Shown piece after piece: positions 1-64,000 of a stretch of DNA of 64,000 nucleotides. The DNA is from an uncultured Candidatus Saccharibacteria bacterium (lineage in GTDB: Bacteria; Patescibacteriota; WWE3; UBA101185; UBA10185): the NCBI GenBank assembly GCA_964540135.1, contig CAZILK010000002.1, positions 33,074 through 97,073 on the forward strand, read 5' to 3'. The position numbers and the translations under genes are program-made. The notes under the pieces are model-generated. The model did not search any database, was not told the DNA's origin, and worked only from the letters and a program-made list of their open reading frames with translations. Positions within the stretch are counted from its first letter, which is position 1. Every line of letters starts with the position of its first letter.

Positions 1-2
1 AT

Positions 3-125
3 ACGGACAGAGAAATTGTAGATGAAGCTAGGGCTCAAGCAGAAGAAGGTAGTTTCCCACTTGGTTCATTTACCGGAAATATTGGGCAACTTTTACTTAA
101 AGATTACGGTCCTAAGACTAGTTAG
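3..125 (+). CDS. 3' end (last 40 codons) of an unidentified plus-strand gene entering the window
   Basis: Open frame from the window edge to TAG at 123-125, converging on the recR stop. No recognisable motif in the fragment. Confidence 0.3.
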   Translation, partial: TDREIVDEARAQAEEGSFPLGSFTGNIGQLLLKDYGPKTS

Positions 126-742
126 AACTCCCCTCTCCCCTCAAGAGCACGACTTAGAGTGTTATCATCTGCATATTCAATATCACCACCAACCGGAAGT
201 CCTCTTGCGATTCTTGTTATTTTTACTCTTGTTCCAAAGTCTTGGTTTTTAAGGAGTTTTGAAATATACATAGCTGTTGATTCCCCTTCCATACCTGTAT
301 TTGTTGAAAGAATTATTTCCACTGTTTTAGTTTCATCTGTAAGTAGTTTGATAACTCTTTCAAGAAGGCTATCGATGTAGAGTTCTTCAGGTCCTATATT
401 TTCAAGCGGGTTAACAAGCCCGTGAAGAACATGGTATGTTCCTTTATAACCAGTCTTTTCAAATGCAAAGACATCTAAAGGTCCTGCTACAACAGCAATT
501 GTGTATTTGTCTCGCGAGTAATCAGAGCAGATACTGCAGAATGCTGATTCTGCAATGTTTTTACAGGTATCGCATTTTTGAATATTAGTTTTTAAATTTA
601 GAAATGAATTTCCCATCTTTTCAAGTTCACTTTGTGGGAAGTTTAAAAGGTAAAACGTGAGTCTTTGAGCAGTTTTTGGTCCAATACCTGGTAAACGTTC
701 AAAGGTTTCTATTAGGTTTGTCAGGGATTTTGGTATTTTCAC
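122..742 (-). CDS. recR: Recombination protein RecR
   Basis: N-terminal HhH motif 'LPGIGPKTAQRL', C4 zinc finger (CDTC...CSIC) and a Toprim-like C-terminus. Classic ~200-aa RecR architecture, immediately downstream of dnaX. Confidence 0.9.
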   Translation of the reverse strand: MKIPKSLTNLIETFERLPGIGPKTAQRLTFYLLNFPQSELEKMGNSFLNLKTNIQKCDTCKNIAESAFCSICSDYSRDKYTIAVVAGPLDVFAFEKTGYKGTYHVLHGLVNPLENIGPEELYIDSLLERVIKLLTDETKTVEIILSTNTGMEGESTAMYISKLLKNQDFGTRVKITRIARGLPVGGDIEYADDNTLSRALEGRGEF

Positions 743-755
743 GAGTCAAATTGTC

Positions 756-2426
756 CTACATCGGAAGGCCGCCGTCAAAGATATTAACTAAATTTTCAGG
801 ACTGACGTTATTAATAGATGTTCCAACAACAGGACTTATATTCATATCGGTTAGTTCCCCAACTTCAAATTTATTTTTTGTTTCGGGTTTAACACTTGAT
901 AAAACACATCGAATACCTTTGATACGGGAGAAATGTGCTTTAACGACTTCTTCAACAAGAGCTTTATTTTTTGAATTTTCAAGCCTTTCTTTGTGAAACT
1001 TATAAACAACCTCAAGAATAAGTTCACCTGAATCGTAATTAATGGGTTTACAGGACTTCAGGAGGGCTGAGATTGAGTTATTAATGAGAGATGCGCTGTT
1101 TACTATCTCTTCCCATTTATGAGACACCTCGTCAACCACACCGCTGTTCTCAGCTTGAAGATTATCATCCACCGCTTGAATTTCATCAGAAAGTGCTTCA
1201 CCTTTTTTATTTGCACTAGTTCTTAGAAATTCAACTGAAATACCCTTACCGTTATCTTCATCATCGTTGTCTTCAACCTGTTCTGGCGCACCTTTAGCTT
1301 TGGGACTAGGTTTATCTGTCTGCTTTGTTTTTGTGCTCTCTTCTTCTTTGAAATCCGAGCAGAGTCTTGCAACTGCTATCTCAAGCGGTAGTTCATGAAT
1401 TGGATATGACTTTATTCTGCTCTGGGCTTCAGCAAAAGTCTCAAGCATCTCAACCAGTCTTGCAGGAGTTAATGAATTAGCTTGTTTTTTGGCAAGCTCT
1501 TGATCAAAACTTTCTTGCTGGATTCCGGATTTTGTAAATAGAAGAGATCGTAAGTAGAAAAGAAGATCACTTGTCCAGGATGTAAGATCAATACCCTGCT
1601 CAGTTAAAGAATTAAGAAGACTTAAAGCTCCTTTTGTGTCTTTAGTAATAATACTTTCTGTGAAAAGACCAATTGTTGTAGCAGTTGAGAAGAAATCTTT
1701 AATTCCCCCTTCTACCGCTTGCTCCAGCATGGTTTCTGCATCTCTAAACCCACCTCGTGCAATACGGGCTATACTTGTTAGTTGTGAGAGAAGTATCTTT
1801 TCTTTACCTTTTAATTGGGCGAGTTCTTCTTCTGTTTTTACAACCTGAATTCCCTCAGCTTTGCAAATTAACTCCATCTTAGTGACAAGTTGAGCAATTG
1901 TTGCCCTCTTAAACTTAAACACCTGACACCTGGATTTTATTGTGTCCGGAACTTTATGTTCCTCAGTTGTGCAGAGTATAAAAACAGCATGTTTCGGAGG
2001 CTCTTCAAGAGTTTTTAGTAAAGCGTTAAATGCTTCGGTTGTTAACATGTGAACTTCATCTATGATATAGATTTTCTTAAGGCCGTTTACCGGCGTTAGT
2101 TTAACCTTTTCACGCAGTGCTCTTATATCATCAATACCTCTATTGCTTGCTGCATCAATCTCTATGAGATCAATAAAAGACCCGTTTTGCATCTCAATAC
2201 AGTTAGGGCATTTACAGCATGGGTCGCCAGTTTTAAGAAGATTTGTACAATTTAAAGCTTTTGCAAGAACTCTAGCTGTTGTTGTTTTTCCAGTACCTCT
2301 TGAGCCTATAAATAAATAGGCGTGGGCTGTTTTACCTGTTGTTAGTTGCTTTGCAATTGCTACTGAAACCTCATTTGGTTGTGATATTTCTGTAAAAGTC
2401 TGTGGGCGGTATTTTGTATAGTACAT
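756..2426 (-). CDS. dnaX: DNA polymerase III subunit gamma/tau
   Basis: Starts 'YRPQTFTEI...'. Walker A 'GSRGTGKTT', zinc module 'CCKCPNC', 'IIDEVHML' box and sensor 'SRC'. Acidic low-complexity C-terminus. Confidence 0.9.
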   Translation of the reverse strand: MYYTKYRPQTFTEISQPNEVSVAIAKQLTTGKTAHAYLFIGSRGTGKTTTARVLAKALNCTNLLKTGDPCCKCPNCIEMQNGSFIDLIEIDAASNRGIDDIRALREKVKLTPVNGLKKIYIIDEVHMLTTEAFNALLKTLEEPPKHAVFILCTTEEHKVPDTIKSRCQVFKFKRATIAQLVTKMELICKAEGIQVVKTEEELAQLKGKEKILLSQLTSIARIARGGFRDAETMLEQAVEGGIKDFFSTATTIGLFTESIITKDTKGALSLLNSLTEQGIDLTSWTSDLLFYLRSLLFTKSGIQQESFDQELAKKQANSLTPARLVEMLETFAEAQSRIKSYPIHELPLEIAVARLCSDFKEEESTKTKQTDKPSPKAKGAPEQVEDNDDEDNGKGISVEFLRTSANKKGEALSDEIQAVDDNLQAENSGVVDEVSHKWEEIVNSASLINNSISALLKSCKPINYDSGELILEVVYKFHKERLENSKNKALVEEVVKAHFSRIKGIRCVLSSVKPETKNKFEVGELTDMNISPVVGTSINNVSPENLVNIFDGGLPM

Positions 2427-2437
2427 AGATTTTCAGT

Positions 2438-2962
2438 TTAAAGCGTTTTTACAAAAGTTTCAAAGCTTTTTAATATTTGCTCTTCTTCCTCACGAAGAAA
2501 GTTTTGCAGTACATAGTTTTCGATATCAAATTGAGCTTGTGCGGGTCTTCCAACCCCAACTCTTATTCTATAAAAATCAAGAGTACCAATATGCTCTTTA
2601 ATACTTTCAATTCCATGGTGTCCGGCAGACCCACTATTTTTGGCAAGTTTAATCCTGCCAAGTTCTAAATCAACATCGTCATGAATAACAACAAGATCCG
2701 CAGGACTCTTTTTATAAAAGTTCAAAATCTTACTAACTGCTTCACCAGAATTGTTCATAAATGTCTGCGGTTTTGCAAAAATACTAGAGTCGGTTTTTAT
2801 AATCAAGGATTTGAACTGAGCCTGCTTAAGCCATGTATCAGTTCCGTGAACAAAAAAGGTGTCCAAGATTATAAATCCTATATTGTGTCTTGTGTTTGTA
2901 TATTTTTCACCAGGATTGCCAAGCCCTACAATAAGTTTATTTGAAAAAAAAGGACTACTCAT
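2438..2962 (-). CDS. pth: Peptidyl-tRNA hydrolase
   Basis: Motif 'LIVGLGNPGEKYTNTRHNIGF' is typical of Pth. Start moved to the internal Met (M28), which gives the canonical N-terminus. Confidence 0.85.
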   Translation of the reverse strand: MSSPFFSNKLIVGLGNPGEKYTNTRHNIGFIILDTFFVHGTDTWLKQAQFKSLIIKTDSSIFAKPQTFMNNSGEAVSKILNFYKKSPADLVVIHDDVDLELGRIKLAKNSGSAGHHGIESIKEHIGTLDFYRIRVGVGRPAQAQFDIENYVLQNFLREEEEQILKSFETFVKTL

Positions 2963-3263
2963 CTCCATCATGATGCACCCCCAACAGGTGAAGCATGCCG
3001 TGCCCAACAAGTTCCGAAACTTCTTCTTCAACTGAATTACCATACTTACCTGCTTGTCTTTGTGCTTGATCTTTGTTTACAACAATATCCCCTAAAAAAT
3101 AATCCCCTTCATGCTCTTCATCTATGTTAAATGACAAAACATCAGTTGGATAATCTCGCTTAAGGTATTTTTTGTTGAGTTTTTGGATTTCAACATCACC
3201 AACAACAGAAACAGAAACAACAAGTTTGTTTTTTTTGTTTAACTCAGGCTTTTTTGTAAACAT
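2955..3263 (-). CDS. ybeY: rRNA maturation endoribonuclease YbeY
   Basis: Metal-binding motif 'HGMLHLLGVHH' (H-x-x-x-H-x-x-G-x-x-H) at the C-terminus. Small size typical of YbeY. Confidence 0.75.
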   Translation of the reverse strand: MFTKKPELNKKNKLVVSVSVVGDVEIQKLNKKYLKRDYPTDVLSFNIDEEHEGDYFLGDIVVNKDQAQRQAGKYGNSVEEEVSELVGHGMLHLLGVHHDGDE

Positions 3264-3272
3264 AAGCCCCTG

Positions 3273-3470
3273 TTATTTACTCTTTTTTGTTCCGGTTAAA
3301 ATATACTTTCGAACTCGCTCTTTTAAGAGTTGTCTTCTAAGTTCACTTGGTTTGTAGTATCTTTCACGTTTCTTAAGTTCTTTTAAAACACCTGCTCTAT
3401 GTACTTCTCTGTTAAATCTCTTAAGAGCTGCGTCAAAAGATTCGTTATTTCTAATTTTTACTTTTGTCAT
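3273..3470 (-). CDS. rpsU: 30S ribosomal protein S21
   Basis: 65 aa, highly basic. 'VKIRNNESFDAALKRFNREV...KPSELRRQ' matches the S21 family pattern. Confidence 0.85.
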   Translation of the reverse strand: MTKVKIRNNESFDAALKRFNREVHRAGVLKELKKRERYYKPSELRRQLLKERVRKYILTGTKKSK

Positions 3471-3527
3471 ATTTATGGCAGACTAAATAGTTGTCTGCTA
3501 AATTACACCCCCAAACTATTTTTAATT

Positions 3528-3878
3528 CTATGTTTCACCTAACGGTTCTGTTTTTGAGCCACCTAGCAAATGAAAGTGCTCGTGCTCAAAATGGTTATAC
3601 CCGGCACCATTGTTTACCAATTTATAACCAGTCTTGTCAAGCCCTAGTAGCTTAACAGTTTCATAGATTGACATAAACATCTTATCCCAATAACCTTCTG
3701 AACTATAATCCCCTGCTAAGGTATTTTGTTTCTCTCTATGCTGTTTATCTAGAATTAAAACATGAACCGGAGCTTTTGGGAACTTATTATGAATTACCAA
3801 AAAGTCTTCTGACTCATATACCTTGCGACTAGGCTCGCTACCGTCAATTATTGAACAAAATAAACAAGATGCTGACAC
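3528..3878 (-). CDS. HIT-family (histidine triad) nucleotide hydrolase
   Basis: N-terminal 'CLFCSII' and C-terminal histidine triad 'HEHFHLL' (HxHxHxx). Confidence 0.75.
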   Translation of the reverse strand: MSASCLFCSIIDGSEPSRKVYESEDFLVIHNKFPKAPVHVLILDKQHREKQNTLAGDYSSEGYWDKMFMSIYETVKLLGLDKTGYKLVNNGAGYNHFEHEHFHLLGGSKTEPLGET

Positions 3879-3941
3879 ACACCCAGTATATGCTAGTATC
3901 GGAGCTTAAGGCAAGTTTAGAGACTGTGTGCAAGTGCTTAT

Positions 3942-5078
3942 TTAAAAGCTAAAAACAGATGCTATATCTTTTACTGTAACAAGAACGATTAGTCCAAGAA
4001 GAGCTATCATGCCCCACTTATGCATAAAGTTTTCGATAGCTGGAGAAACCTTTTTACGCGTTACACTCTCGATGAGGACAAAAACAAGTCTACCACCGTC
4101 AAGCGCTGGGAATGGCATGATATTTAAAAAGGCAAGACTTAACGAGAGTACAGCCATCAAGTCTATAATACCTAAGAAAGCCTCTTTCCCGCCATAATCC
4201 AAAATACTACCAACAACACCAAAGATACCAATTGGTCCCGATACTGATTCGGATAACCCGCTTGCGTCTTTTTCTTTAACTGAAGTACTTACAATACTTC
4301 CCATCGTAGACATGCTGTAAGACAAGATATTGTAGGAGTGCAAAACTCCAGCTAGAGCTTTATTGGAGCCTTCATACGACAAAGTTACAGCTTTACTTAA
4401 AGCAACTCCTAGAAGCCCCTCTCCTTTATCATTTGAGATAGTAGTTAATTCAACTGTTTTAAGTGTTCTTTTAAGGCTGATTACATCCATCACAAGGACT
4501 TTTATCTTCTGATTAGGTTTTGCTTTTAATTTCTCTTTAATGTCAGTTACTGTGTAAACAGGTTCTCCATTAATCTCAATAACTGCCTCCCCTACTTCAA
4601 GGCCTGCTTTTTTGGCAAGTGAATTTGGAGCAAAACCACTAATTACTGTATTTGTGATCTTTTCTTGGCCAAATTTGAAATCATAATCAAAAAGAAGAGG
4701 CATAGTGAGTGATTTAAAATTGGTAAAGGTGAAAAAGACGTAATACAAAACAATACCAAGTAAAACATTCATTGAGACTCCTGCAACAAGAACTACAGCC
4801 CTTTGCCATGGCTTTTTAGCTGAAAAACTTCTTGGATCATAAACTGTTTGAGATGTTTCGTCCGCGTCTTCGCCAAGGAGTTTTACAAAACCCCCGAAAG
4901 GCAAAGCATTGATTGAGTAAAGTGTTTCGCCTCGTTTTTTACCCCAAATTCTTGGCGGGAGACCAAAACCAAACTCTTCAACCTTTATACCAAAACCTTT
5001 TGCTGTAATAAAATGGCCAAACTCGTGTATAAACACAAGAGTAGATAGGATTAAAAAAAAGATTAAAAATGTAAACAT
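3942..5078 (-). CDS. rseP: Site-2 protease family zinc metalloprotease (RseP-like, M50 with PDZ)
   Basis: 'HEFGHF' HExxH motif in the first TM helix, central PDZ-like segment, and C-terminal 'LNIMPFPALDGGR' (LDG motif). Confidence 0.8.
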   Translation of the reverse strand: MFTFLIFFLILSTLVFIHEFGHFITAKGFGIKVEEFGFGLPPRIWGKKRGETLYSINALPFGGFVKLLGEDADETSQTVYDPRSFSAKKPWQRAVVLVAGVSMNVLLGIVLYYVFFTFTNFKSLTMPLLFDYDFKFGQEKITNTVISGFAPNSLAKKAGLEVGEAVIEINGEPVYTVTDIKEKLKAKPNQKIKVLVMDVISLKRTLKTVELTTISNDKGEGLLGVALSKAVTLSYEGSNKALAGVLHSYNILSYSMSTMGSIVSTSVKEKDASGLSESVSGPIGIFGVVGSILDYGGKEAFLGIIDLMAVLSLSLAFLNIMPFPALDGGRLVFVLIESVTRKKVSPAIENFMHKWGMIALLGLIVLVTVKDIASVFSF

Positions 5079-5085
5079 AGGTTAA

Positions 5086-5634
5086 TTAGATTTCAAGAAT
5101 TGCTTGTCTTTTGCTTTCCCCAATCTCGGTAACTTCTGAGATCTTATCTTTCACAATCTTTTCTACTTCTTCTTTTTGTGCAAATTTTTCATCTTCGCCA
5201 ATTTCTTTATCAGTAAACAATTTATCCACATATTTAATAGCGTCTTGTCTAATATTACGCATTGACTGCCTTGCCTGCTCCATTTTGGTATTTATTACCT
5301 TTGCAAACTCTTCTCTTCTTTCCTCAGAAAGTGGTGGGATTGGAATTCTTAAAACACCATCTGCTGAAACCGGATTTAATTTAAGATCGCTATTTCTAAT
5401 TGCTTTATCAATAAGTGCGAGAACACTTTTATCCCAGGGGGACACTACAATTAGTTGTGGTTCTGGAACTGAAATTGTTGCAAGTTCTTTTACTTTCATA
5501 ACAGTACCGTAAGCTTCAATACCCATATCTTCAATTAGGGTTGGGCTTGCTCTCCCTGTTCTAACCTGAGAAATATCAGTCTTGAAAAACTCTATTGCAC
5601 TGTCTAGTTTTTTGATTAATTCGTTTTTAGTCAT
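5086..5634 (-). CDS. frr: Ribosome recycling factor
   Basis: 182 aa. 'QVRTGRASPTLIEDM' and the coiled-coil arm are typical of Frr. Sits in rpsB-tsf-frr synteny. Confidence 0.9.
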   Translation of the reverse strand: MTKNELIKKLDSAIEFFKTDISQVRTGRASPTLIEDMGIEAYGTVMKVKELATISVPEPQLIVVSPWDKSVLALIDKAIRNSDLKLNPVSADGVLRIPIPPLSEERREEFAKVINTKMEQARQSMRNIRQDAIKYVDKLFTDKEIGEDEKFAQKEEVEKIVKDKISEVTEIGESKRQAILEI

Positions 5635-5637
5635 TAA

Positions 5638-6096
5638 TTATTCTTTAACAGCGTATCTAACAAATCGGCTCAGTTCTATTTTTTCACCAATTTTGGCAAT
5701 TGCTTGATTAATGAGATCTGCGATCTTAAGTGATGGATCTTTAATGTAGGTATCAGCCAAAACTTCTTCAACTGTTTCGTATTTAATTGCACAAACTTGC
5801 TTTGCAAGACTATTAGCAAGTTCAATAAAATCAGCATTTTTAGCAACAAAGTCAGTTTCACATGATAGATGGACAAGGCTTGCCATTTTACCGCCTGCAT
5901 GAACATAAGAAGCTATAACGCCTTCAAGCGTTGTCCTGTCAGCTTTTTTTAAAGCTTTGCTGAGGCTATTTTTCATAAGGTATTCTTTAGCTTTTGAAAA
6001 ATCCCCGCCTACCTCGTCAAGTGCTTTTTTAGCATCCATAACTCCAGCACCAGTCTCTTCTCGTAGTTTTTTTATATCTTCTGTTGATACTGCCAT
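5638..6096 (-). CDS. tsf: Elongation factor Ts (short form)
   Basis: N-terminal UBA-like 'IKKLREETGAGVMDAKKAL' signature. Located between rpsB and frr. Confidence 0.85.
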   Translation of the reverse strand: MAVSTEDIKKLREETGAGVMDAKKALDEVGGDFSKAKEYLMKNSLSKALKKADRTTLEGVIASYVHAGGKMASLVHLSCETDFVAKNADFIELANSLAKQVCAIKYETVEEVLADTYIKDPSLKIADLINQAIAKIGEKIELSRFVRYAVKE

Positions 6097-6141
6097 AAAA
6101 TTCTCCTTTTCAAAAAAATATTATCAGGTTTAAACTTTCGT

Positions 6142-7014
6142 TTAAAGGTCTTTTGCAAGTTCTTCATCTTTTGTTTCTTCTTTTGTGATGTGAACTGCTT
6201 GAGCTGTTGTAACTGTAAGCTTAGCAAGATCCAGTTCTTCTTGTACTTTTACTTCTTCGGCTTCGATGTCAGCTTTTATTTTGGCGTCTTTGGCGAGTTT
6301 ATCCTCTGCTTGTTTAGCAAACTCTTTATAACCTGCCTCTATCGCATCTGCAAAAGCTTTCAAAATAATACCGATTGAGCGCATAGCGTCGTCATTTCCC
6401 GGAACAGGGTACTTAACAAGTTTAGGATCGGTATTTGTATCAATAAGCGCGAATACCGGTATGCCAATATTATTACCTTCTTTTAAGGCTGTCTTTTCTT
6501 TCCTAGCATCTATTAAAACAAGCGCGTCAGGATTGCCGGTGAGTGACGTAAGACCGCCAAAGTATTTTTCAAGCTTCTCTATATCACGGTCAAGAAGTAG
6601 TCGTTCTTTTTTGGTGTACATAGCAAAATCCCCTTTTTCTCTTTTCTCTTTAAGTTCAAGGAGTTTTTTTATGCTTTTTCTTAGCATTGGGAAATTGGTT
6701 ATTGTTCCACCAAGCCATCTTTCGGTAACATATAAAGCGCCACATCGTTGTGCCTCAAGAGCTAAAATGTCTTTCGCTTGTCTTTTGGTACCAACAAAAA
6801 CTATCTTCTTGCCTGTCTTCGCAAGCTCAAACAATGCGTCGCAAGCTTCTTCAAGCTTTGCGACAGTCTTCTCAAGATCAAAGATATGAACACCTTGCTT
6901 GTTGGTGTAGATATACTCAAACATATTAGGATGCCATCTTTTAACTTGGTGCCCTATATGAACTCTTGATTCAATTAGGTCTGTAATACTTGGTATTTTA
7001 TAATTTTTTGCCAT
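6142..7014 (-). CDS. rpsB: 30S ribosomal protein S2
   Basis: 'HIGHQVKRWHPNM', 'VFVGTKRQA', 'VLIDARKE' S2 signatures. Lysine/glutamate-rich C-terminal tail. Confidence 0.9.
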   Translation of the reverse strand: MAKNYKIPSITDLIESRVHIGHQVKRWHPNMFEYIYTNKQGVHIFDLEKTVAKLEEACDALFELAKTGKKIVFVGTKRQAKDILALEAQRCGALYVTERWLGGTITNFPMLRKSIKKLLELKEKREKGDFAMYTKKERLLLDRDIEKLEKYFGGLTSLTGNPDALVLIDARKEKTALKEGNNIGIPVFALIDTNTDPKLVKYPVPGNDDAMRSIGIILKAFADAIEAGYKEFAKQAEDKLAKDAKIKADIEAEEVKVQEELDLAKLTVTTAQAVHITKEETKDEELAKDL

Positions 7015-7213
7015 GTTTTTTCAGTTAAGCTTGGGGTAAAGGATAGAAAACACAATGTAAGTTATTCAAACAAACAAAGTTAATGTTTTCTCTCTTTTAC
7101 TTTTGGCTTTATAAATAAGTATCAAAAAAGCCTCACCTGCAGGTTGTCAACCAGAGAGTTGCAGGTACTCAGGAAACTTAGCATAAAAACTGCTTGGTTT
7201 CAAGATGTTTGCC

Positions 7214-7999
7214 CTATTTCCACTGCCACGATGCTATCAAGGTAGCAAGATCTTGTTGCTGACCGAGCTGAAGTTCTGGATCAAGATACCCGTCTTGAAC
7301 AGTCATTAGCTGAAAATTCCGAGCCGGAAAACCTGAAACGTTATACTCTTTTGGCGCCAAAACAAAGATATGCACCGATTTAACAAGATTAACTGCGTTG
7401 CCTTCAATAACTTTCATAGCATCAACACCACCAAGTTTGATAGCCTCTTCTTCAAAAGTAACAGTTGGCGATGTTTTAAGTGTATTTGCAATAAACTTGT
7501 CAGCCATTTGCTTTGGGGTTGCCCCGTCTTGTACAACTGCAAGAGTTATATTAACGCTGAAAGGATAAGCTTGATTGGTTGAAATGTACTGTAAACATGA
7601 ATTATCTTCACCGGCATTGTGGTTCATCGGGATAAAAAGCGAGTAGCAAAGAGTTTCTTTAGGTACATAGCCTGGAAAATCACCAGCTACAGGTGGTTCT
7701 TGTTCCGGCGCTGCCGGAGTTTGAGAACTATCACTGTCCGAGGATCGTTCTTGCTTAAACACACTTACCTCAGGTGGGGTAGTAGTTTGCTTCGCATCCA
7801 TTACCCCAGGATCTGATGGCGGAAGCACGTTTACGCCAGTTTGTTTATTAAACAAAAGGAGTGAACCAAAAACACTAACTATTACAATCAATGCAACAAG
7901 CAATATAGCTACCCCAACAAGTAGTTTGGTGTTGCTGCTTTTATGTATCTGCAAAGGTTCATTTTGAGTTTCAAGGGTGTTCTGAGGTTGTATCTCCAT
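7214..7999 (-). CDS. Hypothetical membrane-anchored protein (N-terminal TM, Pro/Ser-rich linker, extracytoplasmic domain)
   Basis: Long ORF with a single hydrophobic helix 'LLVGVAILLVALIVIVSVFG'. No recognisable catalytic motif. Confidence 0.5.
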   Translation of the reverse strand: MEIQPQNTLETQNEPLQIHKSSNTKLLVGVAILLVALIVIVSVFGSLLLFNKQTGVNVLPPSDPGVMDAKQTTTPPEVSVFKQERSSDSDSSQTPAAPEQEPPVAGDFPGYVPKETLCYSLFIPMNHNAGEDNSCLQYISTNQAYPFSVNITLAVVQDGATPKQMADKFIANTLKTSPTVTFEEEAIKLGGVDAMKVIEGNAVNLVKSVHIFVLAPKEYNVSGFPARNFQLMTVQDGYLDPELQLGQQQDLATLIASWQWK

Positions 8000-8096
8000 A
8001 GCAAAATAATAACTGTGGAGATTTTCAAAGTCAATTTATTTAAAGAATAGATTATGCCTAAATTACAAGTCTGGTTATTAGTTAAAAAGAGCAACT

Positions 8097-10346
8097 CTAC
8101 TTTGTTGGTTTTGCTATCTTTTTAGCTTTTCTAACAGCCTTCTTAGGCTTTGCAATCTTCTTTTTTACTTCTTCTGGAGGCTGTAACACGAGTGGTTGGA
8201 CCTTTTTTAATCCCGGCTCATATACAGTATCAGCTGTTGGTATTTTCCAGCTAGCGAAATCACACTCTGGGTATCTACTGCAGCCATAAAAGTTACGACG
8301 TTTTGCTTTTTTAATGACAACGTCCCCTTCTTTACACTTAGGACAACTAACGCCAATCTTTTGAAGATATGGTTTTGCATTTTTGCATTTAGGATAATTT
8401 GAACAGGCTAAAAACTTTCCAAATTTTCCTTGTCTTATTATCATCTTGCCATCATTACACAGGTCACAGGCACCAAAATCTTCATGTTCTTCATTCTCAT
8501 CAAGTATTGGTTTGGCAAACTTACATTCTGGAAAGCCTGAGCAGCTTAAAAATTTACCGTACTTACCTAATTTAATGAAAAGGATTTTGCCGCATTCTGG
8601 GCATTTTTCATCACTCTCGCCAAGCTTAGTCATATCAGTTTTTTTCAAAAGCAGTTCTTTCTCGGCTAAATTTTTCTCAAATGGAAAATAAAAATCTTTA
8701 ATTACTTTTTGCCACAACATTGTTCCCTCGGCAACTTTATCAAGGTCTTCTTCAACAGAGGCTGTAAATTGATAATCTACAATTGATGGGAAATGTTCAA
8801 CTAGCATATCAGAGACAACAAAAGAAACGTCTTCGGGTACAAAATACTTGCCCTCTTTTCGAACATAACCTCTACCAATAATGGTTGAGATGGTCGGTGC
8901 GTAGGTTGAGGGACGCCCTATCTCAAGCTCCTCCAGTGTTTTTACTAAAGTAGCATCAGAAAATCTTGCAGGTGGCTGAGTAAAATGCTGATTCGGATCC
9001 AGTGTCACAAGTCCTAATTTGTCACCTTCTTTAACATCTGCTTCAAAAGCGGATTCGTTTTCTTCAGATTCTTCCTGTGATAAACCAAAAAGTCTGCCTG
9101 CATCTAAGAAACCTGCAAACTTTACCTTGCTTCCGCCAGCTCTAAAAGTGTATAAACTAGATGATATAACATCTACTGACATAGTCTCGTAGACTGCTGG
9201 AACCATCTGACACTCAAGTGACCTAATATAAATTAAAGTGTAAACATTGCGTTCATAGTCTGTCAGCTTATTAAGTTCTGCGTACTTTGGCGTAATACTC
9301 AGATCAGTTGGTCTTATCGCTTCGTGTGCCTCTTGAGCATTCTTTGATTTAGTCTTATAAACTACTGCCTCATCCGGTAAAAAAGATGCACCCATATGTT
9401 TTTTAATAAATGCGCGAGCTGAGGTTAAAAATTCAGGTGACAGATTAAGAGAGTCTGTTCTGTGATATGTTATTAACCCTTTTTCAAACAACTTTTGTGC
9501 TGATGACATAGTTTGTCTGGCTTGGTAGCCAAAAATATTTGAACCTGCTTGTTGGAGAGTCGATGTTTTAAACGGTGCGCCTGGCTGTCTCTTGCGTTCA
9601 CCTATTTTAACTGCTCCAACTTTAAATGTATCTTTTTGTAAATCTTGAAAAATTTTATCTGCGGCTTGCTTGGTCTTAATATCTGCTTTCTCACCATTTA
9701 TCTGTGCCAAACTTGCTTTAAACTGCTGATCGGTTGAGGTACTAAATTTAGCATCCAGTGTCCAATATTCATCAGGAATAAATGCTCTGCGTTCTTTCTC
9801 ACGTTCTACTACAAGTCTTACTGCAACACTCTGCACTCTACCGGCAGATAAACCATACCTAACTTTTTTCCAAAGAAGGGGTGATAATTTATACCCAACA
9901 AGCCGATCAAGCACTCTTCTTCCCTGCTGCGCATCTATTAAATGTTTATTTAGTTCGGTACTATGAGCGAAGGCTTCCTCGATTGCAGACTTCGTAATTT
10001 CATGAAAGACCGCGCGTTTAAAAACTTTCTTAGCGCTCTTTTTAGTCTTCTCATTTATTATATGCTCAAGATGCCACGCAATTGCCTCTCCTTCTCGGTC
10101 AGGGTCTGTTGCGAGATAAACTATCTCAGCGTCTTTTGCATACTTAAGAAGTTCAGCTAAGTTCTTTTCAGCTTTTTCAGGAATCACATATTCCGGTTTA
10201 AAATTGTTCTCAATATCAATACCGATCTTGCTTACAGGCAAGTCTCTGATATGGCCCATTGAAGCTTTAACAACATAATCTTTTCCTAAAAATTTAGCTA
10301 AAGTTTTTGCTTTTGTTGGTGATTCTACAACAACTAGATTTTTCAT
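8097..10346 (-). CDS. topA: DNA topoisomerase I
   Basis: Toprim N-terminus 'LVVVESPTKAKTL' and catalytic Tyr region. Four C-terminal C4 zinc ribbons (CPECG, CDLC, CPKC...) and a lysine-rich tail. Start placed at the ATG that gives the canonical MKNLVVVESP N-terminus. Confidence 0.9.
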   Translation of the reverse strand: MKNLVVVESPTKAKTLAKFLGKDYVVKASMGHIRDLPVSKIGIDIENNFKPEYVIPEKAEKNLAELLKYAKDAEIVYLATDPDREGEAIAWHLEHIINEKTKKSAKKVFKRAVFHEITKSAIEEAFAHSTELNKHLIDAQQGRRVLDRLVGYKLSPLLWKKVRYGLSAGRVQSVAVRLVVEREKERRAFIPDEYWTLDAKFSTSTDQQFKASLAQINGEKADIKTKQAADKIFQDLQKDTFKVGAVKIGERKRQPGAPFKTSTLQQAGSNIFGYQARQTMSSAQKLFEKGLITYHRTDSLNLSPEFLTSARAFIKKHMGASFLPDEAVVYKTKSKNAQEAHEAIRPTDLSITPKYAELNKLTDYERNVYTLIYIRSLECQMVPAVYETMSVDVISSSLYTFRAGGSKVKFAGFLDAGRLFGLSQEESEENESAFEADVKEGDKLGLVTLDPNQHFTQPPARFSDATLVKTLEELEIGRPSTYAPTISTIIGRGYVRKEGKYFVPEDVSFVVSDMLVEHFPSIVDYQFTASVEEDLDKVAEGTMLWQKVIKDFYFPFEKNLAEKELLLKKTDMTKLGESDEKCPECGKILFIKLGKYGKFLSCSGFPECKFAKPILDENEEHEDFGACDLCNDGKMIIRQGKFGKFLACSNYPKCKNAKPYLQKIGVSCPKCKEGDVVIKKAKRRNFYGCSRYPECDFASWKIPTADTVYEPGLKKVQPLVLQPPEEVKKKIAKPKKAVRKAKKIAKPTK

Positions 10347-10372
10347 ACGTTCAAAGGATACATTATAACCTT

Positions 10373-10429
10373 TATATTTCAAAATTTGAGCTATATTTCA
10401 AAATTTGAGCTATATTTCAAAATTTGAGA
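10373..10429. repeat. Three tandem copies of a 19-bp unit 'TATATTTCAAAATTTGAGC' directly upstream of the topA start/-10 region
   Basis: Copies 1 and 2 are identical and contiguous. Copy 3 differs at the last base. There are no spacers, so it is not CRISPR-like. Confidence 0.8.
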
Positions 10430-11067
10430 TCTACCAAAATATCTTCAGGAGAGCTAACCAAAATAGCGCCGCTTCGAATTAGCTGATTAGTACCTTGGGA
10501 GCTTTTGGAAAAAATATCACCCGGAACGCAATACACAGGTTTACCCATATCAAGACACTCTGTAACAACATAGCTTGTTTGGTACAAGTTGTAGGACTCC
10601 ACAATAAGGACAGCTAAACTAAGTCCTGCAAGGACAGTATACATTGCGTTACATAGCTTAGGATCAAACTTAGCGCCAGTATCAAAAGGTGAGATAACAC
10701 AGCCTTTTGAATACGAAGCCACCTTTTTAATTAACAGGTAGTCTTCGCTAGACGAGATATGAAGTAGACCCATGCTCAAAACACATATAACTGGGAGGTT
10801 ATATGTTATTGCGAGATGTATGACATTATCTGATATACCTCTTGATGTTTCAGTTACTAATGTTAACCCTGATAACCCAAGATTTGGGAGAAAAGAATTT
10901 AAGACGCATAAACCATAAGGACTAATAAACTCACACCCAATAACGGCAAGAGATGGTGCTTTAATATGACTATCATTGCCAATGACCGTAAGTATTGGAG
11001 CATAGGTTAATGCATTTTTTAAGCGAGCAGGATAGTTTGATGAACTCGGTCTGATGTAGTCAAACAC
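10417..11067 (-). CDS. dprA: DNA processing protein DprA/Smf (short form)
   Basis: 'ETSRGISDNVIHLAI' (SGxARGID-like) and 'GTNQLIRSGAILVSSPEDIL' DprA motifs. Conserved dprA-topA synteny. Confidence 0.7.
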   Translation of the reverse strand: MFDYIRPSSSNYPARLKNALTYAPILTVIGNDSHIKAPSLAVIGCEFISPYGLCVLNSFLPNLGLSGLTLVTETSRGISDNVIHLAITYNLPVICVLSMGLLHISSSEDYLLIKKVASYSKGCVISPFDTGAKFDPKLCNAMYTVLAGLSLAVLIVESYNLYQTSYVVTECLDMGKPVYCVPGDIFSKSSQGTNQLIRSGAILVSSPEDILVDLKF

Positions 11068-11114
11068 ACTTGATATGTAACAAAAAAACTGATCTTAGAA
11101 CAAGCTTCTTGATT

Positions 11115-12998
11115 CTACTTATAATAGATTGCCATCCATTGATCTATTATTTTACGTGCCATAACTGCTGCGTCATCAGATCCTGTACTACCGCCCTCTA
11201 AAAAAACAGTTAATGCAATTGTTGGTTTTGAATAAGGTGCGAAGACTGTGAACCAGCCATGAGTATCAGGCTTGCCAAACTTGTTAATAAATTCAGAAGT
11301 ACCAGTCTTCCCTGCTGCAAAGTCGCCATACTTTGTCTTAAAATCAAAAAAAGGATAGCCTGTTCCACCAGGTAAGGAGGCAAGCTTCATACCCTCGCGT
11401 ACTTTTTCAATAGCTGAATCAGTTACAATATTAGTGCTAATGATAGGGTTTGTGCCCTCCACCAAAGCAATTCTTGGCTTATATAAAACTCCCCCATTCG
11501 CAAAAAAAGTAGTTGTATTATTGACTTGAAGTGGTGTTGCCAAAACATCCCCTTGGCCAATAGCTGTAATAAAGTTATCGCCCAGATACCAATCTCGAGA
11601 TGTGCCATCTGGTATAAAACCCGGAGCCTCTCCTGGTAAGTCTATACCTGTCTTTTTACCGTAGCCAAGCTTGAGAGCCCAATCATGCATCTTTGTTATC
11701 CCAAGCCCTCTTACTGCTCCGTTCCCGCCCCCAACAGTGTAGAAGTAAGTGTCATTACTTTTCTGCATTGCAGTAAGGAGGTCTACCTCCCCATGGCCAT
11801 CAAGTTTCCAGTTTCTAAAGATAAATGACCCAACTCTAAGATATCCTGGATCAAAGATCTTGTAATCTGGGCTTACTGTCTTTTCCATAAGAACTGCTGT
11901 TGCGGTAGACATTTTAAATGTGGACCCTGGCGGATAAGTGCCGAGGACAGCTCTATTAAAGAAGGGCTGGCTTTTATTTGCTAAAAGATTTTCATACTCA
12001 ACTGAGGAAATACCTTTTGTCATTTTAGCTATGTCATAGGTTGGGTAGCTGACTAGAGCTAAAATTTCCCCAGTGTACGGACTTTGTGCGACGACGGCAC
12101 CACCAAAAACTTTCTTATCATCCACTTTTTTTGCAAGCTCGTTATATGCAAATAGTTGCAGATCGCGGTCAATACTTGTCTGAAGATCAATGCCAGGAAT
12201 CGCGTTTCTTTCAGATAAATCTTTGGCTATAAATCCAGCTGAATCAACTTGATAAACCTTCTCACCTGCAACTCCTTTTAAATGAGTGTCATACATTTTC
12301 TCAATCCCATCTTTACCCTGGATTGATGGATATGCTGTGTCCCCAACTCCAACGTAACCCAGTACATGAGAGAATGCCAAAGGATGAATATAATCCCGTT
12401 GTGGAAGTACATTTATAAAAATATTCTGAAAAGGATGAGTTGTACTTTCAAACCGTATTACATCATCTTTTGTTATGTCTGTCGCGACTACAATTGAAAG
12501 AGCACCTAAGGCAAGTTTATCTTCAATCTCAGGTAAGGAAAGAAACACATAATTAGACCCGAAAAACTTTGCAGCCGATGCAAGCTCTTGTTTACAACTA
12601 GCTTTGAGAGAAACCAAGTCTTCTTTACACCTCGTTAGATCAAGCTCAATTACAAATGCAGGTTGATTTTTTGCAAGTATCTTGCCGGTCCTGTCTACAA
12701 TTACACCTCTCTCGGGTTGAATGATGCTTACGCGCAAGCTGTTTCTTTTTGTCAGATCGCTATTCTTCTTCCCATCAACTAATTGTAAGTTAAATGCATG
12801 TGCCAAAAAATACAGAACCGAGAATAAGAGCAAAATAAAGATTGGCAGCATATTTCTTAATTTTGAAAGCTTATCAGGAGCAAGCGGGGTCGTAGGATTG
12901 AGTTTTTTTGGAAAAAACTCAAGCGCCATAAATCGCTTTTTACGACTATGTGTTTTACTACTATTAAGAGTTTGGGTTATCTCGTCATTTAACTTCAT
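11115..12998 (-). CDS. mrdA: Penicillin-binding protein 2 (elongasome transpeptidase)
   Basis: N-terminal TM helix. SxxK 'STFK', SxN 'SND' and 'KTGT' transpeptidase motifs. Directly after mreBCD. Confidence 0.85.
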   Translation of the reverse strand: MKLNDEITQTLNSSKTHSRKKRFMALEFFPKKLNPTTPLAPDKLSKLRNMLPIFILLLFSVLYFLAHAFNLQLVDGKKNSDLTKRNSLRVSIIQPERGVIVDRTGKILAKNQPAFVIELDLTRCKEDLVSLKASCKQELASAAKFFGSNYVFLSLPEIEDKLALGALSIVVATDITKDDVIRFESTTHPFQNIFINVLPQRDYIHPLAFSHVLGYVGVGDTAYPSIQGKDGIEKMYDTHLKGVAGEKVYQVDSAGFIAKDLSERNAIPGIDLQTSIDRDLQLFAYNELAKKVDDKKVFGGAVVAQSPYTGEILALVSYPTYDIAKMTKGISSVEYENLLANKSQPFFNRAVLGTYPPGSTFKMSTATAVLMEKTVSPDYKIFDPGYLRVGSFIFRNWKLDGHGEVDLLTAMQKSNDTYFYTVGGGNGAVRGLGITKMHDWALKLGYGKKTGIDLPGEAPGFIPDGTSRDWYLGDNFITAIGQGDVLATPLQVNNTTTFFANGGVLYKPRIALVEGTNPIISTNIVTDSAIEKVREGMKLASLPGGTGYPFFDFKTKYGDFAAGKTGTSEFINKFGKPDTHGWFTVFAPYSKPTIALTVFLEGGSTGSDDAAVMARKIIDQWMAIYYK

Positions 12999-13461
12999 AG
13001 TAGCTCGACTGTTTTAAGCCAAACAGAGTTCTATAAATAGAAAGAAGTATGACTGAGATAATTGAGGTCATAGCCCCAGAGACAACTAACCTGCCCCAGA
13101 TAAACGGGTAATGCATCATGACCACAAAAAACAAAGCATGTAGACACTGTGCTACTAATACAAAAAGGATATAGGCAAACACGTTCCGTGAGACTCTCTC
13201 AAATAGCAGACTACATACAAAGACAAACCCAATATAGAGCATAGATGTTATGCCAAGTGTGTTACCCCAAAACATGTCAAGAAAAATGCCTGAGACAAAA
13301 GCGAAAAATAGCGCATCAGCTTTTCTCCCTACGCGAAGTAAAAGCAGCACCAGGCTTAATAAAACTCCAGGAGTAAAAGCTGCAAAAAGTTCGTCAAGAA
13401 AAGCAGCCTGAACTAAAGCTAGTATAAATGCGCTTAAAAAATACATGGCATATTTTTTCAT
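12985..13461 (-). CDS. mreD: Rod shape-determining protein MreD (polytopic membrane protein)
   Basis: 158 aa with about 5 TM segments, in the canonical position after mreC. The assignment rests on synteny. Confidence 0.5.
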   Translation of the reverse strand: MKKYAMYFLSAFILALVQAAFLDELFAAFTPGVLLSLVLLLLRVGRKADALFFAFVSGIFLDMFWGNTLGITSMLYIGFVFVCSLLFERVSRNVFAYILFVLVAQCLHALFFVVMMHYPFIWGRLVVSGAMTSIISVILLSIYRTLFGLKQSSYYEVK

Positions 13462-13462
13462 A

Positions 13463-14257
13463 TTAATTTATTAGAACAAATACCTTTTCTATCTGTGACA
13501 AATTTACACTAGGTTCTATGAACGCATTTCTTAAGGCGTCAGCACTATCGCCTTCAAGTCTTGCAACACGCCCAATTAGTAAATCCGCTGGAAAACTCTG
13601 CGATATACCTTTAGTTAAAACCAAATCCCCAACCCTGACATTGTCCCCAGGTAGCAATCTGCTGAGTCTTATCGCAGTGCCAAATTGGCCAGACACAATT
13701 CCTTCAGCCTTTGGCAATGGACTAGCTTTAGCAGGAAGTACATAGGCTGCAACTTTAAGTAAGGGGGATGTAGGAAGAGCAACAATTGAGTTTGTATGGC
13801 CTGCATTAACAACTACACCAACAAGGACATTCTCAATTACAACACCCGATCCAACTTCAACTTTATCTTGAGTACCTTTATCTATAACTATGCTTGCTCC
13901 TGAAGGATCTTGGTGATTAACATATACTTGAGCTAAAACATATGAGCTTGATGAAAGATTCTTATTACTGGTGGCAACCTTAAGTTGTTTTCTTAATAGC
14001 ACGTTCTCCCCCGCTCGAAGTCGCAGCCTGCTATTTTCAGTCGTTAATGCAAAGTTTTCTTTATAGAGTTTTTCATAGTCTGCTTTAAGACGCTGTATAT
14101 CGTTAAAAAAACTCCCCAGCTGCTTTATTTCTCGAGCCTGCAGCTTTAAATGTAATTGAGCTGGAGTAGTTAGCTTGTCAAACATGCTTTGGATAGGTTT
14201 TGTAAACCCAAAAAAACTAAGTCCAAAAACGATAATGCTTAAAACAATATATTTCAC
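13463..14257 (-). CDS. mreC: Rod shape-determining protein MreC
   Basis: N-terminal TM and coiled-coil. C-terminal 'GDLVLTKGISQSFPADLLIGRV' MreC signature. Confidence 0.75.
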   Translation of the reverse strand: MKYIVLSIIVFGLSFFGFTKPIQSMFDKLTTPAQLHLKLQAREIKQLGSFFNDIQRLKADYEKLYKENFALTTENSRLRLRAGENVLLRKQLKVATSNKNLSSSSYVLAQVYVNHQDPSGASIVIDKGTQDKVEVGSGVVIENVLVGVVVNAGHTNSIVALPTSPLLKVAAYVLPAKASPLPKAEGIVSGQFGTAIRLSRLLPGDNVRVGDLVLTKGISQSFPADLLIGRVARLEGDSADALRNAFIEPSVNLSQIEKVFVLIN

Positions 14258-14258
14258 A

Positions 14259-15302
14259 TTAATTAGTTAACTTAACTTTATGCAACAACTCAGGATCTTC
14301 CAAGAGTTTTCCGCATCCTCTAACAACACAGGTTATGGGATCGCTGGCAATATACACATTAACATTTAATTCTTTAGAAATTAATAAATGAAGCCCCTTA
14401 AGAAGAGAGCCCCCACCCGTAAGCACTATCCCGCCTTTTAAAATATCTGAAACAAGCTCGGCCGGCGTTTGTTCAATAATATCTTTAATGGCTGTAATAA
14501 TTTGTGCAACTGACGATTTCATCGCGTCTCGTATTTCAAACGGCGTAACTTCAACAGCTTTTGGAAGACCTGATTTTAAGTCTCTCCCTCTGATTGAAGA
14601 TCTCAGAGAATTTTCCCCATCAAAAGTATACGCACTCCCAAGCTCCATCTTTAAATCTTCAGCAGATCTCTCACCTATTAAAATATTGTATTTTAATCTT
14701 GCAAACTCAACAATATCTCGATCAAGCGTTGTGCCTGCAATCTTTAATGACCTGTTGATAACTATGCCATTTAATGAAATTACTGCAACTTCGGTGGTAC
14801 CGCCCCCAATATCAACAACCATAATGCCGCGTGGAAGCTCTATACTAAGCCCTGCCCCAATTGCTGCAAGGATTGGTTCTTCGACAAGAATTGCCTGTCT
14901 TGCTCCAGCATTTTTAGTTGCATCAATGACAGCTTTTCGCTCAACTGATGAAACTCCACCTGGAACACCAAGAACAACAAGTGGTCTTGGAATTCTTGGT
15001 AAACGTCCTGGTATTTCATGTACTTTTTTAATGTAATACTCAAGCATTTTTTCAGTTACATTAAAATCAGAAATAACACCCTCAGATAGAGGTCTAACAA
15101 CATTTATTAGAGTTGGGGTTTTGCCAAACATTCTTTTTGCGTCAGCACCTGCTGCAATTATTTCTTTTGTCTTTTTATGAATTGCAACAACACTTGGCTC
15201 ACGTACCAAAATCCCCTTACCTTTCACATAGATGAGTGTGTTGGCAGTGCCTAAATCAATGCCAAGGTCGTAAGAAAAATACCCTAAAAGCCTATTCAAC
15301 AT
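14259..15302 (-). CDS. mreB: Rod shape-determining protein MreB (actin homologue)
   Basis: 'GIDLGTANTLIYVKG', 'VVDIGGGTTEVAV' and 'VLTGGGSLLKGL' actin-fold ATPase motifs. Confidence 0.9.
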   Translation of the reverse strand: MLNRLLGYFSYDLGIDLGTANTLIYVKGKGILVREPSVVAIHKKTKEIIAAGADAKRMFGKTPTLINVVRPLSEGVISDFNVTEKMLEYYIKKVHEIPGRLPRIPRPLVVLGVPGGVSSVERKAVIDATKNAGARQAILVEEPILAAIGAGLSIELPRGIMVVDIGGGTTEVAVISLNGIVINRSLKIAGTTLDRDIVEFARLKYNILIGERSAEDLKMELGSAYTFDGENSLRSSIRGRDLKSGLPKAVEVTPFEIRDAMKSSVAQIITAIKDIIEQTPAELVSDILKGGIVLTGGGSLLKGLHLLISKELNVNVYIASDPITCVVRGCGKLLEDPELLHKVKLTN

Positions 15303-15426
15303 AGGTGCAGTGTATCAAGGGATGCCTGTATTTGGTAGTCATAAATAAGTATGTTTTTATAAATACCTTTAGCTTTCTAAATGTACGTCCTAGTAGCTTT
15401 TGCCTAGGATATAGTAAAATGCATAC

Positions 15427-15960
15427 ATGCCAGTTTTAGAGATAATTAAAATACCAAGTCCAGTCCTACATGAAAAATGTAGACTCGTCAAAGAGCTTAA
15501 CCAAGATATTAAAAACCAGATAATTGGACTATCCGACACTCTTGCCGATCCAACAACAAAAGGTGTAGGTCTTGCAGCTCCGCAACTAGGTTTCACAACA
15601 AGAATATGTGTTGTTTTAAAGTTTTCTCAGGAAAAGGATGCACCTCCAACTGAGTTTGTCTTAATAAATCCTGTTATAACAAAGTTCTCATCTCCGACTG
15701 ATATAAGGTGGGAGGGATGTTTAAGTATCCCGGATACTTTTTGCAAAATTCAAAGAAGCAAAGAGATCACAGTTACCTTTATAAACATAAATGGCGAAGC
15801 TCAAAAGCTTAAAGCTACAGGCTTTTTTGCACGGGTGATTCAGCATGAAGTAGATCATTTAGATGGTATTTTAATAACTGATAAATGTGTTGGGGAGCCT
15901 GTAACTGAGGCTGAGCTGGATAAGCTAATGGAGGGTGAAAAGCTTAGAAAAAATGATTAA
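15427..15960 (+). CDS. def: Peptide deformylase
   Basis: Motifs 'GVGLAAPQLG', 'EGCLSIP' and 'QHEVDHLDG'. Confidence 0.9.
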   Translation: MPVLEIIKIPSPVLHEKCRLVKELNQDIKNQIIGLSDTLADPTTKGVGLAAPQLGFTTRICVVLKFSQEKDAPPTEFVLINPVITKFSSPTDIRWEGCLSIPDTFCKIQRSKEITVTFININGEAQKLKATGFFARVIQHEVDHLDGILITDKCVGEPVTEAELDKLMEGEKLRKND

Positions 15961-16873
15961 AGTTGCATTCTTTGGTACTTCAAACAAGTCGCTCCCGATT
16001 CTTGAAAACCTCAGTCGTAATCTCGATCTGTTACTATGTGTTACTAAAAGCGACAGAGTTTCCGGAAGAAAACAAATAAGTACACCAACGGTTGTTAAGA
16101 CTTGGGCACAAACACACAATGTTAAGGTGCTGGAGATTAATAGGTTAGATGAAGAGAGCACTGAAACTATAATCTCAAGCTTAAAAGACTTAAAGATCGA
16201 CTGTGTTATTGTTGCAGACTTCAGTTTTATCATTCCCAAAGCAATTATTAGCACTCCCCCATTTGGATTGATTAACATTCACTTCTCAGAGCTGCCAAAA
16301 TACAGAGGGGCAAGCCCTGTTCAACATACTATTTTAAATGGAGACAAAACAACTGCTGTTACATTTATGCTTATGAGCGAGGGGATGGATGAAGGAGATA
16401 TACTAACTCAATTTCCAGTAGAAGTCCCAGAGGAGATAGATACAGGGCAGCTATATAACAGTTTATTTAACCTAGCTGGTGAGAAGACAGCACAAGTGGT
16501 CTCAGACTATGTAAATGGGTACTTGAAACCGCAACCTCAAGAAGAGAGTAAAGTAACATACTGCTTTTCCAAAAGTCATCCAAAATCAACATTAATATAT
16601 AAAGAAGACGCCAGACTCAATTGGAGCGACTCCCCTCTTTCTCTTTACAGACAAATTCGAGCTTATAACCCATGGCCAGTTGCTTGGACTACTTTAGGCG
16701 AGCTTAAGACACAAGGATTTAGTTTAAAAGACTTAGAGAAAAAAGATCTTAAGCTTAAGATATATACAGCCAAGCTAACCGATACTGAATTGCTACCTTT
16801 GATTGTCCAACCTGAAAATGGCAAAAAAATAACATTTGAAGAACTTCTAAATGGCTATTTTGTGAAAGGGTAA
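15953..16873 (+). CDS. fmt: Methionyl-tRNA formyltransferase
   Basis: N-terminal 'MIKVAFFGTS', formyltransferase core 'NIHFSELPKYRGASPVQ', and a C-terminal domain. The ATG overlaps the def stop (def-fmt operon). Confidence 0.85.
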   Translation: MIKVAFFGTSNKSLPILENLSRNLDLLLCVTKSDRVSGRKQISTPTVVKTWAQTHNVKVLEINRLDEESTETIISSLKDLKIDCVIVADFSFIIPKAIISTPPFGLINIHFSELPKYRGASPVQHTILNGDKTTAVTFMLMSEGMDEGDILTQFPVEVPEEIDTGQLYNSLFNLAGEKTAQVVSDYVNGYLKPQPQEESKVTYCFSKSHPKSTLIYKEDARLNWSDSPLSLYRQIRAYNPWPVAWTTLGELKTQGFSLKDLEKKDLKLKIYTAKLTDTELLPLIVQPENGKKITFEELLNGYFVKG

Positions 16874-16879
16874 GAGATT

Positions 16880-17134
16880 TTAAGCAAGAGCTGCTTGTGA
16901 GGCTACAAGTGCCTTGGCTTCTTTATCGGCAAGATTTCTTTCGTATTTGATTCTTTTTAAACAAGAAGAGCACATCTTAATTTTAATGTTAACTCCATCA
17001 ATCTTAAGCTTTTTCTCAAACAAATTAGGCTCTTGTCTGGAAAGGGTTCTTCTAACAACACGGCGTCCAATACCTCTTTTAACAAGATTTGATTTAAGAT
17101 AGCTTTTTAAACAGATTTCGCAAACTTTTGACAT
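16880..17134 (-). CDS. rpmB: 50S ribosomal protein L28 (Zn-ribbon type)
   Basis: 'MSKVCEIC...RRTLSRQEPNLFEKK...CSSCLK' is similar to the Thermus-type L28 with two CxxC pairs. Confidence 0.7.
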   Translation of the reverse strand: MSKVCEICLKSYLKSNLVKRGIGRRVVRRTLSRQEPNLFEKKLKIDGVNIKIKMCSSCLKRIKYERNLADKEAKALVASQAALA

Positions 17135-17186
17135 AACTTAGGGATTAAAACACAAAACGCTCTTGACTGTCAATCTTTGTCTGATT

Positions 17187-17717
17187 TTAAAGGGAATGCT
17201 GGTTGCCTACACCTATACTTACAACTTTTTCTTTGCTGGTCTCTTGGAGTAAGTCAGATTCAAGAGGTTTAGCAATGGTATCGTCTTTTGCGATCCGGTC
17301 AGTGTCTCTTTTGATGTGAAGTAGTGTGTTTTTCTGGAGTTCCTCAAGCTTCTCTATCCTACTCTCCCATTTACTCTCTGATGCATGAAGTAAAGACATC
17401 ATGATGAATGTAAGGATTGTAGTTGTTGTATTAATCATCAAGTGCCATATTTCACCAAAGCCTAGGAAAAACCCTGATGGAAACCAGATAACAACAAGAA
17501 GAAGTGATAGCGCAAACCAATAGGGCGTACCAACAACTGAATCAACAGTGTCTGAGAGTTTCTCAAACATATTATAGATACGCCGACCAGTGGAGAGATC
17601 TTGTGACCCGGGCAGGTTTTTTGACATTAGTAGAATGGTATAAAATGCTTTAGTTAGTGTCAATGAATATGTTAAACTTTTTTGTGCACTTACATTAAAT
17701 TTAATGGTATGATTCAC
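17187..17717 (-). CDS. Small membrane protein, low-affinity iron permease-like (PF04120-like)
   Basis: Two TM helices followed by 'INTTTTILTF' and a C-terminal coiled-coil. Pattern recalled from the Iron_permease/DUF family. The start may be an internal Met. Confidence 0.35.
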   Translation of the reverse strand: MNHTIKFNVSAQKSLTYSLTLTKAFYTILLMSKNLPGSQDLSTGRRIYNMFEKLSDTVDSVVGTPYWFALSLLLVVIWFPSGFFLGFGEIWHLMINTTTTILTFIMMSLLHASESKWESRIEKLEELQKNTLLHIKRDTDRIAKDDTIAKPLESDLLQETSKEKVVSIGVGNQHSL

Positions 17718-17747
17718 TGTAAAAGTTGCTGTTAGACTAAAGTACTT

Positions 17748-17822
17748 GCCACCTTAGCTCAGCGGTAGAGCAATCCTTTTGTAAGGGATAGGTCGTGGGT
17801 TCAAATCCCACAGGTGGCTCCA
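17748..17822 (+). tRNA. tRNA-Thr (anticodon TGT)
   Basis: 75 nt cloverleaf. Acceptor GCCACCT/AGGTGGC, anticodon loop TTTGTAA, T-loop TTCAAAT, encoded CCA. Confidence 0.85.
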
Positions 17823-17844
17823 TTAAGTTTTAGAAGATAGAAAT

Positions 17845-17930
17845 GCCGGGATACCGAAGCGGCCAAACGGGGCAGACTGTAAATCTGCTGGTGTAAACCT
17901 ACACAGGTTCGAATCCTGTTCCCGGCACCA
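17845..17930 (+). tRNA. tRNA-Tyr (anticodon GTA), long variable arm
   Basis: 86 nt. Anticodon loop CTGTAAA, T-arm GGTTCGAATCC, encoded CCA. Confidence 0.85.
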
Positions 17931-17947
17931 ATTTATCTTCTATAAAA

Positions 17948-18022
17948 GCCTGGGTAGTTCAGTGGTAGAACGCCTCCATGGTAAGGAGGAGGTCGAGGGT
18001 TCAATTCCCTCCTCAGGCTCCA
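17948..18022 (+). tRNA. tRNA-Thr (anticodon GGT)
   Basis: 75 nt. Anticodon stem CCTCC/GGAGG with loop ATGGTAA. T-arm GGGTTCAATTCCC, CCA. The Thr-Tyr-Thr order resembles the thrU-tyrU-(glyT)-thrT cluster. Confidence 0.85.
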
Positions 18023-18121
18023 CTCATTAAATAAAATAGCGAAGCATAACAAGCAGCATTTGACATAAAGTATACGCGGTGGTATAAGAACTATAGGTCC
18101 AATTTATGCGCAGGAAAGCTT

Positions 18122-19018
18122 ATGGATAATTTTGGAAAATTTCTAACAATAACAACCTTTGGCTTCACTATAGCCGCTTGTGGGGTACGGCCTGAAACTC
18201 AGGAAACGAACACACAGCCAGACACTGAACTCCCAGAAGAACAACCCCCAACAGCAGCTCCAGCAAATCAAGCTGGCACTAATAGCGATGCTCTAACTGC
18301 CGCAACATTACCAGATATCATGAGGTATTCAGGTCTATCAGATAAACCATATACTCGCGATGTTATACTCAATAGAATGAACGGTATCCCCACAATTATC
18401 GAAATAGCCGGCATAGACCCTAATATTTATATTGAGCGTACAACAATTGCACGAGTTTTAGATTTGTGTGACGAATTAGAAGGTATACCGCTGTTTGACG
18501 ATGAAAGTCAGGACTACATTGAAGGCGAGGTTCTTCGACTAACTAGCAGAGAAGGTCTGCCTGTTACGCTAACTTTGTTTAATGAGGATGCTGTAAGAGA
18601 GGGTATGGCAGGAGACAGTGAAGCGACAGAATCTGGTAGCTTTGCATTACTTCAGGATGTTCCAATGCCTGTGAGATTCGAAGAATACGCCAATGGGACA
18701 CAAATTATAATCCCTGTAGGAGCAGGTATTACTGTCACCGCGTATAATGGAGAGATAGCATCAAATCTTTTTAAAGCCAGGCTTGCTACACAAACCGGCG
18801 ATATAACTCGTGATGTAAATTTAACCAACTTAATTGCTGAAAGCCTCGGTGTTGCGTACGCTATTGCCGCACAAGGTGAAAGCTACGAAAGCTACTTGAT
18901 GTGGTTAAGAATAAGTTCTGCTGATGATTACGGACGACTTGCTGACGGAAGACCTCTAGTGGTATCACCAAACACATACGCAAAGCTTAGCTTACCCGCG
19001 ATACTAACTTACCAGTAA
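18122..19018 (+). CDS. Hypothetical lipoprotein (signal peptide plus lipobox 'TIAAC'), markedly higher GC than the flanks
   Basis: N-terminal hydrophobic segment ending IAAC. Pro/Thr/Gln-rich linker. GC about 50% versus about 38% background, judged by eye. Confidence 0.5.
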   Translation: MDNFGKFLTITTFGFTIAACGVRPETQETNTQPDTELPEEQPPTAAPANQAGTNSDALTAATLPDIMRYSGLSDKPYTRDVILNRMNGIPTIIEIAGIDPNIYIERTTIARVLDLCDELEGIPLFDDESQDYIEGEVLRLTSREGLPVTLTLFNEDAVREGMAGDSEATESGSFALLQDVPMPVRFEEYANGTQIIIPVGAGITVTAYNGEIASNLFKARLATQTGDITRDVNLTNLIAESLGVAYAIAAQGESYESYLMWLRISSADDYGRLADGRPLVVSPNTYAKLSLPAILTYQ

Positions 19019-19089
19019 GTACTATCTGCAAAACAGAATTGCTTGTATTCCAAAACAATCATATAATCATTAAGTCTTTCGCGAGTAAA

Positions 19090-19163
19090 AGGGGCGTGGT
19101 GAAGAGGTATCACAGAGGTCTCCAAAACCTTTATCGGGGGTTCGATTCCCTCCGCCCCTGCCA
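19090..19163 (+). tRNA. tRNA-Trp (anticodon CCA)
   Basis: 74 nt. Acceptor AGGGGCG/CGCCCCT, anticodon loop CTCCAAA, T-arm GGGGGTTCGATTCCCTCC, CCA. Confidence 0.8.
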
Positions 19164-19364
19164 ATCAATCTTCTTTATATATGGAGGACATCTCCTCTTT
19201 TACTCTATCTGATAGGTATACTTTTATCAACGATTGATAAGGAACATCTTGAGAGTTTGCGAGTGTTTTAATTCGCGCCAAAAGATGCTTTGGAAGACGA
19301 AGAGAAATGGATTAGGTGCTAAGCTTTAGATTAGGAAAAACTACTCTTTCAGCTTTAGAAGACG

Positions 19365-20021
19365 CTACAATTTACCTTTTTCAAACTTAAAATCAAAAAG
19401 GTTTGGCAGGTTCTTTCCTGTTATACCCTGCAACCTAGCAGCCTTCTCGGCCGGACTCAACAAGGGATACCAGAGCTTGTCCGTTACTAATTGGGAACCC
19501 ATCAGCGCATATGCCGGTGTTATGATTAACTGAAATGCATTAAAAGCATCGATGCGAGGATCACCGGTTGGATTTTCAGGCATGAAATATAAACTTCCCA
19601 TTGTTATAAGACCTGAGACAGCTCCTGATGTTACTACTTGTGCCACCTGCGTTCTTCTGCCCTCTTGTCTCGCATTCGGATCTATGGCTCTAATTAAGTG
19701 CTCTCTTTCATGCCTCCAGACAGTATGAACATTTTGTCTAATGGCTGCTTCAACTATTTCTGGATGGGCGTGATCTAGCACTCTTGCAATGCCAACCATA
19801 CTATCAATATTCAAAAACAATGCGGGCGATGTTACTTCTGGGTATGTTGCCCCTATTAAATCTCGTACCTTTAGGACATCAGCCAATTTCATGGCAGGAG
19901 CGCTAACCGGTCCAAGTGCTCGCCAAAACTTACTATCAACACTTTTACGCCTCATATCACTCGAAACATGTGCGATTAGTAGCTTGCTATCGGTAAAAAA
20001 TAACACTCTCTCTCTCTGCAA
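19365..20021 (-). CDS. Hypothetical protein (higher GC). Possibly the C-terminal part of a gene split from 19987-20235.
   Basis: 218-aa ORF overlapping the next ORF by 35 nt in another frame. No recognisable motif. Confidence 0.35.
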   Translation of the reverse strand: MQRERVLFFTDSKLLIAHVSSDMRRKSVDSKFWRALGPVSAPAMKLADVLKVRDLIGATYPEVTSPALFLNIDSMVGIARVLDHAHPEIVEAAIRQNVHTVWRHEREHLIRAIDPNARQEGRRTQVAQVVTSGAVSGLITMGSLYFMPENPTGDPRIDAFNAFQLIITPAYALMGSQLVTDKLWYPLLSPAEKAARLQGITGKNLPNLFDFKFEKGKL

Positions 20022-20235
20022 CCTCCTCAGCCCGACTCATATCAAGATCCTTTCTACTGCGCACCTCTTCTAAAAAGTCCTTGCGGAGCTTATTAGTGTC
20101 AGCTGAAACAGTCACTACGCCATCTCTGTAGGAAGCGACCTCACTTAGTTCTCCGGGACTCGGTCTGAATAGTTGTTCTACATTTGTTTCACTCATATTT
20201 CCTGCTTCTTCGTATAATTTATCACAAATCAACAT
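19987..20235 (-). CDS. Hypothetical small protein or N-terminal fragment of a disrupted gene
   Basis: 82-aa acidic ORF overlapping the downstream ORF. Could be a frameshifted remnant. Confidence 0.25.
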   Translation of the reverse strand: MLICDKLYEEAGNMSETNVEQLFRPSPGELSEVASYRDGVVTVSADTNKLRKDFLEEVRSRKDLDMSRAEEVAERESVIFYR

Positions 20236-20333
20236 AAACGAAGAACTGACTGGGATTAATGGGCTTGTTGGATTCTGCAGAGATCAAGTGCGCCTAGCTA
20301 CCCGAGAATCTCGTATCTTTGTTACCAGACAAC

Positions 20334-21098
20334 CTAATCAAACCTTGAATTTTCAAGCATGTACAAATAGGTTACGCTCTTACTTGTCAGTTCGTGATCC
20401 AAATCAAGCTTTAGTTTTTTCGCAATAGCCTTGAGTTTCGGGACTATGATATCGCTGTCCTTATCTGTCATCATTTCTAGCTCAACCCCAGTTTTAAAAT
20501 CTTTAATATCATCAATGACTACTTTGCATTCACCGTATTTATATACTAATCGATCTTTATCAAGAGTAGTCATCTCTCTAAGGTTCATGAGGTTAAGTAG
20601 CCTTAAAGCACTCTCATAATCTGGAATATCTATCTCCTGTTCAATACAAGTATCATGTTTATATGGTGTTACTAACCTTTTTATCTCCAAAGTTGTTGTC
20701 ATCTTCCCTGTATAACCATTGTCTTGTTCTCTAATTCTTAACCCAAAACCAACACCGTTATCAAACCATTCATCTTTCTGATCTATATTTTTTATACTAC
20801 TTGGGACAAACCAATGATCTATTACATGACCGTGGTAAATAACATGCGCACCAAGTTGTAATAATATTGCCTCCACCTGTAGACGGTTTGGTGTTAAAAA
20901 GCGTAATTCAACCTCATTCAGCGGTGTTCTCGCCTCTTTTTGTGATAAAAAGGTATTAATGTCTGATTCCCTAATTCTTACTACCCTACCAACCTTGGTA
21001 GCCTTCAGTTTGCCCTGTGCAATATAGGTTCTAACTGTTTGCCAGTGAATCTTCAAATAAGCTGCAGTGTCTTTAATTGTTAATAGCCTATCACTCAT
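20334..21098 (-). CDS. Excisionase/MerR-type HTH DNA-binding domain fused to a CYTH (triphosphate tunnel metalloenzyme/CyaB-like) domain
   Basis: N-terminal 'LLTIKDTAAYLKIHWQTVRTYIAQGKLKATKVGRVVRI' (HTH_17-like). A CYTH-type 'EVELRFL' (ExExK-like) motif opens the C-terminal domain. Confidence 0.55.
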   Translation of the reverse strand: MSDRLLTIKDTAAYLKIHWQTVRTYIAQGKLKATKVGRVVRIRESDINTFLSQKEARTPLNEVELRFLTPNRLQVEAILLQLGAHVIYHGHVIDHWFVPSSIKNIDQKDEWFDNGVGFGLRIREQDNGYTGKMTTTLEIKRLVTPYKHDTCIEQEIDIPDYESALRLLNLMNLREMTTLDKDRLVYKYGECKVVIDDIKDFKTGVELEMMTDKDSDIIVPKLKAIAKKLKLDLDHELTSKSVTYLYMLENSRFD

Positions 21099-21224
21099 GC
21101 TAACGATTATATCATATTCATTATTTTAGGTGATAGGCGCAAGTTAGCCAATCTGTTGCATATGTCAAATTACCATGACACTTGACACATACCTCACAGG
21201 GAGAATATTATCCGATTACTTACT

Positions 21225-22496
21225 ATGATTGACACTAGATTACTGGAGCATATTATACTTAACCCGCATTGCAAAATTGCGGATATCCAAAAGGAACTGG
21301 GCTATAACAGAACTACTCTACTTTACAAGCTGGAAAGGCTTATAAAAGAAAGGGTAATTAAAAAGGCATTTGAAGGCAAAGTAGCTGTATACCTGCCTTC
21401 TGAAAAATCAGCAATTGAGAGCTATTTCAACTCACAAATAGACGAAACAAAGAACATACAACACCAACTACTCACTAAGTTTAAGGTAAAAAAAGGTAAA
21501 GTTGCCAAAACAAAGCCAAAGCTTGTGTTTGTTAACTACTACGACCTGCTACCTGCCTTTAAGGAAGAGCTCAACACTGCCTATGAAATAACCGACTATT
21601 CAAATAAAGAATTATTTCTCTCGCAAGAAGAATTTGCATATCGCGCGCAAGATGCTGACGTTATAGTTAATAACTGGGCATGTGATGTTGGCAAATCACT
21701 TATCAAACAGCTGCCAAAACTAAAATATATGCATGTTTCAACACACATGTATCGTTACGTTGACCTAAAAGCACTAGACGAAAACAAGATTCATTTTTCA
21801 TATCTTCAAGCACCTGATTACAGGGTTCACGCTCTCTCAGAGTTTGCAATTGCACAAACCTTTGCCCTACTTAGAAAAGTTGCTGTTGCATCTTCCCAAT
21901 TAAGATCTGGAGTTATGGAATTCAAACAATTCACTGGCGATGAACTAAGAGGAAAGGTTGTTGGAATTATTGGTACCGACGCTGTGAGTAAAGAGCTCTT
22001 TTATTCTCTTAAAAATTTAGGGACTGAGGTATATGTTCACAACGAGAACGCAGCTGCCAATCCGCATGACTGGGGTTTGTCTAAATTCACACCACTTAAA
22101 ATGTTGGTTGAGCAGTCTGACATACTTTATCTTGTAAACAGTGAGGACACTCCGCCTAAAGTTTGCGAAAGGCTTGATGCGAGTTTACTAAACTTCATCA
22201 AAAAGCCTACATACCTAATAAGTATTACAAAACACAAATATATCGACACCAAGCTTATCAAAAAATTCATCTATAACGGCAAAATTAAAGGACTGGCCTT
22301 AGATTATTTCGAAGATATGAATAAAATCAAAGAGCTTAAAGACTCTGAAATTAGTACCATCACCTACCTCCCCAATGTTTTAATAACACCAGACATAGCT
22401 TGGAGCACCAAGACATCGATTGAAAATATGAACATTGCAACGAACAAATACCTAATGGCATACGCAAAAGGAGATCATAGCTATTTGCTACTTTAA
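21225..22496 (+). CDS. Winged-HTH regulator fused to a degenerate D-isomer-specific 2-hydroxyacid dehydrogenase-like domain
   Basis: N-terminal wHTH 'KIADIQKELGYNRTTLLYKLERLIKE'. C-terminal NAD-binding-like 'VGIIGTDAVS' and 'LALDYFE'. The catalytic His position reads 'ITPDIAWST' (His replaced by Asp), which suggests a sensor pseudo-enzyme. Confidence 0.55.
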   Translation: MIDTRLLEHIILNPHCKIADIQKELGYNRTTLLYKLERLIKERVIKKAFEGKVAVYLPSEKSAIESYFNSQIDETKNIQHQLLTKFKVKKGKVAKTKPKLVFVNYYDLLPAFKEELNTAYEITDYSNKELFLSQEEFAYRAQDADVIVNNWACDVGKSLIKQLPKLKYMHVSTHMYRYVDLKALDENKIHFSYLQAPDYRVHALSEFAIAQTFALLRKVAVASSQLRSGVMEFKQFTGDELRGKVVGIIGTDAVSKELFYSLKNLGTEVYVHNENAAANPHDWGLSKFTPLKMLVEQSDILYLVNSEDTPPKVCERLDASLLNFIKKPTYLISITKHKYIDTKLIKKFIYNGKIKGLALDYFEDMNKIKELKDSEISTITYLPNVLITPDIAWSTKTSIENMNIATNKYLMAYAKGDHSYLLL

Positions 22497-22500
22497 TACA

Positions 22501-23472
22501 ATGAAATTTGTTGCATTAGATTTAGGCTATATCCATTTTGAACACCTAAGTAAAATTGGGGATATCGAGGGAATAACTGATTTTAAATACTTCCCTATCC
22601 CACCAATTGATGAGGCTGAAATCATCGCCAGAATTGGAGATGCTGAGCTTGTAACTGGGAGGGTTTATTGCAAAATTAACAAACATGTTATCGAGAATGC
22701 CACAAACCTCAAAGCAGTATTTACACAATCAGTGGGTTTTGATCACATAGACACTGACTTTGCAAAGTCTAAAGGTATTAAAGTCTACAATTGCCCCGGA
22801 TATAACTCAAATTCGGTTGCAGAGTTCGCGTTTAGCCTAGTTTTAAGTCTTTTTAGAAAAATCCCAGCTGCTCAAGAACACGTTAGAGCCGGCGGTGTTG
22901 AATACAGACTATTTGAAGGTACGGATCTCAGAAATAAAACAATTGGAATTATTGGAGCCGGCAATGTGGGCAGTAAAATTGTTTCAATTGCCAAAGGGTT
23001 TGGCATGAAGCCTCTTGTCGCTACAAAAAACCCATCTAACAAAAGAGCGCAGGCTATAGGAATAGAAGGCTTCACAGATTTAGACAAATTGTTAAGAAAC
23101 TCTGATGTAATTGTGGTTGCAGTTACCCTAACCCCTGAAACCAAGGGACTGCTGGGGAAAAAAGAACTTGGATTAATACCACAAACTAGTTTTCTGATCA
23201 ATATATCAAGACAAACAGTTATAGATGAGAACGAGCTCGCTAAACGAATAGTGGAAAGAAAAATTGCAGGCGCTGCATTAGATTTATTGCTAAAAGACCC
23301 TTTTAAAATTGACGAACATTCGCTCCTGATTCAAGAAATGGTTAATATGCCAAATGTCATAATAACTCCACATATTGCAGCTGAAACAAAAGAAGCGAAC
23401 TACAACCTAGGTGTTATAACGCTTGAAAACATTACAAACTTCTTAAGAGGAGTTGACCAAAACTTAGTATAA
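22501..23472 (+). CDS. D-isomer-specific 2-hydroxyacid dehydrogenase (intact catalytic residues)
   Basis: 'GIIGAGNVG' Rossmann motif, catalytic 'ISRQTVIDE', 'AALDLL' and 'IITPHIAAET' (catalytic His). Confidence 0.8.
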   Translation: MKFVALDLGYIHFEHLSKIGDIEGITDFKYFPIPPIDEAEIIARIGDAELVTGRVYCKINKHVIENATNLKAVFTQSVGFDHIDTDFAKSKGIKVYNCPGYNSNSVAEFAFSLVLSLFRKIPAAQEHVRAGGVEYRLFEGTDLRNKTIGIIGAGNVGSKIVSIAKGFGMKPLVATKNPSNKRAQAIGIEGFTDLDKLLRNSDVIVVAVTLTPETKGLLGKKELGLIPQTSFLINISRQTVIDENELAKRIVERKIAGAALDLLLKDPFKIDEHSLLIQEMVNMPNVIITPHIAAETKEANYNLGVITLENITNFLRGVDQNLV

Positions 23473-24285
23473 TTAGACTAGCACTGCTTCTCCCCTATTG
23501 TTTAAGACTTTAAACTTCTTTGCATTCTTCCACATGAACTCAAACACCTGCTTTTGCATCTCTGTAAGTTCTTTATTATAAATCTCAACACAAAAGATAT
23601 CAGCATCTTGATAACGGTAAAGAGCGTAAACATCGTTATAAATGAGAATTTCAAAGTTAATCTTCATTTGTTTTGCAGGAATATGTCTTATGCTCCAGTA
23701 TTTCTCAACCATCTCGTGTGTAGAAGTCCAAGCTGCAATCTTGACAACATTTGTCAGTGTTCTTATCTTTATCTTGTTCTCAACAAACCTATACCGCATG
23801 TCTTCGGCATACGCTTTATCTAAAAAAGCACTCATGTCTGAGACCTCAAGTGTAAGTAGTTCTCCTTTAGCTTTTAAAGAATTCCAAGTTACTTGCTTTA
23901 GACCCTCAACACCATGGTAATAAAGTACTTTTGAGTTCTTTTGTTCAGTGTTTGGCAGTAGTGCTAACTGCTCCTCAAGTGAATCTATATTGTTCTTAAA
24001 TAACCTGGCTTCAAACTCCTTTTGGGCAACTAAGGCTTCGAGTTGTACTTTGCCAGCAGCTTCAAATCGCTGACCCCTTGAATCAAGGATTGAATTAACT
24101 AGACCTATCTTAAGCAAACTGTCCAACATTCGGTACACTCTAGTTCTTGGGATCTCCAGCTTGCGACTTATCTCAAGGGCTGTATAGCTTGTATTTCTCC
24201 TTAATAACAGGTATAAAGAGGCTTCGTCTTGTTTAAGACCAAGAGGCAATAACAACGGTAATAAACTGTCTGTTTTATCGGACAT
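23473..24285 (-). CDS. TrmB-family transcriptional regulator
   Basis: N-terminal TrmB-type HTH 'LGLKQDEASLYLLLRRNTSYTALEISRKLEIPRTRVYRMLDSL'. Divergent from the EamA transporter gene. Confidence 0.6.
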   Translation of the reverse strand: MSDKTDSLLPLLLPLGLKQDEASLYLLLRRNTSYTALEISRKLEIPRTRVYRMLDSLLKIGLVNSILDSRGQRFEAAGKVQLEALVAQKEFEARLFKNNIDSLEEQLALLPNTEQKNSKVLYYHGVEGLKQVTWNSLKAKGELLTLEVSDMSAFLDKAYAEDMRYRFVENKIKIRTLTNVVKIAAWTSTHEMVEKYWSIRHIPAKQMKINFEILIYNDVYALYRYQDADIFCVEIYNKELTEMQKQVFEFMWKNAKKFKVLNNRGEAVLV

Positions 24286-24289
24286 CAGT

Positions 24290-25207
24290 TTGATAGTACA
24301 TCAATTGCTACTTATAATGCAAGACATGCACTATTCAAAAGGTGTTGTCTACATCTTAATATCAGCGGTCTTTTACGCCTCGTACGGCGTATGGTCTAGG
24401 CTGATGGGTTCATCTTTTGGTGAGTTTACCCAAGCCTGGACACGAGGACTATTCCTACTGGTAGTTATTCTGATACTCAACAGTAAATTTAAGTTCTTAA
24501 AGAAGTTTGGTAAGAAAGATTTGCCTTGGTTTATGCTAATTGCACTTGCCGGAGGTATTAATCAAGCTCCTTATTACTTTGGGTTTCAACATCTGCAAAT
24601 TGGTACTGCTACCCTACTCTTTTATGCCTCTCTTGTTGTTGGAGGATATGTTATGAGTAAGGTATTTCTACAAGAGAAAATTAACTCAACCAAGCTTTTT
24701 AGCCTTGGACTTTCAATTCTTGGCATGGTTTTAATTTACAAATTTTCACTCAGTACTGGGCAGCTTTTGGCAGCCGTTTTAACCTGTATCGCAGGGATTC
24801 TTGGAGCAGCAACTGTTGTACTTACAAAAAAACTTTCGGGAAATTATTCCGAGCTTCAAATTATGATTGGTTATTTTGCATTACAAGTAGTGATTAACCT
24901 CCCGCTTGCAGTTCTCAGTCACGAAGTAATGCCCTCTTTCTCAAATACAACAGCTTGGGTCGCACAAATCCTCTATGCATTTAGTATGCTTGCAGCCAAC
25001 TATGCTGTGATCGAGGGTTTTAAACATGTAGACGGAAGTATCGGCAGCTTAATCGGACTTGCTGAAATACTCTTTGGTGCTTTCTTTGGCTGGCTGTTGT
25101 TCTCAGAACTAATCTCAGCTTTTACTTTAATGGGTGGAATTATAATTATTGCTGCAGCAGCATATCCAAGTTTAAGAGCTAGAACTAAAGATGATCTTAA
25201 CTACTAG
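24290..25207 (+). CDS. EamA/DMT-superfamily transporter (10-TM)
   Basis: Two repeated 5-TM halves, with hydrophobic periodicity typical of EamA. Confidence 0.6.
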   Translation: MIVHQLLLIMQDMHYSKGVVYILISAVFYASYGVWSRLMGSSFGEFTQAWTRGLFLLVVILILNSKFKFLKKFGKKDLPWFMLIALAGGINQAPYYFGFQHLQIGTATLLFYASLVVGGYVMSKVFLQEKINSTKLFSLGLSILGMVLIYKFSLSTGQLLAAVLTCIAGILGAATVVLTKKLSGNYSELQIMIGYFALQVVINLPLAVLSHEVMPSFSNTTAWVAQILYAFSMLAANYAVIEGFKHVDGSIGSLIGLAEILFGAFFGWLLFSELISAFTLMGGIIIIAAAAYPSLRARTKDDLNY

Positions 25208-26048
25208 GTCTTTCTGATGCTCGCCTTCCCCATCCTGTACCTGGATCAAAGCGGTCGGTATCATATGGTGGTGGTACTGTAAGATCGTCTATAAGCCATG
25301 TATACCTATCTCCGTGTTTCAGCACTGTGTCAGATCTTTTTAAGTTGGGATAAAATCTGTCCGCAACCTTGTAATACAAAAATGTTAGGATGTAATCGCC
25401 GTTTGACCAGGTAACTTTTGGTAATTGCCTTGAAAGATTAAGCTCATCCAAAGTTGGAACCTCAAAAACACGTATTTTTCTTGTACCTGGTAGTCGGATT
25501 AAGTTAGTAGCCGCTATATAGGCCTCGGATATAGCGCTTTGTTCAACACCCATCTCTGTTAACTTTTTGACAATATTACCAGTCTGTTCGCCAAAAATTC
25601 TTAGATCATCAGCTACTACAAGATCATAACCTTTAAGGCTGCCCAGATCAGCTATTTCGTCTACGCTTATTGTTGAAAATCTATCTGGAGACCTTGTTGC
25701 TAGCTTGTCAGCTATCCAAACCCTACTCCCTCTCTCATCGCCATCATGAATCAACAGTATAGGCAGTTCACTAGATTCAAGATTAGCAGCTAAAACATCC
25801 AATGCATCTTCAAAAGTTTTATCATCTATGCATCTTATATTTGACCGTATGCCTTCTAAGCAGGTATCTGTGCCTCCGCTATTTAAAAATGCATCTCTAA
25901 AGTCTTCGAGCAGATCTAATCGCAACTGCTCAGGAGGGTTTTCTGGACTAATCAGTGGAGCGAGGCTCTCGCCATTTAAGCCAAGAGTCTCAAAAGATAC
26001 AGCTGCTGCTTCAGCGTATCGTACTTCATTATGCGCGGTAAGTATCAT
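25197..26048 (-). CDS. Hypothetical protein with a phosphoribosyltransferase (type I PRTase)-like segment. Higher GC.
   Basis: 'YDLVVADDLRIFGEQTGNIVKKL' resembles the PRPP-binding loop (hydrophobic-DD-x-x-TG-T) of type I PRTases. GC is clearly elevated. Confidence 0.4.
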   Translation of the reverse strand: MILTAHNEVRYAEAAAVSFETLGLNGESLAPLISPENPPEQLRLDLLEDFRDAFLNSGGTDTCLEGIRSNIRCIDDKTFEDALDVLAANLESSELPILLIHDGDERGSRVWIADKLATRSPDRFSTISVDEIADLGSLKGYDLVVADDLRIFGEQTGNIVKKLTEMGVEQSAISEAYIAATNLIRLPGTRKIRVFEVPTLDELNLSRQLPKVTWSNGDYILTFLYYKVADRFYPNLKRSDTVLKHGDRYTWLIDDLTVPPPYDTDRFDPGTGWGRRASERPSS

Positions 26049-26139
26049 TTCTAATTATAGTTTTATACTTAATAAATTAATTAATACCAAAATCAAAAAC
26101 GGAATACTCTTTTAAGTTTATAAGTTGGTGCACAGAAAT

Positions 26140-26700
26140 TCAATGTTCTTGGTTTAAAGCATCATCAAGCACCATTCTAAGATATTCAGATTTATTTACT
26201 CCTAACTCTTTTGCTTTACTTTCAAGATGAGCTTTATGTCTATCGGAAAGAAATAGGTTAAACCTGTTATGCAGGGTTTCGGTTGATATTTTGGTGATGA
26301 AATTTTCAAGAATCTCCTCATACGTATACTCGTTATATTTAGCACCGTGGAAATACCTGCTCTTAATCTTTTGGGAATAATCTTCATGTACTGACAGGCA
26401 TAACACATGTTTATTTGATTGAATTGCAAGAGTTGCTTCGTGCCCTAGTTGAAAATCTTCTTCACTAATTTCCATAATCACAGCATTTGCCCACTCAATC
26501 CCCTTTTTGATAGCAAGATAATGCTCTTCTTGTTTGGTCTTGAGATGTGAAGTTTTAGAAGTATTTAAGAGTGCTTTGTAGTTATTCTTTTCAGGAGATG
26601 TAACTACAAGATGCATTTCATCTAATTTTTTAAGTATTTTATCGTAATTTGCTTGATAGGACTTCTTTCCTCTAAACGATGCTGTAAAAAAGATGTTCAT
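26140..26700 (-). CDS. Nucleoside 2-deoxyribosyltransferase-like (NDT/DNPH1-fold) domain fused to a C-terminal ribbon-helix-helix DNA-binding domain
   Basis: N-terminal 'MNIFFTASFRG' plus a catalytic-Glu region 'VIMEISEEDFQLGHEATLAIQSNKHVLCL' (NDT-like). C-terminal 'DRHKAHLESKAKELGVNKSEYLRMVLDDAL' is CopG/Arc-type RHH. Start set at the internal Met. Confidence 0.5.
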   Translation of the reverse strand: MNIFFTASFRGKKSYQANYDKILKKLDEMHLVVTSPEKNNYKALLNTSKTSHLKTKQEEHYLAIKKGIEWANAVIMEISEEDFQLGHEATLAIQSNKHVLCLSVHEDYSQKIKSRYFHGAKYNEYTYEEILENFITKISTETLHNRFNLFLSDRHKAHLESKAKELGVNKSEYLRMVLDDALNQEH

Positions 26701-26763
26701 ACATATGTATGTATACACTAGTATATACAGGAATGCAAGAACAGTGGTATATAGTATATACAT

Positions 26764-27220
26764 ATGATTACAGGTATCGGAACACATATTAAAGTTAGGG
26801 ACTTTAAAAAATCAGTGGCTTTTTATAAAGCACTTGGCTTTAAGAAAGTCTTTGAATGCGGACCAAAATGCCCCGTGAAAGAAGCTTATAGCGGGATGAT
26901 TTTTGAAACACGGTGGCTGTAAGCTAGAAATCGCTGATGGTCACAGAGCTGTTAAAAAAGAGGTGTTTTTAGAACAAGTTACAAGTTCAAAAATATCGTT
27001 AGTAATATATGTCTCAACTCTTGGAAACGTGATCAAGTCTTGCGAACGAGCCGGCATTACAATTGCTGTAAAACCAAGACATTTCTACTGGAATACACTT
27101 GAGCTTGTTATAAAAGATCCTGACGGAGTTGTTCTAGTATTTGTAGCGCCATACATTAAACGCGAAGCTAAAAAACTAAACGCAGATGAAACATATTCTG
27201 TACAGAGCATGAGTCCTTAA
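26764..27220 (+). pseudogene. Glyoxalase/VOC-family gene disrupted by a +1 frameshift near a T4 run (~26900)
   Basis: ATG at 26764 encodes 'MITGIGTHIKVRDFKKSVAFYKALGF...', a VOC N-terminal beta-alpha-beta-beta-beta module, and ends at TAA 26920. The rest of the domain ('...KLEIADGH...PRHFYWNTLELVIKDPDGVVLVF') continues in the +1 frame from 26903. Confidence 0.5.
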
Positions 27221-27239
27221 TGCATTAATTGACAGTGAT

Positions 27240-27779
27240 ATGGAGCTTTGCAAAATTAAAACAAAATGTTTTAATTACTGTATGACATCTGAAACGAACA
27301 GTGACAAAGAAGTAGTACACGCTGAAAGAGAGCCTTCTGTGGACATGAGCGCTGCGTGTCTTTTGTATCTTATTCAAAATAGGGTTGGCGTAAAAGAAAG
27401 TATTTTTGTAAATTGGTCCCAAAGTAATGCAAGCGGTGCAAAAATAAGTGACGAGCCGGGACTTCTTGAGGAAATAATAAATGTTGCGAATGAAGGCCCT
27501 AACACAGACGTGGATGAAGACAGAGTACGAGCGTGGTTCGGCGTATTAAAATATAACGCTGGTGCTAGTTTTATATCGATTGAACAGGCACGAGGTCTGG
27601 GGAAAAGGGTAGGTGTTTTAATAGATTATTTACAAGACAGAGGTGTTGGCGCTGAGAGAGAACTAGCGACTTTAAACGAGGAAAATATCGGTCCAACACT
27701 TAGAAATGAGATTTTAAAGGCTACGCCTTCGTACGGAATATCTCCTAGTCAGTCAGAACAGATCTCCTCACTAGTGTAG
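27240..27779 (+). CDS. Hypothetical protein
   Basis: 179-aa ORF with no recognisable motif. The start may be an internal Met. Confidence 0.3.
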   Translation: MELCKIKTKCFNYCMTSETNSDKEVVHAEREPSVDMSAACLLYLIQNRVGVKESIFVNWSQSNASGAKISDEPGLLEEIINVANEGPNTDVDEDRVRAWFGVLKYNAGASFISIEQARGLGKRVGVLIDYLQDRGVGAERELATLNEENIGPTLRNEILKATPSYGISPSQSEQISSLV

Positions 27780-27914
27780 TTTTTCATACTTAATTTTCCC
27801 GATACAGAGCTCATCCTGTTTTTGTAGCTCTATACAACAAACAAGGAGCTAAAAGCAGACAAAATCTTCGCAATACAACCTGAGCCTGGTTAGCTTTTTT
27901 GATATACTTCCAGC

Positions 27915-28436
27915 ATGAGTAATATCACAATCAGAGAAGCAAAGCTAACAGATGCTGGAAGAATTGCAGAAATTCACATTAAAACTTGGCAGTTTGCCTA
28001 TAAAGGACTGATGCCGGATATTTTTCTCGCAGGTCTTTCTGTAGAAGCAAGAAAGACTTCATGGGAGAAAGCTCTATCTAATCCTAATCCAAAGGAAAGA
28101 TTTTTTGTAGCAGAATTAGATGGAAAACTTGTTGGTTTTTGTGGTCTTGGGGCAAGCAGAGACAATGATGCAGCTGAGGATACGGGTGAACTATACGCGA
28201 TCTATATTGATCCAGATTACATGGGAATAGGTGCAGGTTCTATACTAATGGCTACAGGACTTGCCTATCTTAAGGAAGTGGGTTTTAACTCTGCAACTCT
28301 TTGGGTTTTATCAACAAATACAAAAACACGCGAGTTTTATGAACACAAAGGGTGGAAAGCTGACGGCAAAACTAAAGTAGAAGCAAGACAAGATTTTGAG
28401 CTTCATGAGACTAGGTACGTTACTAGCTTAGTGTGA
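27915..28436 (+). CDS. GNAT-family N-acetyltransferase
   Basis: Acetyl-CoA-binding 'IYIDPDYMGIGAGSILM' (Q/RxxGxG/A-type motif) and a typical ~170-aa GNAT fold. Confidence 0.8.
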   Translation: MSNITIREAKLTDAGRIAEIHIKTWQFAYKGLMPDIFLAGLSVEARKTSWEKALSNPNPKERFFVAELDGKLVGFCGLGASRDNDAAEDTGELYAIYIDPDYMGIGAGSILMATGLAYLKEVGFNSATLWVLSTNTKTREFYEHKGWKADGKTKVEARQDFELHETRYVTSLV

Positions 28437-28457
28437 AAACCGAAAAACTATCAATAA

Positions 28458-28778
28458 CTAGACTAACGAGATAGGATAAATATCAAAAGAAACCTCATCA
28501 TAGGGATGAACTTGTTTTACTGCTGCCATAACTCCCTGAAGAAGATCTTTTGAGCAAACTGCTTCGATCCTCTCTTCCTCAGCTTCTGCAAACTCACCCA
28601 CTGAACCGATAACTGGATTAGCACCATTTAAAGGCTTGTAACGAGCTACTCCCGTTACCGAAAAACTACAATGACTATAGTTACCTATTTTCCCAGCTCC
28701 GGCATCCCCCATCGCTTTTCTTACCTGATCTGCATGTGTAACTGGTACAAAAACAGCTAATTTAACAATATCTTCCAT
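28458..28778 (-). CDS. Small conserved protein, GlnB/NIF3-insert-like alpha/beta fold (tentative)
   Basis: 106 aa. 'GDAGAGKIGNYSHCSF...HPYDEVSFDIYPI' recalled as similar to the standalone PII-like domain found in NIF3/YqfO proteins. Not verifiable here. Confidence 0.35.
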   Translation of the reverse strand: MEDIVKLAVFVPVTHADQVRKAMGDAGAGKIGNYSHCSFSVTGVARYKPLNGANPVIGSVGEFAEAEEERIEAVCSKDLLQGVMAAVKQVHPYDEVSFDIYPISLV

Positions 28779-28880
28779 AAAGCTAGATTAGACTATATTT
28801 GCCAAAAGATAAATATGAAAAAGATAAAGAAAGTAAGCAAATACCAATACCCCCGATCAACCTCAACAAGTCGAGGTGCT

Positions 28881-30044
28881 CTAGTTAGTCGATTGGCTGA
28901 CTGAAATCCCTCCAAAGTCGGTATATATCAGTGAACCTTTTAGAGGACCTGAGGTGACTATAATATGTTCATATTCCTCTGGAGTTCCCCCATTTTCAAA
29001 AACTATAGATCCAGTTGAATATAACATCTCTCGTAGCTCATCTGGAGTGTAATCAGGAATTGAAGTTGAGAATGTTACAGAATTTCCAGCAGCTCCAAGT
29101 ATTCTAAAGTCAACCTTGACATGAGAACGCCCATTTGAATCAACTGCAGCTTCACCTATATCTACTAGCGATTCTGGTAACGCGTCAACTTGTTCTGGGC
29201 TTAAATGCGTACCAGCTATCGGCAAGTGCAACCTACCCTCATCATCAACGTACGCACCAGCTTCGTTCAGTATACTCATAACATCGTCTCTATCGTCTTC
29301 CCCAACTATCTTTTCCTGCAATCTAGTGAAAAAACTGTCCTCAGCTGGATCCGGTGTGTACTCTGCTACTGGGTGCAAGTCCAAAGTACTAGGCATAGAT
29401 ACACCATTTAATTCCGCAATTTCAACATAACCATATCCGACCATGCCACCCACATGAGTCCAAGCTTTAAAATCGTACCTATTTGGATATTTATTACTTG
29501 GAAGGACTATTAATAGATTACCTTCACTGGCTGCTCGTGCAATTTTTGTTGAAGACTCATCATCCAGCTCACCAGATACTGTAATACTTAATATGTGTTT
29601 TTCACCGCCTGGTTCTTCAAACTCAAGTCCTATTTCAGTTACTAGCGGATTACCAACATAATCTGAAGAGTGCATATGTTTAAAACTAACTTCAATAGGC
29701 AGTTCAAGAGAAAAATACCCATCTCCAGGTTTAATGACTTTTCGACTCAGCAATTCTTGTAAACCGTCGGTAAACACACCATCTCGTGACTGGGCTTCGC
29801 CATCAAAGCGCATTGAAGGCCTAGTATGATCGGCAAGAGGGTTAGGTACCTTGGCATTCTCAATCATCTCAGCCAAAGCTTCTTGTCTTTCTTCAAGAGG
29901 TATAGAGGACTCAGGCCTGATGCTTGTAACTGCATCTGCAACCTTGTTTTCACCATAGATGTACCCCCCGAGAGCCGCGGCTCCTCCTAGACTTGCTATA
30001 AATAGTGCTGCCTTAGCCTTATCAGCATTCGAAAATTCCGACAT
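28881..30044 (-). CDS. Hypothetical secreted/membrane-anchored acidic protein
   Basis: N-terminal hydrophobic helix, then a 360-aa acidic domain. Elevated GC. No catalytic motif recognised. Confidence 0.45.
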   Translation of the reverse strand: MSEFSNADKAKAALFIASLGGAAALGGYIYGENKVADAVTSIRPESSIPLEERQEALAEMIENAKVPNPLADHTRPSMRFDGEAQSRDGVFTDGLQELLSRKVIKPGDGYFSLELPIEVSFKHMHSSDYVGNPLVTEIGLEFEEPGGEKHILSITVSGELDDESSTKIARAASEGNLLIVLPSNKYPNRYDFKAWTHVGGMVGYGYVEIAELNGVSMPSTLDLHPVAEYTPDPAEDSFFTRLQEKIVGEDDRDDVMSILNEAGAYVDDEGRLHLPIAGTHLSPEQVDALPESLVDIGEAAVDSNGRSHVKVDFRILGAAGNSVTFSTSIPDYTPDELREMLYSTGSIVFENGGTPEEYEHIIVTSGPLKGSLIYTDFGGISVSQSTN

Positions 30045-30176
30045 ACTACTAAAACCTCCTTTAAAATAAAATGTATCAATTTAATTATATATAAAAAACA
30101 TAAAAAGCGAAAGCTGATTTGATTTAACCTATTATTCGACCTCTGAATTCTTAAACACATTAGAATTTCGAAATAG

Positions 30177-30767
30177 TTGGCTAAATATAAGCTAGAAAGG
30201 ATAAGCACACTTATTCTAGAAGTCCTGCTTGAATTCAACTACAATCCATATATGACAACGCTTGGTCACATAACATCATCATATATACTAGCTAATGCCT
30301 CAAGACTTGTAGGAGTCAGTCCAACAGATAGTGAGATTCTAATTACAGTACTTGCAGGTAATATACTTGATCTTGATGTAATTGCCGGTGTATTGCTCAA
30401 AAAACGAGGCGATGAACACCACAACTTCATAACACACTCGCCTTTTGGTGCACTTCTTATCTATATCCCTATCGCAGTATTACTTGCCTACTTTGAAAAT
30501 TACTTCCTTCTTATTTTAATACCCCTCGCATTCCTCTTACACTTGGTACTTGATGACATAAGTTACTGGTTTTACCGTTTTGGATTTCAACAAATTAGCA
30601 AATATCCCCAAATAAATTGGCTGTATCCTGTCAGAAAAGGACGAACTGACAATTGGTCCCCATCCAATAGATACGCAATCATCACCTACTTTAAAAAAGC
30701 TCGAGTAAATGTTGCTATTGAGCTTATTTTTTTAGTAGTTGCAGTATTACTTTTTATCTATAGCTGA
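30177..30767 (+). CDS. Membrane-bound metal-dependent hydrolase-like protein (DUF457/YdjM-like), tentative
   Basis: Polytopic membrane protein with His/Asp-rich loops ('GDEHHNFITHSPF'). Confidence 0.35.
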   Translation: MAKYKLERISTLILEVLLEFNYNPYMTTLGHITSSYILANASRLVGVSPTDSEILITVLAGNILDLDVIAGVLLKKRGDEHHNFITHSPFGALLIYIPIAVLLAYFENYFLLILIPLAFLLHLVLDDISYWFYRFGFQQISKYPQINWLYPVRKGRTDNWSPSNRYAIITYFKKARVNVAIELIFLVVAVLLFIYS

Positions 30768-30804
30768 TTCTCAAATTAAGCATAGACTGCAGAGCAGTCT
30801 GGGT

Positions 30805-31674
30805 ATGGAAGTAAATATCGATTTGTTTTACAATCCTCAAATGAGTACCCTCGGAACAAGAGAAGATAATATTCAAATTGGCAATATAATTTCCTCAAAT
30901 TACGGACTTACAATAAGCTTTATTGAGCTTATCAGCTGGGGCTATACGACAAATTGCTTCTATATAAAAACAGATGAGGGAGATTTTGTTGCGCGTGTTT
31001 CTGATTTTAGTGAAGAGAAAGTACTAGATATTAAACGAGATATGCTCATCTCAAGTGTACTAGGAAGTGAGTTTTTACTGCCAACATTTCTTAAAACAAC
31101 CAATGAAGAAGATCTTGTAACCTTTACAGATCTTGATAACAAAAAAAGACTGCTTAGGATATCCGATCACAAAGAAGGAGTCATGCCTTTTGCTCTTGAT
31201 GAAGAGCTACTTATTAAAATAACTGAATATCTTTACAAGTTACATAATACTGTCCCTGTAACCGCACTTAACCAGCTCCGCGACTCGGAACTGGTCCCAA
31301 GCATCTCAAGTCCCCATCAAGTACTACTACATGGAGATTTAACACCGTCAAATGTACTTGTTGCACATGGGGAGATTGTTAGAGTTGTGGACTTTGAAAT
31401 GGCACACTTTGGTCCCCCAGAGTATGATCTTGCCAAAACCGCACTCTTTTCTTGGTTTTACTTAAATAAAAAAGAATTTACAGAGATTACTGAAATAGTA
31501 ACAAGAGCATATGCAAAGAATTTAAACAAAGACCTGCTTAATGAATACTCTAAAACACATCTCAAAACGCATCTAGATAATATTTTAGCTCATGAGGGTT
31601 CTTATCAGAATCCTGCAGATTTCCAAAGAGATGTAACCTTCACCAAATCTATGCTCTCACGCCTCCTGAGTTAA
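30805..31674 (+). CDS. Aminoglycoside-phosphotransferase/choline-kinase-like (APH-fold) kinase
   Basis: Catalytic loop 'LLHGDLTPSNVLV' (HGDxxxxN) and metal-binding 'VVDFEMAHFG' (DFE). Confidence 0.6.
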   Translation: MEVNIDLFYNPQMSTLGTREDNIQIGNIISSNYGLTISFIELISWGYTTNCFYIKTDEGDFVARVSDFSEEKVLDIKRDMLISSVLGSEFLLPTFLKTTNEEDLVTFTDLDNKKRLLRISDHKEGVMPFALDEELLIKITEYLYKLHNTVPVTALNQLRDSELVPSISSPHQVLLHGDLTPSNVLVAHGEIVRVVDFEMAHFGPPEYDLAKTALFSWFYLNKKEFTEITEIVTRAYAKNLNKDLLNEYSKTHLKTHLDNILAHEGSYQNPADFQRDVTFTKSMLSRLLS

Positions 31675-33204
31675 TCTTAGAGGCTGGTCTTGCATAAACT
31701 TAAGTCCAAGCTTAACTGCCGTCTCAGCCTTTGCTAACTGGCGTCCTAAGTCTGCTGCTGCACCAAGATCTGAAATCAACATATCCTTTATTGCAAGAGC
31801 ACACATATCTCTTGCAACTTTTGGTTTAGTCCCGTCTTCAACAAACTCAGCAAGCTTAGTGCTTCCTTCGGGGTTAAAAAACTTCAAAACAATATCTTTA
31901 CCATTTAACTCAACAGTGTAGTAGCCTCTTGGATCCCATTGGCAGGTTCTTCCTGTATTGTCATTGTCTTTCACAATCTTTAAACTATCGCTCCAATCAG
32001 TATCATAGATTTCAGCTATATGAGACACTGTTGTTAGAACCCCCATATCTTGGCCAATTTCAACAGCTAGTCTCTGCTGTAAAGTTCTTAATGCAAAAGC
32101 ATTAAGAGGCCATGCTCCATAAATATCATTGTTGCGAAAAACACAAGTCATATTGAGCTTTCCTTCGATACATTGGGCTAGTATCATCACAAGACAAGGT
32201 ACTTTCCATCCTTTTGTTTGCCCATCTGCTTTGATTTCAGTCTTTTTTGGCGGAAAATTATCAATATGCGGTTTCCAAAGTACTGCCAGTGCCCCCCTGT
32301 CATAAGGATATCTTGTTAACTTCTCAGCCATCTGTTTATATTGATCAACCTTGTCCCAAGTAAAAATACGCTCACCATATGTATATGCTTGCCCTTGTAA
32401 ATCAATATCAAAAAATCCCTTAATGTATAAATCTAACCCCTCTTTACCAAAATTTAAAAACTCCGGTAATACTGGGGTGGTTGGATCTTCTTTTTCAACA
32501 ACAATACTTAGGTTATGAACCTCTTTAACATTTGAATACATTCCGGGAACTTCGACCCCAAATCTGTTAATAACTTTAAGTGCATCTATCCATGCATCAG
32601 AAATTGTTTCTCTTCTAATTTTAAAAACTGAGGTGTCTGACGGAAATTTAGAAATCACTTCTTGTTTTGGTTCAGGAAATAAAATAGGTTTTGCAAAAGC
32701 TTCTTTTTGAACAAAAGTTTTTGTTAATTCTTTAATTTTAGTAAGAGGTTGCATTCTTAAGTCAAAGATCTCCACAGCCTGCTTAAGATCAGAAAGAGCC
32801 TCCGGAGTAAATTCTTTATCCAATAATGCTTCGGGATCGCCGTTAATTGAGAAGCCTTTTCGATCACCGCTTTCACCAAAACATTCGGTGAAACCATTGG
32901 CAAAAAACTTTAAAAGCGCGTCCCCACTCCCCTGTCGATCAACTCCACAAAGAACAATATAGCGGATTGTTGGATTTGCAAAAATATTTCGAAACATCGG
33001 ATTTATTCCGCGTTTAGTATAAAGCTGACCACACGCACAGTAATCAACCCCGTCTTTATCCAACACATCTGCAACGCTTTCTTTTGGCATCCACAAAGTC
33101 GCAATACCAATATTGGAGGCTTTGTTTTTTATAATCAAGGCATCTTTAAAATAGATCGGCCAGTTGGCAATTTTCTCTGCATCACTAACAGTTAATAAGT
33201 CCAT
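31657..33204 (-). CDS. Thymidylate-synthase-fold enzyme (ThyA/dUMP-C5-modifying family) with a ~200-aa N-terminal domain of unknown function
   Basis: The C-terminal half aligns by eye to E. coli ThyA. 'RGALAVLWKP' matches RRIIVSAWN. 'VPCLVMILAQCIEGKLNMTCVFRNNDIYGAWPLNAFAL' matches the APCH...QRSCDVFLGLPFNIASY region. The nucleophile Cys and the uracil-specifying Asn are present. The N-terminal 200 aa are unrelated to ThyA. Confidence 0.65.
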   Translation of the reverse strand: MDLLTVSDAEKIANWPIYFKDALIIKNKASNIGIATLWMPKESVADVLDKDGVDYCACGQLYTKRGINPMFRNIFANPTIRYIVLCGVDRQGSGDALLKFFANGFTECFGESGDRKGFSINGDPEALLDKEFTPEALSDLKQAVEIFDLRMQPLTKIKELTKTFVQKEAFAKPILFPEPKQEVISKFPSDTSVFKIRRETISDAWIDALKVINRFGVEVPGMYSNVKEVHNLSIVVEKEDPTTPVLPEFLNFGKEGLDLYIKGFFDIDLQGQAYTYGERIFTWDKVDQYKQMAEKLTRYPYDRGALAVLWKPHIDNFPPKKTEIKADGQTKGWKVPCLVMILAQCIEGKLNMTCVFRNNDIYGAWPLNAFALRTLQQRLAVEIGQDMGVLTTVSHIAEIYDTDWSDSLKIVKDNDNTGRTCQWDPRGYYTVELNGKDIVLKFFNPEGSTKLAEFVEDGTKPKVARDMCALAIKDMLISDLGAAADLGRQLAKAETAVKLGLKFMQDQPLRLTQEA

Positions 33205-33659
33205 TTATCCCCCCAAACTTCCTCACCTGCTATTTTTATAACCTCAATATTATTTGACTTGAAAAGACTTAGAGAAGCGTTGCCGTCATTTATATAGTCA
33301 GTCATGTAATAAAGTTTTGAGATACTTGCTTTAACGAGAAGTCTTGCACAGGCGGGACATGGGAACGTTGTCACATAAATCTCAGTTCCCTTAAGACTTA
33401 TCCCCTTCGCTGCGGCTTGACCTACAACCGATGCTTCTGCATGAATAGAACATGTAATCTCAGGACATCTCCCGGCTGTCAGTTCTCTTTCCCTCCTATC
33501 ACAAACTCCCTTTTGACAATATATCTCTCCGGGAAGAGTTTCGTTAAAGCTGGTGAGAATTTTAGTACCATCTCTCACAACAATACAGCCAACTTTATGA
33601 AAACAAAGCGAGTTATCACACAGGAGACAGGCAGATTTCATTATTTCTTTAGGCAGCAT
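33192..33659 (-). CDS. Deoxycytidylate (dCMP) deaminase, ComEB-like
   Basis: Zinc motifs 'HAEASVV' (H-A-E) and 'PCPACARLL' (PCxxC). It is ~155 aa, typical of dCMP deaminases. Overlaps the ThyA-like gene by 13 nt. Confidence 0.8.
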   Translation of the reverse strand: MLPKEIMKSACLLCDNSLCFHKVGCIVVRDGTKILTSFNETLPGEIYCQKGVCDRRERELTAGRCPEITCSIHAEASVVGQAAAKGISLKGTEIYVTTFPCPACARLLVKASISKLYYMTDYINDGNASLSLFKSNNIEVIKIAGEEVWGDKWTY

Positions 33660-33661
33660 AA

Positions 33662-34861
33662 TTATTTTTTAAGTTTTGGCTCTTCGGCGAGGATTTTATG
33701 ATACTTCTCCTCATCCATACATTCTTTAAATATTTGCTTAACTTTAAGTCCTGCTAACTTATCGATTATACCAGAGGACGAGGTATTGAATGCCTGTCTT
33801 TTTCCAAGTACCACCTGCCCTTTATAGGACTTAACAAGCTTATACTCTTTACTCTTCTTATATCCATTGTTCCAGCTCTCATCAACAGTATAAAACGCAT
33901 CTGGTTTTAGCTCTCTTAAGCACTCAAGGATCGGGCCTCCATCAAAGATTACAACGTAATCAACTGGATCTAAATGGCACAGAGTATATGCACGTGAGAA
34001 CTGTGAAATAATTGGCCTACCTATCCCCTTTGTATACCGAATAACATCATCAGAAGGTATGCCAACAACAAGTATGTCTCCGCACAAGCCCGCTTGCTCA
34101 ACAAACCTTGCATGACCAATATGGAATAAATCAAACCCCCCTGCAACAAATGAGATCTTTTTATTCCTGTGAAGCTTACGAATCTTACTAAGACTATCTA
34201 TGCCAACAACAGACATTGTTGGATCGTAAGCTTTCTTGGAAGATGGAGTTTGAGGTCCAAAGTCTGCAGGGCGTAAATCCTCGCCAGGAGTTAACGAAAA
34301 ATTCCTCACTTTTTCTTTTAAATAATATTCTAAAATCTGAATAACTCTGATATTTGCTATATGCTCAATAAGATCAGTTGTGCTGTAGTACGGTTTATGA
34401 ACTGGAGCAATTATAATTTTTGTTTTGGTCATTTTAGTAACTTCTTTATCTGTTGCACTACGAATACCGGTGTCCCAGCTAAGTTCTACTGTATAAAAAA
34501 TATCAGGCTTTAATAAAAGCACGACATCATATGGATTTTTTTCATCAACCGAAACTACATAATCTACAACTTTTAAAAAAGTGAGAAGTTCTTTTCTTAT
34601 CTCTTCCGAGATTAGTGGGAACTCAGAACCTTTTGCTTTTTCTGAAAAATCTGTTGATACTCCAACAACCAGAATGTCTCCCTGTGCTTTAGCTTCAGCC
34701 AAATACCTGCATTGCCCGGGGTGTAAAAGGTTGTATGAACCGATTGTGAAAACAATCTTTTTGTTTTGTTTTTTTAATTTTGTTGATAACTGTGGAAGCT
34801 GAGAGAGATCAAGTAGTTTTGTTTTACGTGTTAAATGATTTTTAAGCTTGGTTTTGTACAC
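33662..34861 (-). CDS. Tandem cytidylyltransferase-like (two CTP_transf_like domains) protein
   Basis: Domain 2 has the canonical 'GGFDLFHIGHARF' HxGH. Domain 1 is degenerate ('IGSYNLLHPGQ'). The two-domain layout is like ECT/TagD-type cytidylyltransferases. Confidence 0.6.
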   Translation of the reverse strand: MYKTKLKNHLTRKTKLLDLSQLPQLSTKLKKQNKKIVFTIGSYNLLHPGQCRYLAEAKAQGDILVVGVSTDFSEKAKGSEFPLISEEIRKELLTFLKVVDYVVSVDEKNPYDVVLLLKPDIFYTVELSWDTGIRSATDKEVTKMTKTKIIIAPVHKPYYSTTDLIEHIANIRVIQILEYYLKEKVRNFSLTPGEDLRPADFGPQTPSSKKAYDPTMSVVGIDSLSKIRKLHRNKKISFVAGGFDLFHIGHARFVEQAGLCGDILVVGIPSDDVIRYTKGIGRPIISQFSRAYTLCHLDPVDYVVIFDGGPILECLRELKPDAFYTVDESWNNGYKKSKEYKLVKSYKGQVVLGKRQAFNTSSSGIIDKLAGLKVKQIFKECMDEEKYHKILAEEPKLKK

Positions 34862-34904
34862 AGTGGGGATTATTATATATAATAACTTTTGTTTATCAAT
34901 AATT

Positions 34905-35402
34905 ATGAAACAAACTAAAGACCCTTATTCGAATGAAGCTCAGATGACTGCACGAATCGGGAACGAGTGGTACGATACTATCTCCTCAACAGTTACAAAA
35001 TGCCCTTTTTGTGATTTGAAAGCTAAATATCTTGTTAAAGACTGGGACAACTGCGTACTTACTGTTAATACTTTCCCTTACATTGATGGCCACCTGATGG
35101 TTGTTCCAAAAAGACATGTTGAACGGTTAACTGATCTAAACAAAAAGGAGTGGGCAGAAGCGCAAGAACTTTTATCAAAAGGGATGGATGTTTTGCGTAA
35201 ACATTTTGAGTATGTTGACTTCAATATACTGTACAGAGAAGGCGGCAAAGACTCAGGTTCAAGCCTTAAACACCTCCACATTCACATTATCCCAACACGA
35301 GGCCTATTAACGTATCGACTTGGTGGTTTTAATTTTGACTTTCAAAAGATCAACTTCCCGCCAGTAGAAACTGCTGATAAATTACGACAGTTGTACAACT
35401 GA
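34905..35402 (+). CDS. HIT-superfamily protein, GalT/Ap4A-phosphorylase-like branch
   Basis: Zinc knuckle 'CPFC' and the histidine motif 'HLHIHII'. Confidence 0.55.
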   Translation: MKQTKDPYSNEAQMTARIGNEWYDTISSTVTKCPFCDLKAKYLVKDWDNCVLTVNTFPYIDGHLMVVPKRHVERLTDLNKKEWAEAQELLSKGMDVLRKHFEYVDFNILYREGGKDSGSSLKHLHIHIIPTRGLLTYRLGGFNFDFQKINFPPVETADKLRQLYN

Positions 35403-35409
35403 GTTATGG

Positions 35410-36444
35410 CTAGAACTCTCCTACTCTAACAATTTCCTCAATCAAATCTAACCCTAGTTTGTTTTTAGCGGTTTCTTTTACAAATTCGATTAAACTTGCG
35501 TAATCTCTAGCAGTAGCACCAGGATGTGTGATAATAAAATTAGCATGTGTTTCACAAATCTGAACTCCTCCAATTTTATAGCCTTTTAAGTTTAAAACTT
35601 TATCGATGATGTAACCTGTAGATAGATTGTCAAGAGAACAAGAGGCCTTTTGTTCCTCAGTTATATTTCTAAAAATTGAACCAATGGAATTCTTTGGCTG
35701 AAGTGTTTTTTGCGCTATCCATTTATTAGCAACTTCCCTAGCCTTTTGCTTATCTCCCAAAAACAACACAAATGTAGCTGACAAAATATAATCTCCAGTA
35801 CTATGAAATATAGTGTCATAATAATTGAGCCCGAGTTCTTCTCTTTTGAGAATTTTTCTTTCCCCGCTTTTTGTTAGAATTTCAACTTCTTCTAAAAATT
35901 GTCCGATTAACCACTTGGCACCGTGAATATTATTCCAAACAGCACCGCCAATTGTTCCAGGTATTCCAGCAAACACCTCAAGTCCGCAAGCGCCATGCTC
36001 AATACAGTAACTAATGGCATAGGATAGTGGTGTACCACTAAGAATGTTGACTCGTATGCCCTCACTTGTAGGAGAGATATCTATACCTTTAAGATCCAGA
36101 AACCCTGGCATCCAGTGACTTTCTTCTTTTTTTGCCTCCCCTGTTTGGTTGAAATCAATTCTAACTTTATCTAAGAGCTCAATACCTGTACAAGAGTTTT
36201 TAATAACAAGGCCTCTAAACCCTTTATCCCCAATTAAGGTGTTAGATCCTCCGCCCAATACAAACAAAGGGATGTTGTTTTCTCGTGAGAAATTAATAGC
36301 AGGGGCAATATCTTCAATATTAGTTATGTTTATAAAGAGATCAGCAGGCCCACCTATCTTTAAAGTTGAGTATTTTGCAAGAGATTCGTTTTCAAAGACT
36401 TGAATTGATACAAGCTTCTGGAGCTTGCTAACATTATTTGTCAT
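35410..36444 (-). CDS. murB: UDP-N-acetylenolpyruvoylglucosamine reductase
   Basis: FAD-binding PCMH domain with 'LKIGGPAD' and 'VLGGGSNTL', followed by a C-terminal MurB substrate domain. Confidence 0.85.
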   Translation of the reverse strand: MTNNVSKLQKLVSIQVFENESLAKYSTLKIGGPADLFINITNIEDIAPAINFSRENNIPLFVLGGGSNTLIGDKGFRGLVIKNSCTGIELLDKVRIDFNQTGEAKKEESHWMPGFLDLKGIDISPTSEGIRVNILSGTPLSYAISYCIEHGACGLEVFAGIPGTIGGAVWNNIHGAKWLIGQFLEEVEILTKSGERKILKREELGLNYYDTIFHSTGDYILSATFVLFLGDKQKAREVANKWIAQKTLQPKNSIGSIFRNITEEQKASCSLDNLSTGYIIDKVLNLKGYKIGGVQICETHANFIITHPGATARDYASLIEFVKETAKNKLGLDLIEEIVRVGEF

Positions 36445-36706
36445 AGCATCAGAATGCGACTTAACTACTTGAGACAGGAGAATCTCCGCTTGAGGTCCCA
36501 GATGTTAGAACAGCTGAGTCCTTTATAACAATATCATCTCCCGGCTCTTGTAAGTTCAATATAGTCTCCTCCAACTCTAGTATAGCCCAAGCCGCTTTCT
36601 TTGCAGCAGCCCAAAGATCATCGGTAGCTAATTTGGGCTCTTCTTGTATTCCCTGTTCCGTTGCAAGATTTTCCATATTTAGTTCTTTCTTTGAGCAGAA
36701 TTCTAA

Positions 36707-38017
36707 CTATATACTTGTTATATCCGCACCAAGTTTACTATAAACATTGATGATATCTGGATATCTTCTTTTTAAAATATCGACACCGTGAATTTTCGTC
36801 TCAACTTTATCACAAAGACTCGCTAAAAACACTGCTTTGCATGCCTGAATAACTTCTGGTACAACAACATCACCTCCGTGAAATTTCACAGGGCCGTGAA
36901 CTATAATCTTCTGGGAATCTAATACATCAATTGTGGCTCCCATGTCTTTTAAGTTGTATACAAATCTAAGACCGGACTCATACATCCAGTTGTTTATAAG
37001 AAGCCTACCCTTTGTCCTAGAGGCTAAAGTTACAACAACAGGCAATACATCAACGGGAAAAGCGGGCCACGGACCTGGATTTAATTTAGGTAAATCGCTA
37101 TCCGCCATTGGAAAACCTGAATTTATCGTATCTATTTCCAAATCCCCTGTTCCATCAATTAACAGATCAGAACCTTTAACTGTAAGTCCTATTCCAAATT
37201 TTGAAAATATATTAACTAACCCTCCTGAAATGTGTGTCTCACCACCACCAAGAACTGTTATCTTACCTCTTGTAACAGCTGCAGCTACAATAAAGCCACC
37301 TATATCAACAAAGTCCGGCTCAGGAATAAATGTTGCTCCTTTTAAATTGGTAGAACCGTGAATAACTAGTTTATTCGACCCTATACCCTCAATAGTTGCT
37401 CCCATATCAACAAGGAGTTTACTGAGCTGAACAACATGTGGTTCGCATGCAGCATTAATTAATGTTGTTTTTGCATCAAGACCTGCTAAATACATGAGTA
37501 GATTTTCGGTAGCTGTAACACTCGGTTCCGTTTGCCATATCGTTAAAGGCTCTGTACGAGGCTGTGCCGGTGCTTTAAACACAACACTATCTTCGTGATA
37601 TTCAATGGAAACACCAGCTTTAGTAAACACCTCAATATGAGCTGCAATAGATCTTTTCCCAAGAGTGCATCCTCCAGGAAGAGGTATCTTCGCCTGTTTA
37701 AAACGATTTAGAAGCGGACCAACGAACACTATGGAAGTTCTAATTAAGCTACCAAGCTCGTGATCAACTTCAAAAGTTGTTAAGTTATCAGCGGTAATAG
37801 TTACATCTGGAAGATTTTTCTCAACCTTTGCACCAAGAAGTGCAGCCATCTCAAGCATTTTTGAAACATCAGTTGTATCGGGAAAGTTTTTACAGAAAAC
37901 AGGTTCTTTTGTGAGAAGACTTGCAGAAATGACTTTAATAATTGCGTTTTTGTTTGGAATTGGCTCAACAGTTCCGTTTAGTGCTATTCCACCATTTACG
38001 ATAATTGAGTTTGACAC
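36707..38017 (-). CDS. murA: UDP-N-acetylglucosamine 1-carboxyvinyltransferase
   Basis: EPT-family fold. N-terminal 'IVNGGIALNGTV' matches the MurA start. 436 aa. Confidence 0.85.
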   Translation of the reverse strand: MSNSIIVNGGIALNGTVEPIPNKNAIIKVISASLLTKEPVFCKNFPDTTDVSKMLEMAALLGAKVEKNLPDVTITADNLTTFEVDHELGSLIRTSIVFVGPLLNRFKQAKIPLPGGCTLGKRSIAAHIEVFTKAGVSIEYHEDSVVFKAPAQPRTEPLTIWQTEPSVTATENLLMYLAGLDAKTTLINAACEPHVVQLSKLLVDMGATIEGIGSNKLVIHGSTNLKGATFIPEPDFVDIGGFIVAAAVTRGKITVLGGGETHISGGLVNIFSKFGIGLTVKGSDLLIDGTGDLEIDTINSGFPMADSDLPKLNPGPWPAFPVDVLPVVVTLASRTKGRLLINNWMYESGLRFVYNLKDMGATIDVLDSQKIIVHGPVKFHGGDVVVPEVIQACKAVFLASLCDKVETKIHGVDILKRRYPDIINVYSKLGADITSI

Positions 38018-38038
38018 AAATTCATTTTAACACCTCTG

Positions 38039-38848
38039 TCAAATATGCAAGTGGTTCATGAGTAAAAATCTAACAACCAAAGGACCCATTCCTCCTGGAG
38101 ACGGAGAAACAACTCCTAAATGATCTAAGGAATGATTTAAATTCAAATCTCCAGTCGTTTTGCCATTTAACACAGAGGACCCAAAATCAATTACATTACA
38201 CCCAGATTTAATATCTTGGGGATTAACAAGATTTGGAATCCCAGCACTTAAAATTATTAGGTCATAATCAAGTCTATCTCCAGCGTTGTAATTAATATTA
38301 ATTTCAACAGAGTAACCTTGAGATTTTAAGAAATAACTAGCAGGTTTTCCAACCAATTCTCCATACCCTATAATACAAGCTCTAAGAGGCTCGGCTTTTG
38401 GCGGGAGCATTGTACCCAAGAAGTACCGGACCCCCCGAACTACGGGAGATTCAAACTCACTTACACCTGTATAAAATAGGTTTTTTGACTCTTTACCTAA
38501 AATATCTATATCCTTTGCTTGAGGCAATAAATCAAGCAGTGGGTACAAAGATGAGTCAGGTAGTGGTAGTTGGACTATAATACTACCCACGCTGGCGTCT
38601 TCTGAGAGCTTAAGCAACAGCTGTTTGGTGATCTCAGCATCAGACTGACTTTTATAGTCTAACCTATATAGTCCTGCGGGAATACCGAGTCTTTTACAAA
38701 CTTTGAGCTTTAAAGACACATACTTTTCAGAAGACTCATTGTCCCCTATTTGGATTATTGCGAGTTCTTTTTCTTTAAAAGTTTTAGGGGCATTGAGTAT
38801 CTGTTCTTCTAACTTTTCTGCATGTAACTTACCATCAAACAGGATCAT
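38039..38848 (-). CDS. folD: Bifunctional methylenetetrahydrofolate dehydrogenase/cyclohydrolase
   Basis: 'KYVSLKLKVCKRLGI', 'VQLPLP', 'SPSPGGMGPLVV' FolD motifs. Confidence 0.9.
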   Translation of the reverse strand: MILFDGKLHAEKLEEQILNAPKTFKEKELAIIQIGDNESSEKYVSLKLKVCKRLGIPAGLYRLDYKSQSDAEITKQLLLKLSEDASVGSIIVQLPLPDSSLYPLLDLLPQAKDIDILGKESKNLFYTGVSEFESPVVRGVRYFLGTMLPPKAEPLRACIIGYGELVGKPASYFLKSQGYSVEININYNAGDRLDYDLIILSAGIPNLVNPQDIKSGCNVIDFGSSVLNGKTTGDLNLNHSLDHLGVVSPSPGGMGPLVVRFLLMNHLHI

Positions 38849-38860
38849 GGAAAAATGGTA

Positions 38861-38895
38861 TCAAAAAAAGGGACAATGCGCTAAAAGCGCATTGT
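38861..38895 (-). terminator. Rho-independent terminator (minus strand) 13 nt upstream of the folD start codon
   Basis: Perfect 9-bp stem ACAATGCGC/GCGCATTGT with a 5-nt loop, followed on the minus strand by CCC-TTTTTTT. Confidence 0.7.
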
Positions 38896-39120
38896 GTTGT
38901 TTGAAAAATAAGTTCGTCCCGATGTGGAGTATGAACTGAAATGGATCCCTTTAGGAAACGTGGAGTTCTATTGCAAATTCAAAAGAACCTGCAAAAACTG
39001 AACTCCTAAAATGAGTAACGTCGGGAAACTCATTTGTGTACAGATCAACACTCTCACATCAGGAACCCTTGCGGGTTGACCTAATAGTCCTTTTAAATAT
39101 ACAAAAAACAGGATTAATCG

Positions 39121-39750
39121 TCAAACACCAACACCTAAAAGTTTTATTGATATATCAACAAACGGCTGAATAAGAATGCCTGTTGAACGCGTCACAACAA
39201 GAATAAGTAGTATAAACATCCCGTATTGTTCCATCTGAATCCATTGTACTGCAAGACTTCTTGGTAACAGGCCAAATACTACCTTAAAGCCATCCAAAGG
39301 GTGCACGGGGATTAGATTAAAAAATGCTAAAAATAAATTGAAATAGACCATTAAATATGCAAAAGTAGATAGAGCTGTTATAAAAAGTGCACTTCCCTGC
39401 CCTTCTGAAATTCTAAAGATTACGGCAAATACCCCAGCTATTAGAAGATTTGATAACGGACCTGCAAATGAGATTACGGCTCCATCTCTTCTTGGGTTTT
39501 TAAGATTGTATGGATTAAAAGGTACTGGTTTTCCCCACCCAAAGCCAACGACAAGAAGAAGTAGAGTTCCAAAAGGGTCAAGATGTTTTAACGGATTAAG
39601 TGTTAGCCTGCCTAGGTCTTTTGCTGTGTTATCACCTAAAAGGTGGGCTGAAAACGCATGAGCAAACTCATGGATAGACAAAGAAATAACTAAACATGAA
39701 AAAAGAAGCCCAAACATTATTGGGTTTTCACTTAGCGTCTGAAGTAACAT
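39121..39750 (-). CDS. Site-2 protease family (M50) zinc metalloprotease, SpoIVFB-like without PDZ
   Basis: 'HEFAHA' HExxH in a TM helix and a downstream 'HPLDG' motif. About 6 TM segments. Confidence 0.7.
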   Translation of the reverse strand: MLLQTLSENPIMFGLLFSCLVISLSIHEFAHAFSAHLLGDNTAKDLGRLTLNPLKHLDPFGTLLLLVVGFGWGKPVPFNPYNLKNPRRDGAVISFAGPLSNLLIAGVFAVIFRISEGQGSALFITALSTFAYLMVYFNLFLAFFNLIPVHPLDGFKVVFGLLPRSLAVQWIQMEQYGMFILLILVVTRSTGILIQPFVDISIKLLGVGV

Positions 39751-39867
39751 ATCCAGTAGTATAGCTCAAAGACTCTGCCTGGTAAAACATAGGCCTAACA
39801 GCTGTAAACACTTTCGTACTACAACAAACTACTACAACTTTTTTAAATAGGGTGCTAAAATCCGCTA

Positions 39868-40041
39868 GTGATAAAGTTTTTACAATCATCTTATGACGAA
39901 CTTAAACTTGTAAGCTGGCCGACAAGAGCTGAGGCAACTAGGCTTTGCCTTATTATTGCAGGTATGAGTATTTTTATAAGTTTATTTGTAGCGGGAGCAG
40001 ATTTTGTGTATACTAAGCTGCTCGAATTAATTATTAACTAA
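39868..40041 (+). CDS. secE: Preprotein translocase subunit SecE (missed by the ORF track, GTG start)
   Basis: Translation '...FLQSSYDELKLVSWPTRAEATRLCLIIAGMSIFISLFVAGADFVYTKLLELI' matches the SecE C-terminal signature (EL+KV.WP...) and TM helix. It sits directly upstream of nusG as in most bacteria. Confidence 0.55.
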   Translation: MIKFLQSSYDELKLVSWPTRAEATRLCLIIAGMSIFISLFVAGADFVYTKLLELIIN

Positions 40042-40076
40042 AGTACTAGCTTTTTAGTACTTAACCAAGCAAAAAA

Positions 40077-40682
40077 ATGACAAAAACAACTGATCTAGAA
40101 AGCACAAAAGGCCAAATACTTAAAGACAGTATTATTGAAATATCAGACAAAGTCACAGATAGTGCAAAGTGGTATGTAATACATACTTACTCTGGTCATG
40201 AAAAAAAAGTAGCTTTAACTTTAAAACAAAGAATAGAAGCTTTGGGTCTTCTTGATAAGGTATTTAAAGTAATGATCCCAACACAAGAAAAAATCGTTGT
40301 ATCTGAAGGTAAAAAACGAAAAGTAGAAGAACGAATATATCCAGGATACGTTCTTGTTCAAATGGACCTCAATGACGATGTATGGTACGTAGTCCGCTCA
40401 ACTAGAGGTGTTACTGGCTTTGTAGGTACAGGAACAAACCCTGCTCCTATTGCTGAGGTTGAGGTTCAAACACTTATGAAAGTTATGAGTATGGATTCAC
40501 CAAAATTTGAAACCAAGTTTTCTGAAGGCGATGCAGTTAAAATTATTGAAGGTCCTTTTGCAGACTTTTTAGGTAAGATTGACGAAGTTAACGAAGAACA
40601 AGGCAAGCTTAAGGTTTTAGTATCTGTTTTTGGTCGTGAAACACCAGTTGAGCTTGACTTTACCCAGGTAAAAAGCTTATAA
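40077..40682 (+). CDS. nusG: Transcription termination/antitermination factor NusG
   Basis: NGN domain 'WYVIHTYSGHEKKV' and C-terminal KOW 'FSEGDAVKIIEGPFADFLGKI'. Confidence 0.9.
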   Translation: MTKTTDLESTKGQILKDSIIEISDKVTDSAKWYVIHTYSGHEKKVALTLKQRIEALGLLDKVFKVMIPTQEKIVVSEGKKRKVEERIYPGYVLVQMDLNDDVWYVVRSTRGVTGFVGTGTNPAPIAEVEVQTLMKVMSMDSPKFETKFSEGDAVKIIEGPFADFLGKIDEVNEEQGKLKVLVSVFGRETPVELDFTQVKSL

Positions 40683-40691
40683 CAATTCAAC

Positions 40692-41135
40692 ATGGCTGAC
40701 GTAATTAAAAAAACTAAAAAAATAAAAGCTATTATTAAGCTAAACGTACCGGCAGGACAAGCAACACCTGCTCCACCGGTAGGACCGGCGCTTGGTCAAC
40801 ACGGCGTACCTCTAATGGAGTTTTGTAAGGAATACAATGCTCGTACCCAAAAACAATCAGGCAGCATTATTCCTGTTGTTATAACAGTTTACGAAGATAG
40901 ATCATTCAGCTTTATTACAAAAACACCGCTAACATCAGATCTTATTAAAAAGGCGCTTGGCATTAAGTCCGGATCAGCAGTTCCTAACAAAAATAAAGTA
41001 GGAAAACTAAGTAAAGCTCAAATTGAAGAGATTGCTAATGCTAAAATGGTTGATTTAAACGCAAGAGACCTAGCAGAGGCTGTCAAAGTTGTTGCTGGTA
41101 CTGCCAGATCAATGGGTGTTGAGGTGGAAAAATAA
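40692..41135 (+). CDS. rplK: 50S ribosomal protein L11
   Basis: '[20 protein letters not shown]' L11 signature. Confidence 0.9.
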
Positions 41136-41136
41136 C

Positions 41137-41820
41137 ATGAAAGAATCAGAAGTTAAGAAAAAACAACAAGGTAAAAAAGTCGTTAAGACTCCCCTATCTG
41201 TTACTGATGCTATTACTCAAGCTGTTAAGGCATCTAAAACAAAGTTCCCGGCAACAGTTGAAGCTCATTTTAACTTCAATCTTGATGTTACAAAAGCTGA
41301 CCAAACAATCAGAACAACTACAGTTTTACCAAACGGAACAGGTAAAACAGTTAAGATTGCTGTTTTTGCTTCAAAATCAGTTCCTGAGGCAGATCTTGAA
41401 CTCAGTGAAGATGATTTGCCAAAGATTTTATCCGGAGCTATCAAACCACATGTAGATTTTGATTTCTTAGTTTCTGAACCAAGATATATGCCTAAACTTG
41501 CAACCGTTGCAAGAACTCTAGGGCCTGCAGGAGTGATGCCAAATCCTAAAAACGGAACAGTTAGTGATAACCCTGCTGAGGCTGTTAAAAAGCTACGACA
41601 AGGTCAGGTAGAGCTTAAAAACGAACAAAACCAAGCTGTAATCCATACTGTTATTGGGAAAACAAGTTTCACACAAGAACAACTTGAAGAAAACTTTGCA
41701 GAAGTTCTCTCAACACTTAAGCAAAATAAGCCCGTCAAAGCAAAACCAGGCTGGATTAAATCCTGTTTTATAACAACAACCATGGGACCAAGCTTCTCAG
41801 TTAACCTCCTTGAACTCTAA
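41137..41820 (+). CDS. rplA: 50S ribosomal protein L1
   Basis: L1 fold motifs ('FPATVEAHFNF', 'GKTVKIAVFA'). The ATG is preceded by a GAGGTGG SD. The ORF-track start lies upstream, inside rplK. Confidence 0.9.
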   Translation: MKESEVKKKQQGKKVVKTPLSVTDAITQAVKASKTKFPATVEAHFNFNLDVTKADQTIRTTTVLPNGTGKTVKIAVFASKSVPEADLELSEDDLPKILSGAIKPHVDFDFLVSEPRYMPKLATVARTLGPAGVMPNPKNGTVSDNPAEAVKKLRQGQVELKNEQNQAVIHTVIGKTSFTQEQLEENFAEVLSTLKQNKPVKAKPGWIKSCFITTTMGPSFSVNLLEL

Positions 41821-42310
41821 TCCCACTCTTTTTAGACAATATACGCTAAAGTAAAGCAAAAACTTGACAGTTTTAAAACTCGGAACTAATATTTTGGCAT
41901 GGAAAAACCAATCACAAGCCTAACCGATCTCATTGTACTTTTAACTAATATCACCACAGTAGCTTGCAACGTTTTTAATTCCACTTGGCGCCCTGCCCGC
42001 CCTCATCTCTCTAATAGTATATTTTCTAAGCAGTAACCCAAACACAAAGAAAACTACAAAGAGGATTGTATTTGCGTATCTCCTTGTATTCCCAGTTATG
42101 ATCGCATTTATAACCCTAAGAGTTATAGTGTTGAATATAGTCAAATAGACCTTAATTAAGTGGTAATTGACAACCGCCTCCCCTTCCTTTAAACTGACCT
42201 ACAGCCAAAGACAGCAAGGGCGAAAGCTTAATTATCTTGCCGAGGTAAAATACAGTTCGTGTTTTAACTCACCTTTGGTGGGTTTTTTTAATTGGATTTA
42301 AGGAGATCGT
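41821..42310 (+). promoter_or_regulatory. Long rplA-rplJ intergenic region, putative L10(L12) autoregulatory leader
   Basis: A 490-nt untranslated spacer ends in a strong SD (AAGGAGA) before rplJ. Many bacteria carry an L10-leader RNA here. The structure was not verified. Confidence 0.35.
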
Positions 42311-42838
42311 ATGCCAAATATTAAAAATACAGATATAGTCCAAGGACTTGAGAAAAAGCTTACAGGCAGTACTGGCGTTCTTGTTGCAGCCTATTCTGGC
42401 GTTAATGCAAATAGCTTTAACAAACTAAGAGACGCTATTGCGGGGGCTTCAGGCTATACAGAAGTTGCTAAAAACACACTTATGAAAATAGCATTGAAAG
42501 AAACAGGACTTCATAATGCCGACTTAGATATGTTCTTAAAAGAACAAACAGTTACAGTAATCTGTACTGGTGATCCTTTTGCTATGCTCAAAAGGCTCTA
42601 TGATTTCTCAAAAGAAAATGAAAAGTTTGTTGTCAAAGCGGGGCTTATGGACAACATGGTTTATACAGGAGCCCAGTTGGAAGCAATAAGCAAGCTTCCA
42701 AGCAAAGAAGTGCTTATTGCCAAGATGATCGGTGGACTAATCTCCCCTATCTACGGAATAGTAAATGTTTTAAGTGGACCGCATAGAAACTTTGTATATG
42801 CGCTATCCGCTATCGCTACAAAAAAGGAGGTAGCATAA
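42311..42838 (+). CDS. rplJ: 50S ribosomal protein L10
   Basis: 175 aa with typical L10 N-terminal region. Immediately followed by rplL. Confidence 0.9.
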
Positions 42839-42839
42839 C

Positions 42840-43241
42840 ATGACAGACGTAAAACTATCCGCAACAGCTGAGAAAGTAATGGAAATGGTCGAAAAAATGA
42901 CCGTTTTAGAGCTAAATGACTTAGTCAAAGCTTTAGAAGAAAAGTTTGGAGTATCAGCAAGTGCTCCTATGATGATGGGGGCTCAAGGAGCCGCACCAGC
43001 AGCTGACGCTGCACCGGTTGAAGAAAAAACCGAGTATGATGTAGTACTTGCAGACGCAGGCGCAAATAAGCTTGCAGTTATCAAGGTAGTTCGAGAACTC
43101 AACCAGACACTCGGTCTTGTTGAAGCCAAGAACCTTGTTGAAGCAGCACCAAAAACAATCTTAGAAGGTGCTAAAAAAGACGCAGCAGATCAGGCTAAGA
43201 AAAAGCTTGAAGAAGCTGGTGCTAAAGTAGAGTTAAAATAA
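42840..43241 (+). CDS. rplL: 50S ribosomal protein L7/L12
   Basis: N-terminal dimerisation helix, Ala/Pro hinge '[14 protein letters not shown]', and C-terminal '[29 protein letters not shown]'. Confidence 0.9.
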
Positions 43242-43266
43242 CTCGCTTTTAAGTTGTAATCAAAGC

Positions 43267-43297
43267 AAAAAGCTCCCTTTGGGAGCTTTTTGTGTTT
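43267..43297 (+). terminator. Rho-independent terminator after rplL
   Basis: GC-rich inverted repeat AAAGCTCCC-TTTG-GGGAGCTTT followed by TTTTGTGTTT. Confidence 0.8.
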
Positions 43298-43358
43298 CTA
43301 GATATAAAGTTATATATCGCACTTAGATTATTAATATTTGATATACTTCAAAGCAGAT

Positions 43359-44315
43359 ATGTTTAGTACCATTTACCAGATTGCAAGGACAGCACGACCC
43401 CGTCAGTGGCTTAAAAACGCCAGTTTATTTGCAGCTCCACTATTTGCAGGAGCACTCAGTAACCCCGAAACACTGAGTCTTAGTTTTAGAGCACTATTTG
43501 TGTTCTGCTTAATAGCCTCAGCAGGATATTTTATTAATGACATTGTCGATGCACCAAAAGACAGAATGCATCCTGTTAAGAAAAATAGACCAATAGCCTC
43601 GGGCAAGCTTAAGATGTCTACAGCTCTTCTTATAGTAATCTTGTTAGTTATCTTTGGCTTATTTTATTCCGTTTCATACATTGGCACATATTTCACGGTT
43701 GTTGTTCTAGCATATATTGTCATACAGCTTGTGTATTCTTTTTACCTCCGAGATGTCATTATTTTAGATGCTATGGTTGTAGCATCACTTTTCATAGTTA
43801 GAGTTTTTGCAGGAGGACTTGCTGCAGAAGTCTCTGTCTCATCATGGCTTATATTGACAACTATTGGTTTGGCTTTACTACTGGCTTTTGGTAAAAGAAG
43901 GTCAGAAAAAACCATTCTTAAAAAATATGATGCTGGAAATGATGCGGGTAAAGAGACACGTAAAACCTTAAGACACTACCCCGATAGCCTACTCGATAGT
44001 ATGATTTCTATGTCAGCTGCTTTTTGCATCATAACCTATGCTCTTTTCACATTCCAGATCTCGCCTACCGGTTTTTACAGCCCATCTCTTTCATCTATCT
44101 TGCCGTCAATACTTAGAACACCAAAGCTCATGATGCTAACAATTCCTCTTGTAATTTATGGGGTAGCAAGATATCTATATGTAATTTATGAAAAAAATGA
44201 AGGAGAATCTCCCGAACGAGTACTTCTATCAGATAAAGCGTTATTAACCTCTGTGATTCTTTGGGTTCTAGTGACAGTTGTTGTCATATATATACTGCCT
44301 GTGATAGCGGGGTAA
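43359..44315 (+). CDS. UbiA-family prenyltransferase, decaprenyl-phosphate phosphoribosyltransferase (DPPR synthase)-like
   Basis: 'NDIVDAPKDRMHPVKKNRPIASGKL' closely matches the DPPR-synthase-type NDxxDxxxDRxHPxKxxRPIAxG motif. About 8 TM helices. Confidence 0.7.
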   Translation: MFSTIYQIARTARPRQWLKNASLFAAPLFAGALSNPETLSLSFRALFVFCLIASAGYFINDIVDAPKDRMHPVKKNRPIASGKLKMSTALLIVILLVIFGLFYSVSYIGTYFTVVVLAYIVIQLVYSFYLRDVIILDAMVVASLFIVRVFAGGLAAEVSVSSWLILTTIGLALLLAFGKRRSEKTILKKYDAGNDAGKETRKTLRHYPDSLLDSMISMSAAFCIITYALFTFQISPTGFYSPSLSSILPSILRTPKLMMLTIPLVIYGVARYLYVIYEKNEGESPERVLLSDKALLTSVILWVLVTVVVIYILPVIAG

Positions 44316-44318
44316 ATT

Positions 44319-46994
44319 CTACTGTAAAATTGTGCTATAAAAGTCAGCTTGATACGCAAATCTATTCGATACCTCCGTCCCTTCGTTTAGAAAACCTGTA
44401 CTGTAATCAGGCCCTGCGGGACTAAGCTCTTGCAGTGAGATCCTATCAATGTAGAAGATGTCTCCAACAAAGCCGTTTAATGAAAACATTAATCTGACCG
44501 CAGAAACACCTTCTGCACTGGAATCAAAGCTGATTACTCCGGTATGTTCTTTCCAGTCAGGCTTAATATCCACGTTATATTTAACTTGAGTTAGCATCTG
44601 GTAAGGAAATGCTGAATTTGATAAGGATACATCTAAGTCAGAGCCAAGGTCGGATTTTGCCCAAAAACTCAGCTTATATTTAACGCCTGGTTTTAGCGCA
44701 AGCCGGTTCTGATAAAGCTCAATTGTGCCTTTTTGAGGCAGTTTGCTAATCTTCAGACTTAGTATCTTACCGCTGACAGCATCCGCACTACCTGCAGATT
44801 CTCCAACTGAGACCGCCCCATCAACCCCAGTCTTGATATACCAGTCTTTGGGCATACCCTTTTCAGTTTTCCCAAGCTCAAAATTGCCGTTTTTTAGCAA
44901 GTTTGTAGCTTCTAAATTATATGCCTCTGGATCATAATTTCCAAAAGATGCGTAATCTAGGTCTGTAGGAGTTTCCTCAGGCATCTCGTAAAGGTTATCT
45001 GGGTACGGGTCTTCGTAGGCTAAGTCATAGGACTCATAGTCTTGATATAAAAGATCCTCTTCTGAATAATCTGAAGGAACATACACCTGGTCTTCATATT
45101 CCTCATACTCTTCATATGTAGAATCCTCATACTCTTGGTATTCGTATTGCTCTTCTTCCGGGTCCGTTGGCGGAGTCGTATACTCTGGCACATCAGACGT
45201 TTCGTATTCAACAATCTCATCCTCTTGAGGTATATCGTACGCTGGATCCTCAACTTCAGGGTCACCGATAGGCGGTGTCGGATCCTCAACATCAGCAGGA
45301 AGGTTTTCATCTGATACAGGTAATGTAACCACCGGAACATATGCAAGTGCACCAGGGTCATTTGTAGGACCTCTTACAACTCCTTTATAATCAGTATCAA
45401 GACCAGTAAGCGGCAAAGCCAACGCCCCCTTGCCTATAACGCTCGATCCAGCTGCATATTCAAAGCCAGAGGTTGATAATGAATTAACATCAATAACTCC
45501 AAACGGAGCGGCCAACTTCGGATCTTCAACAACAAATCCATTATTCACAAGACTTTTAGAAACGGCCGGAAAGACATAGTTTGACTTAATAGTTGAAGCA
45601 GGGTTTGGCAGCAACCCAACTACTGATCTTACCGTTGAATCTTTTTGGAGAACAATATTATTTGCAAAAGTTAGTGCTTCTATATCAGAACCAATCAGAA
45701 GAACTGATCTTGCAGACATGTTCTTTCGAAGCCTTGACCTGGCATTTACAAATGTATTGTTCACGACATTAAAATCTTTAAGCTTTGCGCGCTGAGCATA
45801 CATTGCGATGTTTGTACTACATCCATAGACTATGTTATTTGTAAATGTTGTGCCTATATAATTAGGGCTTGCAGCAACCGCATCACTGACACCTGAAATA
45901 TAAACACCGGTGGGATAATCTCTTTGGGTCAGATTCTTAACTGATGACAACCGGGCACTAACGTTCTCAAGACATGCTACAAAGTTTTTATTTATAACCG
46001 TGGCGCTTGGATTCTTAACGTTGAGATTATCTTTTAAGTTATCGTGAAATAAGTTATCCTCAAGCGTTAAAGCGGTTGCTCCATCACTATATAAGCCAAA
46101 TCCTAAATTTTTTGAAATAATCGAGTTTTTAACTGATACAGTATTAAGCGCATTACCGTTTAACTGAAGCCCGGCGCCAACTGCAAGCGAATTAATCTTG
46201 ATAGCAGCGTTATTGTCTTGAAACCTTGAGTTTAAGATCTGGGTATTAGATGTTGTTTTCCCAACACAAGTTGCCGAATCAAGACAAGTACTCCCCACAA
46301 CTGCACCAAAAAAGTTGTTATTTGATGCTACAACCGACGACAAAGTAATATTCTCAGAGTTTAATAGTCCAATACCACTGCCCGCAGACTCGGTAACAGT
46401 AACACCAACTATGTCTGTGAATTTAGCGCCTGAAATAGTAACTAAAAAAGTAGAGCTACAATTTGCAAGTGTAGCTTTTGTTCTGTTGTTAGTACCTCTT
46501 AGACTAGAAACTTTAGTACAAGTACCGACGGGAGCTGTGAAGTTTTTCCCGCTAATATTAACAACTCCCACGCCATCATAACCACCAATCCTAATTTTGG
46601 ACTCAGCAGTACCAACTGTTGAAACAGTTAGTACTTCGTTGTAAGTACCACTTCCGATACACAAGGCTTCCCCAGGTACTAGAGTGGATATTCCTTTTGC
46701 TATGGTTTTAAATGAAGCAGTGGGAGCTAAACCAGTGTTGGTATCATTTCCAGTGAGTGATACATATTTTGAACAATCAGCCAAAGGAATCAATGTCTCA
46801 TCTGAACTTGTTGTTACCGCCAAACCAAGAGTTTGTTCTGTACTAGAAGAACTACCCTGCTCCGGTATATCAAAAATTTCTTGCGCAAATACTAATTTTG
46901 GAAATAAAAAAGTAAAAACACTTATTAAAATTAGGCAGGAAATGAGTTTTCTCACTGTAAAAAGTATAGATAACCTTGTAAGTTTTAGCAACAA
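44319..46994 (-). CDS. Large secreted cell-surface protein: signal peptide, right-handed parallel beta-helix repeats, acidic Tyr/Glu-rich low-complexity linker, and a C-terminal CBM4/9/22-like carbohydrate-binding module
   Basis: Signal peptide '...KLVFAQE'. Repeated 'N-x-x-x-x-N/SG' beta-helix turns ('NNNFFGAVVGS', 'NSRFQDNNAAIKINS'). The low-complexity run is 'EEEQYEYQEYEDSTYEEYEEYEDQVYVPSDY'. The C-terminal 'NLLKNGNFELG...W' start is typical of CBM_4_9. Confidence 0.55.
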   Translation of the reverse strand: MLLKLTRLSILFTVRKLISCLILISVFTFLFPKLVFAQEIFDIPEQGSSSSTEQTLGLAVTTSSDETLIPLADCSKYVSLTGNDTNTGLAPTASFKTIAKGISTLVPGEALCIGSGTYNEVLTVSTVGTAESKIRIGGYDGVGVVNISGKNFTAPVGTCTKVSSLRGTNNRTKATLANCSSTFLVTISGAKFTDIVGVTVTESAGSGIGLLNSENITLSSVVASNNNFFGAVVGSTCLDSATCVGKTTSNTQILNSRFQDNNAAIKINSLAVGAGLQLNGNALNTVSVKNSIISKNLGFGLYSDGATALTLEDNLFHDNLKDNLNVKNPSATVINKNFVACLENVSARLSSVKNLTQRDYPTGVYISGVSDAVAASPNYIGTTFTNNIVYGCSTNIAMYAQRAKLKDFNVVNNTFVNARSRLRKNMSARSVLLIGSDIEALTFANNIVLQKDSTVRSVVGLLPNPASTIKSNYVFPAVSKSLVNNGFVVEDPKLAAPFGVIDVNSLSTSGFEYAAGSSVIGKGALALPLTGLDTDYKGVVRGPTNDPGALAYVPVVTLPVSDENLPADVEDPTPPIGDPEVEDPAYDIPQEDEIVEYETSDVPEYTTPPTDPEEEQYEYQEYEDSTYEEYEEYEDQVYVPSDYSEEDLLYQDYESYDLAYEDPYPDNLYEMPEETPTDLDYASFGNYDPEAYNLEATNLLKNGNFELGKTEKGMPKDWYIKTGVDGAVSVGESAGSADAVSGKILSLKISKLPQKGTIELYQNRLALKPGVKYKLSFWAKSDLGSDLDVSLSNSAFPYQMLTQVKYNVDIKPDWKEHTGVISFDSSAEGVSAVRLMFSLNGFVGDIFYIDRISLQELSPAGPDYSTGFLNEGTEVSNRFAYQADFYSTILQ

Positions 46995-47055
46995 TTACGG
47001 GTAATAAATATGCGCAAGGAGCGAGCGTCTTAGCTATATTGCCTTTGCAACAACA

Positions 47056-48459
47056 CTAAGATTTTGAGGCTAGTACTTTTTTGTACAAACTTTTGTACTC
47101 AGCAGCACTCTTGTCCCAACTAAAATCAGTCTTCAGAGCATTCTGCACCATCTTGTCATACTTTCGCTTATCGTTAAAGAGCAGTGCAGCTTTCTTTATG
47201 GTGTTTGTGAGTTCAGATGAAGAATAGGTCTTAAACTTAAAACCATTCACAGAATCTGTAACTGAATCCTTCAGCCCTCCGGTATCTCTGACAACAGGGA
47301 GGCAGCCGTAATACATAGCAAGCATCTGAGTTAAACCGCACGGTTCAAATCGTGAGGGTATTAGCAAGAAATCACTAGCTTGATATAGTTCTTCAGCTAG
47401 TGTTACATCAAAACTTATATTTACACTTACTCTCTTGCCATACAATCTATTAGATTGTTCGGAAAACTCAAGCAGTTTCTTCTCCCAATGAGGATCACCG
47501 GTACCAAGAAGTATGAAAGCACCAAACTTTGCCACAATATCATGCAAAGATTCATACAATATATCAATTCCCTTTTGATTTGGATCTAGTCTGGAAACAA
47601 ATGCAAACAATGGAAGTTTTGAATCAATTGCTAGTCCTAGTTTGTCGTACAATTTTGTCTTGGCGGCAGCCTTACCTTTTTTCCAATCAGCTAGTTCAAA
47701 GCCTCTTGTCAAAATCGAATAATCAATCCCATTGAGAATACCTGTTAATCGGCTACGTCTGTCATATAATATACTGCTTAAATCCCCACCAATATCTTTG
47801 TAGAGAATTTCACTTGCATAAGAAGGTGAAACAGTATTTATGTAATCTGCAGACATTAGAGCCTCTTGCATGAAGTTGAGAAAGCCGTCTTGAATATCAT
47901 AATAAACAGAAGGATGGTTAGAAACATTGATATCTATATCTTTTAAGATCGAGCTTGAAGTATTCCCTTGATATGAAATATTATGAATTGTGAATAAGAC
48001 TGGCGGTTTTGAAGTACTTAGATCGTCAGTCAGCATATGCGGAATCATCCCAGTGTGCCAATCATGACAATGCACAATGTCGTAGATATTAAAGCCGTGA
48101 TTGATAAAGTGCACAACAGCTTTACAAAAAAACGCGTAAGGAACAACTTCATCGACAATATAGCCGCGTCTGACATCAAATAGCTTGTCGTTTCTGACTA
48201 AGAAAACATCAACTGTTGATTGAGGTAATTTAGTTTTGTAGATTGAGGTCACAACAGTTTCACCGTTAAATGGCACCTCTAGATCACAGTGTTTATATAT
48301 CTTGTATTTTGAGACTTCAATCGCGCTATAAAATGGAACAATGACATCAACATCAAGTTTTAGTTTTGATAATGCTTTTGGAAGCGAACCGATAACATCT
48401 CCAAGTCCACCCATTTTTACAATGGGAGCAACTTCTGAGGCAGCAAATAAAACTTTCAT
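47056..48459 (-). CDS. glgA: Glycogen/starch synthase (GT5)
   Basis: 'MKVLFAASEVAPIVKMGGLGDVIGSLPKAL' is the canonical GlgA N-terminus (KxGGL motif). C-terminal GT-B nucleotide-binding domain. Confidence 0.85.
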   Translation of the reverse strand: MKVLFAASEVAPIVKMGGLGDVIGSLPKALSKLKLDVDVIVPFYSAIEVSKYKIYKHCDLEVPFNGETVVTSIYKTKLPQSTVDVFLVRNDKLFDVRRGYIVDEVVPYAFFCKAVVHFINHGFNIYDIVHCHDWHTGMIPHMLTDDLSTSKPPVLFTIHNISYQGNTSSSILKDIDINVSNHPSVYYDIQDGFLNFMQEALMSADYINTVSPSYASEILYKDIGGDLSSILYDRRSRLTGILNGIDYSILTRGFELADWKKGKAAAKTKLYDKLGLAIDSKLPLFAFVSRLDPNQKGIDILYESLHDIVAKFGAFILLGTGDPHWEKKLLEFSEQSNRLYGKRVSVNISFDVTLAEELYQASDFLLIPSRFEPCGLTQMLAMYYGCLPVVRDTGGLKDSVTDSVNGFKFKTYSSSELTNTIKKAALLFNDKRKYDKMVQNALKTDFSWDKSAAEYKSLYKKVLASKS

Positions 48460-48471
48460 GTTAAAAGTATA

Positions 48472-50013
48472 TCAAGACTTAGACTTTTGCCAATTTTCAA
48501 AATCTTCCTGAGATGCAACATCTAAGAAATGTGCTTTAGCAAAATCTGAAAACTCAACCCATGAATGCGCAAGAAATGGTTTTACCTGAGGCTGCGCCCA
48601 AGGCACATTCCGCCCAAGCCAGAGCTCATCAACCACATGTAAAATATCGTGTTTATCTGTTCCAAGACTTATTTTTATAACAGCGTCACGCCATTTTATA
48701 GCTCGTTCAAAATCTTGCCTGAGTACTGCATCATTCATCTCTTTTTCAAACTCAAGCACAAGTTGATTAAACCATTCGGCTGATGTCCTGTCCTTTAAAG
48801 GAGGCAGTCTGTGGGTTGTTGATTCCTCACTGTGTCTTTTTCTAATATAGCCGCTTCTTTGCCATTCAAATGCAATTGTTAAGATCTCGTTATACAAAGT
48901 CTCTGCTAAGACAGTCTTGCTCTTATCCTCGCTGGACTTAAACAAAGTCAAGATAACCTGCTTCAAATCAAAAGCACCTGATTCGATCATCTCAAGACTC
49001 CACCAAGGTTTTGCACTCGCCCACCAAAATTGATCCGATGCAAGCGCTACATCAGCTTGCGTTCGAGCTAGGTACCAACTTGGCGATTCTTTATCACTAA
49101 AGCTTGCAAGCTCCTTAACTACAAAGTTTGCAAGCTCCCATTGTTTCTTATGAATTGGGTTTGCTTTATCATCCCACAAAGTGAAAGGAGACTCCCCTTT
49201 TTGCAAAAAAGTATCTTGTTCGTCATTTGTCCAAGTACCTTCGATAGGACTAACAGGAATACTTGGCAGGGCTGTATCACAAACTGCGTCAGATCCAAGT
49301 CTATTGTCAAAAAACGGAGAATCTAGAAGCTCAAAAAGCAGCTTTTCATGGCCAACTCGGTGGTGTCCAAAAGTTTCAGCGTCCATAACGGTAAACCAAA
49401 GTTTATCAGCTAAAGCAAAATCTTTTGTTTCTTTAATCAAGTCTTCTGCGGTTCGAACTTGAGCTGATAAAATAAGCGAACTAACAGGCTTGTTTCTAAA
49501 AAGGATCGAAAGCTCAGAGTTTTTATATGTAAATCTACTACTTGCCATAGAATATTCTTTTGGACAACCGACAGTTGGAGCTGCAACCCAAGAATACCCA
49601 AGCTCAACGCATAACTCATAAACCATGTCATTCATCGCCATTTCTGGCGGGAAAAAACCTTTAGGATTATACAGGTCGCCAAATGCTTTCTTCCCCTCTG
49701 CATTGTTTAATTCAATCTGTCTTAGACATTCATGTTTTGGAAGTAAAGGTAAGATTGGATGGTACATCGCACTTGCTGTTAGTTCAATTTGTCCTCTTGC
49801 AAGCAAAAGCGTAATGCCTTCTATGACATCTGTGTATCCTTTTTGAACTAGCAGCTTAAGTAGAGAGCCTGCAAAATTTATGTTAATTCTGGAGTTAGGC
49901 CTTGCTAAAAGACCTGAGACAATAGGTCTATATGACTCATTAACAATTCGGTCCAGAATGTCATCTTGCTGGTTTATAGGTTGATAAAAATGAAGTAAAT
50001 TAACAAGTATCAT
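48472..50013 (-). CDS. Glycoside hydrolase family 57 protein (alpha-amylase / branching enzyme type)
   Basis: N-terminal 'NLLHFYQP' (H-x-H/Y-QP GH57 motif) and catalytic region 'MDAETFGHH'. Confidence 0.75.
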   Translation of the reverse strand: MILVNLLHFYQPINQQDDILDRIVNESYRPIVSGLLARPNSRININFAGSLLKLLVQKGYTDVIEGITLLLARGQIELTASAMYHPILPLLPKHECLRQIELNNAEGKKAFGDLYNPKGFFPPEMAMNDMVYELCVELGYSWVAAPTVGCPKEYSMASSRFTYKNSELSILFRNKPVSSLILSAQVRTAEDLIKETKDFALADKLWFTVMDAETFGHHRVGHEKLLFELLDSPFFDNRLGSDAVCDTALPSIPVSPIEGTWTNDEQDTFLQKGESPFTLWDDKANPIHKKQWELANFVVKELASFSDKESPSWYLARTQADVALASDQFWWASAKPWWSLEMIESGAFDLKQVILTLFKSSEDKSKTVLAETLYNEILTIAFEWQRSGYIRKRHSEESTTHRLPPLKDRTSAEWFNQLVLEFEKEMNDAVLRQDFERAIKWRDAVIKISLGTDKHDILHVVDELWLGRNVPWAQPQVKPFLAHSWVEFSDFAKAHFLDVASQEDFENWQKSKS

Positions 50014-51272
50014 AGATTGGCTAATATCTTCTCACAAAGTTCTTTAATTGAGTCATCTTCAGTGTACTCCCCAAAAGCAAGAGCAAGGGCTATAAACTTA
50101 TGAAGAATAGGCGCATCGTATACAACAGCACCACTGTAAAGTTTTTTTCTTGACGCCCACCATAAGAAATCACTGGCAACAAGTTTCATAAGGCTGAGTT
50201 GTTTAAACAAGAACTGGCGTAACTCATCGTCTTTAATTTTTGCGAGTAACTCCTCTTTCCAAAACGGCATATTGGCAAACTCGCTATTTTCATAAGTAAG
50301 TGATGGTAGATCTACATAAAGACCATGAAGATACTGAAGTAACTTATTTATGTGTGACTGGAGTTCATTGGCTTCGTTTTTCCAAAAAGGTAATGTATCA
50401 CCTGCCTGAACATCAGTTTTTGATGCTCCCCAGCTTGCAGATACAATATCATATGATTTACCAGTTACATCACGGTCAATCTTTGACCCTAAATACAAGA
50501 CGGCATCTGTTGCTTTAGCGACTTTAAACTCCCCAGATCCTGCAAGCTTATCAAGCAGACTGTCTAAAAATAAAATGCCATCTTTATTGTGATGCCCAAA
50601 AGTTTCAGCATCAAATGCAAGTGTTATCTCTTTTCGTGTACTTTGTTCGAAAAGATTAAATACTTCATCTACTTTATACCCGCGGTAAAAAGCGATCTTG
50701 TTACTAATTTCAGTATCGCGGACTAAAATCTTAATCCCGGAGCTATGTAAAAATGTGTCTTTATCTTTCACTTCGTTTGGTGCTGCGCACGAATCAATTA
50801 GAAGCCACTTATACCCAAGACCCTCAAGCATATAACACAGCTCATTATTACAAGCAAGTTCTGGTGCAAAAAAACCATTTAAGTTTTTAAGAACAACAGC
50901 TTTCTCCCCTTCAAAACCTGTTGTCTTGCCGAGATAGTACCCAAGGCCATATTCATTAAGAATTATTTCTTCAAGAGCCAGTCTTTCTGGTACTGTTGTT
51001 AAAAGACAATGGTAGGAGGCGCTCCCTACAAATTCAATAATACCTGCGTCATGGAGTTTACGAACATCTGTTAGCCAATCGGTATAGCCGTATTTATCTA
51101 CAAGTTCAAGAAAGCTTAAAGGCATATTGAAAGTAAATGACAGATCTTTTTTGAGTTTAATGAGTTTAATCAAAGGGTTGTAGCATGTATCAAATACTTG
51201 TTTAAAAACGGTTTTAGTCTGGATACTTGGTTGGTAGAAGTGGAAAATGAAGCTTACCTGTTTTGTACTCAT
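50010..51272 (-). CDS. Glycoside hydrolase family 57 protein (second tandem paralogue)
   Basis: 'FIFHFYQP' and 'FDAETFGHH' GH57 motifs. Overlaps the downstream paralogue by 4 nt. Confidence 0.75.
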   Translation of the reverse strand: MSTKQVSFIFHFYQPSIQTKTVFKQVFDTCYNPLIKLIKLKKDLSFTFNMPLSFLELVDKYGYTDWLTDVRKLHDAGIIEFVGSASYHCLLTTVPERLALEEIILNEYGLGYYLGKTTGFEGEKAVVLKNLNGFFAPELACNNELCYMLEGLGYKWLLIDSCAAPNEVKDKDTFLHSSGIKILVRDTEISNKIAFYRGYKVDEVFNLFEQSTRKEITLAFDAETFGHHNKDGILFLDSLLDKLAGSGEFKVAKATDAVLYLGSKIDRDVTGKSYDIVSASWGASKTDVQAGDTLPFWKNEANELQSHINKLLQYLHGLYVDLPSLTYENSEFANMPFWKEELLAKIKDDELRQFLFKQLSLMKLVASDFLWWASRKKLYSGAVVYDAPILHKFIALALAFGEYTEDDSIKELCEKILANL

Positions 51273-51481
51273 AACTTGGGTATTATAAATTTAATCCGGG
51301 ATAAAGGCAAAGTTTTGCTAAACCAATAAAAAAATGCGCTCTACCCCAGTTGGGTTTAGCATTTCTTATTCTCCTGCCCACAGAATAAGAAAGTGATCGA
51401 ATAAGAATCCAATCAAAAACCCTACTGGGATACAACGCACTTTACTTAACTTTTTGCATTATATAATATGAGTATTTAATG

Positions 51482-53056
51482 TCAAGATTCTTCTAAATCC
51501 TGACCTTTGGGGTACGGCTTTTTCTTTAAAACCATTGTCTTTTCATACAATTTCACGTATTCGGAAGCACTGTAATCCCAGCTAAAATCTTTAGACATAG
51601 CGTTAACTTGCAGTTTTCTCCACACTTTTTTGCTTTTATAAAGCTCAAGAACTCTAGCAATCTGACCATATAAAGACATCTCGTTAAACTCTTTTAGCAT
51701 AAATCCGGTTCCCTCCCCCGTATTTGTATCAAAATCAGTAACTGTATCAACAAGACCCCCAACTTTTCTAACCATCGGGATACTTCCATATCTCATTGCC
51801 TCGAGCTGAACAATACCACAAGGTTCAAATCTTGAAGGATACATGATGACATCTGTTCCCGCGAAAAATAATCTTGGTAATACAAAGTTTGGATAAGTGT
51901 GAATACCAACTTTTTGTGGATACCTCTCTTTAAGCTCCTTAAGCATGTTAACGATATTTTCATCGCCTCCGCCAACTTGTACAAACTGAATATTATATTC
52001 CTTTAATGCTTGATGAAGAGTATTAACAATAAGATCAATACCCTTTTGATAATCAAGTCTCCCAACAAATCCAAATAGCGGTATGTCCTCATCAACTGGC
52101 AGATCCATCTCATCTTGAAGTGCTAGCTTGTTCTTAATTCTTCTATCAAGAGCTTTTATATCGTAATTTGTATGTATATACTTGTCTGTTGCGGGATCGA
52201 ATTCTTCAAAATCCATCCCATTAACAATTCCAAATAGTTTGCTTCGGACCTCAAGTAAAAGGTTGTTTAGACCGCAACCATACTCTGGCGTCAATATTTC
52301 TTTGGCATAGGTTTTTGAAACAGTATTTACTGCGTCAGAATATATGATTCCTCTTCGCATAAAATTTAGTTTTAAGTATTTAGAATCGAGTATCGGCGGA
52401 ATACCTGTTTGTCCATCATCATAATCAAGCTCAGACACATTTTGAGGAACTGTAAAGCCTTGATGAGCAATGCTGTGAATTGTATGAAGTGTAGCTATTT
52501 TAGAAATTACAGGGTGTTGTTTATAGACTGTTTTTACATAGTTTGCAACAAGACCGGTATGCCAATCATTGGTATGAATTACATCTGGAATAAACTCTTC
52601 TTTAGCTATGAATTCAAGAGCTCCCCTGCACAAAAGTCCCCATCTCACCGGATCATCGCTATAACCATAAACATTGGCACGTTTTTCATAGTACTCCATG
52701 TTTTCAAGAAAATATGTGGTAATACCATATTGATTTACATGTGATTTGACATTACAAATGAGATGTTCCTCAACAGCGGAATCAGTTGGTACTTTTAGCC
52801 CTTCAACAACCATCTCAAGCTCATACATTTCGGTTTGATCTATAAATCCAAATTTAGGCATGAATATGCGGACGTCATGTCCAAGATTATTCAAAGCCCT
52901 AGCCAAATACAAAAGTACACTGGAATAACCGCCTACTTTTGCATAAGGCATTGCCTCAGCCCCTACTAGAAGTATTTTAAGTTTTTTTTCTGGTGAAGTA
53001 TCAGAAGTCTCACTAATGATATTTTCCAAAGCTGTTACAAGCCTATTAGGAGTCAT
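51482..53056 (-). CDS. Glycogen-synthase-like alpha-glucan glycosyltransferase (GT-B, GlgA-related)
   Basis: 'KILLVGAEAMPYAKVGGYSSVLLYLARAL' (KxGG motif) and a C-terminal GT-B domain with an E-x7-E-like region. 524 aa. Confidence 0.65.
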   Translation of the reverse strand: MTPNRLVTALENIISETSDTSPEKKLKILLVGAEAMPYAKVGGYSSVLLYLARALNNLGHDVRIFMPKFGFIDQTEMYELEMVVEGLKVPTDSAVEEHLICNVKSHVNQYGITTYFLENMEYYEKRANVYGYSDDPVRWGLLCRGALEFIAKEEFIPDVIHTNDWHTGLVANYVKTVYKQHPVISKIATLHTIHSIAHQGFTVPQNVSELDYDDGQTGIPPILDSKYLKLNFMRRGIIYSDAVNTVSKTYAKEILTPEYGCGLNNLLLEVRSKLFGIVNGMDFEEFDPATDKYIHTNYDIKALDRRIKNKLALQDEMDLPVDEDIPLFGFVGRLDYQKGIDLIVNTLHQALKEYNIQFVQVGGGDENIVNMLKELKERYPQKVGIHTYPNFVLPRLFFAGTDVIMYPSRFEPCGIVQLEAMRYGSIPMVRKVGGLVDTVTDFDTNTGEGTGFMLKEFNEMSLYGQIARVLELYKSKKVWRKLQVNAMSKDFSWDYSASEYVKLYEKTMVLKKKPYPKGQDLEES

Positions 53057-53119
53057 ACTGAGATTCTAGCACAGTTAGATCACTTAGCGTTAGTAACAGC
53101 CTAGAAATGCCCTCTAATC

Positions 53120-54127
53120 TTATGCAATGTTCTCAAGCTCGTCTACGAGCTCTTTTTCGCCTGCATTGATTAAATCTGTCTTAAGCTTCTCTTTTGACAC
53201 AACATTTAATCCATACATCTCTTTCTTGCTCTCATATACCTCGCGATCATCAGACATTATAAGACAAAGCTGGGCTGAGTTCTTAGAGACCTCAGTTAAT
53301 TTTAGAGCTTTCTCAAAGTACTCTCTATCAGCAGGTCTTATGTAAGAGTGAATTAAAGAGAATGGGCGTATTGGTTTAAAGAGTGACAAACCAGCGTCCA
53401 TTGTAAAAGCATAATCTAGTGAAGCTTTTTTAGCTGCTTTATCAAGTCCTTGTGCTATGTCTTTAAGACTTCCAACACCGCTTAAGTAATAGTATTCACC
53501 CTTCTCGTCAATAACTACTTCCTCATACTTTGGTATGAAGCTATCAACGGACTCGGTGTCTACCTTTGCAGATTCTACCGGTCTATCATGTAAAGGTGCT
53601 CTTACAGGTGCGGTAACATCTTCTTTCACAGCAACTTGTTCTGTCTTATATTTCTCAGCAGCAGCTCTAAATCGAGCAAGCCAGTCAACAGGTTCTTCTT
53701 CAGGTTCTTTAGTATCAGGCATGTCATTTGACCCTAATTCTGTATCATCCTCCCCCTTAGCTTGTTCTACTGAGTCTCGCTCTTCGTCTAAAAGATTAAC
53801 ACCACTTGGTGCTGCTTGACCTACTCTTGTATCCATAACAACATCATCACTTTCTACAGCATCACTTGTTGCAAGCTTTCTAGCAACAATAGGTTTTCTT
53901 ACAGATTCAGATGCAGATGCCTCTTTTTGAGCTTCTTGAGATCTATCAGGGTAAAGAAAATCTAATATATTTTGTCTTGAGAATCTATGTCTGCCTGTTG
54001 CAGTTTTAACGTCTGCGTTTAGTTTATTTTCATCTAAGTATCTGTAAACAGATCTTAAACTAACGCCTAAAATGTTTGCTACTTCTGTGGATGTATAAAG
54101 TTTATCTTTTAAATCTAGTATTGTCAT
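53120..54127 (-). CDS. Excisionase/MerR-type HTH protein with a long acidic linker and an uncharacterised C-terminal domain
   Basis: N-terminal 'LYTSTEVANILGVSLRSVYRYLDENKL' HTH. An Asp/Glu-rich region of about 120 aa. The C-terminal ~130 aa has no recognised motif. Confidence 0.5.
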   Translation of the reverse strand: MTILDLKDKLYTSTEVANILGVSLRSVYRYLDENKLNADVKTATGRHRFSRQNILDFLYPDRSQEAQKEASASESVRKPIVARKLATSDAVESDDVVMDTRVGQAAPSGVNLLDEERDSVEQAKGEDDTELGSNDMPDTKEPEEEPVDWLARFRAAAEKYKTEQVAVKEDVTAPVRAPLHDRPVESAKVDTESVDSFIPKYEEVVIDEKGEYYYLSGVGSLKDIAQGLDKAAKKASLDYAFTMDAGLSLFKPIRPFSLIHSYIRPADREYFEKALKLTEVSKNSAQLCLIMSDDREVYESKKEMYGLNVVSKEKLKTDLINAGEKELVDELENIA

Positions 54128-54178
54128 GCCATAACTATCACAGAGTAAAAAAATAATGTCAATAACTTTCTTACGAAT

Positions 54179-55057
54179 TTACGACGTGTATCTTGAAAGC
54201 GTTGAGGAGAAAACTAAAAGAGGAAAAACAATGAGTGCTTTTAACATTCTTTTGTAACGCCATGGCTGCTTAATTAGTCTATACAACCACTCTACATTAT
54301 GTTTAGAGTATCTCGTCGCATTTTCAAAATCGCCATTGCAGATAGAATCAAACGACCCGCCAACACCGATGCTAAGTTTAGCTTTAAGTAGACTGCTATT
54401 TCTTACAATCCATTTCTCTTGCTTAGGATGACCAAAAGCAACAAATAATAAATCTATCTCTTTGTCATAAAGTGAGAGCAGTTTTGCACGAGATTCTGTG
54501 TCAAAGCTCTCCGCATGCCGTATATTAGACTCTGCAAGAACTATGTTAAGGCCTGGGTATCTTTTTTTAAGAATCTCAGATGTTTGAAATGCCATATTAA
54601 ATGTTGCGCTTTTCACAGGCCTTCCTAACTTGTCTTTGGGCCACCCGCCAATAAGCCCAACAGTAAGTCGGTTCTTTGACGCATATTCACATAAATGCAA
54701 CATTAAACTTACACCTTGTGTAACTGGGGGTTTCTCTTTGGCAAGTATTGGAATAGAAATACCAATTAAGAATGACTTTAATGGGTATAACAATCCTGGT
54801 GTCAGCAACGCTACTCTAGTTAAATACTCGTATGCAAAGACAACTCCAGAGCCGTCAGGTACAGACAATGTTGAATTATTTATAATTTGCTTAAACTCAA
54901 TGTCTTTTTGAGCATCAACAATAAATTCAGGATTTGTTGTACAAATATAGTGAGTTCCCTTCTTGGCAAGTAAGTCAACAGTTCTTTTGACCACATCTTC
55001 CATAGATAGTCCAAAGTTTACTTTCACGCCTAGTATGTATTTTTCTACTTCTGTCAT
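54179..55057 (-). CDS. WecB/TagA/CpsF-family glycosyltransferase (GT26)
   Basis: 'ICTTNPEFIVDAQKD' and 'FGHPKQEKWI' (GxPKQExW-type) GT26 motifs. Confidence 0.75.
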   Translation of the reverse strand: MTEVEKYILGVKVNFGLSMEDVVKRTVDLLAKKGTHYICTTNPEFIVDAQKDIEFKQIINNSTLSVPDGSGVVFAYEYLTRVALLTPGLLYPLKSFLIGISIPILAKEKPPVTQGVSLMLHLCEYASKNRLTVGLIGGWPKDKLGRPVKSATFNMAFQTSEILKKRYPGLNIVLAESNIRHAESFDTESRAKLLSLYDKEIDLLFVAFGHPKQEKWIVRNSSLLKAKLSIGVGGSFDSICNGDFENATRYSKHNVEWLYRLIKQPWRYKRMLKALIVFPLLVFSSTLSRYTS

Positions 55058-56058
55058 TTGCGCATAATACTTTTTTCAAAATAATCCATATTATCAAGGA
55101 CTTTAGCAATACCACTGATCACTGCTTGAAGCGGATCATCAGCCAAATGTACAGGAACACCCGTAAAATTGGTCAGATACTTATCTAGATTTCTCAAAAG
55201 CCCTGTTCCTCCACTTAGCACTATACCTTTATCAATAACATCAGAAGAAAGCTCTGGGGGAGTTTTTTCCAAAACATTTTTGATGGCAAGGGCTATTTGT
55301 TGAAGTGGAAATGAGATACATTCAGAAATTTCATTTGATCCTATTGTAACTGTTTTTGGAAAACCAGATACAGAATCTCTGCCTTTTACTTCATAAAATT
55401 CTTCTTTATTTAAAGGGTGTGCAGAACCAATTTCTTTTTTTAATTTTTCAGCTGTATTTTCCCCAACAATAAGGTTGTACTTCCTCCTAAGGTTTTGGGC
55501 AATATATTCATCAAGTGCATTACCGCCAACTCTTACGCTACCATGGACCACCATACCGTACATTGAAACTATGGCAATCTCTGTTGTACCGCCCCCTATA
55601 TTAACAATCATATTTCCAGTAGGCTCAGCGATTGGAAGTCCAACACCGATTGCAGCTGCTAAGGGCTCTGGTATCAGATAAGCATTTTTAGCTCCTGCCG
55701 AATAAGCAGCGTCAAGAACTGCTCGAGCTTCAACAGAAGTAGCGCCTGCTGGAATTGAAATTAGAACGTCTGGCCTAAAGATTCTTAAATTACCAACTGC
55801 TTTTGTTATGAAATATCTAAGCAAAGCCTCAGTAACTATATAGTCTGCAATGACACCGTTTTTAAGAGGTTTAAGCGCTGTAATAGATTCAGGAGTTTTG
55901 CCAAGCATACTTCTTGCCTCTTCCCCAACTGCAACCACTTGTTCGTCTTCAATAGTCACTGCAACTACAGTAGGCTCACGTAAAATTACCCCCTTACCTT
56001 GCAGGTAAACAAGCGAGTTTGCGGTCCCTAAATCAATCCCGATCTTTTTAAATAACAT
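55054..56058 (-). CDS. Second MreB/Mbl-like actin homologue
   Basis: 'GIDLGTANSLVYLQG', 'IVNIGGGTTEIAI', 'VLSGGTGLLRNL' motifs. A distinct paralogue of the mreB at 14259-15302. Confidence 0.85.
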   Translation of the reverse strand: MLFKKIGIDLGTANSLVYLQGKGVILREPTVVAVTIEDEQVVAVGEEARSMLGKTPESITALKPLKNGVIADYIVTEALLRYFITKAVGNLRIFRPDVLISIPAGATSVEARAVLDAAYSAGAKNAYLIPEPLAAAIGVGLPIAEPTGNMIVNIGGGTTEIAIVSMYGMVVHGSVRVGGNALDEYIAQNLRRKYNLIVGENTAEKLKKEIGSAHPLNKEEFYEVKGRDSVSGFPKTVTIGSNEISECISFPLQQIALAIKNVLEKTPPELSSDVIDKGIVLSGGTGLLRNLDKYLTNFTGVPVHLADDPLQAVISGIAKVLDNMDYFEKSIMRK

Positions 56059-56093
56059 ATTCGAAATATAGTTCCAAATTTAGTATACTATCT

Positions 56094-57293
56094 ATGCTAG
56101 GTTTAGATTCTATGAATAAAAAACACATAATTCAATCATTACTCACGGGACTCTTGTTGCTATCTGTAACAACTGCATTGTTTTTATACACTTCAGGTTA
56201 TAGAGTATCAAAACCTGGAAAAGATGACAAAAACCAGAATCAGATTCAAGTTAAACAAACAGGTATGATTGGTGCAAAATCAATCCCAGAAGGAGCTAAC
56301 GTTTATCTAAACGGTAACCTTGTTACAGCAACAAACGATACCATTTCAAACTTAAAACCAGGTGAAAAATATGAACTTACTATTAAAAAGAGCGGATTCG
56401 TTATTTGGAAGAAAAAAGTAGATATCTATCCTGAGCTTGTAACTGACATTACGGCGGTTCTCATCTCAATGACCCCACGACTTGAGCCTCTAACAAATAC
56501 CGGTGCAAAATTACCAGTCATGGCACCAAGCCTTTCAAAGATTGCGTTTTTTTCAAGAGATCCAGAAGCTCCGGGAATTTGGGTCATCCCACTGATTGGT
56601 GGCGGACTTGATCTGTTTAAATCAAATGCAAATAGTGTTCTTGAAGACACTCTATATAATGAATTTTCTAAAGGAACTGAAATAAAATGGTCACCGGATG
56701 AAAAGCAACTTCTTATTACAGTACCTGAGAATGAATCAGACTCCTATTATATAGTGGATATTCAAAACAAAACAGCTGAATCAACAGAATCACCAGAACT
56801 ATTAAAAGCAACATGGCTTGATAAAGAAATCAAGCTTAAAAGCGAAATTATTAAAGCTATTGATCTTGAACCAAATATCAAACAAATTGCGTTAAGAGAA
56901 GACTCTATGTGGTCTCCTGATAACAAAAAGTTCCTTTATAAAGTAAGAAAAGACGGGAAAATGGAATACAGAGTTTACAATATGGAAAAGCCAATTCCAG
57001 TTGGTGAAAAAGCTCAGACACTTGTATTTGTCACAAGTATCACCGATCCCCAACCAAAGATCAGCTGGTATGCTGATAGCTTCCACTTGATCTTAACTGA
57101 AGGCGATGTTGAAGAAACAAAACGAGGCAAAATAAGCCTTATTCGCATTGATGGGACAAATAAGACAGAAATATACAACAACTCACTTCACACAGACAGA
57201 GTATTCAGCTCTCCTGGTGGCGATAAGCTAATAATTAGCACCTCTTTTACATCAGAAGACCAGACAAACCTTTATACTCTCGGTATCAGATAG
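56094..57293 (+). CDS. Membrane-anchored PEGA-domain protein with a TolB-like beta-propeller region
   Basis: N-terminal TM. PEGA module 'IPEGANVYLNGNLVTATNDTISNLKPGEKYELTIKKSGF'. Downstream repeated 'WSPD' propeller-like blades. Confidence 0.55.
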   Translation: MLGLDSMNKKHIIQSLLTGLLLLSVTTALFLYTSGYRVSKPGKDDKNQNQIQVKQTGMIGAKSIPEGANVYLNGNLVTATNDTISNLKPGEKYELTIKKSGFVIWKKKVDIYPELVTDITAVLISMTPRLEPLTNTGAKLPVMAPSLSKIAFFSRDPEAPGIWVIPLIGGGLDLFKSNANSVLEDTLYNEFSKGTEIKWSPDEKQLLITVPENESDSYYIVDIQNKTAESTESPELLKATWLDKEIKLKSEIIKAIDLEPNIKQIALREDSMWSPDNKKFLYKVRKDGKMEYRVYNMEKPIPVGEKAQTLVFVTSITDPQPKISWYADSFHLILTEGDVEETKRGKISLIRIDGTNKTEIYNNSLHTDRVFSSPGGDKLIISTSFTSEDQTNLYTLGIR

Positions 57294-57295
57294 TC

Positions 57296-57940
57296 TTAAT
57301 TAACCTCAAGAAGTCTTGCAGTTACCACCATCCTGTTTATTGTAGTTCCAGGAGGATCACATGTTTGAAGAGTTAAAATTGGCTCAATTGTTTTTCTCTT
57401 AATTGGATAGGTGTCAAAGCCTTTACGCACCTCCTTATTAAATACCTCGTATACAAAGTCTTGATTATCATAAAACACATGCACTTTATCTCCAGGTTCA
57501 AGCTTTCGTAAAAGGTTGAATGCTGTCGCGTACTTACCGAGCCTCCAAAAATTAACAGATGAATGTGCAAAGATATACACGTTTCCGGGATCGGTTGATG
57601 GGTATGGGGATGTTGCAGCATGAGCTATACCATTTTTTAAAGAATTAATATAAGCGTCTTCATTTGTAACTATGACATCACGTACAACTGGCACGTTTAC
57701 ACCTATTTTTTCAATTACAACAGAGAATTCTGTATTTACAGGGGTTAGAAGTATAGGTTTTGACGATATTAGACGCGCAAAAGGGCTATCTATCACTCCA
57801 CCCGATTCATTTAAACCATATCTTTGGTTTTTTATCTGCTTAATTTTATAGCCAACTTCTGCAAATATAACCGGTCCGTACGTCAAAAAAAGGATTAATA
57901 TCCCAGCACCAATTAATAATTCAGGCAGTTTTTTTTTCAC
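57296..57940 (-). CDS. Sortase-family transpeptidase
   Basis: N-terminal TM anchor, catalytic His context 'VYIFAHS', and TLxTC motif 'LTLQTCDP' with the conserved Arg downstream ('TTINRMVV'). Confidence 0.7.
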   Translation of the reverse strand: MKKKLPELLIGAGILILFLTYGPVIFAEVGYKIKQIKNQRYGLNESGGVIDSPFARLISSKPILLTPVNTEFSVVIEKIGVNVPVVRDVIVTNEDAYINSLKNGIAHAATSPYPSTDPGNVYIFAHSSVNFWRLGKYATAFNLLRKLEPGDKVHVFYDNQDFVYEVFNKEVRKGFDTYPIKRKTIEPILTLQTCDPPGTTINRMVVTARLLEVN

Positions 57941-57944
57941 AAGA

Positions 57945-58274
57945 CTAAAGTTTACTCAAAAATGATGAAACTACTGAAACAAGGAAGCCAAAGAGTAAAA
58001 CCGACAAAAGTGAGGCTATGCTAAAGCCCTCAACAAGATAATCGGTTAGATAGATAAACCCTATATTAATAATGAAGGAGAACAGCCCTAATGTCAGGAT
58101 ATTTATAGGGAGAGTTAAGATTGTAACAACTGGTTTGACAAAAGTGTTTAGTAAACCAAGTACAAGAGCCACTGCAAAAGCAGTAAGCAAGCTATCAAGC
58201 ACAACTCCTGGTAATAATTTTGAAACCACGAATACGGCTATGGTATTTGCAAGTAGATTAAGAATAAATTTCAT
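57945..58274 (-). CDS. Small 4-TM membrane protein, YvlD/DUF360 (Phage_holin_4_2-like) family
   Basis: 109 aa with four hydrophobic helices and an 'LPG' motif typical of the family. Confidence 0.5.
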   Translation of the reverse strand: MKFILNLLANTIAVFVVSKLLPGVVLDSLLTAFAVALVLGLLNTFVKPVVTILTLPINILTLGLFSFIINIGFIYLTDYLVEGFSIASLLSVLLFGFLVSVVSSFLSKL

Positions 58275-58314
58275 ATTCTAAGTATATTAGAATGTGGAAG
58301 AGTGATCAAGCGTA

Positions 58315-58389
58315 TGGTGCCCCAGGTAGGAATTGAACCTACATCTCACCCTTAGGAGGGGCGTGTTCTATCCGTTGAACTACAGAGGC
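58315..58389 (-). tRNA. tRNA-Arg (anticodon CCT)
   Basis: Reverse complement gives a 75-nt cloverleaf. Anticodon loop CTCCTAA, T-arm GTAGGTTCAATTCCTAC, encoded CCA. There is one U-U mismatch in the acceptor stem. Confidence 0.65.
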
Positions 58390-58487
58390 ATACCTAAGCC
58401 CACATGTCTTAAAATTAGGACTTTACAACTCAGGGGTATTTTACATTTATATTTGGGAATTATAAAGTATAATGGTTAGGTCAGTTT

Positions 58488-58575
58488 GGAGGGGTGCAAG
58501 AGTGGTTTAATTGGCCGGTCTTGAAAACCGTGCGTCTTAACGGACACGAGAGTTCGAATCTCTCCCCCTCCGCCA
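58488..58575 (+). tRNA. tRNA-Ser (anticodon TGA), class II with long variable arm
   Basis: 88 nt. Acceptor GGAGGGG/CCCCTCC, anticodon loop CTTGAAA, long variable arm, T-arm GAGAGTTCGAATCTCTC, CCA. Confidence 0.8.
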
Positions 58576-58644
58576 GTTAATTAACACATGTAAAAGGTAA
58601 TACTCTTGACCTGGCATCCTTACTTTAGTATTATTATCCTTACT

Positions 58645-58899
58645 ATGACCTATACCTCAAGTTTGACTCAAAAAGGTCAAGTAACAATTCCTCAAGAGAT
58701 AAGAAAGCACTTAAAGTTAAAGCCTTCAGACAAAGTTTTCTTTATTAAACACGAAGATAGTGTGATTATAAAACCTGCACGCAGTTTTCTAGATATAGAG
58801 GGATCTGTGAAATATAAGGTTAAGTATTCGGACTCACTCGCCGATAAGCAGGTATCAGATTACATTTCTACAGAAAATGAAGAAACTACCAATTCTTGA
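58645..58899 (+). CDS. vapB: AbrB/MazE/SpoVT-type antitoxin (VapB-like)
   Basis: Swapped-hairpin motif 'LTQKGQVTIPQEIRKHLKLKPSDKV'. Overlaps the downstream PIN gene. Confidence 0.65.
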   Translation: MTYTSSLTQKGQVTIPQEIRKHLKLKPSDKVFFIKHEDSVIIKPARSFLDIEGSVKYKVKYSDSLADKQVSDYISTENEETTNS

Positions 58900-59278
58900 T
58901 ACTAACTTAATAATTAGATTTTTAACAAACGACTCAGCTCTACAATCAGGTAAAGTTAGGGATTTGTTAAGCAATTCCTCAAAAGGCGATGTAGAAATAC
59001 CAGATATTGTGTTGGCAGAGATAATTTACGTTCTCCTTTCGGTTTACAAGCTTGCAAAAGAAGATGTGGTGGAAAAAGTCTCATTACTTATTGAACTAGA
59101 CTCAATTTCTTGTAACAAAAAGCTGATTAGAAAGGCTCTGGACTTATTTAATACTTTTCACATCTCATATATCGATGCGTATTTGGGTGCTTTAGTTGTA
59201 ACAAGAAAAAACACTAAACTGTATACCTTCGACAGGAAGCTAGTGAAGGTTTTAGGTAAAAGCGCAGTGGAACCTTAG
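58877..59278 (+). CDS. vapC: PIN-domain ribonuclease toxin (VapC-like)
   Basis: 'ILDTNLIIRFL' with the first conserved Asp. Later acidic residues (E47, D99-region, D119 'FDRKL') complete the PIN pattern. Confidence 0.7.
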   Translation: MKKLPILDTNLIIRFLTNDSALQSGKVRDLLSNSSKGDVEIPDIVLAEIIYVLLSVYKLAKEDVVEKVSLLIELDSISCNKKLIRKALDLFNTFHISYIDAYLGALVVTRKNTKLYTFDRKLVKVLGKSAVEP

Positions 59279-59436
59279 CAGTACCCACCATAACGAATTT
59301 ATACTTCCTTTAAAGAAAAGGTTCTAAGAACTTCCAACTCCCCTCCCCATAGATTAAAATTTGTCTTTTTAGAAGATATTTCGCGATCTCTTAATATAAC
59401 TGGAATTGTTGATTGCCTTTTGTTAATATTGCGACT

Positions 59437-60137
59437 ATGAGAACAACTCAAGTTTACTACCAAGATCCATACCTCAAAGAGCTAGACGCGACAGTTATAT
59501 CCGTTGAACAAAAGGCGCTTTACTTAATGTCATTTTGGATAAAACCATCTTTTATCCTGAAGGCGGCGGACAGCCCTCCGATAAAGGTATGGTTGGCACA
59601 TCTAGGATTGAGTATGTAAGGAATATTGACGGTGAGGTTGTTCACCAAGTAAAAGGTGAGCTAACTGTTGGCTCGACTGTAACTTGTGTACTTGACTGGA
59701 ACTGGCGATACAAACACATGAAAATTCAAACAGCAGGACATCTAATCCACGATGTTCTAACTTCAAAAACAAGTAACTTGGTACCAACACAAGGTAGTCA
59801 CGGTAAAAAAGCCTATATTGAGTATTTGGGTAACTACGATCCGTTGCACAAAGACGAACTAGAGGCAGAGGTGAATGCGGTATTGCAAAAAGATCTACCT
59901 GTTGTTACACGAGAAACAACATATGAAGAACTAGAAAAGCTTTGTAAGTTTCTTCCGCCTAATTTACCAAAGAATAAATCTCTACGTATGATTCAAATTG
60001 GCGACTTCTCTCCAATGCCTGACGGTGGTGTACAAGTTAAAGCAACAAAAGAGATTGGAAAGATCTGGATTGCAAGTATTGTGAACCAAGAGGACAAAAC
60101 TACCATTCGTTACGGGGTAGTGGGTAGTGAAAACTAA
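59437..60137 (+). pseudogene. alaX: AlaX-type alanyl-tRNA editing protein (AlaRS second-additional-domain homologue) interrupted by a 1-nt frameshift in an A4 run (~59509-59512)
   Basis: Frame 1 reads 'MRTTQVYYQDPYLKELDATVISVEQK'. The next frame reads 'ALLNVILDKTIFYPEGGGQPSDKG...HTAGHLI...'. These are the canonical AlaX N-terminal and zinc-binding motifs. The two ORFs overlap across 59505-59619. Confidence 0.6.
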
Positions 60138-60138
60138 C

Positions 60139-60681
60139 TTAGTGCCTAATTGCTTGAAGAATCTCACTTATCGATCCCTCTACTGTTTTGTTTGTTGTAT
60201 CAACTTCTAGTCTCGATGGGAAATTAATTACCAGTTCTGCATATACACGCCTCACTTCTTCCAAGAAGGCTAGATTCTCAAACTTATTTGTAGTACTTCT
60301 GGCATCTAATCTATTCTTTATCTGTTCTTTTGTAGCGGTTAGGTAGATTAATTTATCCGGCATTAAGATATCCGGAAAGCGTAGTCTCATTCTTAACAAC
60401 ACTGAATGATAGGCAATAGTTGAAAAGACATACCAATCGCAAACAACACTAGTGTTTTTAAGTAGAGATTTAATTTCGTATTGGGCAATATAATTGCCTA
60501 CTAAGTAGTAAAGATACCGAAATAGATAAGGGGAACTGTCTGCAAGTCGCCTTATAGGAAGTATTAATTTGGGTGGACATCTGTAATATCTTGCACCAAG
60601 CCTTCTAGCTAGCTCTTTTGATATCGAGGACTTGCCTGTTCCATCAACTCCTTCTACCACAATAAATAGATTATTAGCCAC
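60139..60681 (-). CDS. Thymidylate-kinase-family (dNMP kinase) protein with an atypical DRY-motif
   Basis: P-loop 'VVEGVDGTGKSS' is like Tmk 'IEGxDGAGKTT'. The region aligned to Tmk 'GDRHxxSTxAYQ' reads 'CDWYVFSTIAYH', so Arg is replaced by Trp. Confidence 0.6.
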   Translation of the reverse strand: MANNLFIVVEGVDGTGKSSISKELARRLGARYYRCPPKLILPIRRLADSSPYLFRYLYYLVGNYIAQYEIKSLLKNTSVVCDWYVFSTIAYHSVLLRMRLRFPDILMPDKLIYLTATKEQIKNRLDARSTTNKFENLAFLEEVRRVYAELVINFPSRLEVDTTNKTVEGSISEILQAIRH

Positions 60682-60800
60682 CTACTTATTATAATATAAA
60701 ATATCTGCTTGTTACTGAAAGCTCTAGATGAGTTCCCTTCTCAATTGCTCTAGGTTTTATACCAGATGACTGCTTTCAAGATTTTCGCTATATTGTTTGT

Positions 60801-61226
60801 ATGGACATATTTGAGATTGTTAAAAGCTTGGAATTTCCTTTAGGTAGCTACATTGTTGTTGGCAGCGGACACCTTATTGCGCTTGGCCTTAAAGACTTTA
60901 AAGATGTTGATATTGTGGTTACACCGGAAGTTTTTGCAGAGTGTTGTCGTGATCCTCATTGGGAACAAATCCCTTGGACATATCCTGAGAAGATTGGACA
61001 TATATTTTTAAGACAAGGTGTTGTTGAGCTTTACGAAGATGTGAACTCAGGCTCTTTTAATCCAACAACGGATGAGCTTCTTGAAAGAGCGGCAATTATT
61101 AATGGGGTGGCTTTTGTCTCACTTGAAGACACTCTTAACTTTAAAAAAGAGTACTGTAAAAAGAATCCAAAACACTTAGCAGACATTAATCTTATTGAGC
61201 AGTATTTAGCTAGTAAAAGCCTCTAG
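60801..61226 (+). CDS. Minimal nucleotidyltransferase (Pol-beta superfamily) domain protein
   Basis: 'VVGSGHLIALGLKDFKDVDIVV' fits the G-S-x(9-13)-D-x-D NTase signature. Confidence 0.45.
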   Translation: MDIFEIVKSLEFPLGSYIVVGSGHLIALGLKDFKDVDIVVTPEVFAECCRDPHWEQIPWTYPEKIGHIFLRQGVVELYEDVNSGSFNPTTDELLERAAIINGVAFVSLEDTLNFKKEYCKKNPKHLADINLIEQYLASKSL

Positions 61227-61279
61227 TAGAAGTTTTCAAAATCATTCCATTTCCTATTTTAATCTTGTAGACTTTACTC

Positions 61280-62065
61280 ATGCCAAACCACAAAAGATTC
61301 CAATTGATCTCACTTACAGTTTTAGTTCTTATAACAGGTCTTACTATAGCTTTTTTTATAAGTGTTAAGAGAAATGAAGGTAAAATTGTTCAGCAAAACA
61401 CAATTGTAATTGAAAATAATCTGCCAGATACTAAAACTACTGGGAATGAAAGTTACAAAGCTTTGAATGTTAAGGTTGAGGACTATTTCTGGGATGTTGA
61501 AAAACGAGAGGATAGTGGTTTGGAACAATCAGAAATACCGGAAATTGTTGAAGGTGCAAATAAACTCCTTGCAGCAAAATTAGGTGAAGAGTTTTTTGAT
61601 TCGTACGTGAAATACAGCCCAGAGAGATCTGCAAAGTATGGAAGTCTTGGTCAATACGACTTAACCTACATAGTTACGATACCTGAAAAAGATATCGCAT
61701 TTAAAACAACGTCGCATCCGGTTGTTATTAATTTAAGTCTAAATCAAGACTTATCTTTAGTACTTCCAGAACAATTAGAAGACTTACCAAACTGCGTCTT
61801 ATTGATGGATTGCCTAAGCTATCTTGATAAACAAGCAGCACTAGAAGCAGCAGCGAGTGATATCAAAAAAAGAAACATTAAAGTTACAGATATTACACTT
61901 GACTGGGATTTGAAAACTAAAGAATGGTATATAAACTATTTAGTCTCGAAAGAAACTATGAAAGAGTGTGAATTTGATTTAGGAGGAAATGTTACTTTAT
62001 ACTTTGACGCTGTTAAAAACGAGATTACAAAGACCGAAGAAGCGTGTAATGTTCCGGGGCTTTAA
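61280..62065 (+). CDS. Hypothetical membrane-anchored protein
   Basis: N-terminal TM 'LISLTVLVLITGLTIAFFI', then a 230-aa extracytoplasmic region. No motif recognised. Confidence 0.45.
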   Translation: MPNHKRFQLISLTVLVLITGLTIAFFISVKRNEGKIVQQNTIVIENNLPDTKTTGNESYKALNVKVEDYFWDVEKREDSGLEQSEIPEIVEGANKLLAAKLGEEFFDSYVKYSPERSAKYGSLGQYDLTYIVTIPEKDIAFKTTSHPVVINLSLNQDLSLVLPEQLEDLPNCVLLMDCLSYLDKQAALEAAASDIKKRNIKVTDITLDWDLKTKEWYINYLVSKETMKECEFDLGGNVTLYFDAVKNEITKTEEACNVPGL

Positions 62066-62086
62066 TTAATATAGATAAACACCGTG

Positions 62087-62674
62087 CTAATCAATGTAGT
62101 TATATAAGTCTTCGTGAACTCTCTTGTAAGTGACAAGCTCGTCTTTACTAAACCAAAGCTCTATTTCTCTTTCAGCCTCTTCAACACTTCCTGATGCATG
62201 TACTAGGTTATATATGTTTCTTTTACTGCTGTTTGCAGCAATAGCACTCTCAAGTGCAAAATCCCCTCTTATAGTTCCGGGTACTGCTTTAAAAGGCACT
62301 GTGTGACCTACAAACGCCCGAATATTCAACACTGCAGAAGGTCCTTCTAAAACCATCGCAATAACAGGCCCTGACTTTAAAAATGCAACATTATAGCCCC
62401 AAATTAGTTTCCCGATTTCAAGAGGATCTGCTGTTCCCATACTCGCTATAATATCAATATTATTTTCTTCACAGTCTTTAACTGTGTTATTACCCATACC
62501 AGTGAGTTGCTTGTCTGTTGTTAGATAGTGTTTTTTGACCATCTCGTCATTCGGTACAAGCATCTTAAGACCAACTATTTTAAGCCCAGCTCGCTCAAAT
62601 CTATGAAGTATTTCCCCAGTGATGCCTCTTTTAATAGCATCTTGTTTTAAGAGAACTAGCGACCTTTCAATCAT
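62087..62674 (-). CDS. ndk: Nucleoside diphosphate kinase with an internal insertion of about 30 aa
   Basis: 'SLVLLKQDAIKRG', 'NLVHASGSVEEAEREIELWF' (catalytic His). Extra residues lie between the alpha-A/alpha-2 hairpin and the 'SGPVIAMVLEG' strand, relative to the 143-aa E. coli Ndk. Confidence 0.8.
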   Translation of the reverse strand: MIERSLVLLKQDAIKRGITGEILHRFERAGLKIVGLKMLVPNDEMVKKHYLTTDKQLTGMGNNTVKDCEENNIDIIASMGTADPLEIGKLIWGYNVAFLKSGPVIAMVLEGPSAVLNIRAFVGHTVPFKAVPGTIRGDFALESAIAANSSKRNIYNLVHASGSVEEAEREIELWFSKDELVTYKRVHEDLYNYID

Positions 62675-62722
62675 GGAGTAAGATTAGCAAACTTGCATTA
62701 AAAGCACCACACTTTTTTAAAG

Positions 62723-63808
62723 TTACAACAGCTGCTCAGTCATTGTATAAGAACCATCAGCTCTCACTCTTAAGATACTAAATCTCGAAGTCTGCAAAAG
62801 CGACTGAGGTTTATCATTTATTGTCTTAGTAACTGCACCAACAACATAGTGCATCAAGCTCTCTTTTTGAGGATCAATATTCTCAGAAGATAAGTGGTGA
62901 TCCCCGGCAATCACAGCTTTTACGTTACTACTCCTAACTAATTCAAGCATGGCGTCTGCTTGTTCTCTAACAGTAAGAATATTCTCACCATCAGAGTTAC
63001 CCATAACCTTATTTGATGGGTGATACAAAGGTTGAGATAGTATGACAAAATCTGCGTCTGTTACTTCACTTTTAAACCAAGTAAAGTCACTCTCTGGTAC
63101 TCTTGAGAAATTCCTACTGTTATCAAAAACTACAAACTTCACGTCTCCCAGTTTAAAAGCGTGTTTATTATCTCCGAAAACTTTAATAAAATTTTCAGGT
63201 CCTGTAGTTTCCCATAAGTCGCGATCGCCGGGTATAACATAGTAAGGAACAGAACTTAAATCTAATTCTTGTTTTGCCGCTTCTAAATCAGCAATTAACC
63301 CAAGATCGGTCACATCGCCGGTATGAATTATTGCATCCACTTCTTGATTCTGTGCTAATATTAACGAAGCCTTTAAGTTTGATGAGTCGTTATGTGAATC
63401 TGCAAAAATAGCGATTGTAATATTATCAGCCTCTGTCTTATTAGCAATGTCCTGCTCATCAGTGCTAATACCTGTAGATGTGCTTGTATCAGAAGCCTCT
63501 GCGTTGTTTTCTTGAGGGACCTCCTCTTCAACAGCAGCGGCAATCTCCTGGCGATTTACAACTTCAGAATTATATTTTTCATAGCCTTTTGTCAACATCC
63601 CGGCAACCTGCCCTACCTTTGAATCAGCCGGAATTCTTCTTGAATAGTCATAAAAAACAAGCTGCGGATTTTTCTCTGATAAAAACTTCATACCGTAAGA
63701 TATAGAGAAAACAAAAACAGATATTATTGTTATAGATACAAACGACCTCGTAAACCTTGCAAATAAACTCTTCTTTTTAGTTGTCTCTGATGAGTGTCTT
63801 CTTAACAT
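62723..63808 (-). CDS. Membrane-anchored calcineurin-like metallophosphoesterase
   Basis: N-terminal TM. Motifs 'IAIFADSH' (DxH), 'IIHTGDVTD' (GD), 'IPGDRD' (GNHD-like) and 'IAGDHHLS' (GDHH). Confidence 0.7.
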   Translation of the reverse strand: MLRRHSSETTKKKSLFARFTRSFVSITIISVFVFSISYGMKFLSEKNPQLVFYDYSRRIPADSKVGQVAGMLTKGYEKYNSEVVNRQEIAAAVEEEVPQENNAEASDTSTSTGISTDEQDIANKTEADNITIAIFADSHNDSSNLKASLILAQNQEVDAIIHTGDVTDLGLIADLEAAKQELDLSSVPYYVIPGDRDLWETTGPENFIKVFGDNKHAFKLGDVKFVVFDNSRNFSRVPESDFTWFKSEVTDADFVILSQPLYHPSNKVMGNSDGENILTVREQADAMLELVRSSNVKAVIAGDHHLSSENIDPQKESLMHYVVGAVTKTINDKPQSLLQTSRFSILRVRADGSYTMTEQLL

Positions 63809-64000
63809 ATCAAACCTTTTCCGTAGCTTTTATACCTAAAATACTAAGCCCGTTATGTAATACTATTTTAACTCCATATGTTATGAAAAGTCTAAAATCT
63901 CGCAATTGTAACGGCTGTGAGGTTAGTACAGGCACATCATTATAAAAGTTATTAAACAATTTAGACAGCTTGAAAAGATACTCGCACAATATACTTGGTG

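What the first reader, a model, noticed from the sequence alone, without database searches (positions are those of the whole stretch)
31657..35402. Pyrimidine module: tandem cytidylyltransferase, dCMP deaminase and a 515-aa ThyA-fold enzyme with an unexplained N-terminal domain
Three minus-strand genes are tightly packed. The tandem-CTase and deaminase genes are separated by 2 nt. The deaminase and ThyA-like genes overlap by 13 nt. A GalT/HIT-like nucleotidyl-transfer/phosphorylase gene diverges from them. A dCMP deaminase feeding dUMP to a ThyA-fold enzyme is a coherent dTMP route. The enzyme retains the nucleophilic Cys ('VPCLVM') and the uracil-specifying Asn ('PLNAF'). However, it carries a ~200-aa N-terminal domain absent from canonical ThyA, which is about 264 aa. 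Elsewhere such extended ThyA homologues are dNMP hydroxymethylases or pyrimidine-hypermodification enzymes. The cluster may therefore make a modified pyrimidine nucleotide, or may be a novel-architecture thymidylate synthase in a genome lacking canonical thyA/thyX. The co-operonic double-domain cytidylyltransferase has one degenerate HxGH, which is unusual beside nucleotide metabolism.
Basis: partly seen in the sequence, partly recalled or inferred. Interest (0 to 1): 0.7.

Follow-up and report, generated by a model that had tools for sequence, protein, structure and literature searches.

The report
Three-domain thymidylate synthase of Patescibacteria
This candidate-phyla-radiation bacterium makes its DNA thymine precursor with a thymidylate synthase flanked by two uncharacterised extra domains, in a conserved operon with dCMP deaminase; it is most likely the cell's ordinary dTMP enzyme in an unstudied architecture, not a DNA-hypermodification enzyme.

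Summary
The 515-aa protein has three domains, not two.

The core keeps Cys146, Arg166, Asp169, Asn177 and Tyr94 (E. coli numbering). That is the signature for dUMP plus a folate-type cofactor. It is not the signature of dCMP or CMP hydroxymethylases, nor of the flavin-dependent 5-hydroxylases.

The same architecture occurs in at least 220 species-level genomes of Patescibacteria and DPANN archaea, and in 211 protein clusters at 50% identity. Its conserved neighbours are dCMP deaminase (52 of 86 loci), dUTPase, SHMT, FolD and PyrG. One homologue is fused to dCMP deaminase itself.

I conclude it is a genuine dTMP synthase, already labelled "thymidylate synthase" in databases. I found no paper on its architecture. 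The role of the two accessory domains is unknown. A tandem nucleotidyltransferase, a HIT protein and an APH-type kinase stay linked to this operon through gene-order shuffling and are also unexplained.

Verdict: new variant of a known kind, moderate interest.

The parts
31657..33204 (-). 515-aa three-domain thymidylate synthase gene (whole ORF)
   Evidence: ORF. Pfam PF04208 + PF00303 + PF14251. 128 full-architecture homologues. AF2 model pLDDT 94.3, pTM 0.79.
32701..33168 (-). N-terminal MtrA-fold domain (aa 13-168). The cobalamin ligands are replaced.
31990..32619 (-). ThyA catalytic core (aa 196-405), methanogen/archaeal type
31687..31935 (-). C-terminal PF14251 (PterinBD-DUF4346) domain (aa 424-506): three beta strands and two helices
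33192..33659 (-). dCMP deaminase (ComEB/DCTD type), translationally coupled to the TS gene (13-nt overlap, G-rich SD-like run before the TS ATG)
   Evidence: PF00383 E 2e-15 and TIGR02571 E 8e-22. HAE and PCxxC motifs. Junction sequence. Adjacent in 52 of 86 related loci.
33662..34861 (-). Tandem nucleotidyltransferase (two CTP_transf_like / RfaE-domain-II-like domains: HPGQ then HIGH). Substrate unknown.
   Evidence: PF01467 with two stretches; TIGR02199 at 183 bits only as the sum of both domains. Patescibacteria-dominated family of ~400-aa proteins (every organism name is Patescibacteria, WWE3 or Saccharimonadales). By longest-contig length it appears to share at least 21 contigs with the TS family. 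Motif conservation. Within 5 kb of the TS gene in 39 of 86 loci.
34848..35402 (+). HIT-family nucleotide hydrolase/transferase with intact histidine triad. Divergent here, co-directional in most relatives.
   Evidence: PF01230 E 3e-15. Linked in 33 of 86 loci. Fused to a CTase domain in L003 and P0205.
30739..31674 (+). APH-family small-molecule kinase (HGDxxxxN and DFE motifs). Convergent; its 3' end overlaps the TS gene by 18 nt.
   Evidence: PF01636 E 4.5e-14. Only weak NCBIfam hits. The convergent position is conserved in 25 of 86 loci; in L003 the gene is co-directional upstream.
38039..38848 (-). FolD (methylene-THF dehydrogenase/cyclohydrolase), same strand, 4.8 kb upstream. Context for a folate-type C1 donor.
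   Evidence: PF00763 + PF02882. FolD and SHMT lie immediately downstream of the TS gene in L003, L041 and L057.

Best explanation
The 515-aa protein is the organism's thymidylate synthase. The co-translated deaminase makes dUMP from dCMP. Cys337 of the archaeal-type ThyA core attacks dUMP, and dUMP is methylated with the methylene group of a reduced pterin, most likely 5,10-methylene-tetrahydrofolate.

The catalytic core is embedded between two accessory domains:
- An MtrA-fold Rossmann-like domain that has lost MtrA's cobalt-ligating His and its Glu partner, but keeps a strongly conserved loop pocket.
- A DUF4346 domain.

These two domains also occur next to each other without a TS (NCBIfam NF002128). 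DUF4346 also ends an archaeal dihydropteroate-synthase-like protein (TIGR00284). I therefore infer that they form a pterin-enzyme accessory module that binds, positions or retains the cofactor.

What is shown: the architecture, the catalytic-residue signature, the family breadth and the operon context.
What is inferred: the TS activity itself, the identity of the C1 carrier, and any role of the accessory domains.
For: Domain calls and folds.

Active-site mapping to E. coli ThyA. C337, R357 and N368 are invariant in 88 of 88 sequences and D360 in 87 of 88.

Diagnostic-residue rules from PMC13326640: Asn177 means dUMP and Asp169 means a folate-type cofactor. No acidic residue sits at the Leu143 position; it is K or R.

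Nearest family is methanogen-type ThyA, E 2e-36, against 5e-6 for the bacterial ThyA model.

Breadth:
- 220 species-level genomes.
- 211 clusters at 50% identity with E <= 1e-30.
- All three domains are strongly conserved.

Context in 86 distinct loci: dCMP deaminase 52, dUTPase 14, SHMT 5, FolD 5, PyrG 4.
- An operon of deaminase-TS-SHMT-FolD in L003.
- A four-domain fusion with dCMP deaminase, P0298.
- A DPANN locus with dCTP deaminase, deoxyribosyltransferases and adenylate kinase nearby.

The accessory domains pair elsewhere: NF002128 and TIGR00284.
Against: - No enzyme of this architecture has been assayed. The papers read here state that archaeal and methanogen ThyA biochemistry is barely studied (PMC9931769 and PMC9012536).
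- The TIGR03283 score (125 bits) is below that model's 174.55 cutoff.
- E. coli Arg127 is Gly here, His147 is Leu, and Leu143 is Lys/Arg. The active site is therefore not canonical.
- One locus (L080) carries a canonical thyA-folA pair right beside the fused gene, which could mean the functions are not redundant.
- The rest of this genome was not checked for thyA or thyX.
- Nothing directly shows what the accessory domains bind.
Confidence: 0.75

Rival explanations
1. The ThyA-fold core is a dUMP hydroxymethylase or other C5-modifying enzyme. The cluster, with its kinase, nucleotidyltransferase and HIT genes, would then make a modified pyrimidine nucleotide.
For: - The residue at the Leu143 position is not hydrophobic.
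- A kinase, a nucleotidyltransferase and a HIT gene are conserved neighbours with no assigned role.
Against: - The Leu143-position residue is basic, not the Asp/Glu reported for hydroxymethylases.
- The family is a conserved gene of small cellular genomes across Patescibacteria and DPANN. Its partners are dUTPase, dCMP deaminase, SHMT and FolD.
- No second TS was found in 85 of 86 loci or in the window. If this enzyme did not make dTMP, the dTMP source would have to lie outside the stretches examined.
- The nearest sequence family is the methanogen ThyA.
Confidence: 0.06
2. The accessory domains make the enzyme self-sufficient. They would bind a redox cofactor or otherwise re-reduce the dihydropterin product in cis, or supply the hydride, so that the cell needs no separate dihydrofolate reductase. 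This would be a functional analogue of DHFR-TS or of ThyX chemistry built on a ThyA fold.
For: - Both catalytic partners of DUF4346 are pterin enzymes: TS and a DHPS-like protein. From general biochemistry, both yield 7,8-dihydropterin products; that was not tested here.
- The N-domain is a Rossmann/flavodoxin-like fold with an invariant loop pocket.
- folA was found beside the gene in only 1 of 86 loci.
- A conserved Cys421 sits at the entry to the C-domain.
Against: - No dinucleotide- or flavin-binding motif was recognised.
- No fold match to any reductase.
- folA presence or absence could not be surveyed genome-wide.
- CPR genomes with folA are reported (PMC11974145).
Confidence: 0.1
3. The MtrA-like domain still binds a corrinoid, and the protein does cobalamin-dependent methyl transfer. 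The methyl group would pass from methyl-pterin through cobalt, as in MtrA, rather than by classical methylene transfer.
Against: - His84 is Ser in 111 of 116 homologues and never His.
- Glu54 is Lys.
- MtrA's GAIPF(Y/F)xEN meander motif is absent.
- The ThyA core keeps the complete Cys/Arg/Asp/Asn machinery for methylene transfer.
Confidence: 0.03
4. The core is a flavin-dependent TS-fold monooxygenase like the phage 5-hydroxy-dCMP synthases.
Against: - The diagnostic D169N and N177D substitutions are absent. Asp360 is present in 87 of 88 sequences and Asn368 in 88 of 88.
- Sequence identity is only 17%, and no sequence-level hit was found.
- The high Z may simply reflect two compact TS folds of similar size: 9iqc is 234 aa and the TIGR03283 model matched here is 201 positions. 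That was not tested.
Confidence: 0.02
5. The long ORF is an artefact: a fusion of separate genes through a sequencing or assembly error.
For: Two relatives have the gene broken. L014 has an in-frame TAG in the linker between the N-domain and the TS core, and L031 has a frameshift.
Against: - The identical 515-aa protein occurs on three independent assemblies.
- More than 200 full-length relatives from bacteria and archaea.
- Confident single-chain model.
Confidence: 0.01

Closest known systems
Methanogen/archaeal-type thymidylate synthase (NCBIfam TIGR03283, thy_syn_methano)
   Same: Best-matching family for aa 196-405 (E 2e-36, covering model positions 3-199 of 201). Short ThyA core with Cys, Arg, Asp and Asn catalytic residues. 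A stand-alone 215-aa copy of this core sits 4 kb from a fused copy in a Woesearchaeote (L045).
   Different: Scores 125 bits against the 174.55 cutoff. The TIGR03283 model is 201 positions long, the size of this core alone, whereas here the core sits between an MtrA-fold domain and DUF4346. The hosts are Patescibacteria and DPANN with folate-type neighbours (FolD, SHMT), not methanogens.
Canonical bacterial/eukaryotic ThyA (PF00303; E. coli ThyA, 264 aa)
   Different: Only 12-19% identity. Arg127 is Gly, His147 is Leu, Leu143 is Lys/Arg. The N-terminal third is not alignable by profile. About 250 extra residues in two additional domains.
Bifunctional DHFR-TS of protozoa and plants
   Same: A roughly 500-aa polypeptide in which a Rossmann-like N-terminal domain precedes a TS domain. 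The precedent is a TS fused to the enzyme that recycles its pterin product.
MtrA / cytoplasmic MtrA homologues (PF04208; PDB 5laa, 5l8x)
   Different: The cobalt ligand His84, its partner Glu54 and the GAIPF(Y/F)xEN meander motif are all replaced. The domain is fused to a TS.
NF002128 (390-aa 'MtrA'-annotated proteins) and TIGR00284 (archaeal dihydropteroate-synthase-like protein)
   Same: NF002128 holds the MtrA-like and DUF4346 regions in the same order. TIGR00284 ends in DUF4346.
   Different: Neither contains a TS. In the protein here the TS core lies between the two regions. I know of no functional study of either family; that was not searched.
TS-fold C5-modifying enzymes: T4 dCMP hydroxymethylase, MilA, phage 5-hydroxy-dCMP synthases (PDB 6l18, 5jnh, 9iqc)
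   Different: They carry N177D with L143D/E (dCMP/CMP hydroxymethylases) or D169N (hydroxylases). This family has Asn, Lys/Arg and Asp at those positions. It is a chromosomal gene of cellular organisms.

Membership tests
ThyA-type thymidylate synthase superfamily (PF00303) | TS fold | tested here: met
   [not shown]
ThyA-type thymidylate synthase superfamily (PF00303) | Catalytic nucleophile Cys146 in a Pro-Cys motif, plus Arg166 for phosphate binding | tested here: met
   P336-C337 and R357 are invariant in 88 of 88 sequences.
ThyA-type thymidylate synthase superfamily (PF00303) | Asn177 (selects uracil) and Asp169 (pterin/folate-type cofactor) | tested here: met
   N368 in 88 of 88 and D360 in 87 of 88. 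Rules from PMC13326640.
ThyA-type thymidylate synthase superfamily (PF00303) | Arg126'/Arg127' pair donated across the dimer, and a hydrophobic Leu143 that excludes water | tested here: inconclusive
   R303 (R/K) aligns with Arg126. Gly304 replaces Arg127. Lys/Arg334 sits at the Leu143 position. This rests on a sequence-profile alignment only.
ThyA-type thymidylate synthase superfamily (PF00303) | Catalyses dUMP + CH2-H4-pterin -> dTMP + H2-pterin | not testable with these tools
   Needs enzymology or complementation.
Methanogen-type ThyA equivalog (TIGR03283) | Score at or above the curated cutoff of 174.55 bits | tested here: not met
   122-125 bits. It is the closest family, but this protein is not a member by NCBI's criterion.
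MtrA corrinoid protein (PF04208 / TIGR01111) | MtrA Rossmann-type fold | tested here: met
   [not shown]
MtrA corrinoid protein (PF04208 / TIGR01111) | His84 lower axial cobalt ligand, hydrogen-bonded to Glu54 | tested here: not met
   Ser93 and Lys64 sit at the aligned positions. The family has Ser in 111 of 116 and no His. Ligand roles from PMC4915002.
MtrA corrinoid protein (PF04208 / TIGR01111) | GAIPF(Y/F)xEN meander motif and C-terminal membrane anchor | tested here: not met
   The aligned segment reads GDPEALLDKE. The domain is followed by the TS core, not by a transmembrane helix.
dNMP hydroxymethylases (T4 gp42, MilA type) | N177D (cytosine substrate) and an acidic residue at Leu143 | tested here: not met
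   Asn368 and Lys/Arg334.
Flavin-dependent 5-hydroxy-dCMP synthases (9iqc/9iqu type) | D169N diagnostic substitution with N177D | tested here: not met
   [not shown]
dCMP deaminase (ComEB/DCTD type, PF00383) | Zinc motifs HAE and PCxxC, and the family score | tested here: met
   PF00383 at 57 bits against a cutoff of 25. Both motifs are in the translation. TIGR02571 is below its cutoff at 78 against 219 bits.
HIT superfamily (PF01230) | Histidine triad HxHxHxx | tested here: met
   HLHIHII. PF01230 at 57 bits. The branch (Hint, Fhit, GalT or phosphorylase) is not resolved.
RfaE domain II / heptose-1-phosphate adenylyltransferase (TIGR02199) | Single-domain score above the cutoff, and association with a heptose kinase domain | tested here: not met
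   The 183.5 bits are reached only by adding two domains. No PfkB kinase domain is present. True HldE proteins appear only as distant hits at E 1e-15 to 1e-19.

The most novel reading that the evidence does not exclude
The MtrA-like and DUF4346 domains are a previously unrecognised pterin-handling module. It would make this ThyA-fold enzyme independent of a separate dihydrofolate reductase, either by holding the folate as a quasi-prosthetic group and re-reducing it in cis or by supplying the hydride. That would explain how ultrasmall, cofactor-scavenging Patescibacteria and DPANN sustain dTMP synthesis. In the same operon, the conserved nucleotidyltransferase-HIT(-kinase) set would be a new route delivering dCMP or dUMP precursors.
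Probability: 0.1. Interest if true: 0.85.

Novelty: new variant of a known kind. Interest (0 to 1): 0.5.

Why it matters
Thymidylate synthesis is essential, is a drug target, and is usually described as a ThyA-or-ThyX dichotomy. Here a third recurring form appears: an archaeal-type ThyA core built into a three-domain protein. It seems to be a standard dTMP enzyme across much of the candidate phyla radiation and DPANN archaea. These organisms have minimal genomes and, as generally described, depend on hosts for cofactors.

No experiment exists for this architecture, or essentially for archaeal ThyA at all. Working out what the MtrA-like and DUF4346 domains bind would:
- assign a function to two uncharacterised domain families that also accompany a DHPS-like pterin enzyme;
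- show which C1 carrier these organisms use;
- show whether they need a dihydrofolate reductase.

The co-travelling nucleotidyltransferase, HIT and kinase genes point to an unassigned step in pyrimidine deoxynucleotide supply.

Tried and rejected
- **Literature.** Searches for DUF4346, PF14251, slr0651, MJ0757, MJ0107 and TIGR03283 found no paper. Searches combining thymidylate synthase with MtrA, Patescibacteria or CPR found nothing on this architecture.
- **PDB by sequence, C-domain profile.** Only a weak WGR-like hit, 2ra8 at E 0.027. I did not build on it.
- **Model coordinates.** They are not exposed, so I could not check whether the conserved N- and C-domain residues face the TS active site.
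- **Corrinoid hypothesis.** Considered and set aside on the missing His84, Glu54 and meander motif.
- **Flavin-hydroxylase hypothesis.** Considered and set aside on Asp169 and Asn177.
- **Assigning the tandem nucleotidyltransferase.** HldE-C, TagD, an ECT-like Kennedy-pathway enzyme, RibL-type FAD synthetase and NMNAT were all considered. Profile scores do not discriminate, so no assignment was made.
- **APH kinase.** NCBIfam gives only weak hits restricted to the catalytic loop.
- **Genome-wide co-occurrence with thyA, thyX and folA.** Not possible.


Full report
**1. The observation**

- 31657-33204(-), 515 aa.
- 33192-33659(-), 155 aa, overlapping the 515-aa gene by 13 nt.
- 33662-34861(-), 399 aa, 2 nt from the deaminase gene.
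- 34848-35402(+), 184 aa, divergent. Its likely real start is the ATG at 34905.

Pfam and NCBIfam assign these as follows. The 399-aa protein has two tandem CTP_transf_like domains. The 155-aa protein is a dCMP deaminase with HAE and PCxxC. The divergent gene is a HIT protein with HLHIHII.

The quoted motifs VPCLVM and PLNAF are present. The first nucleotidyltransferase domain reads HPGQ and the second HIGH. Relatives mostly have xPGH in the first domain.

The TS start codon lies inside the deaminase's last codons, behind a G-rich run. That arrangement suggests translational coupling.

Two things were missed. The first is a C-terminal PF14251 (DUF4346) domain in the 515-aa protein. The second is a convergent APH-family kinase gene at 30739-31674(+) that overlaps the TS 3' end by 18 nt.

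The window is about 38% G+C. It carries MurA, MurB, FolD, MreB, GH57 and starch-synthase genes. The closest homologues are labelled Saccharibacteria, Saccharimonadales, WWE3 or Patescibacteria.

**2. Anatomy of the 515-aa protein**

Three family models hit non-overlapping regions:
- MtrA (PF04208) at aa 13-168.
- Methanogen-type thymidylate synthase (TIGR03283) at aa 196-405. E is 2e-36 and the score is 125 bits, below the 174.55 cutoff.
- PF14251 at aa 424-506.

An AlphaFold model built on an 88-sequence alignment is confident (pLDDT 94.3, pTM 0.79).

Alignments to L. casei ThyA, to Pfam PF00303 in some homologues, and to phage TS families run on into aa 417-457. The first strands of the 'DUF4346' region therefore align with the C-terminal strands of canonical ThyA. 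The two long helices are the real addition.

**3. The catalytic core**

Profile-profile alignment to E. coli ThyA maps the residues as follows:

| E. coli ThyA | This protein |
|---|---|
| Tyr94 | Tyr276 |
| Arg126 | Arg303 |
| Arg127 | Gly304 |
| Leu143 | Lys334 |
| Cys146 | Cys337 |
| His147 | Leu338 |
| Arg166 | Arg357 |
| Asp169 | Asp360 |
| Asn177 | Asn368 |
| Tyr209 | Tyr400 |

In the 88-sequence alignment, Cys337, Arg357 and Asn368 are invariant and Asp360 is present in 87 of 88. Residue 334 is mostly Arg or Lys.

A 2026 study of phage TS homologues (PMC13326640) gives experimentally grounded rules. N177D switches the substrate to dCMP. L143D/E accompanies hydroxymethylation. D169N marks the flavin-dependent 5-hydroxylases.

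This family has Asn, a basic residue and Asp at those three positions. That reads as dUMP with a folate-type cofactor, and it does not carry either alternative signature.

**4. The N-domain is MtrA-like in fold only**

In MtrA, cobalamin is held by His84, which is hydrogen-bonded to Glu54, and by a meander with the consensus GAIPF(Y/F)xEN (PMC4915002).

In the phmmer alignment to 5laa, those positions are Ser93, Lys64 and GDPEALLDKE. Across 116 homologues, position 93 is Ser in 111, Ala in 3 and Thr in 1, and never His.

The domain is nevertheless under strong constraint. W38, G59-Q-L-Y-T-K64, G66, R72-N73, N77-P78, G87, D89 and S93-G94 are 90-100% conserved. By the model's secondary structure, these residues lie in or next to the loops that follow strands beta1-beta3. 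That is the usual ligand crevice of such folds and the place where MtrA holds its corrinoid.

So a ligand-binding or contact site is likely, but His-ligated cobalamin is not the ligand.

**5. The two accessory domains belong together**

NCBIfam NF002128 is a 390-aa family annotated 'MtrA'. It matches the N-domain at model positions 105-242 and the C-domain at 286-369. The pair therefore exists contiguously without a TS.

TIGR00284, the archaeal dihydropteroate-synthase-like protein, ends in the same C-domain.

Both catalytic partners are pterin enzymes, and MtrA itself receives a methyl group from a methyl-pterin. That is the basis for inferring a pterin-related accessory role. It is an inference, not a demonstration.

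**6. Family size and distribution**

- The word-indexed search found 128 homologues, nearly all 460-530 aa with all three Pfam domains.
- The exhaustive search of 1.84 billion cluster representatives found 211 with E <= 1e-30, 721 with E <= 1e-10 and 1404 with E <= 1e-3.
- A scan of one genome per GTDB species found 220 encoding relatives.

The hosts include many Patescibacteria classes: Saccharibacteria, WWE3, Shapiro-, Dojka-, Kerfeld-, Collier-, Falkow-, Wolfe-, Abawaca- and Peribacteria, Microgenomates and Parcubacteria. They also include DPANN archaea (Woese-, Aenigm- and Micrarchaeota). A few MAGs are labelled Chloroflexi, Thaumarchaeota or Methanosarcinales.

Where sources give a name, it is 'thymidylate synthase' or 'hypothetical protein'. 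The identical 515-aa protein is present on three independent assemblies. The fusion is therefore not an artefact.

**7. Genomic context**

I translated all six frames of 89 fetched loci plus the window and searched them with the window's proteins and with reference ThyA, ThyX, FolA and Dut.

Counts within 5 kb of the TS gene, in 86 distinct loci:

| Neighbour | Loci |
|---|---|
| dCMP deaminase | 52 |
| CTP_transf_like nucleotidyltransferase | 39 |
| HIT | 33 |
| APH kinase | 25 |
| dUTPase | 14 |
| SHMT | 5 |
| FolD | 5 |
| PyrG | 4 |

The arrangement differs between clades:
- In the clade closest to the window, the order is nucleotidyltransferase > HIT > deaminase > TS, followed by a convergent APH gene.
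- In more distant Patescibacteria, it is deaminase > TS > dUTPase.
- In L003 the genes are APH > CTase > CTase::HIT fusion > deaminase > TS > SHMT > FolD. Six of the seven are contiguous, with overlaps or a 9-nt gap; FolD follows SHMT after a short opposite-strand ORF.
- In L009, PyrG overlaps the nucleotidyltransferase gene at the head of the same string.

A 733-aa homologue, P0298, adds a dCMP deaminase domain to the three-domain protein.

A DPANN locus has dCTP deaminase, two deoxyribosyltransferases and adenylate kinase nearby. Another has a nucleotide-kinase::dCMP-deaminase fusion about 0.8 kb downstream.

This is the context expected of a housekeeping dTMP synthase. dUMP would come from dCMP deamination or dUTP hydrolysis, and the C1 unit from serine through SHMT and FolD.

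**8. What argues for caution**

- No member has been assayed. [quoted passage not shown]
- L080 carries the fused gene immediately beside a convergent folA and a canonical 311-aa thyA. This could be an in-situ displacement caught in progress, or a sign of non-redundant roles.
- L045 has a stand-alone 215-aa TS core 4 kb from the fused gene.
- Whether this genome lacks thyA, thyX, folA and dut could be checked only within the 64-kb window, where none was found.

**9. The linked nucleotidyltransferase, HIT and kinase genes**

The tandem nucleotidyltransferase belongs to a family of ~400-aa proteins. Every organism name attached to it is Patescibacteria, WWE3 or Saccharimonadales.

Judged by matching longest-contig lengths in the two hit tables, it shares at least 21 contigs with the TS family.

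It reaches the RfaE-domain-II cutoff only by summing two domains. True HldE proteins are distant.

The set stays with deaminase and TS through changes of order (L032, L055, L056), of domain number (single-domain in L055 and L056) and of fusion state (CTase::HIT in L003 and P0205). That pattern suggests a functional tie to pyrimidine deoxynucleotide supply.

I could not assign a reaction, and none of the following was tested:
- a CTP/dCTP-consuming activation and hydrolysis pair that yields (d)CMP;
- a Kennedy-type kinase plus cytidylyltransferase;
- a cofactor adenylyltransferase.

**10. Verdict**

The 'coherent dTMP route' and 'novel-architecture thymidylate synthase' readings are supported. 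The 'modified pyrimidine' reading is not.

The protein works like a ThyA. It belongs to the ThyA superfamily by fold and by catalytic residues. It is not a member of the curated methanogen equivalog by score, and its N-domain is not a functional MtrA.

It is already catalogued and loosely named in databases, but I found no description of its architecture. I rate it a new variant of a known kind, with interest about 0.5.

The value lies in the unexplained accessory module and the co-travelling genes. It does not lie in any evidence for unusual DNA chemistry.

Noticed in passing
window 33662-35402 and 30739-31674; L003 7239-9541; L009 1091-4424; L055 2599-6299; L032 9531-13676: A CTP_transf_like nucleotidyltransferase (tandem or single), a HIT protein and often an APH-type kinase stay clustered with dCMP deaminase, the TS and sometimes dUTPase or PyrG. 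The clustering survives changes in gene order, and there is a CTase::HIT fusion. No reaction linking them to dTMP synthesis is known to me.
   Followed up: partly
L080 9980-12841: A DPANN-like MAG (labelled Methanosarcinales) has the three-domain TS immediately followed by a convergent folA (160 aa) and a canonical bacterial-type thyA (311 aa). This is the only one of 86 loci with either gene.
   Followed up: partly
L045 5380-6024 and 9980-11428: A Woesearchaeota contig encodes both the three-domain TS and, 4 kb away on the other strand, a stand-alone ~215-aa TS core that matches only residues 196-400 of the query.
   Followed up: partly
P0298 (L092 572-2773): A 733-aa protein from a groundwater 0.1-um metagenome fuses MtrA-like, TS, DUF4346 and dCMP deaminase in one chain.
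   Followed up: yes
P0334 (786 aa), P0347 (837 aa), P0373 (862 aa), P0331 (625 aa): Longer relatives carry extra sequence. P0334 and P0347 each show two DUF4346 stretches. P0373 and P0331 have 150-270-aa N-terminal extensions with no Pfam match.
   Followed up: no
L014 7436-8920; L031 4939-6352: In two relatives the gene is broken. L014 has an in-frame TAG in the N-domain/TS linker, and L031 has two overlapping ORFs that imply a frameshift. These could be a natural split, pseudogenisation or sequencing error.
   Followed up: no
[not shown]
   Followed up: partly
window 28881-30044 (-): A 387-aa ORF with a hydrophobic N-terminal segment has no Pfam or NCBIfam match. ORFs at 25197-26048, 26140-26787 and 27240-27779 have no Pfam match either.
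   Followed up: no
window 47056-53056 (-): A glycogen-type cluster contains two starch-synthase-like glycosyltransferases and two GH57 genes in a row. One GH57 carries a UVR motif.
   Followed up: no
window 17748-19163, 58315-58575, 42187-42299: There are six tRNA genes (Thr-TGT, Tyr, Thr-GGT, Trp, Arg-CCT, Ser-TGA) and an L10 leader upstream of the rplJ region.
   Followed up: no
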